This document shows, piece by piece, positions 1 to 64,000 of a DNA stretch of 64,000 nucleotides. The number at the start of each line of letters is the position of its first letter. Position 1 is the stretch's first letter. The notes under the pieces were generated by a model that saw nothing but the letters and a program-made list of their open reading frames with translations, was not told where the DNA came from and made no database searches. Source of the stretch: Candidatus Omnitrophota bacterium (GTDB lineage: Bacteria; Omnitrophota; Gorgyraeia; Zapsychrales; JANLHA01); the NCBI GenBank assembly GCA_020632555.1, contig JACKFI010000006.1, positions 11,467-75,466 of the forward strand, given 5' to 3'. Made by a program: the position numbers and the translations under genes.

Positions 1-1
1 T

Positions 2-568
2 GATGCCCAAATTTTGGATGGGTACACCAAAGAATACTCTGATGAACCCAAAGAGGCCATTGTTGGGCGAATTAATGATGATGCGATCAATTTTTACCAA
101 GTCACCGCGGCTATTCGGGTCTTCAAACAAAAGTACAGCAAAACAACAGTCGGTCGCGAAAAACTAGTCATTGAGCAAGATTTGACTCGACGAATTAATC
201 GAACCAATTCTCCATTTGTTGAAGTCGAAATCATGCACACTTTATGTTTATTAGACCGCTACAAATATTTTGACGCGATGGTTCCAGCACTTATCCTCAA
301 GCTAGATCATTATAATCTCACGATTAATGAAATCGCGGAAACGGCTCTCAATGACATTATCGCTACAGGTAAAAACAGTAGCCGCGACGCGCGAATCATT
401 TTTAACACCCTGCGCAAAGTCTTATTCTTGTCACGCAATACTCTCAAAAATATTACAACCCCAGATCAACGGTTGGAAAGAAAATTAAAAATTTTACGCT
501 GGTCAATCAAAATTCTTGGATCCGAGGAATTAAAACGATTGCCTAAAGAAGTTTTGCACCTCTTATAA
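2..568 (+). CDS. hypothetical protein, probably 5'-truncated by the window edge
   Basis: ORF track 14..568 begins at a TTG. The same frame stays open back to base 2, so the real start may lie upstream of the window. No motif recognised. Confidence 0.4.
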   Translation, partial: DAQILDGYTKEYSDEPKEAIVGRINDDAINFYQVTAAIRVFKQKYSKTTVGREKLVIEQDLTRRINRTNSPFVEVEIMHTLCLLDRYKYFDAMVPALILKLDHYNLTINEIAETALNDIIATGKNSSRDARIIFNTLRKVLFLSRNTLKNITTPDQRLERKLKILRWSIKILGSEELKRLPKEVLHLL

Positions 569-573
569 ATCTT

Positions 574-2424
574 ATGCCCTTGATATCAAAGAAATCCTGG
601 ATCACGTTTTGCATTCTAAGCTTATTATCCATTGGGGCCTGGCAAGCATTCACTGCGCCTCAACTTTCCTTTATTGACCTATCCATCAGCCGTCCTCACG
701 CTGTTTTACTAGCCTCAAAATACCTCATTGATGAAATCGGACTTACCTCCCAAGACCTGGCCAAGTACAGCACAGCCACTGTTTTTGATAGTCGCAATGG
801 ATCAGATCAATATTTACAAAAAGCTATCGGATTTAAGAAAGAATTGGAATTTCTCAATGACTATAATTTTGAATTGTTCTACTGGACTGTGCGTTTTTTT
901 AAAGAAAACCAAAAGGAAGAATATTTTATCAAACTCAGTGCCGCAACAGGGGAGGTTACAAGTTATTTTCATGAAATTGACGAAAACGCTTATCGCCCTG
1001 ACCAAACAGAAAAGCAAGCCCGCGAAAAAGCTGTTGCTTTCCTCAAAAAAAAATTTGATTTTGACCCAAAACTTTGGATCATGCATGCCAACATTTCCCA
1101 AAAACATGAACGAAGGACCGATTTTTCTTTTTCCTGGGAACACCAACACGTCAAAATCCCCTGGAGCCGAAAACCAGAAACAGGCTGGGCAATTTTACAA
1201 ACCGGTGCCACCATCAGCGGCGATGAAGTCGTCGATTTTTATAAAAACAATTTGAAAATCCCTGATCAATATCACCGCTATTTGGCCAGCATCAAAACAG
1301 TAGGCAACAATCTTTCCGTTATCTTCACAATTCTGTTTTATATCATATTAACCGCCTCGGTTTTTTACGTCATTATTCACCGCAATAGTTTGGTCATGCA
1401 CTCCGTTAAAAGATTTGCCATCCTTCTAGCCGTCGGAGCTTTCCTGACTTATCTCATATCCTATGGAAATAATTTTGAAGAAGTTCTATTTGCTTACCCG
1501 ACCACCATTTCAATGAAATCCTATTTGTGGCTAAATATCACAACAACCATCACTCGAACATTTATTTCCGTTTTGTCAATCCTTATGCCTTGCCTGGCAG
1601 GCGAAGCCTTGCATCATGCGATGTTTCCCAACAGAAAAGAAGGCGCCTTCTTGCACTATTTGCAATCGACGTTTTTTTCTCGCAATGTTGCCAGCGCTAT
1701 TGGCATCGGTTATTTGAGTGCGGCAATTATGATTGGCATTCAGTCCGTCGCTTTTGAAATTGGCCAACGATATTTAGGTGTCTGGACACAATACAGCTGG
1801 ATGACCCAAACATCAGGAAGCTACTTTCCTTTTCTCGCCGCTTTTATTTTTGGAATCACCGCTGGATTATCTGAAGAAATTTATTTCCGTTTATTTGGTA
1901 TTAGCATCGGCAAGAAATTCTTTAGGAATACACTCTTAGCCTGCTTAATCTCTTCTATCATTTGGGGCTATGGTCATAGTGGTTATCCGGTTTTTCCAAT
2001 GTGGTTTCGCGGCTTAGAAGTCACTTGCCTGGGACTTTTTTTATCCTATATTTATTTGCGTTTCGGCATCCTTGCTGTCATTACCACGCATTATCTTTTT
2101 GATGTGTTTTGGGGATCCTCAGCGTATCTTTTGGGCAAAGCGCCAGCAACACAATTCTATGGTTCACTGATTGTTTTATCTTTACCAATGCTCTGGGCGA
2201 TTATTGCTTTTTTCATCAATAAAGAAGTCATTGCCCGACAACTGTGTTGGAAACTCAATGTTCATCAACTCTTCAATCTCAAAATCCTCAAAGAATACTT
2301 AAAAAACACAAACTTGTTAAACGAGAAGCCAGCGGATCAATTAAAACATGAAATCGCAAATCACGGGTGGGACTTGGCTGTCGTGGAAATGGCAATCGAT
2401 GACCTAACAAAAAAGAAAGATTGA
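574..2424 (+). CDS. CPBP (CAAX protease / Abi) family intramembrane protease with a large N-terminal extracytoplasmic region
   Basis: The C-terminal part carries the family motifs EEIYFRLFG (EExxxR), WGYGHSGY and THYLFDVFW (HxxxD) within many TM segments. There is an N-terminal signal anchor followed by about 230 aa of soluble sequence. Confidence 0.7.
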   Translation: MPLISKKSWITFCILSLLSIGAWQAFTAPQLSFIDLSISRPHAVLLASKYLIDEIGLTSQDLAKYSTATVFDSRNGSDQYLQKAIGFKKELEFLNDYNFELFYWTVRFFKENQKEEYFIKLSAATGEVTSYFHEIDENAYRPDQTEKQAREKAVAFLKKKFDFDPKLWIMHANISQKHERRTDFSFSWEHQHVKIPWSRKPETGWAILQTGATISGDEVVDFYKNNLKIPDQYHRYLASIKTVGNNLSVIFTILFYIILTASVFYVIIHRNSLVMHSVKRFAILLAVGAFLTYLISYGNNFEEVLFAYPTTISMKSYLWLNITTTITRTFISVLSILMPCLAGEALHHAMFPNRKEGAFLHYLQSTFFSRNVASAIGIGYLSAAIMIGIQSVAFEIGQRYLGVWTQYSWMTQTSGSYFPFLAAFIFGITAGLSEEIYFRLFGISIGKKFFRNTLLACLISSIIWGYGHSGYPVFPMWFRGLEVTCLGLFLSYIYLRFGILAVITTHYLFDVFWGSSAYLLGKAPATQFYGSLIVLSLPMLWAIIAFFINKEVIARQLCWKLNVHQLFNLKILKEYLKNTNLLNEKPADQLKHEIANHGWDLAVVEMAIDDLTKKKD

Positions 2425-2448
2425 CGACACACAAATACTGATTAATAT
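2421..2448 (+). promoter_or_regulatory. candidate sigma70-type promoter for the molybdoenzyme genes (TTGACG-16 nt-TAATAT)
   Basis: TTGACG lies at 2421-2426 and TAATAT at 2443-2448, only about 10 nt before the ATG at 2458. That implies a very short or leaderless mRNA. Sequence pattern only. Confidence 0.3.
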
Positions 2449-2457
2449 ATTGAACAT

Positions 2458-3315
2458 ATGCTACTAAGACCCTTGACTTTTCATACCCCCCAGACAACTG
2501 TGCAAGCCGCTAAGCTACAGGCGACACTCAACAATGCCCGTGTTCTAGCAGGGGGGACGTTTCTGATCAATAGCCTTAAATTGCTCAAGCGCAAAGGATC
2601 AAAAACCCCCGAACATATCATCAGTTTGCGAAAAATCAATGAACTTAAAAAAATATCTCTTCAAAATGACAAACTGATCATCGGAGCGATGGCTGTTATC
2701 AGCGACCTTTATGATTCACCGCACTTACAAGCCAACACCGCAATCTTACGGACTGTTTGTAAAAATATTTCGACCAACCCCATTCGTAATATGGCAACCG
2801 TTGGCGGCAATTTAACCTGCCGGTACACGTGGACAGAATTAGGCTGCGTGATGGTTGCTTTAGAAGCGGATATGCATTTTATCAATCAAGACGGCAAGGA
2901 AGAAATCATGACAGCCGAGGAATTCTTTCAAAACGCCGCGAAATCAGATAAAATCTTTTCTCATGTTTCCATCAAAATTGATAAATCGGCCCATGTGACT
3001 TACCACCGCGTCAAGAAGTCTGCCAATGTCGATATACCGCTCTTGGCCGTTTGTATCAAAACACATATAAACCAGCAACGCTGGTCGAACACCCGCGTCA
3101 CCATTAATAACGGCATTGCTTTTGCCCAGCGCGACCATATTTTAGAAGATTTTCTAAATACCCAAACAACGCACCCTAAATTGGCGACTGAAGCCCTAAA
3201 CCACTTGAATACAGAAATTTATGATAAACGCAGCGACGATTACAAAAAACACATTTTTCGAATCAGTTTAAAAAATGCAATTCAGGAAATCAATGACCAA
3301 ACTTACGATCAATAA
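2458..3315 (+). CDS. xanthine dehydrogenase family, FAD-binding medium subunit (CoxM/XdhB-like)
   Basis: The N-terminus ...ARVLAGGTFLINSLK... and the internal ATVGGNL motif are typical of the molybdopterin-dehydrogenase FAD-binding domain. It is followed by the 2Fe-2S and Mo subunits. Confidence 0.75.
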   Translation: MLLRPLTFHTPQTTVQAAKLQATLNNARVLAGGTFLINSLKLLKRKGSKTPEHIISLRKINELKKISLQNDKLIIGAMAVISDLYDSPHLQANTAILRTVCKNISTNPIRNMATVGGNLTCRYTWTELGCVMVALEADMHFINQDGKEEIMTAEEFFQNAAKSDKIFSHVSIKIDKSAHVTYHRVKKSANVDIPLLAVCIKTHINQQRWSNTRVTINNGIAFAQRDHILEDFLNTQTTHPKLATEALNHLNTEIYDKRSDDYKKHIFRISLKNAIQEINDQTYDQ

Positions 3316-3853
3316 TAAAGAATATTCCCTCGATTTAAAAGGCCATGAAACCTTACTGGAAGTTTTGCGTGATCACCTTTCACTCACAGGCACAAAAACC
3401 GCCTGTGAAGAAAGTGAATGTGGAACATGTACCGTTAACATCAATGGCAAATCCGTTTTGTCCTGTATTACACTGGCTGCCGACCTTGAGGGAGAAGAAG
3501 TCACAACCATCGAAGGCTTGGCCGACGAAGATACTCTACATCCGGTTCAACAAGCTTTCGTCGATTACGGTGCCGTTCAATGCGGGTTTTGTATCCCGGG
3601 AATGATCATGTCAGCCAAAGCTCTTTTAGATAAAAATCCTAACCCAACACAAGAAGATATTGAATATGCTCTCGATGGCAATATTTGCCGTTGTGCTGGT
3701 TATCCCAAGATTTTTGATGCTGTCCGCAAGGCCGGTGAGTGCCTGCAAAACGGCACAGCAAATGCTAAAGTCAACTCTGAAAAAAAAGAAAAATTTAAGT
3801 CAACCATGGCCAAAGGCTTAACATACGAAGAATTTTTAAAATTAAAAGAATAG
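3293..3853 (+). CDS. xanthine dehydrogenase family, [2Fe-2S]-binding small subunit (CoxS/XdhC-iron-sulfur-like)
   Basis: It carries CEESECGTCTV (plant-type cluster) and QCGFCIPG...CRCAGY (second cluster). The track ORF starts at 3275; I prefer the ATG at 3293 (MTKLTINNKEY) because it matches the usual short N-terminus. Confidence 0.85.
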   Translation: MTKLTINNKEYSLDLKGHETLLEVLRDHLSLTGTKTACEESECGTCTVNINGKSVLSCITLAADLEGEEVTTIEGLADEDTLHPVQQAFVDYGAVQCGFCIPGMIMSAKALLDKNPNPTQEDIEYALDGNICRCAGYPKIFDAVRKAGECLQNGTANAKVNSEKKEKFKSTMAKGLTYEEFLKLKE

Positions 3854-3891
3854 TCACTGGGCCCTAACCCCCAGCGGCTAACCCCTCATTT

Positions 3892-6267
3892 ATGAGCATC
3901 TCAACCAATTCATCTGAAAATCGCATCAATCTCAACCCCGTCGGAAAGAGTGTGCCTCGCATTGACGGCAAAGGAATTGTGACCGGTCAAACCAAATATG
4001 TTTTTGACGTCAGTTTCCCTAATATGCTAATCGGCAAAATGATTCGTAGTCCTTATCCGCATGCACGCATTCTAAAGATTGACACAACCAAAGCCCAGCA
4101 GCTTGCCGGTGTTCACGCTATCATTACGGCGAAAGACACCTACAATATCAAATATGGTTCCAATGAATATTTCTTTCCACACACCGTAGACCAAATGGCT
4201 TTAGAAGCCGAAAAGGTCCGCTACATCGGCGATGAAATCGGAGCTGTCGCTGCGGTCGATGAAGAAACAGCACTGAAAGCTCTGGAATTAATTGACGTCG
4301 AGTATGAACAATTGCCTTTTGTGACCGATGTTTTAGAAGCCATGAAACCCGGTGCGCCACAAATCCATGATGCGATGAACAATATCGGTGTTATTCTCCC
4401 GGTTAATTTTGGAAATCCACAACGCGCTTTAAAAGAATCTTTTCATGTTCGTGAAGATAAGTTTTATGCATCCGCCGCCGCTATGGCCGCGCTTGAGCCG
4501 CATGTTTGTGTCGGACAATGGGAAACATTTTCTAATAAAATCACTTTGTGGGCCTCAAGCCAAGCCCCATTCAAATGCCGCGAAGCGCTGGCCAAAACAT
4601 TAAAAATGGACTTAAATGATGTGCGCGTCATCAAGCTAGCTGTCGGCGGAGGCTTTGGCGGCAAACTCGAAATGCTGCCAATGGATTTTGCCGCGTGCCT
4701 CTTATCAAAAAAAGCAGGGGGCTTACCTGTTAAAATTTGCTATAACCGTGAAGAAGAATTTTCATTCTCGCGCCGCAAACACGCGATGTATTATAAAGTC
4801 AAAACCGGAGTCACCAAAGAAGGGTTATTGACCGCCATGACCGGAGAGGTCATTGCTGACGGCGGTGCGTATTGCAGTTACGGGCCCACGGTTATGGCCG
4901 CGGCCATCATGCGCATCTTTATGGTTTATAAAATTCAACATTTTCGCATTAACGGCTACCGCGTTTATACCAATACCCCTATCAGCGGAGCTATGCGCGG
5001 ATTCGGCGGTGTCCAGTCTGGGTTTGCTATTGAATCTCATATGGATTTGCTGGCCAAAGATTTAGGTTTAGACCCTATTGAATTTCGATTAAAGAATATC
5101 ACCACCCCGAACATGGTCACTGTCAATAAAATGATTTTAACCACCAATGGCTTAAAAGAATGTATTGAAAAAGCCTCTGCGGCCGCAGACTGGACAAACA
5201 AACACGGAAATAAAAATTACCACAAAACCGGAAATCTTCGTCGAGGAATTGGCATTGGCATCGCGGCCGACGTGATGGGTTCCAAGATGTACAAATCCCA
5301 CGAAAGTGCCGGAGCCATTGTTAAAGTCGAAGAAGATGGTTCCGTCTATCTTTTCACCGGAGCAGCCGACACCGGTCAAGGATCCAATACCGCGCTATCT
5401 CAAATTGCCGCACACGCTTTAGGGGTCAAATACGAACGTATCAAATGCAAAGCCGGCGACACCGAAATCACTCCGTTTGATACTGGCAGTTTTGCCAGCC
5501 GTGTCACTTTTATCTCTGGAAATGCCGCTTTACGTGCCGGCCAAGATGCCAAAATGCAAATTTTAGAAATCATCGCTCAAGAATACAAAGTCAATATTGC
5601 AGATCTGGATCTGGTCGCTGAGGAAGTTCGCAATACCAAAACCAATACCGTTTTAATGAATTTCGATAAAGCTTTGGAACTGTGCTATTCCTTTAATTAT
5701 GGAAAACAAATTATTGGCCGCGGCAGTTATAATCCCAAAACAACACCCATTGATTTTCGCACCGGTGAGGGCAATGTTTCCGGCAGTTATGGTTTTGAAG
5801 CTCAAATCGCGGAAGTGGAAGTGAATATTGAAACCGGAGAAGTGCGTGTTTTAAAAATATGGGACGCTCACGATATCGGCAAGGCCATCAATCCTCAATC
5901 TGTTGAAGCACAAATTGAAGGGTCTTTAGCCATGGGCATCGGCTATACATTTACCGAAGATTTACGTTTTAAGAATGGCCGCGTGGTCAATCCTAATTTT
6001 GCCAATTATCGTGTCCCACGCTCCATCGGAACACCGCAAATGCATTCAATTCTCATCGAAACTAATGATCCCGAAGGGCCTTTCGGCGCCAAGGGAATGG
6101 GGGAGGCGTCACTTTTACCAACATCCGCCGCTATTGCCAATGCCATTGAAGATGCCTGCGGTGTCCGTATCAAAGATTTACCCATTACTCCAGCTAAAAT
6201 TATTGCAGCACTGGCAACTTTAAATGATCCTTTATCAACACATTCTTCAAAGGAGATATCCCAATGA
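3892..6267 (+). CDS. xanthine dehydrogenase family, molybdopterin-binding large subunit (aldehyde oxidase/xanthine dehydrogenase a/b hammerhead + Mo-binding domains)
   Basis: 791 aa. Family-typical blocks are GGGFGGK, GAMRGFG and the C-terminal PFGAKGMGE. Substrate cannot be inferred. Confidence 0.85.
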   Translation: MSISTNSSENRINLNPVGKSVPRIDGKGIVTGQTKYVFDVSFPNMLIGKMIRSPYPHARILKIDTTKAQQLAGVHAIITAKDTYNIKYGSNEYFFPHTVDQMALEAEKVRYIGDEIGAVAAVDEETALKALELIDVEYEQLPFVTDVLEAMKPGAPQIHDAMNNIGVILPVNFGNPQRALKESFHVREDKFYASAAAMAALEPHVCVGQWETFSNKITLWASSQAPFKCREALAKTLKMDLNDVRVIKLAVGGGFGGKLEMLPMDFAACLLSKKAGGLPVKICYNREEEFSFSRRKHAMYYKVKTGVTKEGLLTAMTGEVIADGGAYCSYGPTVMAAAIMRIFMVYKIQHFRINGYRVYTNTPISGAMRGFGGVQSGFAIESHMDLLAKDLGLDPIEFRLKNITTPNMVTVNKMILTTNGLKECIEKASAAADWTNKHGNKNYHKTGNLRRGIGIGIAADVMGSKMYKSHESAGAIVKVEEDGSVYLFTGAADTGQGSNTALSQIAAHALGVKYERIKCKAGDTEITPFDTGSFASRVTFISGNAALRAGQDAKMQILEIIAQEYKVNIADLDLVAEEVRNTKTNTVLMNFDKALELCYSFNYGKQIIGRGSYNPKTTPIDFRTGEGNVSGSYGFEAQIAEVEVNIETGEVRVLKIWDAHDIGKAINPQSVEAQIEGSLAMGIGYTFTEDLRFKNGRVVNPNFANYRVPRSIGTPQMHSILIETNDPEGPFGAKGMGEASLLPTSAAIANAIEDACGVRIKDLPITPAKIIAALATLNDPLSTHSSKEISQ

Positions 6268-6611
6268 AAAAATTTAACCTTATTCTGCTGATGCTCTTAT
6301 TCACCTTATCTGGTTGTACATTCTATGGCGTTGACGCGCAAGAAATTGTTATGGCTCCATTGGGTCAGAACAAACCCGCAGCTTCTGAAATTCAATATCT
6401 AGAAACCGTTACTGTCCCCTACGAAGTTATTGGCCATGTAACCGTCAACACCGAACGGCGCAACAGCATGGAAGAAGTTATTGAGAAAATGAAACGTCAA
6501 GTCTCTGTGCTTGGAGCAGATGCGATAACCAATATTGTCCAAACCGACAAACCCAGTTCAATTACACGCATTCGAACAGTTTATACTGGGACCGTGATTG
6601 TTTTTAAATAG
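6264..6611 (+). CDS. small lipoprotein, unknown function
   Basis: Signal peptide with lipobox LFTLSGC. The start overlaps the large-subunit stop by 4 nt (ATGA). Confidence 0.5.
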   Translation: MKKFNLILLMLLFTLSGCTFYGVDAQEIVMAPLGQNKPAASEIQYLETVTVPYEVIGHVTVNTERRNSMEEVIEKMKRQVSVLGADAITNIVQTDKPSSITRIRTVYTGTVIVFK

Positions 6612-6637
6612 CACAAAGCGGTCGAGCCTAAAAAATT

Positions 6638-7261
6638 TTAAGCGACTTTGTTGCGAAGTTCCTTCAATTCATCAGGCGTGTTGAAAGAACTCACAACGCC
6701 CGAATCAATAACATCAAAATAGCGAACACCCCGGTGATGTTCTTTTAAAAAAATATTAAGACCATTATAATCTGGCAAATTGAGAATTTTATCACGCAAT
6801 GAGATGTCCAAGAAGGGAGGATGACCCGCTTGGCCTTGAAATGAAGGGATAAGAATTAAAGGTCTCTTACTTAAAAACTCACTGACCAAATCATCAATGG
6901 TTTGAGATAAAATCAACGGGAAATCAATGGGCAAAAACCCAACACCTTCTGCCGCGTTTGAAACCTGTTGCAACCCAATTTTTAATGAAGACGTTTGGCC
7001 TAAATTGTAATTTTTATTATAGACAATCCTAATCTTGTTATGGTTTAATACCTGCGGTTTAATTTGATGAACATGAGCACCAAGAACAATGATAATCTCG
7101 TCGATTTGCGTTAAAATGAGCCGCTCTTGCAAACTAGAAATAAGAGAGCAGCCGTTCCAATCAACCAGCGCTTTAGGTGAACCAAAACGGGAGCTTACTC
7201 CACCGCTTAAAAGAATTAAACTAATCATGGCTTTCATTATATCTCCAATGTCAGCTATCAT
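6638..7261 (-). CDS. MobA-like NTP transferase, probable molybdenum cofactor cytidylyl/guanylyl-transferase (MocA/MobA-like)
   Basis: N-terminal LLSGGVSSRFGSPKAL matches the LAAGxSxRMGxxK nucleotide-binding signature of MobA/MocA. It sits next to a Moco enzyme. Confidence 0.65.
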   Translation of the reverse strand: MIADIGDIMKAMISLILLSGGVSSRFGSPKALVDWNGCSLISSLQERLILTQIDEIIIVLGAHVHQIKPQVLNHNKIRIVYNKNYNLGQTSSLKIGLQQVSNAAEGVGFLPIDFPLILSQTIDDLVSEFLSKRPLILIPSFQGQAGHPPFLDISLRDKILNLPDYNGLNIFLKEHHRGVRYFDVIDSGVVSSFNTPDELKELRNKVA

Positions 7262-7292
7262 AACTAAAGAAATTATAAAGATAATTTAAAGG

Positions 7293-8483
7293 TTGTTTCT
7301 TATGATGCTCTTTTATATGCTCATTTTGATTCTCGTGATTGGCACGGGGGCAATTGCTTGGATTATGCTTGCTGAAAAGAAAAAAGAATCCCCTCCACCT
7401 CCAAAAACAAAAGAAACAGCACCTCAACTTTCCCCCAAAGATTTGCTCGAACGCTTAGGTCTTGAAAATCCAAAACCAGAATCAGACAAAATCATTCTCC
7501 CGGAACTATTTAAAAAACCTGTATCTCCAGCTGAAAATCAAGCAAACCAATTAGCAACAACTGCCAAAACCAATCCACTCCCAACAATAACGGAAAGTGA
7601 ATTATCATTAAAATATGATGAACTTTTATCCGAAAAAACTCAACTCAAAGCAGAATATACCAAATTAGAAGCCCTTTTTATTGAAAAAAGCATGCTGCTT
7701 GAGAAATCAGAAAAAACACTGAACAACGAGTTAAAGAATCAAAAAGAGTTTAATAAAGTTAAAGATATTCTAGAGAAAGAAATCCGCGACTATAAAGACA
7801 AAGTAACGGCTTTGCAAGGCGAAATCACAATCGCTCAAACAGAAACTCAAACACAATCAAAACGCGTCATTCAACTTGAAGAAAAAATTAAGAAATTTGA
7901 GATTGAAGTTTTAACATCAGAAGCCGCCATCAATGATGCCCAAGCGTCAACTCAATTAGCACGAAAACATTCATCCGAATTGGAAGAAAAGATTCGGGCA
8001 TTGGAAAATCAAATTCTTGATAAAAATCAAAAGATTGAAGATTTAGTCAGTCGACTTAAAGATTTGCCCAATATTTTTCCAGGGAACGCACTCCCAAATC
8101 CACAAGCAGCCCTTGAGCAACACACTGATGTTGAAACAATCTCCAAAACTTCAGAACAACCCGTTTGGGAATCATCTTCTGAAAATCCAGATCCCCAACC
8201 TCCTTCAACCTCCAATGTCGTCCAGCAGGGAGGGGAGCAGCACAACAAATTATCACGAGAAACGCCAATTTCAGAATCACCGGAAAAAGAACTCAAAGAA
8301 GCAATACCCGCAAATATCGAGGCTCCGGCAACAGTGCCATTGATTGACCAACAAACTAAAAACAATGCCATTATTGAAAAATCAACAGATGGAGCTTTAA
8401 CTTTACCGCCAGATATTTTAGCTAAACAAGAAATAGAATCAATCAAACCACTAAAATCTGATCCAGCTGATCCCAAACCATAA
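7293..8483 (+). CDS. membrane-anchored coiled-coil protein, unknown function
   Basis: N-terminal TM helix, long heptad-like Glu/Lys/Leu-rich centre, and a Pro/Ser/Glu-rich tail. The start is uncertain (TTG 7293 or ATG 7302). Confidence 0.45.
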   Translation: MFLMMLFYMLILILVIGTGAIAWIMLAEKKKESPPPPKTKETAPQLSPKDLLERLGLENPKPESDKIILPELFKKPVSPAENQANQLATTAKTNPLPTITESELSLKYDELLSEKTQLKAEYTKLEALFIEKSMLLEKSEKTLNNELKNQKEFNKVKDILEKEIRDYKDKVTALQGEITIAQTETQTQSKRVIQLEEKIKKFEIEVLTSEAAINDAQASTQLARKHSSELEEKIRALENQILDKNQKIEDLVSRLKDLPNIFPGNALPNPQAALEQHTDVETISKTSEQPVWESSSENPDPQPPSTSNVVQQGGEQHNKLSRETPISESPEKELKEAIPANIEAPATVPLIDQQTKNNAIIEKSTDGALTLPPDILAKQEIESIKPLKSDPADPKP

Positions 8484-8527
8484 TGTGTTAAATTCCATAT
8501 CAATAACCAAACAAAGGAGAAATTCAG

Positions 8528-9088
8528 ATGTCCGTACTCAAAACCATCATGTTGTTAACAAGTTTAACATTAATCTGTGCTTGTGGCGTTAAAGCCCAAG
8601 AGCAACAGAGTGAACCAATTGTCGTATTAGAAACAAATCAAGGAATGATAAAAATCAAACTCTACCCCAACGTCGCCCCAAAAACCTGCGAGAATTTTAT
8701 CGGTTTAGTTAAAAAAGGCTACTACAATGGGCTTATTTTTCATCGCGTCATCCCCAATTTTATGATTCAAGGTGGTGATCCTACGGGAACCGGAATGGGC
8801 GGTGAAAGCCTCTGGGGCGGAAAATTCGCAGATGAATTTTCTCCTGATGTCCAATTTACCAAACCGGGTTTGCTCGCTATGGCTAACTCTGGACCAGCAA
8901 CCAATGGCAGTCAATTCTTTATCACAGCTGTTCCAACACCTCATCTGAATAATCATCATACGATTTTTGGCGAAGTCATTGAGGGAATGGATGTCGTCGA
9001 AAAAATTATCAATACCCCCCGTGATAGAGCAGACCGTCCGATAGAAGAACAAAAGATTATCAAGGCCTCTATAGAAGGAAATAAATAA
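8528..9088 (+). CDS. exported cyclophilin-type peptidyl-prolyl cis-trans isomerase
   Basis: FHRVIPNFMIQGGDPTGTGMGGES and SQFFIT cyclophilin blocks, with an N-terminal signal peptide. Confidence 0.9.
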   Translation: MSVLKTIMLLTSLTLICACGVKAQEQQSEPIVVLETNQGMIKIKLYPNVAPKTCENFIGLVKKGYYNGLIFHRVIPNFMIQGGDPTGTGMGGESLWGGKFADEFSPDVQFTKPGLLAMANSGPATNGSQFFITAVPTPHLNNHHTIFGEVIEGMDVVEKIINTPRDRADRPIEEQKIIKASIEGNK

Positions 9089-9102
9089 AAAGGACAAAGC
9101 TT

Positions 9103-9903
9103 TTGGATCCGATTATCAAAACAGCATTTGCGGCGGCACAAAAAGGACAGAGTTTTGCCTTTGCCACCATTATTGCAGCCACAGCCAAAGGCACACCTCG
9201 AAAAACCGGTGCCAAAATGATTGTGCTGGCCGACGGAACCATTGACGGAACCATTGGAGGGGGGCGCAATGAAAAAGCTGCGATCGCAGAATGTCGCAAA
9301 GCAATCCATAGCGGCCAAACCGCCACGGTCACATACAATTATTTTGGCCAAGAAGGCGAATCTGTTTGTGGCGGGCAAATGAAAGTCTTTATTGAACCGT
9401 TTGCGGGATTAAAACATCTGATCATTTGTGGCGCTGGACACATTGCTTTGCCATTGTCATTCTTAGGAAAATTGCTCAATTTCAAAGTCACAATCATTGA
9501 TAATCGCAAAGAGTTTTCTAACACAAAACGTTTTGGGCACGTCGACAAAGTGATTCTCGATGATCACGCGACAGCTTTAAATCAACAAATTATTGACGAA
9601 AAAACCTATATTGTCATTGTCACGCAAGGCAATGAATACGATTACCAATGTCTAAAAACAGCCATTTCCAAGAATATGGCCTATTTAGGTGTTATTTCCA
9701 GCAAAGCCAAACAAATCAAATTCTTCCATCGGCTTAAAAAAGACAATATTGCTGAAAAATTCTTTAAAAAAGTTCACATTCCCACGGGTTTAGACATTGG
9801 CGCGCAAACACCAGAAGAAATTTCAATTTCAATCATGGCTGAAATCATTAAGATAAACAATAAGAAATTATTAAAATCAGCCAAGTTTCAGCAAAAACAT
9901 TAA
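9103..9903 (+). CDS. XdhC/CoxI family molybdoenzyme maturation protein
   Basis: N-terminal XdhC domain (FAFATIIAATAKGTPRKTGAKMIV..DGTIDGTIGGG) plus a Rossmann-like half (LIICGAGHIALPL). TTG start in the track. Confidence 0.7.
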   Translation: MDPIIKTAFAAAQKGQSFAFATIIAATAKGTPRKTGAKMIVLADGTIDGTIGGGRNEKAAIAECRKAIHSGQTATVTYNYFGQEGESVCGGQMKVFIEPFAGLKHLIICGAGHIALPLSFLGKLLNFKVTIIDNRKEFSNTKRFGHVDKVILDDHATALNQQIIDEKTYIVIVTQGNEYDYQCLKTAISKNMAYLGVISSKAKQIKFFHRLKKDNIAEKFFKKVHIPTGLDIGAQTPEEISISIMAEIIKINNKKLLKSAKFQQKH

Positions 9904-9937
9904 ATAATCTAAAAAGATAAGGAGTAAACATCGTCTT

Positions 9938-10351
9938 ATGACAAAACAAGAAGTTATTGATTTGATCAAAGATGCTGGCTATGGCGTAATGAGCACAACG
10001 CAGGGCGATCAACCCAAAGCCAGGCCGATGATGCCATATTTAGATGAAGACGGAAATTTATTACTGGCGGTTTTGTCACATTCACGAACAATTAACCAAA
10101 TCAAAGCCAATCCTAAGGTTGAATTTTGTTTCATTGACCGCAAAATGAGCTTTGCCAGAATTAGCGGTTTGGCTAAAGTTTCAAATAATTTAGAAAAAAA
10201 GGAAAACGTTTGGAATTACATACCCATGCTTCGACAATATTTTAGCGGGCCAGAAGATGCTAACTTTGTTTTACTAGAAATTACAACAACTCAAGTTGAA
10301 GCCATGACGCCGCATCAAAAAGAACCGGATGTTTTATCATTAAAAGACTAA
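9938..10351 (+). CDS. pyridoxamine 5'-phosphate oxidase-like (split-barrel FMN-binding) family protein
   Basis: The size and the pattern GYGVMSTT..GDQPKARPM...L....HSRT..QIKANPKV are typical of the PNPOx-like family. Confidence 0.55.
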   Translation: MTKQEVIDLIKDAGYGVMSTTQGDQPKARPMMPYLDEDGNLLLAVLSHSRTINQIKANPKVEFCFIDRKMSFARISGLAKVSNNLEKKENVWNYIPMLRQYFSGPEDANFVLLEITTTQVEAMTPHQKEPDVLSLKD

Positions 10352-10483
10352 AAACAAGCATTTGATGAATCTGCAAGCCTCCCTTTATTGACTGCATAAT
10401 TAGTTTACATAACATATATTATAGGAAGTTGTTAACATGTCAAAATAACATGTTTTTATAAAAATATCGTGGCTGCTACGGGC

Positions 10484-10906
10484 TCACAGCACATCTTTAT
10501 CTTTCGTAACCAATAGACCATGTGTTGCGTTAACCAAATTCTTGATTTGCGGTGCGATGTCAACTCCAGGCCTTTTCCCCAGAGAATCGCGCGTAAATTC
10601 GCGCTGACGCACACCAATCTGAGCATCACCCATTTGTATCTTAATAATTTTCCCATTAACAAGAGCATCTGCAATCTTTCTTCGAGCCTCTCGCACAGCA
10701 CGACCAAAACTCGCACGAGATAATTTCATAGCTAAAGCACCTTCGCCCTGAGAAAACATCTGAAAATCAGTCAATTTTAATGCCTCAAACTCATCAATAT
10801 GCAAAACCACCTCCTCTGGCCGGCCCGGCTTACCCCGAGGACTAAATTGCCGCACCAACGGCATTTTTTGTATATACCGAACTTTTTTCGGACGCCCTTG
10901 ATTCAC
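10484..10906 (-). CDS. DUF134 (UPF0251) putative DNA-binding protein
   Basis: The N-terminus RPKKVRYIQKMPLVRQFSPRG...LHIDEFEALKLTDF..FSQGEGALAMKLSRASFGR...EARRKIADALVNGKII is the DUF134 pattern. GTG start is preceded by GGAGGTG. Confidence 0.7.
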   Translation of the reverse strand: MNQGRPKKVRYIQKMPLVRQFSPRGKPGRPEEVVLHIDEFEALKLTDFQMFSQGEGALAMKLSRASFGRAVREARRKIADALVNGKIIKIQMGDAQIGVRQREFTRDSLGKRPGVDIAPQIKNLVNATHGLLVTKDKDVL

Positions 10907-10996
10907 TCAACACCTCCATTTTCAAAATTCACCACAACCGCAACCTTGCCCAAAACCCACCTTTTCATTCAAGCAAGGGCCCAAAAGAACCGGCAG

Positions 10997-11050
10997 GTAC
11001 TTCTGAGCATGTGCTCAGAAGTACTATAGGGAACTTCTGAGCTTTTGTAC
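10997..11050. promoter_or_regulatory. operator-like palindrome plus third half-site upstream of the DUF134 gene
   Basis: GTACTTCTGAGCA-TG-TGCTCAGAAGTAC (10997-11024) has perfect 13-bp arms. It is followed by a third copy of ACTTCTGAGC (11033-11042) and GTAC (11047-11050). Confidence 0.45.
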
Positions 11051-11126
11051 AATATAATCATGTATTTTTATGAAGAGTGGGCAGATTGTTTACTGCACCA
11101 AGAAAAATCCTCAAACTGATGAATAA

Positions 11127-12188
11127 TTATAAACTGTGGAGGGCTGTGGTAATGAATCGAGAAAGTTGATGAACATCTTGAACAATATGCTCAGCAGCAG
11201 CGTCATTATTTTCACTTTTCGTACAAAGATTTAAAACTCCAATCACCTTCTCATCAACAACCAAAGGAATAACAATTGAATGCTTAATTTCAGGTCGTTT
11301 TAAAAATGGACGCAAAGCCTCATCACAATCTGTACCATTTATAAAAAGAGGCACCTTACCTTTTGCTGCCAAACCCGCAATCCCTTCACCCATTTTTATC
11401 CGAGCCTGCATAATATTCTTTTTCTTTTCTAAACCCCGCGAAACACGGATAGTAAACTCCTGGCTTTCATCATCAAAAACCATAATTGAACCACCTTGAG
11501 CATTCGCCATCTTGATCGCGCTATCCAAAATTGTAACCAAAAGCTCATCTTGTTGAATTTCGACAAAAATATCCTGCGCAGCATCAATAATTTCCGGACG
11601 CACAACACCAGAACCCAGAGCTACATTGTGCAGTTTTTGTTTCTCCAATTCCAACCCAATGACATCTTTAAGCACTTCCGCCAATAAATCCAAAATCGCG
11701 CCAACCACCGCAACGGACATCTGGGCAACAGAGTGAATATCTTCCAAAAATCCATCATCAGCAACAGCCAATTGCCGGGCTAAAGCCAAATATTTTTCAT
11801 CCGGCCATGGCGAAGAAAGCATCATTGGCCCAACAACTAAATAGAAATGAATTTGATCATCGGCGGGAGCAACAGGAACAGCAAAAACATGCAAATCAAA
11901 AGGATCTACCACTTGCAAATAGGCATCACCCTGCTCAAAATTTGCTAAAACAACACTATTCTGGGCATCCCAATCAAAAGCAAAAGTTTTTTTAAGAAAA
12001 GAAGAACCCAAACCACCTTGAGCACCTTTATTTCCCAAAGGCACAACAACCCTGCCAGCGGTGTCAACGATAAAAATATTAACGGCAAGAACATCTTCGA
12101 ATTGATCGAGCAAAGCACGCCATTTCTCAGGCACTGCTTGCATCACGCTAATCGAGGCATTGACAGCGGGATTTCCCATTGGCAACAT
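11127..12188 (-). CDS. GAF domain protein with N-terminal PocR-like sensory region
   Basis: The C-terminal half (GGSIMVFDDESQEF...GEGIAGLAA...VIGVLNL) is GAF-like. The N-terminal FIVDTAGRVVVP region resembles PocR sensor domains. No output domain is visible. Confidence 0.5.
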   Translation of the reverse strand: MLPMGNPAVNASISVMQAVPEKWRALLDQFEDVLAVNIFIVDTAGRVVVPLGNKGAQGGLGSSFLKKTFAFDWDAQNSVVLANFEQGDAYLQVVDPFDLHVFAVPVAPADDQIHFYLVVGPMMLSSPWPDEKYLALARQLAVADDGFLEDIHSVAQMSVAVVGAILDLLAEVLKDVIGLELEKQKLHNVALGSGVVRPEIIDAAQDIFVEIQQDELLVTILDSAIKMANAQGGSIMVFDDESQEFTIRVSRGLEKKKNIMQARIKMGEGIAGLAAKGKVPLFINGTDCDEALRPFLKRPEIKHSIVIPLVVDEKVIGVLNLCTKSENNDAAAEHIVQDVHQLSRFITTALHSL

Positions 12189-12206
12189 TATATACCACTT
12201 AACTTC

Positions 12207-12599
12207 TTAGACCAGTGTTTCAATAGATTTTTTATAAAAAACTTGTGCAATAACAATTGCCAATAACGCACCCAAAGCATTATTGAGCACATCATCAACA
12301 GAACAGGATCTTCCAGGAATATACTGCTGAACCCATTCGTTTAATATACCAAAAAGAACAGCAACCACAAATGCCGCGATTTGACGACGAAAATCAAAAG
12401 AACAAAAAGAAAACAACAATAAAAACGTCAAAACAGAATATATAGGAATATGCGCATAATTCAGCATATGATCAACAAAGGATTGGCTTATCCCAGAAAC
12501 TTGCGGAGTCGGCTGAGTAGAACTATACAAAACCAAAGCCATAAACAAACCAGCAAGAATTAACCAAATATAACGAGGCAAACCAAACGTCCCTTTCAT
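12207..12599 (-). CDS. VanZ family membrane protein
   Basis: About 130 aa with 4 TM segments and C-terminal ...NEWVQQYIPGRSCSVDDVLNNALGALL, typical of VanZ-like proteins. Confidence 0.6.
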   Translation of the reverse strand: MKGTFGLPRYIWLILAGLFMALVLYSSTQPTPQVSGISQSFVDHMLNYAHIPIYSVLTFLLLFSFCSFDFRRQIAAFVVAVLFGILNEWVQQYIPGRSCSVDDVLNNALGALLAIVIAQVFYKKSIETLV

Positions 12600-12607
12600 A
12601 AAGCAAC

Positions 12608-13003
12608 CTATAGACGTTTTTGAATAGCGGCAAAAATCATTTGAGATTTTTCTTTATCACCTAAAAGCCCAACACGAATCGCAATGGTTGCCGATCGTTC
12701 CGTCTTGGCCGTAATGTTAATATTAACATCCGTCCCATCAGAAAATTCCGCAACAATCTTAGCCGTTAAACGATCCCCCTTGTCCTCTTTGATCTTTAAT
12801 TTCATATCCCGCACCGCACGACTAGCCGCGCGGCGTAAATGTTCAGCGCTAACATTCACATCATTGGCAAGTTCACCTTTAACCCACGCATATCCACCAA
12901 CCCCTGCAGCTGCGCCAATAACCAACGGCACACAACCCGATGACATTAAAATAAAAGACAACAAAAAAAAGCCAGAAATTCCCTGTTTTGATAACTTTAT
13001 CAT
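12608..13003 (-). CDS. lipoprotein (DUF3568-like)
   Basis: Lipobox LMSSGC, a Gly-rich segment, then a pattern ending IRVGLLGDKEKS. Confidence 0.45.
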   Translation of the reverse strand: MIKLSKQGISGFFLLSFILMSSGCVPLVIGAAAGVGGYAWVKGELANDVNVSAEHLRRAASRAVRDMKLKIKEDKGDRLTAKIVAEFSDGTDVNINITAKTERSATIAIRVGLLGDKEKSQMIFAAIQKRL

Positions 13004-13030
13004 CTAAGCCCTCCCCTATTATGCAGCATT

Positions 13031-14311
13031 CTATTTTAAAAAAAATTCTTTAAGAGCATTGCCCAACTGAGCAAGATCATTTTTTGTGTGCGCGCCAGAA
13101 ATAAAAAACGCCTCTAAATCTGCTGGCGGCATATAAATTCCTTTTTCCAAAAGATACCAAAAAAGCTTTCGATAAATTTCATCATTGGCAGCTTTGCGGG
13201 CATCCGCATAATTCTCAACAATTTGATCAGAAAAACGAAAACTCATCATCGCTTTATAATGAGAAATCCGAACCGCAATAGCATTTTTTACAAAAAAATC
13301 ATTGAGCTGTTGAGAAAAAGTTTCGCATTTATCATTTAAAACTCGATAAAAATCCGGATTCAAAAGTTTTAGCGTTGCCAAACCTGTTCGCAAAACCACC
13401 GGATTCCCAGAAAAAGTCCCAGCCTGATAAACTCCCCCGAGAGGTGCCAAACAATTCATAATATCTTTTCGCCCACCATAAGCTCCAATCGGAAAACCAC
13501 CACCAATAATCTTTCCCAAACATGTCACATCCGGAACAATACCGTAATCTGATTGAACACAACCTAAATTGCTACGAAAACCCGTCATGATTTCATCAAA
13601 AATAAGAACGATATTATATTTCTTAGTCAAATCCCGCAAAGTCTTCAAAAATTCTATTCTCGCCGGGATAACACCCATATTTCCAGCGACAGGTTCAATG
13701 ATCACACAAGCAATATCATTAGCATACCGCTCAATTGTTTTAATCAAAACCTCAACATCATTATATGGAAGACTCAATGTATTCTTAAGATGACTTTCAG
13801 GAACACCCGCACTGGAAGATTGTGCAAGACTAGCAACACCAGAACCTGCCGTTGCCAATAAATCATCCGAATGCCCATGATAACACCCATCAAATTTGAC
13901 AATCATTTGCTTTTTCGTAAATCCCCGGCTCAAACGAATAGCACTCATTGTCGCTTCAGTCCCAGAATTAACAAAACGAATCAAATCAATCGACGCAACA
14001 GCATGACCAATAAATTTCGCACAATCAATTTCCGCACGAGTCGTTACACCAAAACTCGTTCCCCTCTCAAGAGTTTTTTTCGCGGCAAGAATGGCATTAC
14101 GCGGGCTATGCCCTAAAATCAACGCACCCCATGATAAGCAATAATCCGTATACGCATTCCCATCAACATCAAAAAGCTGGCTGCCTTTGCCATATTCCAT
14201 AACCAAAGGACTGCCCCCAACGCCTTTAAATGAGCGCACCGGACTATTGACTCCGCCAACCATCACTTTTTGAGCGGCGGAAAAATGTTCTATCGATCGT
14301 TTATGGTCCAT
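13031..14311 (-). CDS. hemL: glutamate-1-semialdehyde 2,1-aminomutase
   Basis: Full-length class-III aminotransferase with GGVNSPVRSF near the N-terminus and the PLP-lysine context (DVTCLGKIIGGGFP). It is adjacent to hemB. Confidence 0.9.
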   Translation of the reverse strand: MDHKRSIEHFSAAQKVMVGGVNSPVRSFKGVGGSPLVMEYGKGSQLFDVDGNAYTDYCLSWGALILGHSPRNAILAAKKTLERGTSFGVTTRAEIDCAKFIGHAVASIDLIRFVNSGTEATMSAIRLSRGFTKKQMIVKFDGCYHGHSDDLLATAGSGVASLAQSSSAGVPESHLKNTLSLPYNDVEVLIKTIERYANDIACVIIEPVAGNMGVIPARIEFLKTLRDLTKKYNIVLIFDEIMTGFRSNLGCVQSDYGIVPDVTCLGKIIGGGFPIGAYGGRKDIMNCLAPLGGVYQAGTFSGNPVVLRTGLATLKLLNPDFYRVLNDKCETFSQQLNDFFVKNAIAVRISHYKAMMSFRFSDQIVENYADARKAANDEIYRKLFWYLLEKGIYMPPADLEAFFISGAHTKNDLAQLGNALKEFFLK

Positions 14312-15261
14312 GAAAGAATCTCTTGGGTATGATAACTGATTATAATATCTGCGCCCGCACGCTTGATCGCGGTCAAATTCTCCAAAACAATATCCCGCTC
14401 ATTAATCCACTTCTTTTGTGCCGCCGCTTTAACCATCGCATATTCACCACTGACATTGTATGCCACAATCGGTACTGAAAGACTGTGCCGCAACAAACTC
14501 ACGATATCCAAATAAGCCAAAGCCGGTTTAACCATCACCATATCAGCCCCTTCAACAATATCTTGCTTGGCTTCTTTGAGCGCTTCGCGACTATTGGCAT
14601 AATCCATCTGATATGTCTTGCGATCTCCGGATGATGGTTTGGAATCAGCCGCTTCTCGAAACGGACCATAATAAGCTGAAGCATATTTGACCGCGTACGA
14701 CAAAATCGCTGTATCCTTAAAATGATTGTCTTCCAAGGCTTTCCGAATTGCGGCAATACGAAAATCCATCATATCTGATGGCGCAACAATGTCTGCGCCA
14801 GCCCCAGCATGCGACAATGCCATTTTTGCCAAGAGCGGCAACGATTTATCATTATCAATTTTTTCTCCATCGAAAATTCCGCAATGCCCATGCTTAGTAT
14901 ATGCGCATAAACAAATATCAGTCATAATTAAAAACTTTGGAAAATTCTTTTTCACCTGACGGATCATTTTTTGAACAACACCCGTTTCACTATAGGCGCC
15001 CCGAGCCAAGTCATCTTTTTTATTTGGAAGTCCAAAAAAAAGACCAGCCTTGCCGCCAAGCTTAATATACTTTTCGATTTCTTTTAAAAGCAAATCACCG
15101 GAAAAACGATAAATACCCGGCATCGACACAATGGTTTCTTTTTTCTTACTGCCCTCAATAACAAAAAATGGTTGAATAAGTTGATTAACATTTAAACGCG
15201 TTTCTTCAACCAAATAACGCATTGCTTTGTTTTTTCTTAACAAACGATATCTTGACATCAA
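14290..15261 (-). CDS. hemB: porphobilinogen synthase (delta-aminolevulinate dehydratase), Zn type
   Basis: Cys-rich zinc motif DICLCAYTKHGHCG and the active-site region VMVKPA. Confidence 0.9.
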   Translation of the reverse strand: MMSRYRLLRKNKAMRYLVEETRLNVNQLIQPFFVIEGSKKKETIVSMPGIYRFSGDLLLKEIEKYIKLGGKAGLFFGLPNKKDDLARGAYSETGVVQKMIRQVKKNFPKFLIMTDICLCAYTKHGHCGIFDGEKIDNDKSLPLLAKMALSHAGAGADIVAPSDMMDFRIAAIRKALEDNHFKDTAILSYAVKYASAYYGPFREAADSKPSSGDRKTYQMDYANSREALKEAKQDIVEGADMVMVKPALAYLDIVSLLRHSLSVPIVAYNVSGEYAMVKAAAQKKWINERDIVLENLTAIKRAGADIIISYHTQEILSWTINDR

Positions 15262-15300
15262 GTTTTCATCTCCTTTACGGCAGTCAGTATAATATAGCTT

Positions 15301-17352
15301 CTAATCCTGGACAAGAATTTCGGAAAGATATCCTTGCTCACGCAAAGACTTCTGAGTTCGTCGTCCTTTAGCCAAGATAGTCCACTGCGAAGGAATTTTG
15401 CCATAATCAGCAAGAAAGTTATGTACCGTTGATGGGCTGGTGAAAATAATCTGTTCAACTTCCTCAGATGGCAACTTGCGATATGGCGGCTTGGTATTTT
15501 CATAAACCACAACTTCGGTAATCGCAGCACCGGACTTTGCAAGCTGTTGACGCAAATAGGGATTTGTTATCGACGACCTCGGAAAAACAATCGACCGACC
15601 TTTCAAACAAAGCGACCTTCTCATCTCTTTAAACAATCCCTCGCTGGTTTCATCATGAGCGACCAAAGTTGCTGAAAAATTATAAACATTCAATTGTTTC
15701 TCAGTATCAGCACCAATCACAATAAAAATCTTTCTTCGCAAAATATCCAAAGAGAAATTTTGCGCGGCAAGAAATTCAAAGAAATATTTAACACCGCAAC
15801 GACTGGTTAAAAGAATAGTATCCGCTAATTTAACAGCTTTGATAAAATGCCTTGCGTTCTTAACTTTAACACCAGCAATGGCTATCATTGGAAAATGTAT
15901 CAACCGGCCCATCATATGATATTTTTCAGGATATGTTCCAAGATATAAAATATTTTTCTTTTGCTGGCACTTTGCCAAAAACAGTGAAACTGTTTGCCCG
16001 ACTATAATTAAAGCTGGCTGAGGCAAAGGATTTTGTTTCATTTTCTGCTGAATATTGGAAAGATCACCAACTAAAACTTTTTCATCAACCTGCGTCCCAC
16101 GCGAAATAATCGCAACTGGAGTATTCAATGACCACTGCCGCACAGACAAAGATTTAACAATCACATCCAACTTGGTCAAACCCATCAGAAAAACCAATGT
16201 CTGCGCTTGCGGTATTGGAATCAAATCCTGCGAATTCTTCAATTCAGACTGCCCATGTCCACTTAAAAATGCCACTGATGATGAAAAATCACGAGCTGTC
16301 AACGGAATCCCCAAGCTCGACGGAATCCCAGTCGCAGAAGTCACGCCGGGAATCACTTCAACCTCAATATGATAAGCTCGCAAGTATTCAATTTCCTCAG
16401 CACCTCGGCCAAAAATCAAAGGATCCCCCCCTTTAAGCCGCACAACCATTTGCCCCCGCATAACCGCTTCTTTCAAAAGCCGGGACAAATCTCTCTGGGA
16501 AATCGTTGACTCACCTTTTCTTTTACCGACATCAACTTTTTTCGCGGTCAAAGCGTAATCCAACACATTTTTATGAACAAGATAATCATAAAAAACAATA
16601 TCTGCTTTCCTAAGAATTTGCACACCTTTGAGCGTAAACAATTCAGGATCACCCGGCCCAGCACCAACCAAAAAAACTTTGCCATACTGACGGCGAATAT
16701 CAATGCTTGAAAAAATCTTTTCTGATTCCTCGTCGCCCTGACGCCCAACCACAGCCAATTGCCCCTGTAGCGGCGTTCCCTCCCATGGCAAAACTTCTTT
16801 AATCCGCTTGTGCAAACCCAATCGTTTTAAAGCACACGTCGCTACAATCAGCGCATCCATCTTGCCCGCATCAAGCAATTTTAAACGTTCTTGAATCGTC
16901 CCCCGAATATCAATAATTTTAAGATTTGGATTTATTGTTAAAATTTGCTCTTTACGCAAAAGACTACTGGTCCCAATACGACTGCCCTGCGGCAACTGAG
17001 AACAAGGACAAGGACCAACCAAAGCGTCAGTTTCATCTAAAGCTTTGGTTAAAGCAAAAATCTTTAACCCTGGATGCAAAACTTTGGGCACATCTTTAGC
17101 ACTATGAATAGCAATATCAATTGTGCCAGCCAGTACCGCGTCATCCAATACATCGCTAAAAAAATTGTCGTCAGAATTTTTCAATAAGGATGTTTTTTTA
17201 TCCAAATCCCCTTTTGTCGCAAAAGTTGTCAGCGCATACTGAATCTGTTTCTTTGCTTTCGCTAATAAAGCAAAGACTTCGTCAACTTGAACCTTCGCCA
17301 AGGGACTAGCACGAGAACCAACCTTTAAAATAATCTTTGGAACACTTCTCAT
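15301..17352 (-). CDS. tri-domain fusion: HemC-like (domains 1-2 only) :: uroporphyrinogen-III C-methyltransferase (CobA/SUMT) :: uroporphyrinogen-III synthase (HemD)
   Basis: Residues 1-222 align to HemC (GSRASPLA, HSAKDVP, GTSSL, IRGTIQERL). Residues from about 226 carry the SUMT motif VFLVGAGPGDPELFTLKG...VRLKGGDP. The C-terminal ~230 aa is HemD-like. Confidence 0.75.
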   Translation of the reverse strand: MRSVPKIILKVGSRASPLAKVQVDEVFALLAKAKKQIQYALTTFATKGDLDKKTSLLKNSDDNFFSDVLDDAVLAGTIDIAIHSAKDVPKVLHPGLKIFALTKALDETDALVGPCPCSQLPQGSRIGTSSLLRKEQILTINPNLKIIDIRGTIQERLKLLDAGKMDALIVATCALKRLGLHKRIKEVLPWEGTPLQGQLAVVGRQGDEESEKIFSSIDIRRQYGKVFLVGAGPGDPELFTLKGVQILRKADIVFYDYLVHKNVLDYALTAKKVDVGKRKGESTISQRDLSRLLKEAVMRGQMVVRLKGGDPLIFGRGAEEIEYLRAYHIEVEVIPGVTSATGIPSSLGIPLTARDFSSSVAFLSGHGQSELKNSQDLIPIPQAQTLVFLMGLTKLDVIVKSLSVRQWSLNTPVAIISRGTQVDEKVLVGDLSNIQQKMKQNPLPQPALIIVGQTVSLFLAKCQQKKNILYLGTYPEKYHMMGRLIHFPMIAIAGVKVKNARHFIKAVKLADTILLTSRCGVKYFFEFLAAQNFSLDILRRKIFIVIGADTEKQLNVYNFSATLVAHDETSEGLFKEMRRSLCLKGRSIVFPRSSITNPYLRQQLAKSGAAITEVVVYENTKPPYRKLPSEEVEQIIFTSPSTVHNFLADYGKIPSQWTILAKGRRTQKSLREQGYLSEILVQD

Positions 17353-17419
17353 AGGGAAAATATTCTAACACAGGCCATCTGAATTATTAATAACTATTTA
17401 AAGTCGCTCGGCGGGAAAA

Positions 17420-19510
17420 CTACTCTTCCAACATTTTTCGAATTTGCGGTAAAGCCGCGCGGGCCGCTTGCTCACCACGTTTGATAAGCTCCTCAACCTT
17501 ATCCAACTCATACCAATTGATATAACTCAAATCCGGATGAATGACAACATCCGCGGAACGAGCACTTTCTAAAGCAATGACATATTCAGACGCTTGCAAA
17601 GTTCGAACAATAATATCAGAAACATTAGGATTAAAAAGTCGAGCAAAAAATCTTCCGATTTTGATCATAAGATATTTTTTCGGTGAAGAAAAGAAAGTCA
17701 CCTGGTCATCAACAGCATTCTGCCGCTGTTCTTCCAAATACCCTTTCATAACCTGCTCTGGCGACTGCAAAACATTAACCGCAATGATTTTTTTAGCTCC
17801 CCCTTGAAGCAAAACATTTGTTGGCAATGGATTTAATACACCCCCATCGATCACCCATCGATCTTTCATCCTCACCGGTTCCATAACCCCCGGGATTGAA
17901 ATACTTTGCCGAACGGCATCCGCCAATGATCCCGACTCTAAAACAAGTTCCTCTCGACGTAAAATATCATAAGAAATAATTTTAAGAGGAATACGTGTAT
18001 CGTAGAACGTTTTTCCTTCTAAACCCCGGCTTTTGAGCCAACGAACGATCTTCTTTCCACCGATCAAAGCGGCAGGAGATATCACAAGGTCACAAAGCAA
18101 TCTTATCATTTCCGATTTCTTTTCAAAATCCCGAGCCAAAATTTCCAACCCCTGAGAATCTTTACCTGTCACCCAAAACGACGCAACCAACGCCCCCATG
18201 CTGCTTCCAGAAATCATATCAATAGGAATCTTTTCTTGTTCCAAGACCCGTAAAACTCCAATATGAGCGACACCCAAAGCGGCGCCGCCTCCTAAAGCTA
18301 ATCCCACTAAAACGCCGCTAATCTGCCGTGCAATTCGGCGCACTTCCATCGCATAAGGGCTATTGGGCCAAGGCAAACGAATCGTCAACATTTCACAATT
18401 TAAAACCGTATTCAATCCTTCAGGATTAATATAAGGAAACCGTGCATACACCGGGAAATCTATTTCATGGCTAATCTCTGAAAGATTCACTGGCGCGATT
18501 TTCTCATTGCTGGTCACAATCACTTTTAGAAAGTCAGGATTAAAATTTTCCTTCATTCGATCGGTCAGTTCAGTAATCATCAAACTAATCGCTTTAAGAT
18601 CATCAGGTTTATCTTTGGTCAGCAAATGAACAACATCCGACTGGGTCAATGTTTTAACAACAATCATATCTTTTTCCGTCGGCAGGTCAACAATCGCAAA
18701 ATGATAATCCGAAACCAAAGTCGTAACAAAATGACTGATGGATTCGACCAAAACCTGATCACCCGCTTCAAACACAACATTTAACATATCAACATTTAAC
18801 TGCCCTCGAACAATACTCTCCTGAAGCTTTTCATAATTATCAGCAATATCTCGCAATGCAACCGGTGGTTTTAACCAAAATGGAGCCGCGTCGTCATTAG
18901 CCATCGCTGGCTGATTCTTATCCACAGGATTAATGCTGACCAAAATCACTTTCCGATGCGTTTGTTTCTCAAGCTCCAATGCCAAATTTGTCGCATACGT
19001 TGAACTCCCAGTTTGATGAATTGGACTGTAAACGGCAATAATCCGATGCTCAACATTTTCCTTAGTTGGCAACATACGGCTACGCAATTGCGTTGACAGA
19101 GAATGGCTCAGCTCGACTCCTAATTGCGGCATAAACTTCAAGATATCTTCAAAATCCGCTTTATCAATTTTGACTATGGTCGAATCATTGATTGCTTCAT
19201 ATGTGGAGGAATGATTTTCATTCGTGAAAAAAGAAATTATCCCAAACGGCATTCCCCGCCGATAGAATTCGACATCGGTTTTTCTTCGCCCGCCACCGGC
19301 ACCCGAATAAGCTTGCACCCGTCCAGAAACCAAACAATACAAAGCATCTGGAGGATCGCCTTCTTTTCTAATAATCTCACCTTTTTTGAATTCAATAATA
19401 TGAACACGACGCGCAATGCGCTGTAAAGGATACCAACCCACATTCTTAAAAAGAGGAATTTCTTTTAAGAGTTTATACCTTTGAACGATGGAGATAACGA
19501 TGTTAACCAT
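17420..19510 (-). CDS. cyclic-nucleotide-binding domain :: degenerate ParA/MinD-like domain :: patatin-like phospholipase
   Basis: CAP_ED-like N-terminus (FKKGEIIRKEGDPPDALYCLVSGRV). The middle IIAVYSPIHQTGSSTYATNLA...FAIVDLP resembles MinD/ParA but lacks the Walker A GKT. Patatin motifs are GGGAALG, GSSMG (GxSxG) and DGGV. Confidence 0.75.
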   Translation of the reverse strand: MVNIVISIVQRYKLLKEIPLFKNVGWYPLQRIARRVHIIEFKKGEIIRKEGDPPDALYCLVSGRVQAYSGAGGGRRKTDVEFYRRGMPFGIISFFTNENHSSTYEAINDSTIVKIDKADFEDILKFMPQLGVELSHSLSTQLRSRMLPTKENVEHRIIAVYSPIHQTGSSTYATNLALELEKQTHRKVILVSINPVDKNQPAMANDDAAPFWLKPPVALRDIADNYEKLQESIVRGQLNVDMLNVVFEAGDQVLVESISHFVTTLVSDYHFAIVDLPTEKDMIVVKTLTQSDVVHLLTKDKPDDLKAISLMITELTDRMKENFNPDFLKVIVTSNEKIAPVNLSEISHEIDFPVYARFPYINPEGLNTVLNCEMLTIRLPWPNSPYAMEVRRIARQISGVLVGLALGGGAALGVAHIGVLRVLEQEKIPIDMISGSSMGALVASFWVTGKDSQGLEILARDFEKKSEMIRLLCDLVISPAALIGGKKIVRWLKSRGLEGKTFYDTRIPLKIISYDILRREELVLESGSLADAVRQSISIPGVMEPVRMKDRWVIDGGVLNPLPTNVLLQGGAKKIIAVNVLQSPEQVMKGYLEEQRQNAVDDQVTFFSSPKKYLMIKIGRFFARLFNPNVSDIIVRTLQASEYVIALESARSADVVIHPDLSYINWYELDKVEELIKRGEQAARAALPQIRKMLEE

Positions 19511-19513
19511 AAT

Positions 19514-21361
19514 TTAAAAGAGAATATCCGTTTCAAGCCAAGCATATTTTTCTTGCATCAACTGATGGCTGACTTGAACATGTTGACGGTCATGATTATG
19601 GGCATTGCGGTTAAAATTTGCTTCAATGCGTCGACGGGCATCACGACAAAAAAGATCAGCTAATTCAACAGCATTGGCTTTATTATGATTTAACGCGACC
19701 GCATATGAACAACTTGACGCAATCGCAAAAAGATCAGTCCCAATATCAACCAAACGACCAAGAATTCCTTGCTTGGCCTCAAGTTTTTGCTGATACTTCA
19801 ACATCGCAAAAAACATCACCCGCGCCAAGCGCTGACTGGCTCGCCGCGCATACAAAATATGATCGCGTAAAACCGGCGGCAAATTTCCCAAATCATGACT
19901 GCTTACTGGCAAATACAATTTGAACAACCACAATGGATAATATTTCGCCGCCGACAGAAAAGCCTTTAATTTCTGCGCTAAACTTGTTCTTGTGCTTAAC
20001 AAAACTTTGACACGACTCAAATGCGGGTCTAAAGCCTCCCGAATAATAAACAATCTCATAATTTCTGAAGTTCCTTCAATAATCCGATTAATACGCAAAT
20101 CACGCAAAACCCTCTCCACCGGCCACGACTTCATCCCTCGAGCTTTTAATGATGCCTCTGTTTCATACCCTTGTCCTCCCCGAATCTGCAAAGTTTCATC
20201 CGCCACTATCCAAGCCTGTTCCGTTGAAAAATACTTTGCAATGGCTGCTTCCAATCGGATATCTTTATTTTTATCATCCGCCATGGCAGCCGTTAAACCA
20301 CTGATTGACTCAACAGCAAACGTATGTGCCGCAATATAACCCAGCTTTAAAGCCACACTTTCATGTTCACCTATCGCACTGCCCCATTGTTTACGCTCAA
20401 CCGACCATTGACGAGCCACTTGCATACACCATTTCATCGCCCCAGCAGAAGCTGCTGGCAGAGTCAATCGTCCGGTATTTAAGGTCATCAAAGCAATTTT
20501 TAAGCCTTCCCCTTCCCCAACCACGATATTTTCGCGAGGAACTTTAACATTGGTAAACCGCAATAAACCATTCTGAATTCCGTGCAAACCCATAAATTGA
20601 CAACGATGCACCGTTTCAAAACCCGGCGTATTGGTTTCAACAATAAACGCCGTAATCTGTTTCTTTTCCTTACCATTTTCAATCTTCGGTGGCGTCACAG
20701 CCATAACCACCAAAACATCAGCAATCGGACCATTGGTACACCACAACTTTTCACCATTAATTAAGAAATGCTTTCCATCATCGCTAGGGGTAGCGGTTGT
20801 TGTCATATTCCGAGGATCAGAGCCAGCGCCCGGCTCAGTTAAAGCAAAAGCCGAAACTGCTCCCTGGCCAAAAAGCGGCAAATACTTTTTCTTTTGCTGC
20901 TCAGTGCCAAAAAGTTTCAATGGTTGAGGCACTCCGATCGATTGATGCGCAGACAATAATACGGCCGTCGAAGCACAATAACTGGCGACCAAATGAATCG
21001 CGCGGCCATAATTGGTTTGACTTAGTCCCAAGCCTCCATATTCCTGGGGAACTTTCATCGCAAAGGCGCCAATCTGCCCCAAGGCTTTATACGCTTGCTC
21101 AGGAATTGTTCCACTGCGGTCAACTTCTTGCGGATTAATTTCTGCGGTAAGGACTGCTTTTAACTTTTCTAAAAATTCATCACCCTTTTTCTTGTCGACA
21201 TCAGGCTGTATCGGAAATGGCGAAATCAACTTCCAATCTAATTGGCCATGAAATAACTTGAGAACAAAACTCGGGTACTTCCATTCGCTTTCACGAGCAT
21301 CTTCCGCAAATTCCAAGGATTTACGCTTTTCCTCGCTGATATCCTTAGAAAACATACTCAT
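19514..21361 (-). CDS. long-form acyl-CoA dehydrogenase family protein
   Basis: ACAD N/M/C domains (e.g. FALTEPGAGSD, WCTNG, GGQGYETE) plus a C-terminal extension. Confidence 0.8.
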   Translation of the reverse strand: MSMFSKDISEEKRKSLEFAEDARESEWKYPSFVLKLFHGQLDWKLISPFPIQPDVDKKKGDEFLEKLKAVLTAEINPQEVDRSGTIPEQAYKALGQIGAFAMKVPQEYGGLGLSQTNYGRAIHLVASYCASTAVLLSAHQSIGVPQPLKLFGTEQQKKKYLPLFGQGAVSAFALTEPGAGSDPRNMTTTATPSDDGKHFLINGEKLWCTNGPIADVLVVMAVTPPKIENGKEKKQITAFIVETNTPGFETVHRCQFMGLHGIQNGLLRFTNVKVPRENIVVGEGEGLKIALMTLNTGRLTLPAASAGAMKWCMQVARQWSVERKQWGSAIGEHESVALKLGYIAAHTFAVESISGLTAAMADDKNKDIRLEAAIAKYFSTEQAWIVADETLQIRGGQGYETEASLKARGMKSWPVERVLRDLRINRIIEGTSEIMRLFIIREALDPHLSRVKVLLSTRTSLAQKLKAFLSAAKYYPLWLFKLYLPVSSHDLGNLPPVLRDHILYARRASQRLARVMFFAMLKYQQKLEAKQGILGRLVDIGTDLFAIASSCSYAVALNHNKANAVELADLFCRDARRRIEANFNRNAHNHDRQHVQVSHQLMQEKYAWLETDILF

Positions 21362-21506
21362 GAGATATTCCTTTCTAAAAAAAGATCAATCAAATCACGC
21401 AAATGATATATTTTACTGTTAACAAACAACTTACAAGATTTCTACCTAAAGTATACGAGCTGGTCGACACAAATGCAACCTAAGCAAACGGAATTTTCAT
21501 TAGACC

Positions 21507-23579
21507 TTACACTTTTTTTGCAGCTAAAACGATACGCGCATCCACAGCATAAGACCCACTGACATTCGTTAATAAGGGATTAATGTCAATCTCTTTAACA
21601 AAAGGCGCTAATTTCTGAATGGCCAATAGTGTTTTAATAATCGATGAATGATCAGCTTTCATGCCCCTAAAACCATCTAAAATATTTTTTGATTTGATTT
21701 CACCGATTAAACATTCTGCCTGCACAGCATCAAATGGGACAATTCGAAACGCAACATCTTTCAAAGCTTCAACAAAAACCCCTCCCAAACCAAACATCAC
21801 GGCGGAACCAAATTGAGGATCTGTCGTCATCCCAACAATACACTCAATACCACTGGCCATTTGGATCAAATTAACTCCCAATAATTTGGCATGAGGTTGT
21901 TTGTTCTTAATATTAATCATCATCGCAGTAAATTTCTCACGCAATTCGGCTTTATCACGAATATTAATCGCAACGCCGCCGACATCGCTCTTATGAACTA
22001 TATCCGGCGAAGCAATCTTCATCGCCAACGGATAAAGATTCTGGACTTGAGCAACCGCAACGGCTTCTTCAACATCATTAACAAAAGCCCACTTTGGCGT
22101 AGGAACACCGCACAATTCAAGAACTTTGCGGGCTTCATGTTCCATCAAAATTTCCCGACCTTGTGCACGGACTTGCTCAAAAATTATTTTCACCTCTGTT
22201 GGAATATCTGCCAACACCACGTCAGAGATAGAACGCATTTTGATATCGCGCCACTTGTAAATGCTATTTAAAGCCGACACAGCCACATCCACCAAGCTCG
22301 ACGCTGGAATACAATTCTGATTCAAATAAACCAAAGCGTCTCTCGTCCAAACACCACCGACCATTGAAACGACCACCGGCTTATTGCGGCCAGCTTCTTC
22401 AAAACACTCTTTAACAACTTTGGCAATGTCCATCGGATCCGTTACGGCGGTTTCACAATACAAAACAATAACGGATTTGATTCGGTCTTCAGCAAACGCG
22501 ATTTTAAGTGCCTGCCGATAACCTTCCAGTCCTGCGCCACCAGTCACATCAATAGGATTTTTTGTGCTACCGAAATCCGGCATGGTCGAACGAAACTTGG
22601 CCTCTAACCACTTTGGATCATCCAAAATCTTAATACCAAACTTTTCACATTCATCAGTCGCCGCAACCCCGATTCCACCGCCATTGGTAATAATAACGGT
22701 ATCATCTCCCGTCGGTAAAGGCAGGGATAAAGCTCGCGCCCAACTAAAAGCTTCCGTAAATGTACTGGCCCGCAAAATACCCAGCTGATTAAAAACCGCA
22801 TCATAAATTCGATCTGCCCCTGACAAAGACCCCGTATGCGAAGCGGCCGCTTTTGCCCCCCGCGTAGAACGGCCAACTTTTAAGATAACAGTTGGTTTTT
22901 CAATTTTAGTTTTAAGGAATTTTTTACCATCCTTAATCCCTTCCATATATAACAAAATCACATTCACATTCTCATCCTTATTGAAATATTCAATCAAATC
23001 CTGTTCATCGATATCGGCTTTGTTGCCCACATTAATCAAAGCAGCCAAACCAATTTTTTTCATAACAGTCCACCCCATCAACCCAATCCCTAACGCGCCG
23101 CTTTGAGTGATAAAAGCAATTTTGCCCGGGAAAATATCTTTAGGCCCAAAACTCGCGTTCAAATGCGTCGGCGCATAAGCAACACCAAAAATATTCGGGC
23201 CCAACAAAGCAATGTTATGATCATCAGCAATTTTTTTAAGCTTAAGTTCTTCTGTCATATTCCCAACTTCTCCAAACCCTGATGTAACCACAGCCACTGC
23301 CTGCACCTGGCATTGAGCGCATTCTTCCATCGCGGCAACAACCAAAGGCGCCGGTATCGCAATCAAAACCAAATCGACACCCCAAGGCACTTGTGTTAAT
23401 GACGCAAAAGCCTTCCGGCCTAAAACTTCCGTCGCTTTGGGATTGATCGGGATAATCTCCCCCTGATATCCTCCTTCAATAATATTCTTAAGAATTTGGT
23501 GGCCAATCTTTTTGGGATCAGCAGACGCGCCAATGACAGCAATCCTTTGAGGCTTAAAAACAGCGTTGAGATTTTTCAT
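21507..23579 (-). CDS. ADP-forming acyl/acetyl-CoA synthetase (fused alpha-beta, NDP-forming family)
   Basis: N-terminal CoA-binding PQRIAVIGAS, the phosphohistidine-loop region (GAKAAASHTGSLSG) and a C-terminal ATP-grasp half. I prefer the start at MKNLNAV (23579) over the track start at 23600. Confidence 0.8.
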   Translation of the reverse strand: MKNLNAVFKPQRIAVIGASADPKKIGHQILKNIIEGGYQGEIIPINPKATEVLGRKAFASLTQVPWGVDLVLIAIPAPLVVAAMEECAQCQVQAVAVVTSGFGEVGNMTEELKLKKIADDHNIALLGPNIFGVAYAPTHLNASFGPKDIFPGKIAFITQSGALGIGLMGWTVMKKIGLAALINVGNKADIDEQDLIEYFNKDENVNVILLYMEGIKDGKKFLKTKIEKPTVILKVGRSTRGAKAAASHTGSLSGADRIYDAVFNQLGILRASTFTEAFSWARALSLPLPTGDDTVIITNGGGIGVAATDECEKFGIKILDDPKWLEAKFRSTMPDFGSTKNPIDVTGGAGLEGYRQALKIAFAEDRIKSVIVLYCETAVTDPMDIAKVVKECFEEAGRNKPVVVSMVGGVWTRDALVYLNQNCIPASSLVDVAVSALNSIYKWRDIKMRSISDVVLADIPTEVKIIFEQVRAQGREILMEHEARKVLELCGVPTPKWAFVNDVEEAVAVAQVQNLYPLAMKIASPDIVHKSDVGGVAINIRDKAELREKFTAMMINIKNKQPHAKLLGVNLIQMASGIECIVGMTTDPQFGSAVMFGLGGVFVEALKDVAFRIVPFDAVQAECLIGEIKSKNILDGFRGMKADHSSIIKTLLAIQKLAPFVKEIDINPLLTNVSGSYAVDARIVLAAKKV

Positions 23580-23653
23580 AAAAACCTTTCTAAAAATCAA
23601 CTTGTCTTGTTAATCGATTTATATTTTATAAAACTGATTTCAAATTATAACAG

Positions 23654-23953
23654 CTATCCCAACGATTTTGCGAATATCTCTTCAACAATTTCATTAACAT
23701 TTTCCAACGATACCCCACTGTACCATACCTGCTCAGGATAAATCATGACCGTCACACCAGCAGCACATTGGCCCAAACATTTAACTTGCGTTATTCTAAC
23801 CTGTGGGTGTAACCCCCGCTGCTTAGCTACTGCTCGCAATTGACGAAAAACTGCTTCGCCTTGCTGATCACCGCAACTGGGTTTTTCGCCTTTTCGATCA
23901 TTGACGCAAACCAAAACACATCTTGAGTATGGAATTCTTTGTTTAACAATCAT
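23654..23953 (-). CDS. thioredoxin-like [2Fe-2S] ferredoxin domain protein
   Basis: About 99 aa with the Cys pattern VLVCVNDR...PSCG...VKCLGQCAAGVTV, typical of the (2Fe-2S) ferredoxin / NuoE-like fold. Confidence 0.6.
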   Translation of the reverse strand: MIVKQRIPYSRCVLVCVNDRKGEKPSCGDQQGEAVFRQLRAVAKQRGLHPQVRITQVKCLGQCAAGVTVMIYPEQVWYSGVSLENVNEIVEEIFAKSLG

Positions 23954-25017
23954 AAATTACTTTTGGGTTTTAACAACACCAGCGTTTCAATATGTTGCGT
24001 CCGAGGAAAAAAATCAAAAGGAATCACCTTGCAAATCTCCCAATCGGCTTGCCTAAAAACTTTTAAATCTCTCATCAAAGACTCCGGATGACAGGATAAA
24101 TACAATAAGCGATCGATATTCTTTGCTGCCGCCATCGCTAATGCCACCGATAAAGCTAATCCTTGACGTGGCGGGTCAATCAAAGCGACCTGCGGGCCAG
24201 TCGATGGCTGGTTTAACAAATCCGGATAAATATCCTCCACTTTACCGGCAATAATTTCAAAATTTGTAAACCCATGATAGCTTTTATTATATTGCGCCAT
24301 TTTAGCAGAATGAATATTGTCTTCAATTAAAACAACTTTGCCGACTAAATCAGCAAAACAAATTCCAAATAAACCTACACCCCCATATAAATCATAAAAA
24401 GTTGTTTTTGCATTAAAAACGTTTAAATCTTTAATCTCTTGCATCAAAAGTGGCAAAATAGCCAAATTCGCCTGAAAGAAAGTATCCAAAGCATAAAATA
24501 TCTTTCTTCCACTAATTTGCGTCCATAAAAAATCTTTTTCTTCAAGTTTTAATGAGCGCCGTCCAATCCCGCCCCAGACAACGCGGCCATCTTCTGAAGT
24601 TTTAACAACCAAATTCGCGTTACGATATTTAGCAGGAATTTTTTCAATGGCTTGTTGTTTTAATCGGGGCAAAAAATTAGAAATTGCCGGCATGGCAATC
24701 GGGCACGAATCAACTTCAATCATCCATTTCCCATTGAGCGGCGAAAAACCCATAAATGTTCTGCCGTCACGAATCTTTAGAAATTTCATGTCCAGTCGTG
24801 AACGATAATGATACTCCGCCGGAGAAGCCACAATTGGCATCAAATGATCTGTTCCCATCATTCCTTGCGAACAAAAAAGCTCTTGCAAATATTCTTGTTT
24901 AAGCGCTAACTCGCGCTGATAAGTAATATTTTGATATTGACATCCGCCACATTGGCCAAAAACAGAACATAATGGCTGAGTTCCTTCACACTCTTGAATT
25001 TCTTGTTTAATCATCAT
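23950..25017 (-). CDS. TrmA/RlmD-family SAM-dependent RNA (uracil-5)-methyltransferase with Fe-S cysteine cluster
   Basis: N-terminal CSVFGQCGGCQYQ, the SAM motif DLYGGVGLFG and C-terminal DPPRQG. Confidence 0.75.
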   Translation of the reverse strand: MMIKQEIQECEGTQPLCSVFGQCGGCQYQNITYQRELALKQEYLQELFCSQGMMGTDHLMPIVASPAEYHYRSRLDMKFLKIRDGRTFMGFSPLNGKWMIEVDSCPIAMPAISNFLPRLKQQAIEKIPAKYRNANLVVKTSEDGRVVWGGIGRRSLKLEEKDFLWTQISGRKIFYALDTFFQANLAILPLLMQEIKDLNVFNAKTTFYDLYGGVGLFGICFADLVGKVVLIEDNIHSAKMAQYNKSYHGFTNFEIIAGKVEDIYPDLLNQPSTGPQVALIDPPRQGLALSVALAMAAAKNIDRLLYLSCHPESLMRDLKVFRQADWEICKVIPFDFFPRTQHIETLVLLKPKSNL

Positions 25018-25027
25018 TAAACGTAAA

Positions 25028-25645
25028 CTATCGATTTCTTTCAGGCTGGATAAATCTAAACGACTTAATCATTGTATTAACTTTTTTCTCGTTAATGGAA
25101 TAATCTTCTTTTAAGCCTGTAAACGTTAAAATATAAATTCTTGTCCCAACCATTGTCCAAACTGTCACATACTGGATTGGATTGGCTATCTTAGGATCAT
25201 ATCCAGAAAAAGTAAACCGATACCCTCTCTTGCCCCCCAACGTAACCGGAAAAGATTGACTGATTTCCATCTGTTCACCAAAAGTTCCAACCACTTGACT
25301 TACAATTTGCTTATTTAGAAAATCCGCTGTCATCGCCTGAGGCATATCTTTAATTGACACATTAAAATTCTCTTGAAAGACCGACAAGGAATCTTTTTTA
25401 GGTGCAATAAAAATAACAATCGCGCCATTCTTAGGATCAAGCACAGGTTTCCAATACGAAGGAAACTTGATAGAAAAACCAATTTTTTTATTCTTATATA
25501 TTGCATAAGGGGTAACTTTAATATTCGCCAATAACCCTACAATAATAATCAACAAGCCGACAATAATCATAAAACCAAAAATAAAAGACAATCGCCGACT
25601 GCGTTCCATGTTCTGCCAATTTGTTATCCATTTAAACATGACCAA
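25028..25645 (-). CDS. membrane-anchored hypothetical protein
   Basis: One N-terminal TM helix followed by a ~150-aa soluble domain. No motif recognised. Confidence 0.4.
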   Translation of the reverse strand: MVMFKWITNWQNMERSRRLSFIFGFMIIVGLLIIIVGLLANIKVTPYAIYKNKKIGFSIKFPSYWKPVLDPKNGAIVIFIAPKKDSLSVFQENFNVSIKDMPQAMTADFLNKQIVSQVVGTFGEQMEISQSFPVTLGGKRGYRFTFSGYDPKIANPIQYVTVWTMVGTRIYILTFTGLKEDYSINEKKVNTMIKSFRFIQPERNR

Positions 25646-25649
25646 CCCC

Positions 25650-27791
25650 TTAATTCTTTCCTGAATAAAAACCCGTTTTCTGCAAATGCAAATTCTTTAA
25701 ATAATCTGCCGGCGTAAACCGATCAACGCCCAAACGCTCTTTAAAGAAATTTAAAGCATCAATAATATTCGAAATACCATACTGATCAGCATAATGCAAA
25801 AGCCCCGCGTGAAACGGCGGAAATCCTGTTCCAAGAATCATTCCCACATCAATGGTACCTGGCTGATCAACAATCTTGTCCTCTAAACATCGCGCCGCTT
25901 CATTAATCATCACCAATAATAAGCGATCCCTTAATTCTTTATATTGTTGCGCCGCCACAGGCTTAATCGCACACAAAGATTCAATAACCTTATTGGGAGA
26001 ACGCCCACCGGTTCGATGCACATAAAAACCACTGCCTGATTTTTTACCCAACAGTTTTCTTTCAAAAACCTTAACAAAAATTTCTGCGGGTTTAAATCTT
26101 TCACCCAACCCTTGTTGCAAAATATATAAAACTTTAATGCCCACATCTAATCCGACCTCGTCAGACAAAGCCAATGGGCCAACCGGCATGCCAAAATCAG
26201 TCATCAATTGATCAATCACCGAGACCGGAACACCCTCTTGCAGCAAAAACCCGGCTTCATTAATATACGCCAACAAAATCCGATTAATTAAGAAGCCCGG
26301 TGAATCTTTAACCAAAATTGGAGTTTTACCCATCCGACGCACCAAAGCTAAAGCATCGGCAATGGTTTGCCAAGAAGTTTCCTTGCCAGTAATCAATTCC
26401 ACCAAAGGCATACGATGCACGGGATTAAAAAAATGAAATCCCATAAAACGACTGGGATTGTTAACGGCTTGCGCCATTTCATTAACAGATAAAGCGGAAG
26501 TATTGGTAAACAGCAAAGCATCCTTGGCAACGTTTTGGCTGCACTGTGCAAAAACTTTTTTCTTCACCTCCATATTTTCGACAACAGCTTCAATCACGCA
26601 ATCACAATCCGCAAACCCAGTATAGTCGAGCGTTGTCCCAATCTTAAGCATTTTAGCTGTTGCCTGAGAAGGCTTCATCTTTTTTCTCTGAACCATCTGA
26701 TTAAAGATTTTAGCCGCAGCCTGTAGACCTTTGGCTAAAGCATCAAAATTGATATCCTTAACGCGCACGTTCATATCATAATAACTTAAAATCTGCGCAA
26801 TCCCCCCGCCCATCACACCCGCCCCCAGAACACCACATTTCTGAATTACGCGCGGCGTTAAATCAGCACATTGCGGCGGCATCCATTTTCGATAATGCTC
26901 CGTCAAATAAAAAACTTTGATTAAATTCTTACAAACATCGCCGACAACCAAATGACCAAAAGCTTTCGCTTCCAACTCCAGCGCTTTCTCTCGTGGCGCC
27001 ATAAACGTTTCTTTCATCAATTCCAAAACTTTTAATGGCGACGGATAAAACCCCTTTGTTTTTTGACGAACATTTCGCGCAGCCTGTTCAAAAACCAAAA
27101 CATGGCCAATCGGATTATTGTCCATAAAAGATTTCAGCCCTTTACTTCGACGATGAAACAGCGCCTTTCTTTGTGCCGAATCTTTGATTTGATTGACAAA
27201 ATCGCATAATCCCTCGTCTAAATTAACTTGTGGCAATAATCGATCAATCAGTCCCATTTTAAGAGCATCCCCACCAGAAACAACTTTAGCTCCCAAAATT
27301 ATAGTCAAAGCCTGCGTAATGCCAAGCAAATGCGGCAAACGATACGTCCCGCCAAATCCAGGCAAAATACCCAGATTCACTTCCGGCAAACCAATTTTGA
27401 CTTTTTCATTAAACGTCGCGATTCGATATTTGCAAGCCAACGCCAACTCACAGCCGCCGCCCAAAGCCACTCCGTCAATCACTGCCACCGTTGGAATATT
27501 TAAATCTTCCAAATGATTAAAAATATTCTGACCATACTGCGCTTTGCGCATACCAATATCAGTTGTGTTAATCCCTTCAATTTCTTTGATGTCTGCCCCC
27601 GCAATAAAAACATCTTTTTTGCCACTGCGGATAATCAAAACTTTGACTTTCGCATCATTCTGGGCCTGCGTTACAAATGCATTGAACTGCCGCAAAACAT
27701 CAGCAGTCAAAACATTGACCTTAGCTTGGGGATCATTAAATTCAATGGTCGCCACATCCTGATCTAAGTGATAAAAGACAGCTTTTCCCAT
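25650..27791 (-). CDS. fatty-acid oxidation multifunctional protein (enoyl-CoA hydratase / 3-hydroxyacyl-CoA dehydrogenase, FadB/FadJ-like)
   Basis: Crotonase fold (FIAGADI, GGGCELALAC) and an NAD-binding HADH half (VLGAGVMGGGIA). I prefer the start at MGKAVFY (27791), which overlaps the thiolase stop as TAATG. Confidence 0.85.
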   Translation of the reverse strand: MGKAVFYHLDQDVATIEFNDPQAKVNVLTADVLRQFNAFVTQAQNDAKVKVLIIRSGKKDVFIAGADIKEIEGINTTDIGMRKAQYGQNIFNHLEDLNIPTVAVIDGVALGGGCELALACKYRIATFNEKVKIGLPEVNLGILPGFGGTYRLPHLLGITQALTIILGAKVVSGGDALKMGLIDRLLPQVNLDEGLCDFVNQIKDSAQRKALFHRRSKGLKSFMDNNPIGHVLVFEQAARNVRQKTKGFYPSPLKVLELMKETFMAPREKALELEAKAFGHLVVGDVCKNLIKVFYLTEHYRKWMPPQCADLTPRVIQKCGVLGAGVMGGGIAQILSYYDMNVRVKDINFDALAKGLQAAAKIFNQMVQRKKMKPSQATAKMLKIGTTLDYTGFADCDCVIEAVVENMEVKKKVFAQCSQNVAKDALLFTNTSALSVNEMAQAVNNPSRFMGFHFFNPVHRMPLVELITGKETSWQTIADALALVRRMGKTPILVKDSPGFLINRILLAYINEAGFLLQEGVPVSVIDQLMTDFGMPVGPLALSDEVGLDVGIKVLYILQQGLGERFKPAEIFVKVFERKLLGKKSGSGFYVHRTGGRSPNKVIESLCAIKPVAAQQYKELRDRLLLVMINEAARCLEDKIVDQPGTIDVGMILGTGFPPFHAGLLHYADQYGISNIIDALNFFKERLGVDRFTPADYLKNLHLQKTGFYSGKN

Positions 27792-29065
27792 TAACGCTCC
27801 AGTATAACGGCCGCGCCCTGACCGCCGCCGATACATAAAGAAACCAAGCCTGTTGATAATTGATTGCGATTCATATGTTTTAACATTGTCAAAATCAATC
27901 GACTGCCGGTCGCACCAACTGGATGCCCCAAGGCGATGGCGCCACCGTTGACATTAAGCAATGCTCGATCGACATTGCCCAATAATCCGCTGTATCCAAA
28001 GTCCGCAGCAAACTGATTTGACTCCATCGCTTTTAAACATGCCAAAACTTGTACCGCAAACGCTTCATTGATTTCAATGGCCTGAATATCTTTTAATGTC
28101 ATTTTGGCTTTTTTCAAAACCCGCGGAATCGCGTGCGCCGGTCCAATTCCCATACGCGCTGGTTCAACACCGACGACAGTAAAAGCCTTCAAATAACCCA
28201 ATGGTTTACAATTCAATTGCTTGGCGCGGCTTTCGGACATGACAAAAATTGCGACCGCACCATCAGTCACCTGACTGGAATTTCCCGCCGTAACCGTTCC
28301 GCTATATTTATCAAAAATCGGTTTTAATTTGGCTAAAGCTTCCCTGGTTTGCTGTTCACGCACGCCATTATCCGATTCAACTGCTGCTTTATATTTTGGG
28401 CTGGGAATTAACGGAATCATTTCTTCTTTCAAAATATCACGGGCAGCCGCGGCTTTGTGATGACTAAGCAGAGCAAAATCATCTTGCTCTTGACGGGTGA
28501 TGCCAAACTCTTTAGCCAAGACTTCCGCTGTCTGTCCCATATTTAATCCACACGACGGATCTGTCAACCCCATTTGCAAACCAATGCGCGGCGCATAATA
28601 TGAAGGGCGCAATCGCACGATAGCTTTTAACTTACTGACAAAATCTTTTGCCCGATTCAAGTCCGATAATATATCCTGCAATTGCCGAGTGAACAAAAAT
28701 GGATAATTGCTCATCGATTCGGTACCACCCGCCAAAATAAACTGAGCTTCACCACTCTGAATTTTTAACGCGGCCGTCACAACCGATTCAATACCCGAAG
28801 CACAATTGCGATTGACCGTAAAAGCCGGTGTCGTAAACGGCAAACCGCTTAAGACAGCAATGACTCGAGCAATATTGGCGGCATCCGAGGGTTGACCAAC
28901 ATTACCAAAAATCACTTCATCAATATGTTTCGCGTCCACACCACTGCGCTGCAAAAGTTCACGCACGCTATACGCTGCCAATTCCTGAGCGCTCATATCT
29001 TTAAAAGCTGAACCCATTTTACAAAAAGGTGTTCTTAACCCTGCAACAATCGCAATACGTTCCAT
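27791..29065 (-). CDS. acetyl-CoA C-acyltransferase (thiolase)
   Basis: Active-site Cys context (VNRNCASGIESV) and the C-terminal NVNGGAIALGHPVGATG...LCIGGGQG. Confidence 0.9.
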   Translation of the reverse strand: MERIAIVAGLRTPFCKMGSAFKDMSAQELAAYSVRELLQRSGVDAKHIDEVIFGNVGQPSDAANIARVIAVLSGLPFTTPAFTVNRNCASGIESVVTAALKIQSGEAQFILAGGTESMSNYPFLFTRQLQDILSDLNRAKDFVSKLKAIVRLRPSYYAPRIGLQMGLTDPSCGLNMGQTAEVLAKEFGITRQEQDDFALLSHHKAAAARDILKEEMIPLIPSPKYKAAVESDNGVREQQTREALAKLKPIFDKYSGTVTAGNSSQVTDGAVAIFVMSESRAKQLNCKPLGYLKAFTVVGVEPARMGIGPAHAIPRVLKKAKMTLKDIQAIEINEAFAVQVLACLKAMESNQFAADFGYSGLLGNVDRALLNVNGGAIALGHPVGATGSRLILTMLKHMNRNQLSTGLVSLCIGGGQGAAVILER

Positions 29066-29077
29066 AATTTTCCTTTT

Positions 29078-30559
29078 TTAAACGTTGGGTCGACGGTCAA
29101 TGATCCGTTTTTCTTTATTCGCTGTTTCTAATTCCAACCGTTTGACCATATCCGCAATCGGGATAAAAACAACCTGATTGGGTGACACTTCTGTCATGTT
29201 CAATAATTTCTGTTTGACCGCATCCGTCAACTGAGATTGATTGACAGATTCTTTGCACGTCAGATAAACAATCAATTGGTCCACTTCAAAAGGATCATTA
29301 TCTTTTTTACAAAGCTCAACTTGCCATTCTTCAATTTCTTTAAACTCCGATAGGCACACCGAAAAATTGCTAAAATTCACCAAAGACCCTTTGACCTTAG
29401 TGATGTGAACATCTTTCACGTCGGAAATCCGTGTAATATCACTGGACAAACGCGGCACAGTCCGCTGACAATGGGGACAAGGTTCCCAACGAATACCGCC
29501 TTTCACAAAGTCACCTGTGCGAAAACGCAAAACACTGCTGCCCCGAGAATCAATCGAAGTATAAACAATCTCCCCATCCTCGCCTTCACCTTTGACTTCA
29601 CCGGTCTTGGGATCAATGATTTCAAAAATCTCTTTGTCAGGATACAAATGATACCCGCTGGTCAATGGACTTTGCGAGGGACATTCTGCCCACGCACACC
29701 GCGCCTCGGTAAATCCATAAGTACCAAATACCGCCACATTGTTCGCACCCATGGAAAATAAAAGCTCCTGTAACTTTAATTTAAAGTCAGGACTAACCCG
29801 CGCCGCGCCTAAAACAATTTTTTTTACCGATTCCAATCTTTTCCCTTGCTCTTTGGCTTGACGTAAAACATGATACACATAACTGGGAACTCCCAAAATC
29901 ACCGACGGCTTCATTTTCATAATAGCCGAAATATTGCCTTGCGTTCCGGTCGATTTCCCGCCTCCGGTACTTAAAACCAAAGCACACGAAGCTAGTCCCC
30001 CGTACACAACCTGCCAAAATGCTAAATGCGGCGCAAAAGGAAAAAGATTAACAATGTATTCTGTATTTTTGATATCAAACAAATCCAGCATACGTGAACC
30101 CGAAAGATGCAAATTATCAATATCATATTTGGAATACAAATAGGACAATGGCTTATCGGTTGTTCCCGTCGTAAATGTGATAAAAATAGGTCGGTATTCG
30201 CGGCCAAGATTTTCTTGCAGCGCAGCACTGCCCTTTAATAATGATAAAGCTTTAAGTTTTAAAAGTTGAGACAGCGGCCAATGCTTCTTGATTTTTTCCT
30301 GATCGGGTTGAAGTAAAAAATCAATCGCTTTGCGCGGATTATTAGGATCAATAAAATCTTTTTTAGAAGTAAACGGAAGACGCTGCAAATCAGCAACTGT
30401 TTTAATCGAGCGCGGATCAATTTTGTGTTGTTTAAAAACCTGCTGATAATGCGGACTAAACGGATAAACATGACGCGTAATAAAATGCTGCAGTTTTCGA
30501 TTCTGCAATGCTTGCAAATCCGTTTGTGATAATTTCGCTATATTTTGCCAAGGATGCAT
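29078..30559 (-). CDS. PaaK / coenzyme F390 synthetase-like adenylate-forming CoA ligase
   Basis: The N-terminal pattern LQRLPFTSKKDF and the degenerate P-loop TFTTGTTDKP are typical of the phenylacetate-CoA ligase family. Confidence 0.65.
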   Translation of the reverse strand: MHPWQNIAKLSQTDLQALQNRKLQHFITRHVYPFSPHYQQVFKQHKIDPRSIKTVADLQRLPFTSKKDFIDPNNPRKAIDFLLQPDQEKIKKHWPLSQLLKLKALSLLKGSAALQENLGREYRPIFITFTTGTTDKPLSYLYSKYDIDNLHLSGSRMLDLFDIKNTEYIVNLFPFAPHLAFWQVVYGGLASCALVLSTGGGKSTGTQGNISAIMKMKPSVILGVPSYVYHVLRQAKEQGKRLESVKKIVLGAARVSPDFKLKLQELLFSMGANNVAVFGTYGFTEARCAWAECPSQSPLTSGYHLYPDKEIFEIIDPKTGEVKGEGEDGEIVYTSIDSRGSSVLRFRTGDFVKGGIRWEPCPHCQRTVPRLSSDITRISDVKDVHITKVKGSLVNFSNFSVCLSEFKEIEEWQVELCKKDNDPFEVDQLIVYLTCKESVNQSQLTDAVKQKLLNMTEVSPNQVVFIPIADMVKRLELETANKEKRIIDRRPNV

Positions 30560-30736
30560 AAAGAATCGTAATTATATTCCGTTAATTAGTTTCAACACAC
30601 TCTCAAGTATAGAACATCCTCGTCACAATTCAATGAGTATCACGGGAAAAAATTTTTAACCATACTTGGAAAAAGTCAAGATTTTTCCCGAGTATGGTTA
30701 AAACAAAAATAATATCCTTTTACCCCAAACACCAAA

Positions 30737-30775
30737 ACACAAAAAGGGCGCTGAAGAATAAATTCCAGCGCCCTT
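30737..30775 (-). terminator. rho-independent terminator after the TRASH/YHS gene
   Basis: On the minus strand: GGGCGCTG-loop-CAGCGCCC followed by TTTTTGTGTT, beginning about 10 nt after the stop at 30790. Confidence 0.7.
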
Positions 30776-30789
30776 AAGCAATACGTCTC

Positions 30790-31092
30790 TTATTTCATCT
30801 CTGTTTCTTCCATTTCAGATGGTTCTGCCATATCTGCGGCTTCCAACTTCTTGATCGCAGCTTCTGGGTCTTTCAAGAAGTCTTTTTTACACATTTCGCA
30901 GCAAAGATTATAAACTTTGCCTTTGTATTCGACGGTAACTTCTTGACCAGTCATCCCATCTTCACCGATTGCTTCTCCGCTGATCGGACAGATTTTATTC
31001 CCAACTTTGACAACCTCTTGCGCCAAAGCCGCGCTAACAATAAAGCCAATCAAGCCTAAAGCCAACGCTAATGTGATCATTTGTTTTTTCAT
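30790..31092 (-). CDS. exported TRASH/YHS-type metal-binding protein with Met/Glu-rich tail
   Basis: Signal peptide, then CPISGE...YNLCCEMCKKDF (TRASH/YHS-like Cys pattern). The C-terminus is ADMAEPSEMEETEMK. Confidence 0.6.
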   Translation of the reverse strand: MKKQMITLALALGLIGFIVSAALAQEVVKVGNKICPISGEAIGEDGMTGQEVTVEYKGKVYNLCCEMCKKDFLKDPEAAIKKLEAADMAEPSEMEETEMK

Positions 31093-31144
31093 TTCTCGCT
31101 CCTTGTTGTTGATGGTTTTTTGTTTTAACCTTGCTGCCCTCTTT

Positions 31145-33424
31145 TTAAAGATTCAATTTTCTTAATCGTAAAGCATTAGCTATCACGGATACCGAACTAA
31201 AGGACATTGCCACTCCAGCAATCATCGGGCTTAACAGTAACCCAAAAAATGGATATAAAATCCCAGCGGCAACAGGTATCCCTACGGCATTGTAAATAAA
31301 GGCAAAGAACAAATTTTGACGAATATTTTTCATCACGTGTCGGCTTAATTTTAAAGCCCGAACAATTCCCCGCAAATCGCCTTTGACTAAGGTAATTCCC
31401 GCACTTTCAATAGCGACATCTGTTCCTGTGCCCATGGCAATGCCCACCTCTGCTTCTGCTAATGCAGGCGCATCATTGATCCCATCACCAGCCATTAAAA
31501 CAACAGCTCCTTGTTGTTTTAATTCTTTAACAATATCCTGCTTATCTTTGGGTTCCAACCCAGCGCGGACATCATCAATAGCTAACTCCTTGGCAATAGC
31601 TTCGGCCGTCTTTTGATTATCTCCCGTTAACATAATGACTTTTAACCCCAAATCATGTAGCTCCTTAATCGCTTGTGATGTACTTTTCTTAATGGGGTCT
31701 GAGATACCCAAAATGCCCAGAATATTTTTATCTTGCGCCACCCAAACGACCGTTTGCGCTTTTTCCTGCAAAGACGTTGCCTTTTCTTGTAAACTTTCAG
31801 ATATCTTGCTAACAAAATCCATAATAAATTTTTGCTTACCTAAATAAACATTTTTACCATCAATTTTGCCTTTGACTCCACCCCCTGTAATGGATTCAAA
31901 ACCTTCAATAGCTTTCAAATCGATCGCCTTATCTTTTGCATAATCCAACACAGCCCGAGCCAATGGATGTTCACTGGACTGCTCCAAGGAACCAGCAACA
32001 ATAAGCAAGTCTTTATCATCAATGCCATCTGTTGTTAGAATCGATGTTACCCGTGGCTTTCCCTCAGTGAGTGTTCCGGTTTTATCTGTTAAAACGTGGG
32101 TAATTTTCTCAGCTTTCTCAATGGCCTCTGCGCTTTTAATCAATATCCCCGACTGCGCTCCTTTCCCAACGCCAACCATAATTGACATTGGCGTCGCCAA
32201 ACCCAAAGCGCAGGGACAAGCAATAATCAAAACAGCAATCGCATTGACCAGCGCATAAGCCAATGCAGGCTGTGGTCCCCAGAGTGACCAAATTATAAAT
32301 GTTAAAATAGAAACACCAATAACAACCGGCACAAAAACTCCTGCCACTTTATCTGCCATCCCTTGTATAGGCGCTCGAGTCCGTTGAGCCTCAGAAACCA
32401 TATGAACAATTTGTGATAGCAATGTTTCAGAACCAATCTTCTCTGTTTTCATCACAAAAGCACCCGTCTGATTAACCGTTGCTCCGATAACTTTGTCTCC
32501 TTCTTTTTTCTCAACCGGAACAGGCTCACCTGAAATCATGGATTCATCAATCGTACTTTTGCCTTGTGTAATAACACCGTCTAAAGGAATTTTCTCTCCA
32601 GGACGAACACGCAGCAAATCTCCTTTCTGAATTTGATCAACATCCACTTCTTCTTCCCCGGAACCCGTAACCTTATGTGCTTTTTTTGCCGCAAATCCTA
32701 ATAATGCCTTGATCGCTTGTCCTGTCTGTGAGCGGGCACGAGCTTCCAAATATTGTCCCAAAATGACTAAAACAGTAATAACAACACCGGCTTCAAAATA
32801 TAATCCTAACTTGCCATCCATTTTGAGCGATTCAGGAAAAATCTGTGGGATTAAAACAGCCGCCACACTGTAAAAATAAGCCGCACCCACCCCGATGGAA
32901 ATTAATGTAAACATATTCAGACTACGATTTAGAATAGCCTTCCATGCCTTAGTATAGACAAATCCGCCTGACCAGAAAATCACAGGTGTTGCCAAAATAA
33001 GTTGAAGCCAACCTGAAATCGCGTGAGAAATGAATTCAAGTTTTAGGACTGGGACCATTTCCACTAACGCAAGAATAACAACGGGAAGTCCTAAAACTAA
33101 CCCAATCCAAAACTTACCAGACAGCGCTTTGATTTCATTTTCTGCCGCATCATCATTGCCAATAGCATTCTTAGGTTCTAAAGCCATCCCACACTTGGGA
33201 CAATCTCCCGGATGATCTTGTTCAACTTCTGGGTGCATCGGACAAATGTAACTGTGACCTGATTGTTGCGCCAAGGGTTTAAGCTCCCCTTCTTTGCCTG
33301 CACTTAAAAACTTCTTTTTACAATGTTCACTACAAAAATAATGTTTCACGCCATTTTTCTCAGCCTTGATCGCTGTTTTAGGATCAACAGTCATTCCACA
33401 AATAATATCTTTTTCCATAATCAC
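31145..33424 (-). CDS. copper/silver-translocating P1B-type ATPase (CopA-like) with TRASH/YHS and CPxHP...CPxCGM N-terminal metal sites
   Basis: CPC transmembrane motif ([11 protein letters not shown]), DKTGTLT phosphorylation site, GDGINDAP. The N-terminus has ICGMTVD...[12 protein letters not shown] and [24 protein letters not shown] instead of a classical MxCxxC HMA domain. Confidence 0.9.
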
Positions 33425-33452
33425 CTACTTCTGTTTGATCCTATTAGAATCA

Positions 33453-33911
33453 TTAATTCTCAACCCCAACCCCATATTCATAAACCATCCGACCGCCATG
33501 ATGCGCCGTGAAAGAAACCAAACCAACAACCGCCAATAAAATAATCAAAAAAACAAAACGAAAATATTTTGACAAAAACACTTTAGAAATCCACAAAACA
33601 GGCAATGCCGCCAGAGAAAATCCCATTGTCCACAATGCCCACATACGATGCTGTGTTAATAAGGGATGATTCAAATGCAGACGTGCTTGTTCCCATATCC
33701 CACTGCGAACAACCACAACACTGGCCAAAGCGGCGACAACAAACAAATACATTGCGGTTTGATGCAAGCGTTCTTTACGCAACAATAAAGCAAAAACTTC
33801 AAATCCCAAAGCCGTCACAAACAAAGCGATTGGGAAATGAACCAGTTTGGGATGAAGTGGTATCAATTGTTCAAACATATAACCCTCTAAGATTAACTTT
33901 TTGATCCTCAC
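33453..33911 (-). CDS. DUF2231-like membrane protein
   Basis: HPKLVHFPIALF N-terminal motif and 4 TM helices. The start could instead be the internal MFEQL (33878). Confidence 0.5.
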   Translation of the reverse strand: MRIKKLILEGYMFEQLIPLHPKLVHFPIALFVTALGFEVFALLLRKERLHQTAMYLFVVAALASVVVVRSGIWEQARLHLNHPLLTQHRMWALWTMGFSLAALPVLWISKVFLSKYFRFVFLIILLAVVGLVSFTAHHGGRMVYEYGVGVEN

Positions 33912-33924
33912 GCCAAGTCCGCCT

Positions 33925-36900
33925 TTAATGCTTTTGCAATTCCGGCATAGGCAGCTTGCTCACGTCAACTGTCCCCTGTTTCATTTCATATCGCCATTTC
34001 CAAATATAATAAATAACAGGATAAACCAACAGCTCCAAAATAAAACTACTGAAAATCCCTCCAATCATCGGTGCGGCAATGCGCTTCATCACATCCGCTC
34101 CCGCGCCCATCGACCACATAATCGGAATAAGCCCCATAAACATAGCCGCCACCGTCATTAGTTTAGGACGAATACGCTTAACTGCGCCATGAATAATCGC
34201 CTCTTCCAAATCTTGCTGGGTTCGCATTTTTCCCTGACGGACAGCGTCATAATACGCCAAATCCAGAAATAAAAGCATAAAAACTCCTGTTTCCGCATCC
34301 AGCCCCATCAGCGCAATCATCCCCACCCACACAGCAATGGACATATTGTAACCCAACACCCACAAAAACCAAATAGCCCCTACTAATGAAAATGGTACCG
34401 CCAATAAAACAATACCCGCTTTAATCGGCGAACGCGTGTTCATATACAAGAGCATAAAGATCAAGAAAATCGTAATTGGCAAGACTACACGCAACCGGTC
34501 ACGCACGCGGAGCATATTTTCGAACTGTCCGCTCCATATCAGCGAGTATCCTGTCGGCAATTTTAATTCCTGTTCCACAACCTTCTTAGCCTGTGCAACA
34601 AAACCACCAACATCACGCCCGGCAATATCCACATACACATATCCGGCTAACATCCCATTTTCATCACGGATCATCGCCGGACCTGTAGCCAACTTGATAT
34701 CCGCCAATTGTTCAATCGGAACCTGTGCTCCGGACATCGTGGGAACCAAAACACGCCGCAGTTTCGCAACATCATCACGAAATTCACGCGCATAACGAAC
34801 ATTGACTGTATAACGTTCTCGGCCTTCAATCGTGGTCGTCACTGGTTCACCACCAATAGCCGAAACAATAATTTCTTCTACGTCCTTAACAGAAAGCCCA
34901 TAATGCGCAATTTGATCCCGTTTAATATCAAAATCAATAAAGTACCCACCGGTTACGCGTTCAGCATAAACACTGCGCGCACCTTTGATATTTTTGACAA
35001 TGCTTTCAATTTGAGTACCGATCTTTTCAATCTGTGCTAAATCAGGGCCAAACACTTTAATACCAACAGGTGTTCGAATGCCCGTCGACAACATATCAAT
35101 TCTAGCTTTGATAGGCATTGTCCACGCATTGGAAACTCCGGGAAATTGCATTTTCTGATTCAACTCGGCAATAATATCTTCCTCTGAAATTCGATCAGGC
35201 CAAATCGCTCGAAAAGGCATTTGCAATAATTTTGGAAATTTTGAATACCACCTTTGCACCCCACGCCACTGACTTTCCGGCTTGAGAATAATAGTTGTCT
35301 CCATCATTGAAAATGGCGCCGGATCGGTTGATGTCTCTGCCCGACCAGCTTTCCCAAAAACCCGTTGTACTTCGGGGACCGTTTTAATCACCTGGTCCAT
35401 CTGCTGCAAAAGTTTACCCGCCTCGGTCACCGACAAGCCCGGTAAGGTCGTGGGCATATAAAGGATCGTTCCCTCGTTTAAAGGAGGCATAAATTCTGAA
35501 CCCAAGCGAAAGAAAATAGGGATTGTCGATAAAACCAAAATACCAGCAGCCAGCAACGTTGCACGACGATATTTCAAAACACAACGACAAACCGGTTCAT
35601 AATATTTGAATAAGACCTTGCTGATCGGATGCTTTTCTTCTGGATAATATTTACCGACAAAAATACTATTTAAGAAATTTGAAATCCAAACCGGACGAAA
35701 TTTTATCGAATCAATCCGTGTAAACAACATCCGCATGGCTGGATTGAGCGTAATCGCCAAAATAGCGGCAATGGCCATAGCAAAGTTTTTGCTAAATGCC
35801 AGCGGCCTAAATAATCGTCCTTCCTGATCAAGCAATGTAAAAACCGGCAAAAAAGCAACCGCAATCACAATCAAGGAAAAGAAAACTGACGGTCCCACTT
35901 CTTTTAAAGCTTTCAAAAGCACATCGTGATAATCGCCCTTGCGACCGCCGGCATCCCATAACTGCAATTTCTTATACGCATTTTCAACTTCGATAATCGC
36001 GCCATCCACCAAAACTCCAATAGAAATCGCTATGCCCGCTAAAGACATAATGTTGGACGTTAATCCCATCAATGCCATCGGAATAAAACTTAATAAAACC
36101 GCAATTGGAATGGTGATAATTGGAACACTGGCCGATGGGAAATGCCACAAAAAGAAAATGATCACCAGCGCAACAATCAGAATTTCTTCAATTAACTGAT
36201 GTTTCAGTGTCTCGATGGCCCGATGGATTAAATCAGAACGATCATAGGTCTCAACAATCTCAACACCCGGCGGTAAGGAGGATTTGACTTGTGCTAATTT
36301 TTTCTTAACCCGTTCAATCACATTCAAGGCATTCTCGCCGGAACGCATCAAAACTATTCCGCCGACTGTATCACCTTGGCCATCCAAATCCGCAATCCCT
36401 CGACGCATATCCGGGCCCAGTGTAACCGAAGCAATATTTTTAACCAAAATTGGCGCGCCACTCTGATCATTGCCAATCACAATGTCTTCTATATCTTTGG
36501 CCGATTTTATATATCCACGCCCGCGCACCATATACTCTGTGCCAGAAAACTCGACCAGCCGACCACCGACATCATTATTGCTATCCCGGATGGCTTGGCT
36601 AACCTTCATCAGCGCAATATTATACGCCAACAAAGCATTGGGTTTGATATTGACTTGATACTGCTTTTGAAAACCACCCACCGAGGCGACTTCCGCAACC
36701 CCCTCAACGGATTGCAGCCAATAGCGCAAATACCAATCTTGAAATGAACGCAATTGCGCAAGATCATTTTGTCCGGACTTATCCACCAAAGCATATTGAT
36801 AAACCCAGCCAACAGATGTCGCATCCGGTCCCATTTCCGTGCGGACACCCTCGGGCAATTTTGGCAAAATTTTACTCAAATATTCCAAAGTGCGGCTACG

Positions 36901-37215
36901 CGCCCAATAAATGTCAGTTCCATCTTTAAAAATAATGTAAATAAATGAATACCCAAAATCCGAAAACCCGCGAATGGATTTGACCTGTGGTGCTCCCAAC
37001 ATCGCGCTGATAATAGGATACGTCACTTGATCTTCGATAATATCGGGTGAACGATCCCAACGCGAATAAATGATCACCTGTGTATCCGAGAGATCGGGAA
37101 TCGCATCCAACGGAATATTTTTCATGCTATAAACCGCAATTAAAATAGCGACGAATGTTAAAATCAAGACGATATATTTGTTTTTAGCTGAAAATTCGAT
37201 AATTTTTTCAATCAT
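33925..37215 (-). CDS. CusA/CzcA-family heavy-metal efflux RND permease
   Basis: 1096 aa, 12-TM RND architecture, N-terminus MIEKIIEFSAKNKYIVL.. typical of the HME-RND family. It is flanked by adaptor and outer-membrane-factor genes. Confidence 0.9.
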   Translation of the reverse strand: MIEKIIEFSAKNKYIVLILTFVAILIAVYSMKNIPLDAIPDLSDTQVIIYSRWDRSPDIIEDQVTYPIISAMLGAPQVKSIRGFSDFGYSFIYIIFKDGTDIYWARSRTLEYLSKILPKLPEGVRTEMGPDATSVGWVYQYALVDKSGQNDLAQLRSFQDWYLRYWLQSVEGVAEVASVGGFQKQYQVNIKPNALLAYNIALMKVSQAIRDSNNDVGGRLVEFSGTEYMVRGRGYIKSAKDIEDIVIGNDQSGAPILVKNIASVTLGPDMRRGIADLDGQGDTVGGIVLMRSGENALNVIERVKKKLAQVKSSLPPGVEIVETYDRSDLIHRAIETLKHQLIEEILIVALVIIFFLWHFPSASVPIITIPIAVLLSFIPMALMGLTSNIMSLAGIAISIGVLVDGAIIEVENAYKKLQLWDAGGRKGDYHDVLLKALKEVGPSVFFSLIVIAVAFLPVFTLLDQEGRLFRPLAFSKNFAMAIAAILAITLNPAMRMLFTRIDSIKFRPVWISNFLNSIFVGKYYPEEKHPISKVLFKYYEPVCRCVLKYRRATLLAAGILVLSTIPIFFRLGSEFMPPLNEGTILYMPTTLPGLSVTEAGKLLQQMDQVIKTVPEVQRVFGKAGRAETSTDPAPFSMMETTIILKPESQWRGVQRWYSKFPKLLQMPFRAIWPDRISEEDIIAELNQKMQFPGVSNAWTMPIKARIDMLSTGIRTPVGIKVFGPDLAQIEKIGTQIESIVKNIKGARSVYAERVTGGYFIDFDIKRDQIAHYGLSVKDVEEIIVSAIGGEPVTTTIEGRERYTVNVRYAREFRDDVAKLRRVLVPTMSGAQVPIEQLADIKLATGPAMIRDENGMLAGYVYVDIAGRDVGGFVAQAKKVVEQELKLPTGYSLIWSGQFENMLRVRDRLRVVLPITIFLIFMLLYMNTRSPIKAGIVLLAVPFSLVGAIWFLWVLGYNMSIAVWVGMIALMGLDAETGVFMLLFLDLAYYDAVRQGKMRTQQDLEEAIIHGAVKRIRPKLMTVAAMFMGLIPIMWSMGAGADVMKRIAAPMIGGIFSSFILELLVYPVIYYIWKWRYEMKQGTVDVSKLPMPELQKH

Positions 37216-37246
37216 ATTGGCCGTCTCTCCTTGAAAATCTTACCCA

Positions 37247-38401
37247 TTACAAAGCTCCCTTAAGCTTGCTCTCTGCATCAATCAAGAAATTACCGCTGGT
37301 GACAATCTCCTGACCTTCAGTCAACCCCGAGCGGACTTCATAAAACTCGCCAGCTTTGGGCCCCAAGGTCACTTCAACCGGAGTAAAATGATTGTCTAAA
37401 ACCACATAAACAATTTTGCGCATTCCCGAATCCATAACAGCCTCTTGGGGAATAGCTAATTTTTCTCCCAAATCAATAAGAATCTTAGCGTTCACAAACA
37501 TTTCCGGTTTTAATTTACCGTCCTTATCGTCTACCTGTACCCTGACACGCACGGAACGACTTTCGGAATCAAGAATCGGAGTTAAAGCTGTGATTGTCCC
37601 GTTAAAAATATCTCCAGGATAAGCCACCGCATCAATCAAAACATTTTGACCTTCCTTAATCAGTCCAATTTCATATTCATACACCGGAATATAGACCCAC
37701 GTTTGTCCGGAATGACTTGGCAAATACAAATTCTCTTGCGCTGCCCCACTATTTTTCAGAGCGTCCACTTCCGACTTGCTCATTCCTAATAATAAAAGTT
37801 TTCGCTCTGCGGAAACCAAAAGTTGAGCAGATTGTTCTTGAATGGAAACCAGCGCACTATGTTGAGTTGCCGCGGCCGTCTTGACAGCTTGCAAATATTC
37901 TTCTTGCGCAACGTAAAGATCTGGGTCATAAGCCACTTTGCCGACTGTAAAAATTTCAACAGTCAGGCAACGTTTTTTCACAATGTCTTTTTTAACTCCA
38001 ATGAGCTGCTGCTTACTATTATTTATCGCGACTCCTGCCAGAACTGTTTGAGACTCTTCATAGACAGGGACATAATCCATGCCCATCGAATCTTTCATCG
38101 GCACCGGCGAAGTTATGGCCGGATTCATGGGATTACGATAAAAAAGAAGCTTGTGTTGACTCTTGGCTTCATTCAAAGATGATGCCGAGGATTCAACATC
38201 TTTTTTCACAAGATCCATATCGCAAATTGGGCAAGAACCCTTATGGTCAGAGATCACTTGCGGATGCATTGGACAATAATATTCACTTTTAGCCGCATGC
38301 TGATGTTGTTCATTCCCGGAGCAACCTTGCAAAACAAAACAAATGGAAACGAAACTAACCGTCACCAAAAATATTAAACCAAACCATATTTTCTTTTTCA
38401 T
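37247..38401 (-). CDS. RND efflux periplasmic adaptor (CusB-like) with N-terminal CPMHP...CPICDM metal-binding module
   Basis: Lipobox LQGC, YYCPMHPQVISDHKGSCPICDMDL, then a membrane-fusion-protein barrel-sandwich / beta-barrel region. Confidence 0.85.
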   Translation of the reverse strand: MKKKIWFGLIFLVTVSFVSICFVLQGCSGNEQHQHAAKSEYYCPMHPQVISDHKGSCPICDMDLVKKDVESSASSLNEAKSQHKLLFYRNPMNPAITSPVPMKDSMGMDYVPVYEESQTVLAGVAINNSKQQLIGVKKDIVKKRCLTVEIFTVGKVAYDPDLYVAQEEYLQAVKTAAATQHSALVSIQEQSAQLLVSAERKLLLLGMSKSEVDALKNSGAAQENLYLPSHSGQTWVYIPVYEYEIGLIKEGQNVLIDAVAYPGDIFNGTITALTPILDSESRSVRVRVQVDDKDGKLKPEMFVNAKILIDLGEKLAIPQEAVMDSGMRKIVYVVLDNHFTPVEVTLGPKAGEFYEVRSGLTEGQEIVTSGNFLIDAESKLKGAL

Positions 38402-39696
38402 AGCTTCTCCTGTTCTTGCAATGAGCCACCAACAGAGCGTTCAAGATCAGCCAACGCGACCTGTAAACTAGCTACCGATTCAAAATACTCAATTTGCAAA
38501 TCTCTTAACATGCGCAAAGAATCCAATAATTCCAAAAAGCTTACCGAACCTGATTCATAAGCTCGTCGAGCTGTGGTCACCGCTGATGTCGCTTGCGGCA
38601 ATACCCCTGTCTCATAAATTTCTACCAAATGACGAGCCGCTTCATACTTGGCAAAAGCGCTTCTTGCCTCAAAAACCACAAGATTTTCAGCAGACTGATA
38701 ATCTGCTTTGGCCACCTGAAGATTCGCTTTGGCTTCTTTAACACCCGACAATTGTTTTCCCCAAAACCAAAAAGGAATATTGATGCCCACCATACCGCTC
38801 CACTCTCCGTCTTGAAATGAGCCATTTTGTTGTGATCTTTTATACTTCAATGTTACATCCGGCAAAAAGTCCTGTTGACTCAATGAACTTTCAATTTCTG
38901 CTTTATCAACGAGTTCCCGCATGGATTTCAGTTCAGCACGATCATTTTTTGCTAAAATGCTGACATCCTCTGGACTCAGCACCAAATCTTTTATCGAATC
39001 TATTGGTAAAAGCGTGATGGTTGCGTAATCTTCACGCCCCAACAGCGACAACAAAAGACTCTCTGCAATTTTTGCCTCCTGCTCATAAAGAACCGCCATA
39101 TTAGAAAGTTTGGAGTACTCAACTTGAGCGCGCAACACATCCTGTTGACCAATTTTATTAACAGCATATTTCTTAGTAGCGATTTCAACAAACTGACCCA
39201 TCAAGTTTAAAGTGTCGTTAATGTAATCAACCTTACGTCGATTAAGAAACAATTTTGCATAAGCGTCCTTAACCTCTTTAATAATCGTTCGTCGCGTTTC
39301 CTCATAGTCTTGCTCTAAAGCATTGGCTTGTTTCTGCGAGGCTTGCTTGCGCATGATGATCTTGGTGGGAAATGGAATCTCTTGAGAAATAGCTAATGTT
39401 TTCATTGGACGAACCTTGCCGCCACCAGCCATCGATGCCGCGGGACCAATTCGATCATATTCATATTCCACCATCGGATCAGGAACGCTGCGAAAAATCT
39501 CAACTCGAGCTTTGGCCGCCTCAAGACGATATTGTGCCGCTTGTAAACGCGGATTATTTTCTAATGCCTCTTGTATCAAAGAAGATAATGAGACTTTTTC
39601 TAAGGAAGAAGATTGCGCAATTATTTCTTTTGCCGCAAAAACGGGCTCAACAATTCCAACAATGATAATCAATAAAACGATTAGCTTCTTTAACAT
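38398..39696 (-). CDS. TolC-family outer membrane efflux protein (CusC-like)
   Basis: Two TolC repeats (LSLSSLIQEALENNPRLQAA...). I prefer the start at MLKKLIVLL (39696), which gives a signal peptide. It overlaps the adaptor start by 4 nt. Confidence 0.8.
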   Translation of the reverse strand: MLKKLIVLLIIIVGIVEPVFAAKEIIAQSSSLEKVSLSSLIQEALENNPRLQAAQYRLEAAKARVEIFRSVPDPMVEYEYDRIGPAASMAGGGKVRPMKTLAISQEIPFPTKIIMRKQASQKQANALEQDYEETRRTIIKEVKDAYAKLFLNRRKVDYINDTLNLMGQFVEIATKKYAVNKIGQQDVLRAQVEYSKLSNMAVLYEQEAKIAESLLLSLLGREDYATITLLPIDSIKDLVLSPEDVSILAKNDRAELKSMRELVDKAEIESSLSQQDFLPDVTLKYKRSQQNGSFQDGEWSGMVGINIPFWFWGKQLSGVKEAKANLQVAKADYQSAENLVVFEARSAFAKYEAARHLVEIYETGVLPQATSAVTTARRAYESGSVSFLELLDSLRMLRDLQIEYFESVASLQVALADLERSVGGSLQEQEKL

Positions 39697-39775
39697 GATA
39701 ACCCCCTTTGACACACAGAAAACACCCTTGAACAGAAAGTTCACAACAATTTAAAACAAGGCTGTAAAAAAGGGA

Positions 39776-40141
39776 CTATATGCGGAGAATGGGATTTTGA
39801 GGAAATAACGAAGATTGTTGCTGAGACGTATCGTAATACTTAAACATAACTGACTGAAAAATACGAGGCGAAAAAAACACGTTTGAATTCGAAAGAATTG
39901 GCGCCACTGAGGAAAGTTCAATATTATTTGTCTGCGCAGCGTCCGCGCTAGTGACAGCTTTGAGCTTGGCATGTGGACAATCTGAAGGATGATGTGATTT
40001 TTCTTTTTGTGGACAAGACGAGCATTTGGAACTTTTGTGTACAGCGGCATCAGCCTTTAAGCAACAACACGAAATCAGAAGAAAAGCGACCGGAATTAGC
40101 AGCAGTAAACTAAAGAGTTTTTGATAACCACGAAGAAACAT
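39776..40141 (-). CDS. small Cys/His-rich putative lipoprotein, first gene of the RND operon
   Basis: The start at 40141 (MFLRGYQ...) is preceded by GGAAGG. The signal/lipobox-like LLISCCC is followed by HKSSKCSSCPQKEKSHHPSDCPH. Function unknown. Confidence 0.45.
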   Translation of the reverse strand: MFLRGYQKLFSLLLLIPVAFLLISCCCLKADAAVHKSSKCSSCPQKEKSHHPSDCPHAKLKAVTSADAAQTNNIELSSVAPILSNSNVFFSPRIFQSVMFKYYDTSQQQSSLFPQNPILRI

Positions 40142-40180
40142 TGCAAACCTTCCTGCTAGATTAAACGCAACCACTTTCAA

Positions 40181-40209
40181 AGTCTAGCCGAAAATTTACT
40201 ATAATGCAA
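40181..40209 (-). promoter_or_regulatory. candidate sigma70-type promoter of the Cys/His-rich gene and RND operon (TTGCAT-17 nt-TAGACT)
   Basis: On the minus strand, TTGCAT (40209-40204) is followed by a 17-nt spacer and TAGACT (40186-40181), about 40 nt upstream of the ATG at 40141. Pattern only. Confidence 0.4.
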
Positions 40210-40250
40210 TGGCTTTTTAAAAACAATAACCTTTCCCGTTTTGCCCCAAA

Positions 40251-41969
40251 TTATTTTTTGGTCGCAAAATTCAAGCCCCACGTGTAAGGATAAGGATAAT
40301 CAGCGGAGGACAAATCCTGCTTTGTAAACGAAGAATAGAAAAGATAGTAAAATCCGTTTCTAAAAACCACATCCGGGCCATTGGCCAAACCCTCATCTTC
40401 CGAGCTGGCTTTTCTATCCCACTGAAAATCATATTGGCTTTTGCTGGTATACGTCCATTGAATCCCGTCAGACGAGACAGCATGATAATACCCGCCCACG
40501 GCTAATCCAGGCAAACCATAAGTGCTGTACGCAGGATCATCAATCACAACCCACATTTCATAAATTTTCGAAACATCATTATAGATAACTGTTGGCTGCT
40601 GAGCCACAACACCCACTGTTTGATCATTGAGTAAAGACATCAACGATCCGTTCTGATCCCAATGAATCCCATCGGTGGAGGAAGCATAACAAATCCCTCC
40701 GTCTACATATTTTCCGGAGCTATTGGTTCCGGCACAATAAAACCACATTTTAAACAATCCATCTCTGTACATCACGTCGGGGTCCGTAACCAAACCATCA
40801 ACCACCGCAGGATTTTCGGCAAAAGCCATTTTTGCGTCAAAGACTAACCCAGATGCACCTTTGGGAGACTGAATAGAGGAAATCCGTGTAAATGTATCTG
40901 GATTATCCGATACCGCTAACCCCATGGAATAATGATCGCGATCATCACCAAAGTCTGTGTTGGTTCCAGAATAAAACATAAAATACTTGAAAATGTTTGG
41001 CGATGTTTCAACCGAAACAACCGAACAGGTTTCAACCATATGGCTATCCCATGTCCCGGAAGCACCACGATCTAAAGGGATATCGTCTTTAACTGTCCAT
41101 GTGATTGCATCGCTACTCTCGGCGTGTTTAATCACTTGAACATCCTGACTCATAATCATACTGGAAAAATAAGCATGCCATTTTTGAGTTTTTTGGTCGA
41201 ACATAACGCACGGATCTGCCGCATTAAAGCCTTTTTCTTGAGCTGGTCCAATTTTGAATTTAGCCGGATTGACAATCAAATTGTTCGGAAACCGTGACCA
41301 AGTTGTAGTCTCAGGCGGAACATACCCGCTAGGCGCAGGATCTGGGTCTGGAACTGGCACTGGATCCGGATCTGGAACAGGAACTGGATCTGGGACAGGG
41401 TCTGGAACCGGAACTGGATCGGGGACTGGATTCGGAACTGGCTCGGGATCAGGAATCAATGATTTATTGACTAACGTAAATTGCACAGTTTGAACAATTG
41501 TCCACCCTGCTCTAGTCTTCTTAAGAATGTCGGCCTTAATAATTTTTGTTAAGCCATCAGAAAACATTTCATTCAAAAAATAAAACTGTAGCGGTTGATT
41601 ATTGTTTTGTTTAGCCGCATGAACAGGAGTGCCATCAATAGAAACAAAATAGCCTGTGTCAGCAAAAACAGACTTAAGGGTAAAATCAAGCACGCCAATT
41701 GCGCCGGGTTGAAGATCAATTTCATAATGACCATTATGAGACAATGCTAAGGGCGGAGAAACAACATTATTAGCAACTATGTAAAGATCCATCTTCTTTA
41801 AAAGATTCTGGGATGTTTTCGGAAGCTGATTATAAGTTTTGCCGTCAATTGCTGGGATGTAGGAGAAAGTGGCCGAATCGGCAGCTTGGCAACCCACAAT
41901 TAGCAGCAGCGAAAGAAAGAAAAAACAAAAAGCAAACAGAACTTTTCTTCCCAAAAAACAACCTCCCAT
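40251..41969 (-). CDS. lipoprotein with (PDPV)n linker and C-terminal glycoside-hydrolase-like five-bladed beta-propeller (GH43/GH32/GH130-like)
   Basis: I prefer the start at MGGCFLGRK (41969), which gives lipobox LIVGC. The C-terminal half shows repeated propeller-like blocks (DPCVMFD, WHAYFS, MFYSG, GLAVS, DPDVMY, ASSTDGIHW). Family assignment is tentative. Confidence 0.5.
   Translation of the reverse strand: MGGCFLGRKVLFAFCFFFLSLLLIVGCQAADSATFSYIPAIDGKTYNQLPKTSQNLLKKMDLYIVANNVVSPPLALSHNGHYEIDLQPGAIGVLDFTLKSVFADTGYFVSIDGTPVHAAKQNNNQPLQFYFLNEMFSDGLTKIIKADILKKTRAGWTIVQTVQFTLVNKSLIPDPEPVPNPVPDPVPVPDPVPDPVPVPDPDPVPVPDPDPAPSGYVPPETTTWSRFPNNLIVNPAKFKIGPAQEKGFNAADPCVMFDQKTQKWHAYFSSMIMSQDVQVIKHAESSDAITWTVKDDIPLDRGASGTWDSHMVETCSVVSVETSPNIFKYFMFYSGTNTDFGDDRDHYSMGLAVSDNPDTFTRISSIQSPKGASGLVFDAKMAFAENPAVVDGLVTDPDVMYRDGLFKMWFYCAGTNSSGKYVDGGICYASSTDGIHWDQNGSLMSLLNDQTVGVVAQQPTVIYNDVSKIYEMWVVIDDPAYSTYGLPGLAVGGYYHAVSSDGIQWTYTSKSQYDFQWDRKASSEDEGLANGPDVVFRNGFYYLFYSSFTKQDLSSADYPYPYTWGLNFATKK
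41335..41452 (-). repeat. coding low-complexity repeat encoding the (P-D-P-V/P-V-P-D) linker
   Basis: Plus-strand run of ggatctgg/ggaactgg hexamer-like units. It translates on the minus strand to PDPEPVPNPVPDPVPVPDPVPDPVPVPDPDPVPVPDPDPAP. Confidence 0.8.
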
Positions 41970-42104
41970 CTGATCCGCCTTTCTAAAGCAGCCCCAAAAG
42001 CTCATAATCTTTATCACAACTTCGCATCTGCTCAATCTAATATTTATTATCCTTGCACAAGTATAAAACCCATCCTATATAAAAGCAAACGGACACAAAA
42101 AACG

Positions 42105-42140
42105 AAAAACACAAAAAAACTCCCGCTAAACAGCAAGAGT
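42105..42140 (-). terminator. probable rho-independent terminator after transaldolase
   Basis: On the minus strand: CTCTTGC-TGTTTA-GCGGGAG (7-bp stem with two G-U pairs) followed by TTTTTTTGTGTTTTT. Confidence 0.5.
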
Positions 42141-42168
42141 CTTTTTTATCCTACGAAAATTGAAAATC

Positions 42169-43296
42169 TTATTTCATCGTCAAAGCGGAAGCTTTGGTTT
42201 CAATCGATTGAATCAATTCGGCGAAGGCTTTTTCGAAAGCGACGACACCGTCGGCAAGAAGCTTGTCACAAATCGCATCCACATCAATGCCTTGGGTATT
42301 CAAATCCATCAAAACCAAACCGGCTGCGCCGGCTTCACCGCCGGTTAAAGCAACCTTGGTCGCCCCGTGGTCCATGAAAGCTTTTAATGTTTTTTCGGGA
42401 ACGGTATTGACGGTATTGGCGGCAATCAAATCATCGATATATTTGACATCACTGTAAGCGGGATTTTTGGTCGAGGTTGAAGCCCAAAGCACGCGCTGAA
42501 AACCAGCGCCTTTGGCCGCAAGATTTTGAAAACGGCTGCCTTTCATAAAATCGATGGCTGTTGAATAAACCATTTGGCAATTGGCCACTGCGGCTTTGCC
42601 TTTTAGAAAAGCAAGTTTTTCTTTTTGAGAAACGGCAGGAATCTTTTTATCTAAGATAGCATCGACGGTATTGTCCAATCGGCTGACAAAAACACTGGCC
42701 ACGGAAGCCACTTTGCTCAAATCTGCTTGGCCTTGGCTTAAACGTTCCAAGCCTTTTAAAAAAGCATTAACTGTGCTTTCATATTGCTTCAAGGAAAATA
42801 TAAGCGTCACATTGACATTAATGCCCTGCGCTAATAATTCCTCAATCACCGGAAAACCTGCCGGCGTTGCCGGAACTTTGATCATAATATTGGCACGACC
42901 GGCCTTGGCATACAGCCGCTGACCTTCCTTAATAGAGGCCTGTGTGTCATTGGCCAATTGCGGATTAATTTCCAGGCTCACATAACCATCCAAGCCCTTG
43001 GTCGAATCATACACTGGTTTGAGAATATCGCACGCCTCTTGAATATCAGCAATGGTCAATTCATCATAAATTTCAAATGTTGTTTTTCCCTCTGCTTTAA
43101 GTTGAGAAATTTTGTCATCATAATCTTTGCTTTGGCTGATCGCCTGATTAAAAATACTCGGGTTTGAGGTCATGCCGCGCAAACCATCGTCCACCCATTT
43201 TTGCAATGCCCCGGTTTCTAAAAGCGGTCGACTAATGTAATCCAGCCAAAGGCTTTGGCCAAGGTCTGACAATTGATGCAACTTTGTTTGGGACAT
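42169..43296 (-). CDS. tal: transaldolase (long form)
   Basis: N-terminus LSDLGQSLWLDYISR, TSNPSIF, and the Schiff-base lysine context IMIKVPAT. Confidence 0.9.
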   Translation of the reverse strand: MSQTKLHQLSDLGQSLWLDYISRPLLETGALQKWVDDGLRGMTSNPSIFNQAISQSKDYDDKISQLKAEGKTTFEIYDELTIADIQEACDILKPVYDSTKGLDGYVSLEINPQLANDTQASIKEGQRLYAKAGRANIMIKVPATPAGFPVIEELLAQGINVNVTLIFSLKQYESTVNAFLKGLERLSQGQADLSKVASVASVFVSRLDNTVDAILDKKIPAVSQKEKLAFLKGKAAVANCQMVYSTAIDFMKGSRFQNLAAKGAGFQRVLWASTSTKNPAYSDVKYIDDLIAANTVNTVPEKTLKAFMDHGATKVALTGGEAGAAGLVLMDLNTQGIDVDAICDKLLADGVVAFEKAFAELIQSIETKASALTMK

Positions 43297-44237
43297 TATT
43301 TTTTCCTCTTGATCACTTTGCGAACCGCTTGCGCGATATCGACATCTTTTAAATGATAGGCTTTGAGTAATTCTTCTGGAGTTCCACTTTCGCCAAAACT
43401 ATCAGCGACGGCAACCATTTCAACCGGCACTGGCTGATGTTGAGCCAAAACTTCGACCACCGCACTGCCTAATCCACCATACATTTGATGCTCTTCGGCT
43501 GTTACAACAGCGCCGGTTTCTTTGGCCGCGGCAATAATCGCGTCCTTATCAATCGGTTTGATCGTGTGCATATTGATCACGCGGGCATCAATGCCTTGAC
43601 CTTTAAGAATTTCGGCAGCTGCTAAGCTTTCTGAAACCATAATTCCGCAAGCGATAATCGCAACATCTTTTCCGTCGCGCATCACGTTGGCTTTACCAAT
43701 CACAAACGGATCACTTTGCTGGGTGATAACAGGTAAAGGCGCGCGTGAGGTGCGCATATAAATTGGACCGTTTTCGGCAACAATGGTACGTGTCGCTTTG
43801 CAAACTTCAATATTATCAACCGGACAAATCACGCGAATATTGGGAAGCACGCGCATAATCGCGAAATCTTCTAAACATTGGGCAGACGCGCCATCCTGAC
43901 CGACGGTCAAACCGGCATGCGAGCAAACCACTTTGACATTGCAATTGTTGTAGCAGACGTCCATGCGGATTTGGTCATAAGCGCGATTGGTAAGAAAAAC
44001 CGCGAAGCTCGTCGCGAATGTCACGAACCCTAAGGTGCTGGCACCGGCGGCAGTGCCGACCACATCTTGTTCGGTAATACCCAGATTAAAGAATCTGGCC
44101 GGATAAGCTTTTTTGAAATATTCGGCGCGGGTGGCATCTTCCAAGTCGCCGGAAAATACCAAAATCTTGTCATTGGTTTTTCCCAACTCAACAAGTTCAT
44201 TTCCAAAACCATCTCGTGTTGCGATCATTTCAGTCAT
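43296..44237 (-). CDS. transketolase, C-terminal (pyrimidine-binding) subunit
   Basis: About 313 aa, starting ATRDGFGNELVELG... with FNLGITEQDVVGTAAG. It follows the N-terminal subunit gene. Confidence 0.9.
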   Translation of the reverse strand: MTEMIATRDGFGNELVELGKTNDKILVFSGDLEDATRAEYFKKAYPARFFNLGITEQDVVGTAAGASTLGFVTFATSFAVFLTNRAYDQIRMDVCYNNCNVKVVCSHAGLTVGQDGASAQCLEDFAIMRVLPNIRVICPVDNIEVCKATRTIVAENGPIYMRTSRAPLPVITQQSDPFVIGKANVMRDGKDVAIIACGIMVSESLAAAEILKGQGIDARVINMHTIKPIDKDAIIAAAKETGAVVTAEEHQMYGGLGSAVVEVLAQHQPVPVEMVAVADSFGESGTPEELLKAYHLKDVDIAQAVRKVIKRKK

Positions 44238-44244
44238 AAGATCA

Positions 44245-45069
44245 TTAAACCCTTTCTAAAATTTCGAGCGCATCTTTAAGTTGTTGAGTGTTGGGCGCTT
44301 TGCCGTGCCAACCAGCTTGCAATTCCATAAATTTAACGCCTTTGCCTTTGAGTGTATTGGCAATAATCACCGTCGGTTTGTCTTTGGTCGCTTGGGCTTG
44401 GTCCAAGGCCGCAATCAAAACCGAAAGGTCGTGTCCGTCGACACTAAGAACATGCCAGCCAAAGCTCTGCCATTTTGTCGTCAATGGTTCTAGATTCTTA
44501 ATATCGCTGATCAAACCATTTTCTTGCACTTGATTGTAATCGACAATCGCGCAAACATTATCCAATTTGTGATGTGCTGCGGTCATGGCGGCTTCCCAAA
44601 CGGAACCTTCTTGCAACTCACCGTCGCCCATCAGACAAAAGGTGCGAAAACTTTTTTTCAATAACTTAGCCCCAATCGCGATGCCATTGGCAACGCTCAG
44701 TCCATGCCCCAAGGAACCGGTATTAAATTCAACGCCGGGGGTTTTAACATGCACGTGGCCTTGCAAAAAACTGCCCATTTTACGAAAGCGTTTCAATTCT
44801 TCTTTAGGAAAATATCCGGCATTGGCCAGCGTGACATAAACAACCGGACTGACGTGACCTTTGGAAACAATCATCCGGTCACGGTCTTCCCACTTGGGAT
44901 CCGTCGGGCGATGCTGCATTTTATAAAAATACAACGCAACCATAATTTCAACGGCCGACAGCGAACCACCGGGATGGCCGGAACCAGCGAGATTTAAGGT
45001 TTCTAAAATTTCTTTGCGGAACTCAAATGCTTTTTGTTTCAATGCTTGGATATCGGGGGCTTGTGGCAT
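44245..45069 (-). CDS. transketolase, N-terminal (TPP-binding) subunit
   Basis: SGHPGGSLS and GDGELQEGSVWEA TPP-binding motifs. I prefer the start at MPQAPDIQ (45069) over the track start at 45105. Confidence 0.9.
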   Translation of the reverse strand: MPQAPDIQALKQKAFEFRKEILETLNLAGSGHPGGSLSAVEIMVALYFYKMQHRPTDPKWEDRDRMIVSKGHVSPVVYVTLANAGYFPKEELKRFRKMGSFLQGHVHVKTPGVEFNTGSLGHGLSVANGIAIGAKLLKKSFRTFCLMGDGELQEGSVWEAAMTAAHHKLDNVCAIVDYNQVQENGLISDIKNLEPLTTKWQSFGWHVLSVDGHDLSVLIAALDQAQATKDKPTVIIANTLKGKGVKFMELQAGWHGKAPNTQQLKDALEILERV

Positions 45070-45221
45070 AAAATCTTTACTCCGTGCAGGGTTAAAACAA
45101 GACATAGGTTAATTTAAGTGCGTGCTAACATTCATTTTTCTCCCCACTTTATAAGAGAGCGTTTAGAGGCAGCGCAAAGGGAATCTTGCACCACCTTCCC
45201 TCGAGGGAGGGGAAAACGTAA

Positions 45222-45295
45222 TGGGCCATGCAGGACTTGAACCTGCCACCCTCTGATTAAGAGTCAGATGCTCTACCGAGATGAGCTAATGGCCC
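45222..45295 (-). tRNA. tRNA-Lys (anticodon CTT)
   Basis: A 74-nt minus-strand cloverleaf folded by hand. Acceptor is GGGCCAT/ATGGCCC, D arm GCTC/GAGC, anticodon arm TCTGA-CTCTTAA-TCAGA, T arm GCAGG-TTCAAGT-CCTGC, discriminator A. CCA is not encoded. Confidence 0.9.
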
Positions 45296-45620
45296 AAAGT
45301 TACATCATTTAACCAAATATTCCTCAGGAAAACTTTGGGTCAATACCGATTTACAAAAAATCTTTTCTCCAGAGTAAAGCGGTATGGCCCTTCAAAAACA
45401 TTATCAAATAAACTTACAAATCAACCTTCAGCGAAATTTTGGGCCAATCCCGTTTTCGGGATGGCCCGACTAAAATTCACCAAATCAACATTTTCAAGAT
45501 AATTTCAAATCAACAAGACCCACAATATAACAGAATTATTTTTTGCTGTAAAGCGCGAAGTCGATAAGAAACATTGAAAACCTTGCACTCCTTTTGGTTC
45601 GAATGTAGAATCACTGGTCT

Positions 45621-46397
45621 ATGAAGTTATCGTTCCTAAAATATTCAGTCCTCTTTTGGGCCCTATTATTCTGCACCACGCTTATTTATGCTCAACCGGC
45701 GTCCATCATCGATCAAATGATGCGCATCAAACCGTCTCTGGTTGAAATCACCGCTGTCAACGTGGCAGCAAAACTCGATACTCCAAAGCAACGGTCCCTT
45801 GCCAAAGATCCCAAAACTGGAAGAATTGTTGTTCTCAATAAGGGTACCACCCTTGCCACTTATCAACGCAGTGGTAGCGGTGTCATTTTAGATGAGTCGG
45901 GAATCATTATCACCAACGCCCACATCGTCGCGCAAGCGCAACAAATTCAAGTGCTCTTAGAAAACGGCGCTCAAATCAATGCCGCTGTCGTGCGCTACGC
46001 CCCAGATTTGGATTTAGCCCTTTTAAAAATCAACGCCCCGGTGGCGCTACCGACTGTAGCCTTAGCCGACTCCAGCCAAATTTTACTAAATCAAGAAATC
46101 TTTACCGTCGGCAGTTCTCCACTACTAAAAGAATCCATCAGCGGCGGAAAAATAACCGGCCTAGCTTCCAGCCGCAACGGCGCTTACAGCAATGCCTACG
46201 AAAGTGATTTCTTTCGCACCTCCATGACTATTTATAAAGGCGATAGCGGCGGACCATTATTTAATCGCGCCGGAGAATTGATTGGCCTGATGACTGCCAA
46301 GCTCAACAGCCAAGACAAAGCCAGCTTCGCCGTTTCTTCCAACAAAATTCGCCGTTATTTAATGAGTTACCTTAAAGAAGCGCACACCGCCCAATGA
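45621..46397 (+). CDS. exported trypsin-like (S1/HtrA-like, no PDZ) serine protease
   Basis: Signal peptide. Catalytic contexts are TNAHIV (His), DLALLK (Asp) and GDSGGPLF (Ser). Confidence 0.8.
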   Translation: MKLSFLKYSVLFWALLFCTTLIYAQPASIIDQMMRIKPSLVEITAVNVAAKLDTPKQRSLAKDPKTGRIVVLNKGTTLATYQRSGSGVILDESGIIITNAHIVAQAQQIQVLLENGAQINAAVVRYAPDLDLALLKINAPVALPTVALADSSQILLNQEIFTVGSSPLLKESISGGKITGLASSRNGAYSNAYESDFFRTSMTIYKGDSGGPLFNRAGELIGLMTAKLNSQDKASFAVSSNKIRRYLMSYLKEAHTAQ

Positions 46398-48904
46398 GTT
46401 CTTTACGAAAAACTATCTTGAGCTTTCTTCTTATCTGGGTTCTCGCCTCAGGACTGGGAATTTATTTACGCCTCTACACTTTACAAAATAATGTCAACCA
46501 TGACACAGAAGAAAAAGCGACTATTCTCGTCTTAAATAATCTGCGACGAGCCATCAATCAAGGCATCGAAAAAGCAAATCCTTCTCTTGCTGCCGCGCAA
46601 AAACAAAAACTGGCCAAACACCAATTTGACCTAACCCTGCGCCAGCAAAGCCTGAAAGTCAAAGAAAGCATTCGCCAAGCCGCTCAACAGCTCGACGAAA
46701 AGACGCCTGCATCCGACAAGAAATTCTATTTATTAGCTTCGGACTCCTATTATTATTACAACCTGACGGAAAATATTTTGAACACTGGCAAGATCAGCGA
46801 CAAAATTCAAGGCAGTAAATATTTTAATCCCTTAATGAACGCCCCTAACGGTTACTGGGAACCACTCAAACTTTATCCTTACGTCGGTTTTAGTATTTAC
46901 AAAACCATTGCTCTTTTTGTTCCCGACATCTCATTAATGGAAGCGGTCAGCTACACGCCGCTGATCTTTACCGTTCTTATCCTTTTCGTATTTCTAATCG
47001 GCTGTTTGATTCTCGGATGCAGTGGCGAAACATCATTTTTGGGTGCCGTTTATCTATTGTGTGCTCCTATTTTTCTTCGTCGCAGTATGTTTGGCTGGTA
47101 CGACGATGATCCGCCCAATATTTTCTTTTTATTCGCAATTCTAACCGTCTTCTTCTACGGGCTCAAACATCACCTTAACCGTCGAACCGTCGGAATGTGT
47201 GCCTTAACTTGCAGCATTCTCTTTACATTGTACGCTTTGTTTTGGCAAGGCTGGGTTTTTTTAGCCAGCATGATCGCGGCCAGTGCTTTTTTTATCGTGC
47301 TGTACAACCATTTTGTCCGCCGAGAAAAAACAACAACACCCCAATTGATCACCTATTCGCTGTTGACAATCACCGGAATATTTCTAGGTATCGTCCTTAT
47401 CTTTGGACCCAAAGAATTCTTCACCTTATTTCACGAAGGCTGGGTCGCTTTGCAAGATTTCCTGAATCCACATTTATCCTCCTGGCCGGATCTTTACATT
47501 GCCGTCGGTGAACTTTTAAGCCCAACCCCTGAAAAATGGTTAGAAATGATGGGCGGCTTATTCTTTGTCGGGACTGGAATTTTAGGGTTATTCACTGGCG
47601 GAATTCAGCTCTTTAAAAAACCCAACCATTCAACGAACTTTGCAATCATTGTATTGATCCTCTTTGCCTTGATCAGCACAAAACTATCACTGGGTGCCCA
47701 ACGTTTTGAAACACTTTGCCTGATCCCCTTTGCCTTTGCTTTTCCACTGGGACTGCAATTTCTCTGGGATATTATTCAAGAATTTATAAAAAAGCACGTC
47801 TCTCTGATCACAGAATCATTCTTCGGACAGCTGCTTATTCTGATCATTTTCGTCAGTATTCTAACGATCCTGCCATTTCAAGCCGCCCAGCGCATAACCC
47901 CTGATATCCTCAATAAAATCTTTAACACAACCTGGGATAACGCTCTGACTAAAATTAAAAATGAAACTCCCCCCAATAGCATTATCAATACGTGGTGGCC
48001 GCCCGGTCATTTCATCAAAGCTATCGCACAACGCCGCGTAACTTTTGACGGAGCAACAATCAATAAACCTCAAAGTTATTGGCTGGCCAATGCTTTCCTA
48101 ACCACTGACGAACGTATGTCCGCAGGTATTTTGCGCATGCTCAATAATAGTGGCAACGCCGCCACTGATTATCTGCTACAACAAAAACTACCGCTTGCCC
48201 AAGCAGTTGACTTACTCAAAAAAATAGTTCCATTAAACATCACTGACGCAAAGAAAATTCTTGCGTCAACGCTTAACCCAACACAAATCGATCATTTGTT
48301 GGTTCTGACTCATGCTAACCCTCCGCCGTCATATCTTTTGATTTACCAAGATATGGCCGAAAACAGCCTGCAATTTAGTTTTGTCGGCAATTGGGATTTT
48401 AAAAAAGTCGCCCAAATCAATAGTGACCCTATTTTAAAAAGTCGCGTCCCCGCGCGCAACTCCAAGGATTATGTTCCGTTTCTTTGGGAATTGGCGGGAG
48501 GGCCTCCTCGCTACAGCTCTGAACTTATGCCGGTCTTAGAAAAGGACGGCCATATTATTTTTGAAAATAATATCCAGGTTGATTTTAATAACCTCACCTG
48601 TTTAATTAATTCTCCAAAATTCGGAAAAGGAATTCCTGAAAGTATTTTTTATAAAGGACCGCAAGGATTCACAGAACAAAAACTTGCCAACGCAAATTTA
48701 CCTTATTGCGTTATGATCCTAAAAAATGGGCCCAACACCAAGTGCATGCTGGCTGAATCAGATTTGGCTAAATCTATGCTGTTGCGGCTTTTTTATTATC
48801 AAGGGCAAGGTTTAGATATTTATGAACCATTTGTTGACGAAAGGGATACAACTCAACGCACGAAGATTTTAATTTACAAACTCAATTGGGATCATTTTCA
48901 ATAA
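46394..48904 (+). CDS. STT3/PglB/AglB-family oligosaccharyltransferase homologue (GT-C) with non-canonical WWPPG motif
   Basis: 836 aa, with about 13 TM helices and a C-terminal soluble domain. The loop motifs are ASDSYYYY and GWYDDDPPN (compare the GxYDxD loop of PglB). WWPPGHFIKAIAQRRVTFDGATINKP aligns with WWDYGYxI....T..DGG/DNN of PglB/STT3. The start overlaps the protease stop by 4 nt. Confidence 0.6.
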   Translation: MSSLRKTILSFLLIWVLASGLGIYLRLYTLQNNVNHDTEEKATILVLNNLRRAINQGIEKANPSLAAAQKQKLAKHQFDLTLRQQSLKVKESIRQAAQQLDEKTPASDKKFYLLASDSYYYYNLTENILNTGKISDKIQGSKYFNPLMNAPNGYWEPLKLYPYVGFSIYKTIALFVPDISLMEAVSYTPLIFTVLILFVFLIGCLILGCSGETSFLGAVYLLCAPIFLRRSMFGWYDDDPPNIFFLFAILTVFFYGLKHHLNRRTVGMCALTCSILFTLYALFWQGWVFLASMIAASAFFIVLYNHFVRREKTTTPQLITYSLLTITGIFLGIVLIFGPKEFFTLFHEGWVALQDFLNPHLSSWPDLYIAVGELLSPTPEKWLEMMGGLFFVGTGILGLFTGGIQLFKKPNHSTNFAIIVLILFALISTKLSLGAQRFETLCLIPFAFAFPLGLQFLWDIIQEFIKKHVSLITESFFGQLLILIIFVSILTILPFQAAQRITPDILNKIFNTTWDNALTKIKNETPPNSIINTWWPPGHFIKAIAQRRVTFDGATINKPQSYWLANAFLTTDERMSAGILRMLNNSGNAATDYLLQQKLPLAQAVDLLKKIVPLNITDAKKILASTLNPTQIDHLLVLTHANPPPSYLLIYQDMAENSLQFSFVGNWDFKKVAQINSDPILKSRVPARNSKDYVPFLWELAGGPPRYSSELMPVLEKDGHIIFENNIQVDFNNLTCLINSPKFGKGIPESIFYKGPQGFTEQKLANANLPYCVMILKNGPNTKCMLAESDLAKSMLLRLFYYQGQGLDIYEPFVDERDTTQRTKILIYKLNWDHFQ

Positions 48905-48908
48905 ACAA

Positions 48909-49892
48909 TTATGGGGCAGCCTGTGTTTGTGTTGTCACAACAGCTTGTCCGCGAGCCTTGCCCGTATTACCACGCATACGCCGCACGCGATCCTGCCGCT
49001 CTTTAAGCGTCAATGGCTTGTAATCTTCTAGATCATAACCATCATCCATAGGATTGACCTTGGTTTCTTGAGAAGAACTTGCCGTTTCACTGCCCGAAGG
49101 CAAACGCGCACGCAATTGAATACGAATTTTTCCAACAGACGAATCGGCGTTAATTGCCGGCTCAGGAGATTTCTTAACTTGAGCCCTTACAATTTCTGAT
49201 GAGCCAGCATGAACATTAGGAATAGGGATATCCGGCCTTTGTCCCACCGGTCCGGCACCAGAACGCATAATAGCTTCCAATCGGCCAGCCAAAGTCTCCT
49301 CTCCCATGCCTCGCAGCGTGGTGATCACATCCAAAGCATTGGCTTGTTCATTATTGCGCGCATAAGCCAGACCCAAACCATAATACATTTTGGGATTAGG
49401 AATTTTTTCAATAACTTCCTTAAAATATTTAATCGCTTCTGCCGGCTGACCTGTTCCAAAAAGACACACCCAAGCTAATGTCACCTTAGCCGCGCCAGCA
49501 TTGGGATCAAGGGCTAGAGCTTTTAAACAAGCAGCTTGCGCCCAATCAGATTTTTGATATTGAAAATACGCTCGACACATATCCGAATAATGTTGCGCAT
49601 TTTGCGGCTCCAAATCTGCCGCTTGCTGAAAAAGCCAAACAATATCATCGATATTACCATTCTGGTCCAAATAAACCTGTCCTAAGGCACTATACGCTGG
49701 CGCAAAATCCGGGTCAGCATCAATCGACTTTTCATAAAAATCAATCGCCTTTAGGATATCTCCCTGCTGCATTCTTTCCTGACCTTGCGCAAATAATTCA
49801 CTGGCCGCAGACTGTGCGCAAGCAAAACGAACAAAAAGAAACATTTGCATTATGACCAATACCATCCAAAATTTTGCGTTTGAACTCATCAT
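48909..49892 (-). CDS. exported TPR-repeat protein
   Basis: Signal peptide (FACAQSAA) and several TPR units (AIDFYEKSIDADPDFAPAY..., AIKYFKEVIEK...). I prefer the start at 49892, overlapping the upstream stop as TAATG. Confidence 0.7.
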   Translation of the reverse strand: MMSSNAKFWMVLVIMQMFLFVRFACAQSAASELFAQGQERMQQGDILKAIDFYEKSIDADPDFAPAYSALGQVYLDQNGNIDDIVWLFQQAADLEPQNAQHYSDMCRAYFQYQKSDWAQAACLKALALDPNAGAAKVTLAWVCLFGTGQPAEAIKYFKEVIEKIPNPKMYYGLGLAYARNNEQANALDVITTLRGMGEETLAGRLEAIMRSGAGPVGQRPDIPIPNVHAGSSEIVRAQVKKSPEPAINADSSVGKIRIQLRARLPSGSETASSSQETKVNPMDDGYDLEDYKPLTLKERQDRVRRMRGNTGKARGQAVVTTQTQAAP

Positions 49893-51310
49893 TACTTTTT
49901 CTTCATCATTCTTTGCCAAACATTTGAATCGGAAACGTCACTATTTTGATACTCCTGGCTATCCATCTCTCTACTTTCAATTTTTTTCTGAATAGTATTA
50001 TTCTTTGGTTTTATCCCCCAGAAATCATTCCACAAAGATTCAATATTCTTAACTTTGAGACGTTGACCACTCTTAACTTCATTAAGTGGCGTTGCCTTTT
50101 TATTTTTAGAACTCACTGTATTCGAAGAATCTGTCTCCAAAGCTTTTTTCCCACCCTGCCCTTTAGCAGAATCCCCACCAGAACCAGAAAAACCACCTGC
50201 CCCCGACTCACCACCACCCTGACCAGCAGATCCATTAGCATTATAATTATCATCACTTTCCTCGCCATTGCCGCCGCCACCATTTTCTCCAGATGCAGAA
50301 TCACCGGCACCACCTTGACCACTGCCGCCATTACTCCCAGCCCCAGAACCGCCGCTACCATTTCCGCCAGATGCAGAATCACCGGCACCACCTTGACCAC
50401 TGCCACCATTACTCCCAGCCCCAGAACCGCCGCCACCATTTCCGCCAGATGCAGAATCACCGGCACCACCTTGACCACTGCCGCTATTACCACCTTTATT
50501 TAAACCACCCTTGCTCTCTGATCCCTGACCATCCCCAGATGAGTCTCCCAAAGACGCCTGGCCACTTGCCGAACCACGAGAACCTTGCCCCGCCTGGCCA
50601 TTAAGACCTTGCTCGGTTTTCAAATTATTTTTATTACTACCTGTGGTCGAACCCAAAGCACCAGCTGCCGGCATTGCTCGACTTGAGCCAGCTACAGATG
50701 TTTTCCCAGAAACATCTGCGGCTAAAGTTACGGCACCCTCTGAAAGCTGAGCATCAATAATCAACTTCGATATCTTCATGCTAACAGTCACTTCATCCGC
50801 ACTGGATTTCTTACCAGTAATATTCATCTTAACAACTTTTAATAAATTATTGGTCGTATCAATCTTATGAATAAATTTAATAATATTTTCGAACTTTCCG
50901 TTGCACTCAACATTGGCATAATATTGCATATAACCTTTTTTGGAAACCGCATCAGCAGGATTCAACTTGCCCAAAGTAACTTCCGCTTCCGTTCCTAAAT
51001 TTTCAATCGTCTTTAAAAACGCAGCAATACTCTCTTCTTCAGTTTTACGTTCATCCGCCTGATAAACGCTATAGATTTCATTTTCTTTAAATATTTTTTC
51101 CTGATATGCCAAAAAACGAACATTACGATTAATGTCGTTTTTGGTTTGTTCAATATCTCTATCCAAACTCTTTAACTTTGAAGTCACCTTCTGCAAGAAC
51201 AAAAAATCAAATGCCGCCAAAAGAATAAAACCCAGCGCGACATAAAATATCTTTCTTTCCTGCTCTGAAAGTTTTGTATAAAAATCCTTTAACATCCTTA
51301 AAATCCTCAA
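49892..51310 (-). CDS. PilO/GspM-like bitopic membrane protein with long Gly/Ser/Asn-rich repetitive C-terminal region
   Basis: The N-terminal 190 aa has a short cytoplasmic segment, a TM helix, a coiled coil and a small alpha/beta domain, as in PilO/GspM. About 200 aa of GSGQGGAGDSASGGNG repeats follow. Confidence 0.5.
   Translation of the reverse strand: MRILRMLKDFYTKLSEQERKIFYVALGFILLAAFDFLFLQKVTSKLKSLDRDIEQTKNDINRNVRFLAYQEKIFKENEIYSVYQADERKTEEESIAAFLKTIENLGTEAEVTLGKLNPADAVSKKGYMQYYANVECNGKFENIIKFIHKIDTTNNLLKVVKMNITGKKSSADEVTVSMKISKLIIDAQLSEGAVTLAADVSGKTSVAGSSRAMPAAGALGSTTGSNKNNLKTEQGLNGQAGQGSRGSASGQASLGDSSGDGQGSESKGGLNKGGNSGSGQGGAGDSASGGNGGGGSGAGSNGGSGQGGAGDSASGGNGSGGSGAGSNGGSGQGGAGDSASGENGGGGNGEESDDNYNANGSAGQGGGESGAGGFSGSGGDSAKGQGGKKALETDSSNTVSSKNKKATPLNEVKSGQRLKVKNIESLWNDFWGIKPKNNTIQKKIESREMDSQEYQNSDVSDSNVWQRMMKKK
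50270..50490 (-). repeat. 78-bp coding tandem repeat, about 2.6-3 copies
   Basis: The unit agatgcagaatcaccggcaccaccttgaccactgcc... restarts at 50291, 50369 and 50447 (exact 78-nt spacing), nearly identical each time. It encodes 26-aa GGNG(S/G)GGSGAGSNGGSGQGGAGDSAS units. Confidence 0.9.
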
Positions 51311-51413
51311 TAAACATTACCAAATTGAATACCAAGCACTTTGGATTATATCGCAAATCTTTTCTTCCAAACGATAAGAATTCAATATCTCTTTCTGTCC
51401 TCAAAAGCGATAT

Positions 51414-53531
51414 CTACCCCCGTTGGAATAGCAGGCGCAACTGCTGAGGATTTTCTGCCGGCAAATGACACATTTGATTCTCACAAACATAAACCAAAAC
51501 TTGATGTTTTTGAACATCCTGACCTTTTGTCATCGAGAACAATTCATCCATTTCTTTTTGAAAATTCAATGTTTTAACTGTCACAACTCTTTGAGCGATC
51601 CATGATCTAAAAACCAGCGCCAACATCTCTCGTCCTTTAATTTGTTCAACATCTCCAACAACACCAATTTCTTTAACCGGTCCAAAATAAAACTGCAAAG
51701 ACATCATCATCTGCGTATACGCACTTGGCGCCGTTAACATCTGAGCATAAAAGTTTTTAAAAAGCTGTTCACTTTTAACTAAATAACCCTGTTCAAATGT
51801 CAAATGGTAAAGCCGCAAAAAATGATGTGCCGCCAATGAATTTCCGGACGGAACCGCGCCATCATAAACCTCTTTGGGTCTAAAGATCAATTGCTCCCCA
51901 TCTTTTGGTGTTAAAAAGAGTCCCCCTGAATTTTCATCCCAAAATAAATCCATCATTTCCTGATTCAATCGAACAGCTTGTTTAAAATACTGCGGATCAA
52001 AAGAATATTCAAAAAGGTCCAAAAGTCCGGTAATAAAAAACACGTAGTCATCCAATCCCGCAAGAATTCCTGCCTCACCATCACGGTACCGATGCAATAA
52101 TCTTCCATCATCTCGTTTTAAATGCACAAGAATAAACCGCGCCGCCTTCTCTGCGGCCTGCAAATATCGCGGTTGGTCTAAAATCCTACCCGCCATAGCC
52201 AAACTCGAAATCATCAAACCATTCCAATCAACAAGAACTTTATCATCCAAATGCGGCAAAGGACGTTTTGCCCGAGCAGCAAAAAGTTTTTCTTTACCAC
52301 CTTGAATAATTCTTTCCACTTCTTCTGCCGGCGCTTGAACATGCGCCGCTGTCTCTGCTAAGGAGTGCTTCACATACAAAATATTTTTCCCAATAAATTC
52401 ACCGTGCGGATCAAGTTGCGCATTCCCATTGGGTTCAATACCAAAATGATAACTCAGAATTTGCAGCTCTTCAGACGTCAACAAACTTTTTAACTCTGTA
52501 ACAGACCATACATAAAACGCGCCTTCCTTCTTTTGATGATCATCAGCCGACTCTAGACTATCTGCATCGACAGCAGAATAAAAACCTCCTTGCTGATCAC
52601 ACATTTCCCGCAAAACATAATCAAGGATATGCTTAGCGGTATCGGCATACAATTCTTTACCCGTAGCAATAAAAGCCTCGAGATAAATCTTGGCCAACAA
52701 CGCCTGATCATAGAGCATTTTCTCAAAATGTGGAACTTGCCATTGGGCATCCGTCGCATAACGATGAAATCCGCCACCCAGCTGATCACACATCCCACCA
52801 TGACTCATTGCGGCCAAAGTTTGCTCGACCATAATCAAAGCATGAGGCTGATTATTATTCGTCCAATAACGCAAAAGAAAACTTAAAGTATGCCCCATCG
52901 GGAACTTAGGTGAATGACCAAAACCGCCATTTTGAATATCAAAATTATTGGCTAATTGTTCATAGGCTTGCGCCAATATCTCAGGTTCCAGAACTTTTGC
53001 AGTAACCTCTTGTTCAGAAAATCGCTGCAAAAAATGGTCTACAATCATTTCTCCCGACTGACGAATTTTATCTTGTTCCTTAATCCATTTGTTATGAACA
53101 GACCACAAAATATCCTTAAACCCCGGAGAACCCCAACGTGGCTCGGGGGGAAAATAAGTTCCACCATAAAAAGGCTGCTGCTGTGGTGTCAAAAAAACTG
53201 ATAATGGCCATCCACCACTACCAGTCGTGGCCGTAACAAAACTCATATAAATGCTATCCAACTCCGGGCGCTCTTCCCGATCAACCTTAATCGCGACAAA
53301 GTGCTCATTGATAAGTTGAGCAACTTTCTCATCTTCAAAACTTTCATGCGCCATCACATGACACCAATGGCACGTGGAATACCCAATTGATAAAAAAACA
53401 GGCTTATTTTCATTTTGAGCTTTAGCAAATGCAGCTTCTCCCCAGGGATACCACTGAACAGGATTATATGCATGTTGAAGAAGATACGGGCTTTTTTCAC
53501 CAATAAGAAGATTTGTTTTTTGCCTTTGCAT
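51414..53531 (-). CDS. DUF255 thioredoxin-domain protein (YyaL/SSP411-like; thioredoxin fold + alpha/alpha-6 barrel)
   Basis: The motifs are [13 protein letters not shown]-type N-terminus, [10 protein letters not shown] and SGGWPL. I prefer the start at MQRQKTN (53531), which avoids overlap with the upstream ORF. Confidence 0.8.
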
Positions 53532-53538
53532 CCGCTGA

Positions 53539-53901
53539 TTATTTCTCTGCTGATTCTTGTTGGGGAGGAATAACAAGATCTGCTTCGGCACTGCCGCCCA
53601 AACTACAGCTAGCTTTAACATGAACAGCATCACCAGGCTTCAAATCCAGAAAAATAGAAATTTTCACTTCGGAAGCCGAACGTTGGAAAGGCAATCGATG
53701 GATCTCTGGTTTTTCATTATTAACAGTGACCGTGATCGTCCGAATATAATGTTCTCTTAACTCTGCCGTTGGATGATGCATACTGATCGCCAAATTCTGT
53801 TCAACAGGATCGTATTGCAACTGTAAATCATTGGGCGGCGTCGCAGGAACAATCGAAACCATCAAGAACAGCCACACCGTAATTAGAAAAATATTTCTCA
53901 T
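53539..53901 (-). CDS. small secreted protein, unknown function
   Basis: Signal peptide followed by about 95 aa of predicted beta-rich sequence. There is a 4-nt overlap with the upstream gene. Confidence 0.45.
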
Positions 53902-54509
53902 TTTTGATCTCCCAGTATATTTGCAACTTTCATGTCAAGTAATGCCTCATCCAAGAGCTTTTGACGATCGTCTAACGAATGAACTTTAACAGAAACATCT
54001 GCCTTGTTTTTTAATACAGAAAAGTTTAGAACTGACAACTTTTCTAAATACTGACGTGTATCCAAATAATTCGGTAAAAGTTTTTCTACTTCCGCCAAAT
54101 CTTTTTGGCAAATCAGGTATTGCTTATGCTCGAAAGCCTCGACAGCTTTTTGATAAAGACGATCCACCCCTTTCTCGAATTCATTGACCAAAAACTCTCT
54201 TTCGCGAACAATCCTAACTTTGCGTTCAATGACCGCTTTGGCCAAATCAGAACGATCTCTCTTTAACTTCAAACGAGTTTGCAAAATCTTTTCCCGAATC
54301 CGTTGCGTGTTAAAATCATGTTTAACCTTATAACTTTCCAACGTATCCTGATCTTGCAAATCGTCAAAATATTGAGCGCTAGCATCCATTTGCTGCCGGA
54401 CAACAGCAAAAGCAGGGCAAATAAAACCTAAGAACGTAATAAATGAAACGATCAAAACTTTAAGGCAATAATTAAACATAGACATTTCGCAACTTAAGTT
54501 CAATGACAA
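53898..54509 (-). CDS. signal-peptide / membrane-anchored coiled-coil protein, unknown function
   Basis: The hydrophobic N-terminus ends in PAFAVV. The remainder is charged and helical. Confidence 0.45.
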   Translation of the reverse strand: MSLNLSCEMSMFNYCLKVLIVSFITFLGFICPAFAVVRQQMDASAQYFDDLQDQDTLESYKVKHDFNTQRIREKILQTRLKLKRDRSDLAKAVIERKVRIVREREFLVNEFEKGVDRLYQKAVEAFEHKQYLICQKDLAEVEKLLPNYLDTRQYLEKLSVLNFSVLKNKADVSVKVHSLDDRQKLLDEALLDMKVANILGDQK

Positions 54510-54523
54510 ACATGCGTGCTATT

Positions 54524-55846
54524 TTAGCGTAAACAAGCATTATCCACACACTTTTTATTGATATGAAACAAATAACGATTCTTAGCAATTCCCGCATAAA
54601 ATAAGGGTCCTAAAACATTAGCACCAGGGAAATACGCGAGAAAAACTACAGGATATAACATCGGCAAGAGCAAAATCAGCCGACGAAAAGCAAAAAATCC
54701 TCCGTACAAATCCCCAGTTGGCTCAACCAAATACAATTGACTATGCACCTTCTCTTTGCTCAGCTGAGAATGCAAAAGCGACACATCCGGACAAGTCTGG
54801 TAATCAACAAAAGTTAATCGGCCAAACAAATCCATCACTTTAAGCATTTCAATACTAGCTGTACAAAACTGACAATGCCCATCATAAATAACTTGTATCT
54901 TCGCACTATGAGCAAAAATCCTTCGCCGCTGTTCAATCCAGGCCACAATCTTTTCTGGAGGAATAAAAAGCAATAACTGAGCTGGAAACAAAAAGAAAAA
55001 AATCGCTGGCACATCCAAAGTCAAAATCAAAGTGACATGAAAAAGAAAACCTAAACTAATTCCTGTCAAGCGCGTTGCCGGATTAAATAGAAGAAATGGC
55101 ATTAGCAACTCAATCATAACAATCACAACACCCAAAACATAACACAAAGCCGGATGCGCGCTGAAAAAATCGCGCAACAAGAAATACTTCGTTACCCCCT
55201 CGCTGGGCATAATCATCAAATAATAAATCGGATTTCCGCTGAGCCAATTGCCCTGCGCTGTGACTTTATACAACCCGGTATAAAAATAAATAAAAGCCAA
55301 TTGCATTTGCAAAAGCCGCTGAATAAAAAATGGCCGTTGCCGATAAAAAGCGCTGGGGTCTCTTCTTAAAACACAATCCAGCGAAAAATAATCCCCCAAA
55401 TACGGCACAAAACAAATCAAAACCAAAGTTACCAAAAGAATGTCCCACGCTAATGTTCCAATTGCAAAAGCATTCAAAGCATAAAAATAATAACAACCCA
55501 AGGTCATGGCAATCGCACTAAATTGTGTTTTATATCCAATTAAAAAAGAAAACCAAACCAAACAAAATATTGCGGCCATAACGATCACCAAGGCATCAGG
55601 ACTTTGTTGGATAAAGTCTAAAATTCCTGCAGTAAAAAAATTTGTGTTGAGAACCTTAAATGCTCCCGAGAGATAATTTTCTTTCAAAGGAACAAAAGTT
55701 GGCAGCACATGAAATCCAACCGCCAGAGCAACAGCAATGCGAAAGAATGCCAAGGAAATGGATGGCCGCTCTTCTAAAAATAATTTCTTCCAAAGATTCT
55801 TCATATTATTCATCACATTGGTAAAACGGCGCCTGGATTTGCTCAA
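54524..55846 (-). CDS. HTTM-domain membrane protein (vitamin-K-dependent carboxylase / SdpB family) fused to a DCC/DUF393 thiol-disulfide oxidoreductase domain
   Basis: The HTTM-like start is SISLAFFRIAVALAVGFHV, with about 9 TM helices. The C-terminal IQVIYDGHCQFCTASIEMLKVMD is the DUF393/DCC CxxC signature. The true start may be an internal Met (55813 or 55804). Confidence 0.65.
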   Translation of the reverse strand: MSKSRRRFTNVMNNMKNLWKKLFLEERPSISLAFFRIAVALAVGFHVLPTFVPLKENYLSGAFKVLNTNFFTAGILDFIQQSPDALVIVMAAIFCLVWFSFLIGYKTQFSAIAMTLGCYYFYALNAFAIGTLAWDILLVTLVLICFVPYLGDYFSLDCVLRRDPSAFYRQRPFFIQRLLQMQLAFIYFYTGLYKVTAQGNWLSGNPIYYLMIMPSEGVTKYFLLRDFFSAHPALCYVLGVVIVMIELLMPFLLFNPATRLTGISLGFLFHVTLILTLDVPAIFFFLFPAQLLLFIPPEKIVAWIEQRRRIFAHSAKIQVIYDGHCQFCTASIEMLKVMDLFGRLTFVDYQTCPDVSLLHSQLSKEKVHSQLYLVEPTGDLYGGFFAFRRLILLLPMLYPVVFLAYFPGANVLGPLFYAGIAKNRYLFHINKKCVDNACLR

Positions 55847-56264
55847 AACGTGAGCTTGTTAATGAAGGATATTCCACCGCCGCGACTATAAACTTTTCGT
55901 ATTCCGGGAATTGATTTTTTAGAACGCGACAAAAATCTTGTCGCACGCTGGGCATGAGAACAGTACTCAATACATTGCGATGCACCATATCAAACCCAAT
56001 AAAACGAGTCCGGATAATTTCATGCGGATCAATCAGGTCAGTGTTTCCATTACGAACACCATAAACTTTGGCATAAACAGCACGGTCATCAACCTGATAA
56101 AACATGATCCAGCCAGCGGGGGGATAAAGAAACTTCAACTTCGGCAAAGCCCGGTGAAAATACGGCTGCAAATAAAAGTGGCGCAGCGATTCATAATGAA
56201 ATACACTTGCCCACACAATAACAAATACACTGATAATAATATTGCGATAACTTTTTAAGACCAT
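55806..56264 (-). CDS. single-TM protein, possible SdpA-family partner of the HTTM protein
   Basis: 152 aa with an N-terminal TM helix, immediately upstream of and overlapping the HTTM gene. The SdpA assignment rests only on size and synteny. Confidence 0.35.
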   Translation of the reverse strand: MVLKSYRNIIISVFVIVWASVFHYESLRHFYLQPYFHRALPKLKFLYPPAGWIMFYQVDDRAVYAKVYGVRNGNTDLIDPHEIIRTRFIGFDMVHRNVLSTVLMPSVRQDFCRVLKNQFPEYEKFIVAAVEYPSLTSSRFEQIQAPFYQCDE

Positions 56265-56284
56265 AAATATTTTAAGATCAGAAT

Positions 56285-57757
56285 CTAAAGAAGCTCTCTC
56301 TCACCAAAAACATCAGCTGTAAATATTTCAATATGAGTTGCTGGGTCTTGCCAGCAATTTGCCGGTAAATTAGCTTTCTGTGAACACAATTCCGAAAGAA
56401 ACTTCTCCTTGCTCCACTGGGTCTCAGTCGCGACTTGCGGCAAAAAGACGCCATGCGCTCGTCCTTTACTGATGATCACGCCATGCACACCCATTTGAAT
56501 TTCGCCAATATCTTTAATCCGCCATGGACGAGAAAGAACAGAAATTTCCAAATCAATGCTCTTAAGCTCCTCTGCCCTTACAGCCGAAAACCGCGGATCT
56601 TGCGTCGCCGCGGCAATAGCCATGTCACGCACTGTTTTCTGCAAAGGTTCATCGCTAACAATATGTCCAATACACCCCCGCAGCTGCCCATTCTTATGGA
56701 TTGTGACAAAAGCCCCTTGGGGATACGACAGCCGAGCATCATCAATCTGAATGTTTTTAACTTTATGCTCAGTCACATAATTTTCAATTGTCTGACGTGC
56801 CAAAGTCAATAACTGCTTTTTTTGTTCTAAATTTAAAACTGACACAGCATTTCCTTTTGTTTCTTGCCCTGAAAGATGCGACTTATAAAAAATAACAGAA
56901 CTATAGCCAACAACTCGGCTATTATCGCCAGTGATATCGCCGGAGTGAGCATACTTCAAAACTTTGGCCTGCAATCCCCGTGATTGCGCCAACAAAAGAG
57001 CTGTGGTCACTGGAACAAAACCGCACATTTCCATTTTACCCATACGGCATTGTTGATAAAGAACTGCGGCGTCGAGTTTTTCAATACTGGCCAAAGTTAT
57101 TGCATCCATTGCGCGGGCTGCAGCACCCTGATGATAATGCGACATATCGCTGCTCACGACCACCAGAACATCAGAACGTTTGCCAATCAACTGGTCCAAA
57201 GCCACTGCTAATTTCTGACAGCTGGCATAACTCATCTGCCCTAAAATCACCGGAACAATTTTAAAATCCATAAAAGTTTTCTGTAAAAAAGGAATTTCAA
57301 CTTCCAGAGAATGTTCTTTTTGATAGGCTTGGGCATCAAAAGCAAACTGTTGATCAACAGCGCTGAGTTTCTGTGCAAATTCTTCATCAACAGCCACGGT
57401 CCCTAAAGGAGTTTGAAATCCGCCCTGACTCCACACTGAAGCCCCGGCAAAACCATAAAAATGACTGGGTGCCAAAATAACAATTGTTTTAAATTGCTTT
57501 TGACTAGCTGCTTTAAAGCTATACCCCGCAACAGGCCCAGAATAAACATAACCGGCATGCGGCGCAATCACAATCTGAACATCATCTTCAACCGCAACAG
57601 TATCCGCGTCTTTAAGATAAGCCTCTAGATTCTGTGATAGTTTTTTAGGATCAGCGTCATAAAACTGGCCGCTGACATTGGGAAGTTTAATATTTTGAGG
57701 AAAAGCAGGTCGAGCCATAACAACCAATAAAATTAGAATAAAGGTTAGACGTCGCAC
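56285..57757 (-). CDS. Memo-like (AmmeMemoRadiSam protein B) :: AMMECR1 (protein A) fusion with N-terminal signal peptide
   Basis: MRRLTFILILLVVMARPAFPQ precedes the Memo start SGQFYDADPKKL and IAPHAGYVYSG. The C-terminal third has the AMMECR1 block GAFVTIHKNGQLRGCIG. Confidence 0.75.
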   Translation of the reverse strand: MRRLTFILILLVVMARPAFPQNIKLPNVSGQFYDADPKKLSQNLEAYLKDADTVAVEDDVQIVIAPHAGYVYSGPVAGYSFKAASQKQFKTIVILAPSHFYGFAGASVWSQGGFQTPLGTVAVDEEFAQKLSAVDQQFAFDAQAYQKEHSLEVEIPFLQKTFMDFKIVPVILGQMSYASCQKLAVALDQLIGKRSDVLVVVSSDMSHYHQGAAARAMDAITLASIEKLDAAVLYQQCRMGKMEMCGFVPVTTALLLAQSRGLQAKVLKYAHSGDITGDNSRVVGYSSVIFYKSHLSGQETKGNAVSVLNLEQKKQLLTLARQTIENYVTEHKVKNIQIDDARLSYPQGAFVTIHKNGQLRGCIGHIVSDEPLQKTVRDMAIAAATQDPRFSAVRAEELKSIDLEISVLSRPWRIKDIGEIQMGVHGVIISKGRAHGVFLPQVATETQWSKEKFLSELCSQKANLPANCWQDPATHIEIFTADVFGERELL

Positions 57758-57761
57758 AAAA

Positions 57762-58259
57762 CTACTTTTCTGATTTTAGAAAATATTTATCCAAACTCCA
57801 AAACGAAGTATATTCTACCACCCCACGTAACAAAACGATTGTTAACAACAATAAGCATATGTCAAGAATAAGCGTATGATGAATATCCGATGAAAAAAGA
57901 CCACCAAAACACCCACAATATTCCAGAGGAAGTTTACGAATCAAGGCTTGCGAAATAATCCCAATAAAAGTCATAATCATCAAAACAAATGCCCGCAATA
58001 CCCACTTTAACCATAGTCCCAATACCAAAAACAAACCCAAGAAAAGCTCAATCCATGGAAAAACTCGCGCAACAATATTTTCTAACATCGCCGGAAGAAT
58101 TTCATATCCCTGCACCACATAAAGAAAATTCTGATACGGTTCCATGATCTTGGTAATACCGATCACAACAAAAAGGCTACCAATCAAAACTCTGAGAATA
58201 AAGAATTTAGGGCCTAAATTCTTAATCATCTTGATCTTTGCATTTGTCTCTGAATTCAT
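57762..58259 (-). CDS. MauE/DoxX-family membrane protein
   Basis: 4 TM helices and the CGCFGG motif characteristic of MauE-like proteins. Confidence 0.6.
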   Translation of the reverse strand: MNSETNAKIKMIKNLGPKFFILRVLIGSLFVVIGITKIMEPYQNFLYVVQGYEILPAMLENIVARVFPWIELFLGLFLVLGLWLKWVLRAFVLMIMTFIGIISQALIRKLPLEYCGCFGGLFSSDIHHTLILDICLLLLTIVLLRGVVEYTSFWSLDKYFLKSEK

Positions 58260-58939
58260 GGTTTGACCTCGCTTGGGATAGACACTTCAACGGGCGTCTT
58301 TATCCCTAATAACTCATCTAACTTCATTTGTAATGATTTTGTGCCGACCACCATTTCATGATTGATAAAATAAGAGGGTGTCGAAGAAACCATGCGCATT
58401 TTTCCTTCTTCCTGATCAGTCGCAATCGCTTGCTTAACACTATCATCTTTTAAGCACGCATTTAACTGATCAAGATTCACACCTGCTTGCTTACCAATGG
58501 CCTCAAAAGACGGGACCGGATCAATCATCGCCGCCCATTCATTTTGCCGCGCAATCAAAAGATCCATAAACGGCCAAAACTTGTCCTGACGAGCAGCGCA
58601 TTCACCCCAACGCGCACTGGATTCTCCATGTTTATGCATAGCTAACGGAAAATACCGCAATTCAATATAAAGCTTATCAGGATTGTTTTTTAAATATTCA
58701 TGCAACAATTGATACCCTTTGGCGCACGCGGGACATTGGAAATCGATAAATTCAATAATTTTGATTTTAGCTTGCGGATTACCTTGCGCGCGTTGTGGAA
58801 GTTTTATTGCAGCAGGATTTTGAGCCACAACGACCTGTTGTTGCTTTTGCATAAATTTTAAGCCGGAAAATATTGCAATTCCACCAACAATCAAAACAAT
58901 TGTTAAACCCTTTTTGGAAACCTTTGCCATAACACACAC
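58256..58939 (-). CDS. membrane-anchored DsbA-family thiol:disulfide oxidoreductase
   Basis: N-terminal TM anchor, thioredoxin fold with FIDFQCPACA active site, and C-terminal SSTPSYFIN (cis-Pro region). Confidence 0.8.
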   Translation of the reverse strand: MCVMAKVSKKGLTIVLIVGGIAIFSGLKFMQKQQQVVVAQNPAAIKLPQRAQGNPQAKIKIIEFIDFQCPACAKGYQLLHEYLKNNPDKLYIELRYFPLAMHKHGESSARWGECAARQDKFWPFMDLLIARQNEWAAMIDPVPSFEAIGKQAGVNLDQLNACLKDDSVKQAIATDQEEGKMRMVSSTPSYFINHEMVVGTKSLQMKLDELLGIKTPVEVSIPSEVKP

Positions 58940-59010
58940 CTTAATTCATTCAAATTAATACCATTTTGATTAAAAACACGGTTCATTCTAACATAAACCA
59001 AAAACAAAAC

Positions 59011-59045
59011 AAAAAAAACCCCGTAAGAATTTTACGGGGTTTTTA
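59011..59045 (-). terminator. rho-independent (bidirectional-looking) terminator after pckA
   Basis: The stem CCCCGTAA-gaatt-TTACGGGG is flanked by an A-run (59011-59018) and a T-run (59040-59044). On the minus strand it follows the pckA stop by about 20 nt. Confidence 0.85.
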
Positions 59046-59064
59046 AAAACCATAAACCTGCTTT

Positions 59065-60693
59065 TTACAATTTTGGACCAGCTTGATTTGCCAATGTTTG
59101 GCCAGCTGGCGTATCTGTGAAATTCTTAAAATTATCCACAAACATTTGAGCCAATTTACGTAAAGTCGCATCATAATCGGCTTTATCGGCCCAACTGTCA
59201 CGAGGATTAAGAATCTTGGTATTAACACCATTTAAAGCGCGAGGAATTTGTAAATTAAAAACCGGCAAAATATCAAATGCCGCTTGATCAAAAGAACCAT
59301 CCAAAATACGATCAATAATCGCACGGTTTTCTTTTAATGGCATACGAGAACCAACACCGTATTTTCCGCCAATCCATCCGGTGTTAACCAAATAAGCTTC
59401 CGAACCGTGCTCAGCCATTTTTTTACCCAAGATGTCACTATACATCGTCGGATGAACCATTAAGAATGCTTTTCCAAAACAAGCTGAAAAAGTTGCCTTA
59501 GGTTCCGTAACGCCGCGTTCTGTTCCGGCAACTTTGGCTGTGTACCCACTCAAATAATGATACATTGCCTGTTCCTTAGTCAACTTTGACACTGGCGGAA
59601 GAACACCATAAGCGTCACACGTTAAAAAGATAATTTTTTTAGAATGCGTTCCTTTGGAAACCGGCTTAACAATATTATCAATGTGATATATCGGATAAGA
59701 CACTCGGCTGTTTTCTGTTTTGACTTTCGATTTAAAATCAATGTTGCCATCGGCATCCATTGTTAAGTTTTCTAAAAGCGCGTCACGACGAATCGCACGA
59801 TAAATTTCTGGTTCGCTTTCTGGAGACAGATTGATACATTTGGCATAACATCCGCCTTCGAAATTAAAAATCCCATCCTTATCCCAACCATGCTCATCAT
59901 CACCAATCAATTGGCGCTGTGGGTCGGTCGACAATGTTGTTTTTCCTGTTCCAGAAAGACCAAAAAATAATGCCGTGTCACCAGCCTTACCCATATTAGC
60001 TGAACAATGAAATGCCCCAATACCTTTTAAGGGAAGGAAATAATTCATGATCGAAAAGATACCTTTTTTAATCTCTCCGCCATACCAGGTCCCGCCAATA
60101 ACTGTTGTTCTTTCCTTAATATTAAAAGCAACAAACGCCTCTGAATTCAAACCATACTTTGCAAAATCTTTACAAACCACTTTACAAGCATTCAAAATTG
60201 TCCAGTCTGGCGTAAAATCTGTTAATTCTGCTTCTGTAGGACGAATAAACATATTCTTGAAGAAATGAGCCATCCACGCAACTTCTGTGACCAAACGAAC
60301 ACAAATGCGAGTATCTTTATTAGTTCCGCAGAATCCATCAATCACATAGAGCTTTTTACCATTTAATTGTCCAACAGACAATTCTTTCAAATGTTTCCAA
60401 ACATCCACGGTGATCTTTTTATTATCTGAACCTGTCGCCTTTCCATCAGCCCACCAAACATTAGCGCTGGCTGAACCATCGTCAACAATATACTTATCTT
60501 TGGGAGAACGGCCGGTGTATTTACCGGTATCAACCGCAACAGCTCCTAATTTAGATACTGTGCCGCGCTCAAAACCTTCCAAACTCGGATCAGTTTCATG
60601 TTTATAAAGGTCATCGTAAGAAAGGTTGTAATACAATTCTGTCCAGCTTGTTATACCAGCCTTTTCTAGGCCAAGGTCTTGTGTGTTTTTCAT
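59065..60693 (-). CDS. pckA: phosphoenolpyruvate carboxykinase (ATP)
   Basis: 542 aa, with the kinase-1a loop [11 protein letters not shown] and IGDDEHGW. Full-length match to the ATP-type PEPCK pattern. Confidence 0.95.
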
Positions 60694-60790
60694 AGCATTT
60701 CCTCGTATTAATTTGGATTAGTAAAATGAGTGCCGATTTGAAATAACTAATCGGGAGATGATACAGTATTTTCCAAGTTAACGCAATAAG

Positions 60791-60806
60791 AAAATATTTA
60801 ACGGCT
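60791..60806. repeat. left copy of the 16-bp direct repeat flanking the IS (AAAATATTTAACGGCT)
   Basis: Identical 16-mer at 60791-60806 and 62290-62305. Confidence 0.85.
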
Positions 60807-62289
60807 GGGAATGATACCATTGATCCTTACCCCCTGATCCCAGCGGAGGCGATGAAAATTTTATGTATTACGGATGAAGCATTTAAAAATATTAAAGAGG
60901 CTTACCAGGCCTTTTGCCAGGGCCTTAGAGGTCGATTACCCAAAAGATCGTTGAACCCTAGCCCCATTAGGGAGAGTTTATTAGTACAAAAACAACCCGT
61001 CCTTAAGAAAAAACATTTTTCGGATTATGAACCCAGCAAAGCGATTTACCTCAACGAATGTGATTATCGCCGCTGGTGCCGCGTTAGCGAATGGTTTAAC
61101 CAATATGGATCTGATTCTGAATATTAAAAATCTATGAATTAAATAAAAATGGACACATAATAGCTCCTAAAAATCCTTGGCGGGATGAAAGGAGTGAAAA
61201 AACTTATGTGTCCGTACAAATATTATCATGTTATGAGACAAAGCAAAGATAAAAAAATCTTACGTTACCAGATGGTTCTAAAGGCTCTAGCGCTGGGCGT
61301 CAAGCCCACAGCCAGACTTTTTAATACCAGCGCGCCTGTGGTCCGTAAATGGTCCAAGCGTTTTAAGACTGACGGTTATCTTGGATTAAACGACCGCTCC
61401 CACAAACCCCACTATTCTCCCGGTGCCACACCCGAGCCTATAAAAAAGTTTATCATCGATCTAAAGGGCAAATATAAGCGTTTGGGCGCAGAACACATTC
61501 GAAACTTAGAAGGTTTAACTTATGCCCCTAAAACCATGCGCAAAATCTGGAAAGAGGCGGGTATCCCGTCGAGAAAGAGACCCAAGAAACATGTCACAAA
61601 GAACAACCTGCGCGCCGTAAAAATGCTCTTTAAATTATTCGAGCAATCCATGGAGGACACCAAAGACCTCATGGATATCCCCGAATACTATCTCCAAGCT
61701 AAAATGCTTAATCTGCCAAAAGTGCAATATACTTTTCGGGAAGTCTCCTGCGGAATTCTTTTTACCGGCTTTGCCAATAATCTTTCGCTAACACATTCAC
61801 AATTATTTGCCGTCTATATCAACCACTTCCTCAAGAAATTTAGCGCTCTGCCGAAATCGGCTATGCGACAAACTGATAATGGCAGCGAATTCATCGGCGC
61901 TTGGAATGCTAAAAAATCTTCTGCCTACACCAAGACCATCGAATCTGTGCCCGGCCAATGGCACAACACAATTTTCCCCGGTGCACATCGCATGCAATCT
62001 GACGTCGAGACGATTCACAATCTCATGGAGATGGAATTCTTTGAGATTGAACAATTCAAGAATAGGGCGGACTTCTTTAACAAAGCCACGTCCTATCAAT
62101 TATTCTTCAACCTGCATCGCACAAACTCTTACAAAGAACACAAAACACCTTGGCAATTAGCCCAAGAAAAGAAACCAGATTTGGACAAACGCTTACTGAT
62201 GGTTCCTCCAGTCGATCTCGACAAACTACTCAACTGGAAATTATCACTTACTCATTCGAAGGGGGGTAACGATCACTTGACCGTTCCCT
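60807..62289 (+). mobile_element. IS481-like insertion sequence (about 1.48 kb) with imperfect ~28-bp terminal inverted repeats
   Basis: The left end is GGGAATGATACCATTGATCCTTACCCCC. The reverse complement of the right end is GGGAACGGTCAAGTGATCGTTACCCCCC; the termini GGGAA and TGATCnTTACCCCC are shared. It contains a DDE/rve transposase ORF and is flanked by a 16-bp direct repeat. Confidence 0.7.
60852..61127 (+). CDS. hypothetical small ORF inside the IS, upstream of the transposase
   Basis: 91-aa ORF with no recognisable motif. Coding status is uncertain. Confidence 0.3.
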   Translation: MKILCITDEAFKNIKEAYQAFCQGLRGRLPKRSLNPSPIRESLLVQKQPVLKKKHFSDYEPSKAIYLNECDYRRWCRVSEWFNQYGSDSEY

Positions 62290-62291
62290 AA
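61185..62291 (+). CDS. IS481-family DDE (rve) transposase
   Basis: N-terminal HTH (ARLFNTSAPVVRKWSKRF...GLNDRSHKPHYSP) and an integrase core with QTDNGSEFIG. The stop codon straddles the right IS end. Confidence 0.8.
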   Translation: MKGVKKLMCPYKYYHVMRQSKDKKILRYQMVLKALALGVKPTARLFNTSAPVVRKWSKRFKTDGYLGLNDRSHKPHYSPGATPEPIKKFIIDLKGKYKRLGAEHIRNLEGLTYAPKTMRKIWKEAGIPSRKRPKKHVTKNNLRAVKMLFKLFEQSMEDTKDLMDIPEYYLQAKMLNLPKVQYTFREVSCGILFTGFANNLSLTHSQLFAVYINHFLKKFSALPKSAMRQTDNGSEFIGAWNAKKSSAYTKTIESVPGQWHNTIFPGAHRMQSDVETIHNLMEMEFFEIEQFKNRADFFNKATSYQLFFNLHRTNSYKEHKTPWQLAQEKKPDLDKRLLMVPPVDLDKLLNWKLSLTHSKGGNDHLTVP

Positions 62292-62305
62292 AATATTTAA
62301 CGGCT
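62290..62305. repeat. right copy of the 16-bp direct repeat flanking the IS
   Basis: AAAATATTTAACGGCT, identical to 60791-60806. Confidence 0.85.
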
Positions 62306-62364
62306 AGCTATCACGGAAATTTTGAGAGCAAAAGAACAATCCATCACAAAAGAGGATATCTTGT

Positions 62365-62748
62365 TTACTGCAGATGTTTAATTTGTTTTTCAATACAAGC
62401 AATCAATTCTTCTATGGTGCCTGGTTTTGCCAAAAAAGCATGCCCGCCAATATAGCCTTCCTGAGCATCAACCTCTTCTTTTGTAATATTTGCCGTAATA
62501 AAAATCACAGGGACATCTTTCAATAAATCATTATTCTTAAATTGATAAACAACATCGGGGCCTTCCAAATCTGGCATAATGATATCTAAAAGAATCACGT
62601 CTGGAATAAACTCAATAGCCGTCTGTAAAGCATCCAAAGGATTATTTTGGATTTTCACTTCGTAGTCCCCGGCAGCCTCAAGATTTAATTTTACCATTTT
62701 TGTAAATCCGCGCTCATCATCGATGACGAGAACTTTCCTCTTTTTCAT
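62365..62748 (-). CDS. single-domain response regulator (CheY-like receiver)
   Basis: KVLVIDDE, DVILLDIIMPDLEG and a conserved Lys context (AKPG). No output domain. Confidence 0.85.
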   Translation of the reverse strand: MKKRKVLVIDDERGFTKMVKLNLEAAGDYEVKIQNNPLDALQTAIEFIPDVILLDIIMPDLEGPDVVYQFKNNDLLKDVPVIFITANITKEEVDAQEGYIGGHAFLAKPGTIEELIACIEKQIKHLQ

Positions 62749-63947
62749 AAACTGCCTTTCTTATTCGCCTTAAAAATGAGTCTTGCGATGGCTCCACCCT
62801 CTTGTTTATTTTGCAAAGAAATAACGCCACCATGGCTATTCATAATTGTACGAGCTATGGAAAGCCCCAGTCCAATACCTCCAGATGCTCGTCGGGTTGT
62901 AAAAAATGGGTCGAAAATTTTAATCAAATATTCTGCTTTTATTCCTGGGCCTGTATCATCAAAATCAACAATAACAACATCCTCACCTTTTATTAAAGAT
63001 TTGCTTCTTTTATCCACCCAACCAATGTCCTGTTCGGCAAATTTTTTAGCATATGTTCGAATAACCAAACAACCACCATCGCTCATCGCATAAAGCGCAT
63101 TTACAATAAGATCAACAACAACCTGCTTGATTCGATTGCAATCAATTTTTATTAACGGCAAATCACTTTGTAAATCTTTTTTAAGCTCAACATTGATGCG
63201 CTCACATTGCGGCCGAATCAAATTAACCGCCTGATCAATTAAAATATTTATATTTTCCGGCTCTTTCTTCAAGTTGGTCAAACTAGCAAAATCTAAAAGT
63301 CCTTTAATAATCCCGTTGGCTGATTTAGCTGCTTCCTTAATTGATTCAAGCGTCAAAACAACTTTTTCATCTGTGGATTTAAGGGCGGTGTTCAAATATT
63401 CAACGCCGTATAAAATTGTAGCCAATGGATTCTTTACTTCATGTGCCACACCGCTGGCTAAACCGCCAATAACATTCATTTTCTCAGCTTGAATCAGCTG
63501 AGTTTGTGTTTGCTGCAATTTATTATAAGCGCCTTTAAGCTCCTCTTCTGCCTTCTTACGTTCCACAGCATAATACAAAGATTTAACCAGAACATAGGAT
63601 TTGTACATCCCTTTAATCAAATAATCTTGAGCTCCCTTGGTGATTGCTTTTAAACCCAAGTCATCCTGATAGGATCCAGTATTAACAACGACCGGCATGT
63701 GGGGAAATTTTCGATGAAAACGTTTCAATGTTTCCAAACCAGTACAATCATCCACATTCAAATCCAATAAGACAACATCAAAATTTTGTTTGGCTAATAA
63801 AATAAAAGCTTGCTCAAGAGAACCTGCAAATTGCGACTCAAAACGACCATACGGAGATGATTGCAGCATTTTATCAATAACCTTACAATCAACGGCACTA
63901 TTTTCCACCAGCAAAACTCGAAGTTTTTTATCAAATTGTGATTTCAT
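62745..63947 (-). CDS. hybrid response-regulator / histidine kinase (REC-HisKA-HATPase)
   Basis: N-terminal receiver (VLLVENS...DVVLLDLNV), H-box GVAHEVKNPL, N/G boxes (NALYAM, DTGPGI, GGIGLGLS). It overlaps the downstream RR gene by 4 nt. Confidence 0.85.
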   Translation of the reverse strand: MKSQFDKKLRVLLVENSAVDCKVIDKMLQSSPYGRFESQFAGSLEQAFILLAKQNFDVVLLDLNVDDCTGLETLKRFHRKFPHMPVVVNTGSYQDDLGLKAITKGAQDYLIKGMYKSYVLVKSLYYAVERKKAEEELKGAYNKLQQTQTQLIQAEKMNVIGGLASGVAHEVKNPLATILYGVEYLNTALKSTDEKVVLTLESIKEAAKSANGIIKGLLDFASLTNLKKEPENINILIDQAVNLIRPQCERINVELKKDLQSDLPLIKIDCNRIKQVVVDLIVNALYAMSDGGCLVIRTYAKKFAEQDIGWVDKRSKSLIKGEDVVIVDFDDTGPGIKAEYLIKIFDPFFTTRRASGGIGLGLSIARTIMNSHGGVISLQNKQEGGAIARLIFKANKKGSL

Positions 63948-64000
63948 AAAAGAATGTTTTCAAAAAATTCGTTAACGTTGAGAAAGACCTTCAATATTAT

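What the first reader, a model, noticed from the sequence alone, without database searches (positions are those of the whole stretch)
53898..56264. Possible SdpA/SdpB-like peptide-maturation pair with an HTTM::DCC fusion, followed by a secreted 203-aa protein
A 152-aa single-TM protein overlaps the start of an HTTM-domain membrane protein. In Bacillus subtilis the sdpABC operon encodes a small SdpA, the HTTM-family SdpB, and a signal-peptide precursor, SdpC, that is processed into a disulfide-containing toxin. SdpA/SdpB-like pairs are known to occur widely without SdpC.

Here the HTTM protein additionally carries a C-terminal DCC/DUF393 CxxC domain (GHCQFC). The next gene encodes a signal-peptide protein. 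The synteny and sizes echo sdpABC, but I could not establish sequence similarity for the 152- and 203-aa proteins by eye.
Basis: inference. Interest (0 to 1): 0.55.

Follow-up and report, generated by a model that had tools for sequence, protein, structure and literature searches.

The report
Split bacterial vitamin-K-carboxylase-like enzyme pair
A small, uncatalogued membrane protein and a membrane enzyme related to the human vitamin-K-dependent carboxylase form a gene pair kept together in candidate-phylum bacteria, usually beside a secreted Memo–AMMECR1 protein, and the locus is not a Bacillus-type SdpABC toxin locus.

Summary
The three ORFs are real and lie on the minus strand. They are a 152-aa single-TM protein (X152), an HTTM::DCC fusion, and a 203-aa protein with a signal-peptide-like N-terminus (Y203).

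X152 belongs to a compact family with no Pfam or NCBIfam model. It matches neither the SdpA nor the DUF5819 models. Its gene sits directly upstream of an HTTM(::DCC) gene in 77 of 78 informative genome loci, with a median gap of 12 nt.

The HTTM domain superposes on human GGCX and keeps the catalytic lysine (K194, equivalent to GGCX K218). Bacillota plasmids carry the same layout with DUF5819 in X152's place. A 2026 preprint models DUF5819 plus HTTM::DCC as a GGCX-like complex. X152 is therefore best read as a lineage-specific small subunit of a split GGCX-like enzyme.

Y203 is not a conserved partner, being found in about 10 of 80 loci. It has one mature Cys and no C-terminal hydrophobic domain, so the SdpC analogy fails.

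The conserved neighbours are a secreted Memo–AMMECR1 fusion (68 of 80 loci, 13 of them rearranged) and a MauE/DsbA-like pair (50 and 49 loci). The chemistry and the substrate remain inferred.

The parts
55806..56264 (-). X152, the small subunit candidate. It has an N-terminal TM helix (about residues 2-36) and an alpha/beta domain of about 115 aa that is probably periplasmic. Invariant residues include E25, the P48-P49-x-G51-W52-x-M54-F55 motif, H81, D92, R96, C112 (55929-55931) and C150 (55815-55817).
   Evidence: ORF. There are 206 homologues with no Pfam domain. Alignment A1 gives the invariant columns. The AF2 model has pLDDT 82.5. No PDB fold match reaches E<=0.001. Only 47 representative clusters are found among 1.84 billion proteins.
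54524..55804 (-). HTTM::DCC fusion protein. It is 426 aa from ATG 55804; the longest ORF starts at TTG 55846 and gives 440 aa.
   Evidence: Pfam hits. P0121 is a 100 %-identical 426-aa NCBI protein. The AF2 model has pLDDT 86.3. Start codon context.
54956..55759 (-). HTTM domain with eight predicted TM helices. The conserved Lys K194 (codon 55265-55267) and W201 (55244-55246) lie at or just beyond the periplasmic end of TM5.
   Evidence: Pfam PF05090. Foldseek against human GGCX gives E 1.2e-07, probability 1.00 and about 300 aligned columns. Profile A5 hits GGCX at E 1e-13, and the printed alignment places this Lys on the second K of the GGCX 'VKK'. Helix limits come; the sidedness from K/R counts in the loops comes. 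Codons checked.
54569..54892 (-). DCC1-like (DUF393) thiol-disulfide oxidoreductase domain with an invariant C325-x-F327-C328 motif (54863-54874). It is predicted to be cytoplasmic. It is followed by hydrophobic helices and a C-terminal C433-x4-C438 pair: C433 is nearly invariant, and a C438-equivalent Cys is present in most aligned homologues.
   Evidence: Pfam PF04134 at E 7.8e-18. Invariant columns. Topology inference. The C-terminal Cys pair is also present in Bacillota homologues.
56285..57757 (-). Secreted Memo-AMMECR1 fusion (AmmeMemoRadiSam system proteins B and A in one chain) with an N-terminal signal peptide. It is the most conserved neighbour of the pair.
   Evidence: Pfam and NCBIfam hits lie above the cutoffs. 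It is adjacent in 68 of 80 loci, and in 13 of these it is on the opposite strand. Signal-peptide-like N-termini are seen in nearly all copies.
57762..58259 (-). MauE/DoxX-family membrane protein with a CGC motif. It belongs to the same operon in the Omnitrophota subset.
   Evidence: Pfam MauE at E 2.7e-21. Present in 50 of 80 loci in fixed order.
58256..58939 (-). Membrane-anchored DsbA-like thioredoxin with a CPAC motif. It is the first gene of the putative operon.
   Evidence: Pfam Thioredoxin_4 and DSBA. Present in 49 of 80 loci. It lies downstream of the pckA terminator-like hairpin at 59014-59044.
53898..54509 (-). Y203, a charged protein with a signal-peptide-like N-terminus. It is co-directional but is not a conserved partner of the pair.
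   Evidence: No family hit. tblastn matches are found in 10 of 80 loci, and the gene downstream of HTTM::DCC is variable. It has one mature Cys, 37 % charged residues and no second hydrophobic segment.

Best explanation
X152 and the HTTM::DCC protein are the two chains of one membrane enzyme. [quoted passage not shown]

Shown here:
- The two genes are almost always adjacent and tightly spaced.
- The HTTM domain has the GGCX transmembrane fold.
- It keeps the lysine that aligns with GGCX K218, and a tryptophan seven residues later.
- The DCC domain keeps its CxxC motif.

Inferred:
- The HTTM chain starts and ends in the cytoplasm and has 8 TM helices. K194 then faces the periplasm and the DCC domain is cytoplasmic.
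- X152 inserts N-in/C-out. It supplies in trans the extra TM helix and the extracytoplasmic lid that GGCX and MloH carry in cis, and that DUF5819 supplies in Bacillota.
- Its conserved PPAGWIMF segment would sit at the quinone pocket. Its two invariant cysteines would form a periplasmic disulfide.

Most likely chemistry (inference, modest confidence): the enzyme uses a membrane quinol to generate a strong base or epoxide at the periplasmic face. That species would carboxylate or otherwise modify an envelope substrate. The cytoplasmic DCC CxxC would recycle or regulate the quinone.

In Omnitrophota and Elusimicrobia the pair works in a pathway with a secreted Memo-AMMECR1 protein, which could be substrate, product handler or co-catalyst. 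In most Omnitrophota a DsbA-like/MauE thiol-oxidation pair is also part of it. Y203 is a bystander.
For: Linkage:
- X152 is followed by HTTM in 77 of 80 loci, with a median gap of 12 nt. One real exception exists.
- The fusion with DCC is present in 70 loci.

Relation to GGCX:
- Foldseek matches the HTTM model to 15 human GGCX structures at E 1e-7 to 3e-5 with probability 1.00.
- Profile A5 hits GGCX at E 1e-13. K194 aligns to the second K of the 'VKK' segment, W201 to the DADW tryptophan and the FH motif to the GGCX FH.
- PDB entry titles name a K217A and K218A double mutant.
- K194 and W201 are invariant in the locus alignment.

Same layout elsewhere:
- Bacillus and Virgibacillus plasmids have 'DUF5819 family protein' immediately upstream of HTTM::DCC, or upstream of separate HTTM and DCC genes.
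- They share the Lys, the Trp and the C-terminal Cys pair.
- Sulfitobacter has an unannotated 155-aa protein in the same position.

Literature: preprint 10.64898/2026.08.19.745780 models DUF5819 plus HTTM::DCC as a confident complex resembling whole GGCX. In that model the DUF5819 TM helix lies on a GGCX helix and menaquinol sits near Lys189 and Trp195.

Topology and context:
- K/R counts over 47 sequences fit N-in, 8 TM and a cytoplasmic DCC domain.
- Memo-AMMECR1 is adjacent in 68 of 80 loci, 13 of them in rearranged orientation, and nearly all copies have signal peptides.
Against: No sequence homology between X152 and DUF5819 or SdpA could be shown:
- hhalign of A1 against a DUF5819 alignment gives probability 1.4 %.
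- No Pfam or NCBIfam hit appears at E up to 10.
- An exhaustive HMM search finds only the X152 family itself.

The X152 model has no significant PDB match; no GGCX chain is among the 50 matches listed.

No complex prediction could be run, so physical interaction is inferred from gene linkage and analogy only. No X152-HTTM fusion protein was seen.

The substrate, the quinone and the oxidant are unknown. GGCX chemistry needs O2, and the lifestyle of these organisms was not examined.

The DUF5819 complex in the literature is itself only a prediction in a preprint.
Confidence: 0.62

Rival explanations
1. The locus is an SdpABC-type toxin maturation locus: X152 and HTTM::DCC process the secreted 203-aa protein into a disulfide-containing peptide.
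For: - The gene order and sizes echo sdpABC. SdpC is also 203 aa and has a signal peptide (PMC6818787).
- Y203 has a signal-peptide-like N-terminus.
- A close relative of the HTTM protein gives a weak SdpB-model hit of 27.6 bits.
Against: - No SdpA, SdpB or SdpC model hit for the window proteins.
- Y203 homologues occur in only about 10 of 80 loci. The downstream gene is usually something else, such as FtsW/RodA, Memo-AMMECR1 on the other strand, or others.
- Mature Y203 has one Cys, is 37 % charged and lacks the C-terminal hydrophobic domain that becomes SDP.
- No Pfam- or NCBIfam-recognisable SdpR/SdpI-type immunity gene lies among the flanking genes scanned.
Confidence: 0.05
2. The pair is a thiol-quinone electron relay rather than a carboxylase-like modifier. 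HTTM::DCC with X152 would move electrons between cytoplasmic thiols (DCC CxxC), a membrane quinone and periplasmic Dsb-type proteins, working as a VKOR/DsbB/DsbD-like function for the envelope.
For: - An invariant CxxC, a nearly invariant C433 with a widely present C438-equivalent, and two invariant Cys in X152.
- Operon partners are a DsbA-like and a MauE/DoxX protein in 49-50 of 80 loci.
- A DUF255 thioredoxin lies further downstream.
Against: - The HTTM domain keeps the GGCX catalytic Lys and pocket Trp, which are not needed for simple electron transfer.
- DsbA and MauE are absent from the rearranged Elusimicrobia-type loci, which still keep X152, HTTM::DCC and Memo-AMMECR1.
- Three loci keep X152 and HTTM without the DCC domain.
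Confidence: 0.15
3. X152 is functionally independent of the HTTM protein. On this view the adjacency is inherited synteny within one bacterial lineage.
For: - All loci come from related candidate phyla, mostly Omnitrophota with some Elusimicrobia.
- No fusion and no detectable homology to known HTTM partners was found.
Against: - The other neighbours turn over while this pair stays together down to 46-50 % identity.
- Spacing is typical of translational coupling, with a median of 12 nt.
- Unrelated phyla have a small single-TM protein in exactly the same position.
Confidence: 0.06

Closest known systems
DUF5819 (PF19136) plus HTTM::DCC1-like pairs of Bacillota. The Melghirimyces thermohalophilus pair is modelled in bioRxiv 10.64898/2026.08.19.745780. 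The same pairs were found here on Bacillus and Virgibacillus plasmids.
   Same: - Same gene order and tight spacing.
- The small protein has an N-terminal TM helix followed by an extracytoplasmic domain.
- The partner is a fusion of about 430-456 aa with HTTM, DCC CxxC and a C-terminal Cys pair.
- The Lys and Trp of the quinone pocket are conserved.
   Different: - X152 shows no detectable sequence homology to DUF5819 and is shorter (152 aa against 180-235 aa).
- The HTTM::DCC proteins are only about 23 % identical.
- The Omnitrophota module adds a secreted Memo-AMMECR1 and DsbA/MauE, which are absent from the Bacillota loci inspected.
[quoted passage not shown]
   Same: The fold of the HTTM transmembrane domain matches. 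The catalytic Lys (K218 equivalent) and neighbouring motifs are conserved.
   Different: - GGCX is one chain with a large lumenal clamp domain and no DCC domain.
- Here the extracytoplasmic part is a separate small protein with no fold match to GGCX, and a cytoplasmic CxxC domain is appended.
- Carboxylase activity is untested.
Bacillus subtilis SdpA/SdpB (and the paralogues YitP/YitO) with the precursor SdpC.
   Same: A small protein gene lies immediately upstream of an HTTM-family membrane protein gene, and a gene for a signal-peptide protein follows.
   Different: - No SdpA, SdpB or SdpC model hits.
- By my own knowledge SdpB lacks a DCC domain; this was not tested here.
- The downstream protein is not conserved and lacks the hydrophobic toxin domain.
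MloH of malonomycin biosynthesis (Law et al. 2018, as cited in the preprint).
   Same: It is a bacterial HTTM enzyme of the GGCX type whose extracytoplasmic region corresponds structurally to DUF5819.
   Different: In MloH the two parts are fused in one chain and act in a PKS-NRPS pathway. No such biosynthetic genes are near this locus.
AmmeMemoRadiSam system (TIGR04335, TIGR04336 and TIGR04337).
   Same: The neighbour protein matches both the A (AMMECR1) and B (Memo) models well above their cutoffs.
   Different: - Here A and B are fused and carry a signal peptide.
- No radical-SAM partner is in the window or among conserved neighbours.
- The conserved partner is the X152 plus HTTM::DCC pair.

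Membership tests
SdpA family (Pfam SdpA model; NCBIfam TIGR04034) | A significant match to the family HMM. | tested here: not met
   X152 gives no hit at E<=0.1. None of the 34 family members hits at E<=10 in Pfam or NCBIfam.
SdpA family | Encoded immediately upstream of an HTTM/SdpB-type gene. | tested here: met
   There is a 1-nt spacer in the window. The arrangement holds in 77 of 78 informative loci.
SdpB family (NCBIfam TIGR04033, cutoff 178.4 bits) | A score at or above the curated cutoff. | tested here: not met
   The window protein gives no hit. A 76 %-identical relative scores 27.6 bits, and the Bacillota HTTM::DCC scores 63.6 bits.
SdpC-type toxin precursor | A signal peptide plus a C-terminal hydrophobic toxin domain, conserved next to the SdpAB-like pair. 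| tested here: not met
   Y203 has a signal-peptide-like N-terminus only. Maximum hydropathy after residue 45 is 0.65 and there is one mature Cys. It is found in about 10 of 80 loci. SdpC features are taken from PMC6818787.
DUF5819 (PF19136) | A significant match to the family HMM or profile. | tested here: not met
   No Pfam hit for any A1 member at E<=10. hhalign of A1 against the DUF5819 alignment A4 gives probability 1.4 %. The positive control, the Bt plasmid protein, hits PF19136 at 7.7e-24.
DUF5819 | Architecture and context: an N-terminal TM helix plus an extracytoplasmic domain, encoded directly upstream of HTTM::DCC. | tested here: met
   Searches give the architecture. Searches give the context. 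The comparison loci come, and the description.
HTTM domain (PF05090), GGCX-type | A Pfam match above the gathering score and the GGCX transmembrane fold. | tested here: met
   46.9 bits against a cutoff of 27.7. Foldseek to GGCX gives E 1.2e-07 and probability 1.00.
HTTM domain, GGCX-type | The catalytic lysine equivalent to human K218. | tested here: met
   K194 is invariant and aligns to the second K of the GGCX 'VKK'. That this K is K218 rests on my knowledge of the human numbering and on the K217A/K218A entry titles.
Vitamin-K-dependent carboxylase (functional class) | Quinol- and O2-dependent carboxylation of a substrate. | not testable with these tools
   This needs biochemistry. No substrate was identified.
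DCC1-like / DUF393 (PF04134) | A Pfam match and a conserved CxxC motif. | tested here: met
   66.2 bits against a cutoff of 27.8. C325 and C328 are invariant.
AmmeMemoRadiSam system (neighbour gene) | The A (AMMECR1) and B (Memo) components. | tested here: met
   TIGR04336 scores 286.4 bits against a cutoff of 26. TIGR04335 scores 179.8 bits against a cutoff of 99.
AmmeMemoRadiSam system (neighbour gene) | An associated radical-SAM enzyme (TIGR04337) in the same locus. | tested here: not met
   None of the 34 uncharacterised ORFs of at least 90 aa between 2 and 40180 has a CxxxCxxC motif, and none of the ORFs from 40251 to 63947 gave a radical-SAM Pfam hit. No such cluster was seen among the conserved neighbours in the 80 loci that were annotated. 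The rest of the genome is not visible.

The most novel reading that the evidence does not exclude
The operon from DsbA-like through MauE, secreted Memo-AMMECR1 and X152 to HTTM::DCC may encode a self-contained bacterial 'vitamin K cycle'.

In this reading, thiol oxidation by DsbA/MauE and/or the DCC domain would charge a membrane quinol. The split GGCX-like enzyme (X152 plus HTTM) would spend that quinol at the periplasmic face on a covalent modification. The secreted Memo-AMMECR1 protein would be its dedicated substrate or co-catalyst.

That would be a previously unrecognised envelope modification pathway. It would also give the first concrete biochemical context for the Memo and AMMECR1 domains outside the cytoplasm and without their radical-SAM partner.
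Probability: 0.15. Interest if true: 0.75.

Novelty: new variant of a known kind. Interest (0 to 1): 0.5.

Why it matters
HTTM enzymes are the only known relatives of the human clotting-factor carboxylase, and their bacterial roles are almost entirely unknown.

This locus shows that the 'small TM protein plus HTTM::DCC' design extends to Omnitrophota and Elusimicrobia. There the small subunit is so diverged that no family model recognises it.

In these lineages the pair is genomically tied to a secreted Memo-AMMECR1 fusion. Memo and AMMECR1 are widely conserved domains of unresolved function, and both have human homologues linked to disease.

If the link is functional, it offers a tractable route to two things. 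One is the substrate of bacterial GGCX-like enzymes. The other is the chemistry of Memo and AMMECR1. The system has only five genes, and all of its products lie in the cell envelope.

Tried and rejected
- SdpA, SdpB and SdpC membership was rejected by HMM scans.
- X152 as a divergent DUF5819 could not be shown. I built a five-sequence DUF5819 alignment from plasmid loci. hhalign gave probability 1.4 %, with only motif-level resemblance (Y..Y[LM].P[LY]F and W.[ML]F). This is neither proven nor excluded.
- A homologue search with a Bt DUF5819 protein, meant to deepen that alignment, returned only one cluster.
- The fold search of the X152 model against the PDB gave nothing meaningful; the top hits were ribosomal protein L3 at TM 0.24.
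- Sequence profiles of X152 and of DUF5819 against the PDB gave nothing.
- Family-only profiles of the HTTM::DCC protein missed GGCX. Adding Bacillota and Sulfitobacter sequences recovered it.
- An exhaustive profile search for distant X152 relatives or X152-HTTM fusions found none.
- The other recurrent neighbours proved to be housekeeping genes without a consistent link: FtsW/RodA, a T2SS ATPase, glycoside hydrolases and NAD kinase.
- A motif search for a radical-SAM partner in the window found none.
- The promoter scan was uninformative, with counts equal to the shuffled controls.
- Burroughs et al. 2019 (JBC), which surveys Memo gene contexts, could not be read. Prior mention of this Memo-HTTM context cannot be excluded.
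Full report
**Observation**

The stated interval holds three minus-strand ORFs:
- X152 at 55806-56264 (152 aa);
- an HTTM::DCC protein at 54524-55846 (440 aa as the longest ORF);
- Y203 at 53898-54509 (203 aa).

Pfam finds HTTM (E 3.6e-12) and DCC1-like (E 7.8e-18) in the middle protein. It finds nothing in X152 or Y203, and NCBIfam agrees.

The reported overlap is an artefact of taking the longest ORF. A 100 %-identical NCBI protein from a Candidatus Omnitrophica MAG is 426 aa long (P0121). Conservation in the alignment begins just after M15. ATG 55804 lies one base after the X152 stop codon.

**Is X152 a real gene, and what family is it?**

A word-indexed search found 206 homologues of 145-200 aa. 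None carries a Pfam domain, and the named ones are from Omnitrophota and Elusimicrobia MAGs.

The alignment shows strong, patterned conservation. It has an N-terminal hydrophobic helix ending in an invariant Y-E. A PPAGW-x-MF segment follows, then an invariant H81, D92 and R96. Exactly two cysteines, C112 and C150, are present and both are invariant.

An exhaustive HMM search of 1.84 billion representatives returned only 47 clusters. All are the same family or fragments of it. There were no fusions and no distant families.

The AF2 model (pLDDT 82.5) is a long helix plus a small alpha/beta domain. It has no significant PDB neighbour.

None of 34 members hits SdpA, DUF5819 or any other model at E<=10.

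**Linkage**

I fetched 80 genome loci that encode X152 relatives.
- tblastn finds an HTTM domain immediately downstream on the same strand in 77 of them.
- Two of the other three loci end at the contig edge. L022 is a true exception.
- The median spacing is 12 nt.
- The DCC domain is fused in 70 loci, with an invariant C-x-F-C motif.

The next most conserved neighbour is a Memo-AMMECR1 fusion, present in 68 loci. In 13 of these it lies on the opposite strand, either divergent upstream or convergent downstream. Adjacency has therefore survived rearrangement.

A MauE/DoxX gene (50 loci) and a DsbA-like gene (49 loci) precede these genes, in fixed order, in the Omnitrophota subset.

Y203 relatives appear in only about 10 loci. 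The gene after HTTM::DCC is otherwise FtsW/RodA, the reversed Memo-AMMECR1 gene, or unrelated genes.

**The HTTM::DCC protein**

The AF2 model has pLDDT 86.3. It matches 15 human GGCX cryo-EM structures at E 1e-7 to 3e-5, with probability 1.00 over about 300 columns.

Family-only profiles missed GGCX by sequence. A broader profile that includes the Bacillota and Sulfitobacter proteins hits it at E 1e-13. That alignment places:
- the invariant K194 (codon 55265-55267) on the second lysine of the GGCX '...GVKKLDADW...' segment, which is K218, the catalytic base, by my knowledge of the human numbering;
- W201 on the following tryptophan.

K/R counts in the loops of 47 homologues fit a topology with 8 TM helices and both ends in the cytoplasm. 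K194 then sits at the periplasmic end of TM5 and the DCC domain is cytoplasmic (inference).

**Comparison with known systems**

A tblastn search of plasmids found Bacillus and Virgibacillus HTTM::DCC proteins. They are 23 % identical over 99 % of the query, at E 3e-11. In every inspected locus an annotated 'DUF5819 family protein' lies immediately upstream. In Sulfitobacter an unannotated 155-aa protein holds that position. The Bacillota proteins share the Lys, the Trp and the C-terminal Cys pair.

A 2026 preprint (10.64898/2026.08.19.745780) models DUF5819 plus HTTM::DCC from Melghirimyces as a confident complex.
- The complex resembles whole GGCX.
- The DUF5819 TM helix lies on a GGCX helix, and its domain lies in the place of the GGCX clamp.
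- Menaquinol sits near Lys189 and Trp195.
- The authors note that MloH carries the two parts fused.

X152 has the same architecture and context as DUF5819. However, profile-profile comparison gives no support for homology (probability 1.4 %).

Against the SdpB model, the Bacillota proteins score 63.6 bits. A close relative of the window protein scores 27.6 bits, and the window protein gives no hit. The curated cutoff is 178.4 bits.

**Y203 versus SdpC**

SdpC is a 203-aa protein with a signal peptide. Its C-terminal hydrophobic domain (C141-S182) becomes the toxin (PMC6818787).

Y203 shares only the length and a signal-peptide-like N-terminus. Its mature part is 37 % charged, has one Cys and has no second hydrophobic segment. 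It is not conserved with the pair.

**Context**

The Memo-AMMECR1 protein matches the AmmeMemoRadiSam B and A models far above their cutoffs. Yet it has an N-terminal signal peptide, and so do nearly all its counterparts in the 80 loci. No radical-SAM partner is present in the window or among the conserved neighbours.

**Conclusion**

The SdpABC reading is only partly right. There is a genuine small-protein/HTTM pair, but it is not a member of the Sdp families and it has no SdpC-like precursor.

The best-supported reading is a split GGCX-like membrane enzyme. Its small subunit, X152, belongs to a new and unrecognised family that occupies the DUF5819 position. In Omnitrophota and Elusimicrobia the enzyme is embedded in an envelope redox module with a secreted Memo-AMMECR1 protein.

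The physical interaction, the topology, the chemistry and the substrate are all inferred.

Noticed in passing
window 56285-57757 (-): A Memo-AMMECR1 fusion (AmmeMemoRadiSam B plus A) carries an N-terminal signal peptide, and so do nearly all its counterparts next to X152/HTTM::DCC in other genomes. No radical-SAM partner is nearby. A secreted version of this normally rSAM-associated pair is unusual.
   Followed up: partly
window 57762-58939 (-): A DsbA-like thioredoxin (CPAC motif, membrane anchored) overlaps by 4 nt a MauE/DoxX membrane protein with a CGC motif. This looks like a DsbA/DsbB-type oxidation pair. It heads the operon in 49-50 of 80 loci.
   Followed up: partly
window 51414-53901 (-): A secreted 120-aa protein has a weak desulfoferrodoxin-like match (E 0.0028, below the cutoff). 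A 739-aa DUF255/thioredoxin plus epimerase-like protein follows it. The two travel together in about 15 related loci.
   Followed up: no
window 49892-51310 (-): A PilO/GspM-like protein has a long Gly/Ser/Asn-rich repetitive region (GSGQGGAGDSASGGNG repeats) that makes up much of its 472 aa.
   Followed up: no
window 30790-39744 (-): A heavy-metal efflux cluster. It holds an OEP outer-membrane factor, a CusB-like adaptor with an HMBD domain, an AcrB/CusA-type pump, a DUF2231 membrane protein, a P-type ATPase with YHS plus HMBD domains, and a small secreted YHS protein.
   Followed up: no
window 15301-17352 (-): A single 683-aa protein combines porphobilinogen deaminase, a tetrapyrrole methylase (SUMT-like) and uroporphyrinogen-III synthase domains. 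This is a triple fusion of consecutive tetrapyrrole steps.
   Followed up: no
window 46394-48904 (+): An 836-aa STT3-family oligosaccharyltransferase homologue lies next to a trypsin-like peptidase on the opposite strand from most genes.
   Followed up: no
window 61185-62291 (+): An ORF has HTH and IS481 leucine-zipper domains and is probably a transposase. It is one of the few plus-strand genes near the operon.
   Followed up: no
L081:2370-6326 and L085:1-3577 (Bacillus thuringiensis plasmids): In Bt plasmids the DUF5819 plus HTTM(::DCC) pair is preceded by an S8 serine peptidase and a small hypothetical protein of about 111 aa. This could be a precursor/protease set closer to the Sdp idea than the Omnitrophota locus is.
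   Followed up: no
L082:4363-5983 (Sulfitobacter indolifex plasmid): Another unannotated small protein (155 aa, no Pfam hit) abuts an HTTM gene, which a separate DCC gene follows. The small partner of HTTM enzymes seems to diverge beyond recognition repeatedly.
   Followed up: partly
L022:6683-8894: This is the only locus with enough downstream sequence in which X152 is not followed by HTTM::DCC. A 488-aa gene on the opposite strand follows instead.
   Followed up: partly
L046, L064, L072: In three loci the HTTM protein next to X152 lacks the DCC domain (294-339 aa). The fusion is therefore not obligatory.
   Followed up: no

What the first reader, a model, noticed from the sequence alone, without database searches (positions are those of the whole stretch)
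56285..57757. Memo::AMMECR1 fusion carrying an N-terminal export signal and lacking a radical-SAM partner
In the AmmeMemoRadiSam system, Memo-like, AMMECR1-like and radical-SAM activase proteins are normally three separate cytoplasmic proteins encoded together. Here the Memo half (SGQFYDADP..., IAPHAGYVYSG) and the AMMECR1 half (GAFVTIHKNGQLRGCIG) are fused in one 490-aa protein.

The protein begins MRRLTFILILLVVMARPAFPQ, a positively charged n-region with a hydrophobic core placed before the normal Memo start. The twin Arg is loosely Tat-like. No CxxxCxxC radical-SAM gene is visible anywhere in the 64 kb. The neighbours are periplasmic thiol oxidoreductases. An exported, SAM-independent version would imply a different role for this still poorly understood module.
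Basis: partly seen in the sequence, partly recalled or inferred. Interest (0 to 1): 0.62.

Follow-up and report, generated by a model that had tools for sequence, protein, structure and literature searches.

The report
Exported Memo–AMMECR1 fusion enzyme
An uncultured Omnitrophota bacterium encodes a fused Memo–AMMECR1 enzyme with a real export signal shared by most bacterial relatives, so this poorly understood enzyme pair probably works outside the cytoplasm in many bacteria, but the idea that it has lost its radical-SAM partner is not supported.

Summary
A 490-aa ORF on the minus strand (56285-57757) is a Memo::AMMECR1 fusion. It has an N-terminal signal-like peptide and thiol-redox neighbours, and the 64 kb contains no radical-SAM gene.

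The signal is real and found across the family. It is present in 89/120 close homologs, and both "short" calls I tested are start-codon miscalls. It is also present in at least 106/150 diverse cluster representatives and in 62/70 complete fusions from metagenome loci. It is Sec-type, not Tat, because the RR is not conserved.

The inference "exported, therefore SAM-independent" fails. In other lineages, signal-bearing fusions sit directly beside bona fide TIGR04337 radical-SAM genes. About 16 of the 21 with complete N-termini carry Tat-like signals themselves. A fused MFS/spermidine-synthase membrane protein and DsbD_2 often accompany them.

Omnitrophota encode this rSAM widely, as an unlinked rSAM–DsbD_2–MFS/SpdSyn trio. 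The system therefore looks split in this phylum, not reduced. I could not show that the fusion and the rSAM occur in the same genome.

In the window's clade the fusion lies in a conserved operon: DsbA–MauE–fusion–152aa–HTTM/DCC–X–X–DUF255. I rate it a new variant of a known system. The unexpected by-product is an apparently extracytoplasmic radical-SAM system.

The parts
56285..57757 (-). Memo::AMMECR1 fusion gene (490 aa, GTG start 4 nt after the MauE stop codon). It is 100% identical to NCBI MCB9757472.1, 'AmmeMemoRadiSam system protein B', from a Candidatus Omnitrophica MAG.
57698..57757 (-). Signal peptide, residues 1-20: n-region MRR, h-region L4-A15, c-region RPAFP. Sec-type. The family-consensus cleavage site (AFA|Q in relatives) has Pro at -1 here, so cleavage may occur at VMA|RP or not at all (signal anchor).
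56894..57682 (-). Memo domain, residues 26-288. The metal-site residues H67, H99, D204, H207 and C245 are intact.
56807..56893 (-). Flexible inter-domain linker (residues about 289-317; pLDDT below 50 for residues 295-305).
56306..56806 (-). AMMECR1 domain, residues 318-484, with the invariant LRGCIG motif (C362).
57762..58259 (-). MauE/DoxX membrane protein (4 predicted TM) with a C-G-C-F motif. Functional analogue of DsbB. It lies directly upstream and looks translationally coupled to the fusion.
58256..58939 (-). DsbA-like thioredoxin (Thioredoxin_4/DSBA; CPAC motif; N-terminal anchor). First gene of the operon.
59014..59044 (-). Intrinsic-terminator-like hairpin (13-bp stem plus T-run) after PEPCK. 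It marks the 5' boundary of the operon.
55806..56264 (-). Conserved 152-aa protein with one N-terminal TM and no family match. It always follows the fusion in the Omnitrophota-type operon.
54524..55846 (-). HTTM (vitamin-K-carboxylase-like membrane domain) fused to a DCC1-like thiol-disulfide oxidoreductase. Gene callers give 426 aa, which puts the start near 55804.
53898..54509 (-). Conserved 203-aa protein with an N-terminal hydrophobic segment. Function unknown.
53539..53901 (-). Conserved 120-aa signal-bearing protein. It has a sub-threshold Desulfoferrodoxin-like hit (E=0.0028).
51414..53633 (-). DUF255/Thioredox_DsbH thioredoxin-domain protein (CHWCH motif). The true start is probably M35, so it has no signal and is probably cytoplasmic. 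Last gene of the conserved block.

Best explanation
The gene encodes the fused B+A (Memo+AMMECR1) component of an AmmeMemoRadiSam-type system, targeted by a Sec-type N-terminal signal to the periplasmic side of the inner membrane. It may be released there, or it may stay anchored, because the usual cleavage site has Pro at -1.

Export is the normal state of bacterial Memo–AMMECR1 fusions. It is not a peculiarity of this gene.

The Memo half keeps the His/His/Asp/His/Cys metal site of MEMO1, and the AMMECR1 half keeps its invariant Cys. The protein is therefore most likely an active metal-dependent redox enzyme acting on an envelope-located substrate. By inference that substrate is a membrane isoprenoid/quinone-type lipid or an exported protein or peptide.

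The radical-SAM partner is probably not lost. In Omnitrophota it is encoded elsewhere, as a conserved rSAM–DsbD_2–fused-MFS/spermidine-synthase operon whose rSAM also carries an export-type signal.

In the window's clade the fusion gene sits inside an eight-gene envelope redox operon: DsbA, MauE (the DsbB analogue), fusion, 152-aa membrane protein, HTTM–DCC, two small exported proteins, DUF255. It is presumably co-expressed with the oxidative-folding and quinone-linked machinery.

Shown: domain identity, conserved signal, conserved operon, local absence of an rSAM, presence of the rSAM in the phylum, and adjacency of rSAM and fusion in other lineages.
Inferred: actual export, a partnership in the same genome, and the substrate.
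For: Domains and fold. AF2 pLDDT is 90.5. The halves match MEMO1 (TM 0.82) and archaeal AMMECR1 structures (TM 0.73-0.77).

Active site: H67/H99/D204/H207/C245 align with the MEMO1 ligands. All are invariant across 107 diverse fusions except C245, which is at least 90% conserved; C362 is also invariant.

Signal:
- 89/120 close homologs have K/R plus an h-region (median 13 residues) plus AxA-like c-regions such as AFA|Q, SFS|D and SWG|D.
- Two of the 31 short calls were tested, and both have an in-frame upstream GTG that restores the signal, laid out as in the window.
- At least 106/150 50%-cluster representatives have a signal, many with lipoboxes.
- 62/70 complete fusions in metagenome loci have one.

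Operon: conserved in the window, L001, L002, L004, L008, L010 and L090, which are 52-73% identical to the window protein. A terminator lies upstream of DsbA. MauE has been shown to replace DsbB (bioRxiv 10.64898/2026.03.05.709764).

rSAM link:
- 25/82 loci have an adjacent rSAM. Three tested members are TIGR04337 at 369-400 bits against a cut-off of 220.
- 24 of 62 signal-bearing fusions have one, with about 16 Tat-like, 2 Sec-like and 3 with no signal.
- All four components lie together in L091.
- Omnitrophota rSAMs are numerous. They sit in an invariant rSAM–DsbD_2–MFS/SpdSyn trio in 4/4 loci examined.
Against: - Export is predicted only from sequence rules and conservation. SignalP and TatP were not available, and my hydropathy heuristic is permissive (18/44 window ORFs flagged).
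- The window protein has Pro at -1 of the consensus cleavage site.
- I could not show that any genome carrying the window-type operon also carries the rSAM trio. Neither contig lengths nor NCBI accession blocks overlap.
- There is no rSAM, DsbD_2, MFS/SpdSyn or DUF362 relative in the 64 kb, nor within +-10 kb in 8 related loci.
- A Sec-exported Fe-S/SAM enzyme is biochemically problematic. There is no known periplasmic Fe-S assembly or SAM pool, which weakens the idea that the partner works in the same compartment.
- The operon association could be lineage-restricted synteny with no functional link. It is absent in L003.
Confidence: 0.6

Rival explanations
1. In this Omnitrophota clade the exported fusion has become independent of radical-SAM chemistry. 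It works instead with the co-operonic thiol/quinone redox proteins (DsbA, MauE, HTTM–DCC, DUF255), for example as a periplasmic metal-dependent oxidase in envelope protein or quinone maturation.
For: - No rSAM in the 64 kb or within +-10 kb of 8 related loci.
- Tight, conserved gene order with the redox genes across homologs 52-73% identical.
- No same-genome rSAM could be demonstrated.
- The Omnitrophota rSAM trio never has a Memo or AMMECR1 gene nearby.
Against: - The phylum widely encodes TIGR04337.
- The nearest outgroup fusions (L011 and L014, 44% identical) are adjacent to an rSAM.
- Catalytic residues are unchanged relative to rSAM-linked fusions.
- DsbA/MauE is probably the general oxidative-folding pair, not a dedicated partner.
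- The operon is absent from another Omnitrophota genome that has the fusion (L003).
Confidence: 0.22
2. The N-terminal hydrophobic stretch is not an export signal. Either translation starts at the downstream ATG (Met14), giving a cytoplasmic protein, or the segment tethers the enzyme to the cytoplasmic face of the membrane, where SAM and Fe-S assembly are available.
For: - Met14 is an ATG, whereas the long ORF starts with GTG.
- Gene callers chose the short form in about 31/120 homologs.
- Pro at -1 disfavours signal peptidase cleavage.
- The biochemistry of the rSAM partner argues for the cytoplasm.
Against: - The hydrophobic peptide is conserved in character, though not in sequence, across homologs 38-86% identical. 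These include many that start at ATG and have no internal Met (e.g. P0118).
- AxA-like c-regions and lipoboxes only make sense on the periplasmic side.
- The N-terminus is positively charged, so the positive-inside rule puts the N-terminus in and the C-terminus out.
- The h-region, at about 12-13 residues, is too short for a stable TM span.
- The partner rSAMs carry canonical [ST]RRxFLK Tat motifs.
- The associated DsbD_2 is an inside-to-outside electron conduit.
Confidence: 0.08
3. A maturase model, like the anaerobic sulfatase-maturating enzymes. The radical-SAM enzyme acts in the cytoplasm, on the unfolded fusion protein itself or on a precursor substrate, before Sec export. Only the Memo–AMMECR1 part then works in the periplasm.
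For: - In L031, L034 and L072 the fusion carries a Sec or lipoprotein signal while the adjacent rSAM has no N-terminal extension.
- TIGR04337 is closest to the protein-activating PFL-activase family.
- There is precedent for cytoplasmic rSAM maturation of exported proteins (anSME, from my own knowledge; the HXS system, PMC13128918, listed).
Against: - Most adjacent rSAMs (about 18 of the 21 with complete N-termini), and the Omnitrophota rSAMs, carry export-type signals themselves.
- No modified residue is known.
- The conserved Cys residues are equally conserved in cytoplasmic archaeal homologs.
Confidence: 0.1

Closest known systems
AmmeMemoRadiSam system (TIGR04335 protein A / TIGR04336 protein B / TIGR04337 radical SAM enzyme)
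   Same: Both halves score far above the curated cut-offs for proteins B and A. In other lineages, homologous fusions sit next to TIGR04337.
   Different: Here A and B are fused and carry a Sec-type signal. No TIGR04337 gene lies in 64 kb. In Omnitrophota the rSAM is at a separate locus with DsbD_2 and a fused MFS/SpdSyn protein. The fusion lies in a DsbA/MauE/HTTM-DCC operon. The system's function has not been determined experimentally.
Human MEMO1 (PDB 3BCZ, 7KQ8, 7L5C), a copper/iron-binding redox protein
   Same: Same fold (TM 0.82). All five metal-site residues are conserved.
   Different: About 24% identity. The window protein is below the cut-off of the NCBIfam 'MEMO1 family' equivalog (224 vs 295 bits). 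It is bacterial, exported and fused to AMMECR1. MEMO1 is cytosolic and stand-alone.
Archaeal AMMECR1 homologs PH0010 (1VAJ), MM0484 (1ZQ7), ST0229 (1WSC)
   Same: Same fold (TM 0.63-0.77) and 34-37% identity. The LRGCIG motif and the C-terminal Cys-containing segment are conserved.
   Different: The archaeal proteins are stand-alone, cytoplasmic and of unknown function. Here the domain is the C-terminal half of an exported fusion.
DsbA/DsbB-type oxidative folding via MauE (bioRxiv 10.64898/2026.03.05.709764)
   Same: The two genes upstream are a DsbA-like thioredoxin and a MauE with the CXC-Phe active-site motif.
   Different: That pathway explains the neighbours, not the fusion. No link between MauE and Memo/AMMECR1 has been described.
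Anaerobic sulfatase-maturating enzymes (a cytoplasmic rSAM acting on Sec-exported sulfatases; from my own knowledge)
   Same: A radical-SAM enzyme is genetically coupled to an exported protein. Some loci (L031, L034, L072) pair a signal-less rSAM with a signal-bearing fusion.
   Different: Different rSAM family (PFL-activase-like, no SPASM domain). Most partner rSAMs here carry signals themselves. No target residue is known.

Membership tests
AmmeMemoRadiSam system protein B (TIGR04336) | HMM score above the curated cut-off over the full model | tested here: met
   286.4 bits against a cut-off of 26; residues 26-290 cover model positions 3-270 of 270
AmmeMemoRadiSam system protein A (TIGR04335) | HMM score above the curated cut-off over the full model | tested here: met
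   179.8 bits against a cut-off of 99; residues 315-484 cover model positions 2-175 of 175
AmmeMemoRadiSam system (three-gene system) | Co-located TIGR04337 radical-SAM gene | tested here: not met
   No CxxxCxxC ORF and no tblastn hit in the 64 kb. None within +-10 kb in 8 related Omnitrophota-type loci.
AmmeMemoRadiSam system (three-gene system) | TIGR04337 gene present elsewhere in the same genome | tested here: inconclusive
   The phylum encodes it widely. No overlap of contig or accession block with fusion-bearing MAGs was found. Whole genomes could not be searched.
MEMO1 family protein (NCBIfam NF001987 equivalog) | Score at or above the equivalog cut-off | tested here: not met
   224.3 bits against a cut-off of 295
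Memo/MEMO1 metal-binding enzymes | His/His/Asp/His/Cys metal site | tested here: met
   H67, H99, D204, H207 and C245 align with the MEMO1 ligands (human numbering from memory). Across 107 fusions all are invariant except C245, which is at least 90% conserved.
Sec (SPase I) signal peptide | Positively charged n-region and a hydrophobic h-region of 7-15 residues at the extreme N-terminus | tested here: met
   MRR followed by L4-A15. The family median h-run is 13 (n=89).
Sec (SPase I) signal peptide | Small residues at -3/-1 of a c-region cleavage site | tested here: inconclusive
   Relatives have AFA|Q, VFS|Q and SWG|D. The window has AFP|Q, with Pro at -1. The only rule-compliant site is VMA|RP. 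No SignalP was available.
Tat signal peptide | Conserved [ST]-R-R-x-F-L-K motif with a moderately hydrophobic h-region | tested here: not met
   The window has M-R-R-L-T-F-I. The RR is replaced by RQ, KR or KK in homologs. The h-region is strongly hydrophobic (KD 3.7).
Bacterial lipoprotein | Lipobox ending in Cys at the end of the h-region | tested here: not met
   There is no Cys in residues 1-30 of the window protein. Many distant fusions do have lipoboxes.

The most novel reading that the evidence does not exclude
In many bacteria the whole AmmeMemoRadiSam system, including its radical-SAM enzyme, operates outside the cytoplasm.
- The rSAM is exported, by Tat in some lineages and with Sec-like signals in Omnitrophota and in lineages whose closest named relatives are Margulisbacteria.
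- DsbD_2, and in some loci Tat-type DUF362 and a membrane polyferredoxin, would supply reducing power across the membrane.
- The fused MFS/spermidine-synthase membrane protein would deliver or bind the adenosyl cofactor.
- The exported Memo–AMMECR1 fusion would complete the chemistry on an envelope lipid or protein.

The window's operon would then be one half of such a split periplasmic system. This would be the first radical-SAM pathway outside the cytoplasm, and it would tie the function of Memo/AMMECR1 to the cell envelope.
Probability: 0.35. Interest if true: 0.85.

Novelty: new variant of a known kind. Interest (0 to 1): 0.6.

Why it matters
Memo and AMMECR1 are conserved from archaea to humans. 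MEMO1 is implicated in cancer cell motility and metal homeostasis, and AMMECR1 in the AMME contiguous-gene syndrome. Neither has an established biochemical function.

If the bacterial fused form, and apparently its radical-SAM partner, is routinely targeted to the envelope, the substrate search narrows to membrane lipids, quinones or exported proteins. It also yields simple tests: export reporters and periplasmic proteomics.

A Tat- or Sec-targeted radical-SAM enzyme would challenge the assumption that SAM-radical chemistry is confined to the cytoplasm.

For annotation, about a quarter of the close homologs (31/120) are called with truncated starts that hide the signal; the two tested are start-codon miscalls.

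Tried and rejected
1. Tat targeting of the fusion: rejected, because the RR is not conserved.

2. A downstream true start at Met14: rejected on conservation of the signal, and on upstream GTG starts in L001 and L090.

3. A scan of genome contigs with the window protein returned only 4 loci. It was little help for taxonomy or for checking the rSAM.

4. Matching 'longest contig' values between the fusion and rSAM hit lists gave one coincidence (50,140 bp). It turned out to be two different contigs.

5. Matching NCBI protein accession blocks for 10 fusion and 20 rSAM clusters found no shared MAG, so same-genome co-occurrence remains open.

6. Literature: Burroughs et al. 2019 (JBC) is the key comparative paper on Memo–AMMECR1–rSAM contexts. 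It is not held in the library, so I cannot exclude that it already noted the signals. Searches for exported radical-SAM enzymes, exported AMMECR1, and fused MFS/spermidine synthase found nothing relevant.

8. My hydropathy heuristic flags 18/44 window ORFs. It is permissive and does not replace SignalP.

9. Crude TM counting suggests that the SpdSyn domain of the MFS/SpdSyn partner is periplasmic. I do not rely on this.

10. Cluster c42, found next to L031 and L034, proved to be ribonucleotide reductase and unrelated.
Full report
OBSERVATION

The ORF lies on the minus strand at 56285-57757 (490 aa, GTG start). Pfam finds Memo at residues 26-288 (E=5e-68) and AMMECR1 at 318-484 (E=3e-55). NCBIfam places the halves in TIGR04336 (protein B, 286 bits against a cut-off of 26) and TIGR04335 (protein A, 180 bits against 99).

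An AlphaFold2 model built on 83 homologs is confident (pLDDT 90.5). It shows an N-terminal helix (residues 2-14), a disordered stretch (15-20), a Memo fold, a disordered linker (295-305) and an AMMECR1 fold. The halves superpose on human MEMO1 (TM 0.82) and on archaeal AMMECR1 structures (TM 0.63-0.77).

The MEMO1 metal ligands align with H67, H99, D204, H207 and C245 (human numbering from memory). Across 107 diverse fusions all are invariant except C245, which is at least 90% conserved, and C362 of the LRGCIG motif is also invariant. The protein is 100% identical to NCBI MCB9757472.1 from a Candidatus Omnitrophica MAG.

IS THE N-TERMINUS A REAL EXPORT SIGNAL?

The GTG start lies 4 nt after the stop codon of the upstream MauE gene. 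An ATG at codon 14 would give a cytoplasmic protein, so conservation has to decide between the two starts.

- Of the 120 closest homologs (53-100% identity), 89 carry K/R, then a hydrophobic run (median 13 residues), then an AxA-like c-region (AFA|Q, SFS|D, SWG|D), ending about 3 residues before the invariant IKxPNVSGQFY.
- The other 31 begin inside the c-region. I tested two of them. P0018 (L001) and P0008 (L090) each have an in-frame GTG just after the MauE stop codon that restores the signal: (M)RYLFFILAFVMTMTPLGFA|DE and (M)RRIIFLVILLAMTARPAFA|QY.
- Among 150 representatives of 50%-identity clusters (38-55% identical to the window protein), at least 106 have such extensions, many with lipoboxes.
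- Among complete fusions in 80 metagenome loci, 62 of 70 have one.

The sequence of the signal diverges while its physico-chemical pattern persists, as expected for signal peptides. The twin Arg is not conserved (MRQ, MKR, MKK in homologs) and the h-region is very hydrophobic, so the signal is Sec-type, not Tat.

There is one local oddity. The window protein and its 85%-identical relatives P0003 and P0004 have Pro at -1 of the consensus site (AFP|Q or VFP|Q). Cleavage may therefore shift to VMA|RP or fail, which would leave an N-terminal anchor. Either way the catalytic body faces the periplasm.

Two caveats apply. No dedicated predictor was available. My heuristic is permissive: it flags 18 of 44 ORFs in this envelope-rich window.

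IS THE RADICAL-SAM PARTNER MISSING?

Locally, yes. No reading frame of at least 100 aa in the 64 kb has a CxxxCxxC motif. tblastn with TIGR04337 members, DsbD_2, the MFS/SpdSyn protein and DUF362 finds nothing. Eight related loci have no rSAM within +-10 kb.

At family level the inference "exported, hence SAM-independent" fails.

- Clustering the neighbours of 82 fusion loci shows that the commonest neighbour is a radical-SAM gene (25 loci). Second is a polytopic protein of about 790 aa with a Spermine_synth domain (23 loci). It matches NCBIfam NF037959, 'fused MFS/spermidine synthase'.
- Three of the adjacent rSAMs were scanned against NCBIfam. They score 369-400 bits on TIGR04337 against a cut-off of 220, and the model match starts only at residues 46-74.
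- The N-terminal extensions hold canonical twin-arginine motifs: DRRTFLK, DRRAFLK, SRRDFLIK, SRREFLFK, TRRQFLQ, SRRRFLK and SKREFLR. In L011 and L014 they are Sec-like signals instead.
- Of 62 signal-bearing fusions, 24 have an adjacent rSAM. Of the 21 with complete N-termini, about 16 are Tat-like, 2 are Sec-like and 3 have no signal (L031, L034, L072). Of 12 signal-less Memo or fusion genes, only 1 has an adjacent rSAM.

Export of the fusion and partnership with the rSAM therefore go together.

OMNITROPHOTA

A search with the L014 rSAM, and another with an Omnitrophota rSAM, returned many proteins that NCBI names 'AmmeMemoRadiSam system radical SAM enzyme [Candidatus Omnitrophota]'. Of the 120 hits in the first search, 112 carry K/R plus a hydrophobic N-terminus with AxA-like ends.

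In all four Omnitrophota loci I examined (L088, L094, L095, L096), the rSAM heads a tight rSAM–DsbD_2–MFS/SpdSyn trio. The surroundings are otherwise unrelated, and no Memo or AMMECR1 gene lies within 10 kb. Two of these rSAMs start at unambiguous ATGs and read MKK, then an h-region, then VFA|KE or SRA|EE.

In a contig whose closest named relatives are Margulisbacteria (L091), all four components lie together: rSAM, fusion, MFS/SpdSyn and DsbD_2. The simplest reading is that in Omnitrophota the system is split into two loci.

I could not prove this for any single genome. Neither the contig lengths nor the NCBI accession blocks of 10 fusion and 20 rSAM clusters overlap.

THE LOCAL OPERON

A strong terminator-like hairpin (59044-59014) follows PEPCK. 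After it come eight closely spaced or overlapping genes on the minus strand:

1. DsbA-like thioredoxin
2. MauE/DoxX
3. the fusion
4. a 152-aa single-TM protein
5. HTTM+DCC1
6. a 203-aa protein
7. a 120-aa exported protein
8. DUF255/Thioredox_DsbH

The core of the block (DsbA–MauE upstream of the fusion, 152-aa protein and HTTM–DCC downstream) recurs in L001, L002, L004, L008, L010 and L090, which are 52-73% identical to the window protein; the downstream members vary (DUF255 in five of the six, not detected in L010), and L010 has a 1063-aa ORF between MauE and the fusion. It is absent from L003 (Ca. Aceula meridiana).

A 2026 preprint shows that MauE, with a CXC-Phe active site, functionally replaces DsbB. 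The window's MauE has C-G-C-F. The two upstream genes are therefore probably the general oxidative-folding pair. That argues for co-expression with envelope biogenesis and redox functions, not for a dedicated partnership.

MECHANISM (INFERRED)

I propose a periplasm-facing, metal-dependent Memo active site coupled to the AMMECR1 Cys domain, acting on an envelope substrate.

Three configurations exist in nature:
- All components cytoplasmic, as in the split, signal-less Memo + AMMECR1 pair of L036 and in L073.
- Fusion exported but rSAM cytoplasmic, as in L031, L034 and L072.
- Both carrying signals, which is the majority.

The second configuration implies that the rSAM and the fusion need not meet in one compartment. 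That favours sequential action on something that crosses or sits in the membrane, or maturation before export.

Several things point loosely to isoprenoid or quinone-type lipids:
- The abstract of Burroughs et al. 2019, as I recall it, links Memo contexts to isoprenoid modification.
- The archaeal stand-alone Memo in L006 sits beside an amino-acid-kinase-family gene (isopentenyl phosphate kinase-like by eye), an FMN-dependent dehydrogenase-like gene (IDI-2-like by eye) and a polyprenyl synthetase.
- The local neighbours MauE and HTTM use quinones.

This is a lead, not a result.

WHAT REMAINS STRANGE

Radical-SAM enzymes need Fe-S clusters, SAM and a low-potential reductant, and all three are normally cytoplasmic. 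Tat signals could carry a folded, cluster-loaded enzyme across the membrane. The co-located DsbD_2, the Tat-type DUF362 and a Fer4_5 polyferredoxin (L021) look like a trans-membrane electron supply. The MFS/SpdSyn protein could handle the adenosyl cofactor.

The Sec-type signals on the Omnitrophota rSAMs are hard to reconcile with Fe-S biogenesis. I found no literature on any of this. The one paper likely to have touched on it is not held in the library.

VERDICT

The fusion itself is ordinary and already annotated. The Omnitrophota arrangement is a new variant of a known system. The family-wide extracytoplasmic targeting, extending to the radical-SAM enzyme, is the surprising lead.

Noticed in passing
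L021, L023, L025, L026, L028, L030, L035, L037, L038, L045, L049, L054, L058, L061, L063, L081 (the rSAM ORF adjacent to the fusion in each): Radical-SAM enzymes next to the fusions (TIGR04337 in the three tested, including the L037 and L058 ORFs) begin with canonical Tat motifs (DRRTFLK, SRRDFLIK, SRREFLFK, TRRQFLQ, SKREFLR). This implies export of a folded radical-SAM enzyme, which I have not seen described.
   Followed up: partly
L088 10001-14099; L094 10001-14212; L095 10001-14084; L096 10001-14054: In Omnitrophota the rSAM carries a Sec-like signal (MKK, h-region, VFA|KE). It always heads a tight trio with DsbD_2 (PF13386) and a fused MFS/spermidine synthase of about 760 aa (NF037959). 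The trio is not linked to any Memo or AMMECR1 gene.
   Followed up: partly
L091 10001-15461: One contig, whose closest named relatives are Margulisbacteria, holds all four components together: signal-bearing rSAM, Memo–AMMECR1 fusion, MFS/SpdSyn (opposite strand) and DsbD_2.
   Followed up: partly
window 57698-57757 (-): The window protein and its 85%-identical relatives P0003 and P0004 have Pro at -1 of the signal-peptidase site (AFP|Q or VFP|Q) that is otherwise conserved as AFA|Q or VFS|Q. This subclade may retain the signal as a membrane anchor.
   Followed up: partly
window 57762-58939 (-): The DsbA-like and MauE genes overlap by 4 nt. MauE carries the C-G-C-F motif recently shown to be the active site of a DsbB-replacing oxidase. 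This pair is probably the main disulfide-forming system of the organism.
   Followed up: partly
window 53539-56264 (-): Three conserved proteins with no family assignment accompany HTTM–DCC in the operon: a 152-aa single-TM protein, a 203-aa protein and a 120-aa exported protein. The 120-aa protein has a sub-threshold Desulfoferrodoxin-like hit (E=0.0028).
   Followed up: partly
window 59014-59044 (-): A strong terminator-like hairpin (13-bp stem plus T-run) lies between PEPCK and the DsbA-like gene. It defines the start of the operon.
   Followed up: no
L016, L021, L023, L028, L030, L035, L037, L038 (DUF362); L021 5204-6958 (polyferredoxin): In the Tat-rSAM loci, DUF362 proteins with a Tat-like NRRDFLK motif and a 584-aa Fer4_5/Fer4_7 polyferredoxin recur next to the system. 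They could be a periplasmic or trans-membrane electron supply.
   Followed up: partly
L006 9998-14594: An archaeal (Desulfurococcales) stand-alone, signal-less Memo gene is followed by an amino-acid-kinase-family gene (isopentenyl phosphate kinase-like by eye), an FMN-dependent dehydrogenase-like gene (IDI-2-like by eye) and a polyprenyl synthetase. This is an isoprenoid context.
   Followed up: partly
L010 6713-9904: In one relative with the Omnitrophota-type operon, a 1063-aa ORF is inserted between MauE and the fusion. The MauE–fusion junction is therefore not inviolable.
   Followed up: no
window 49892-51310 (-): A 472-aa ORF with long Gly/Ser/Asn/Ala-rich tandem repeats (GGAGDSASGGNGGGGSGAGSNGGSGQ...) follows the conserved block. 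Its nature is unknown.
   Followed up: no
window 61185-62291 (+): An IS481-like transposase (HTH_32, HTH_28, LZ_Tnp_IS481) lies just upstream of PEPCK, next to a response regulator and histidine kinase pair (62365-63947).
   Followed up: no
window 45221-45296 (-): A single tRNA-Lys (CTT) is the only tRNA or Rfam hit in the 64 kb.
   Followed up: no
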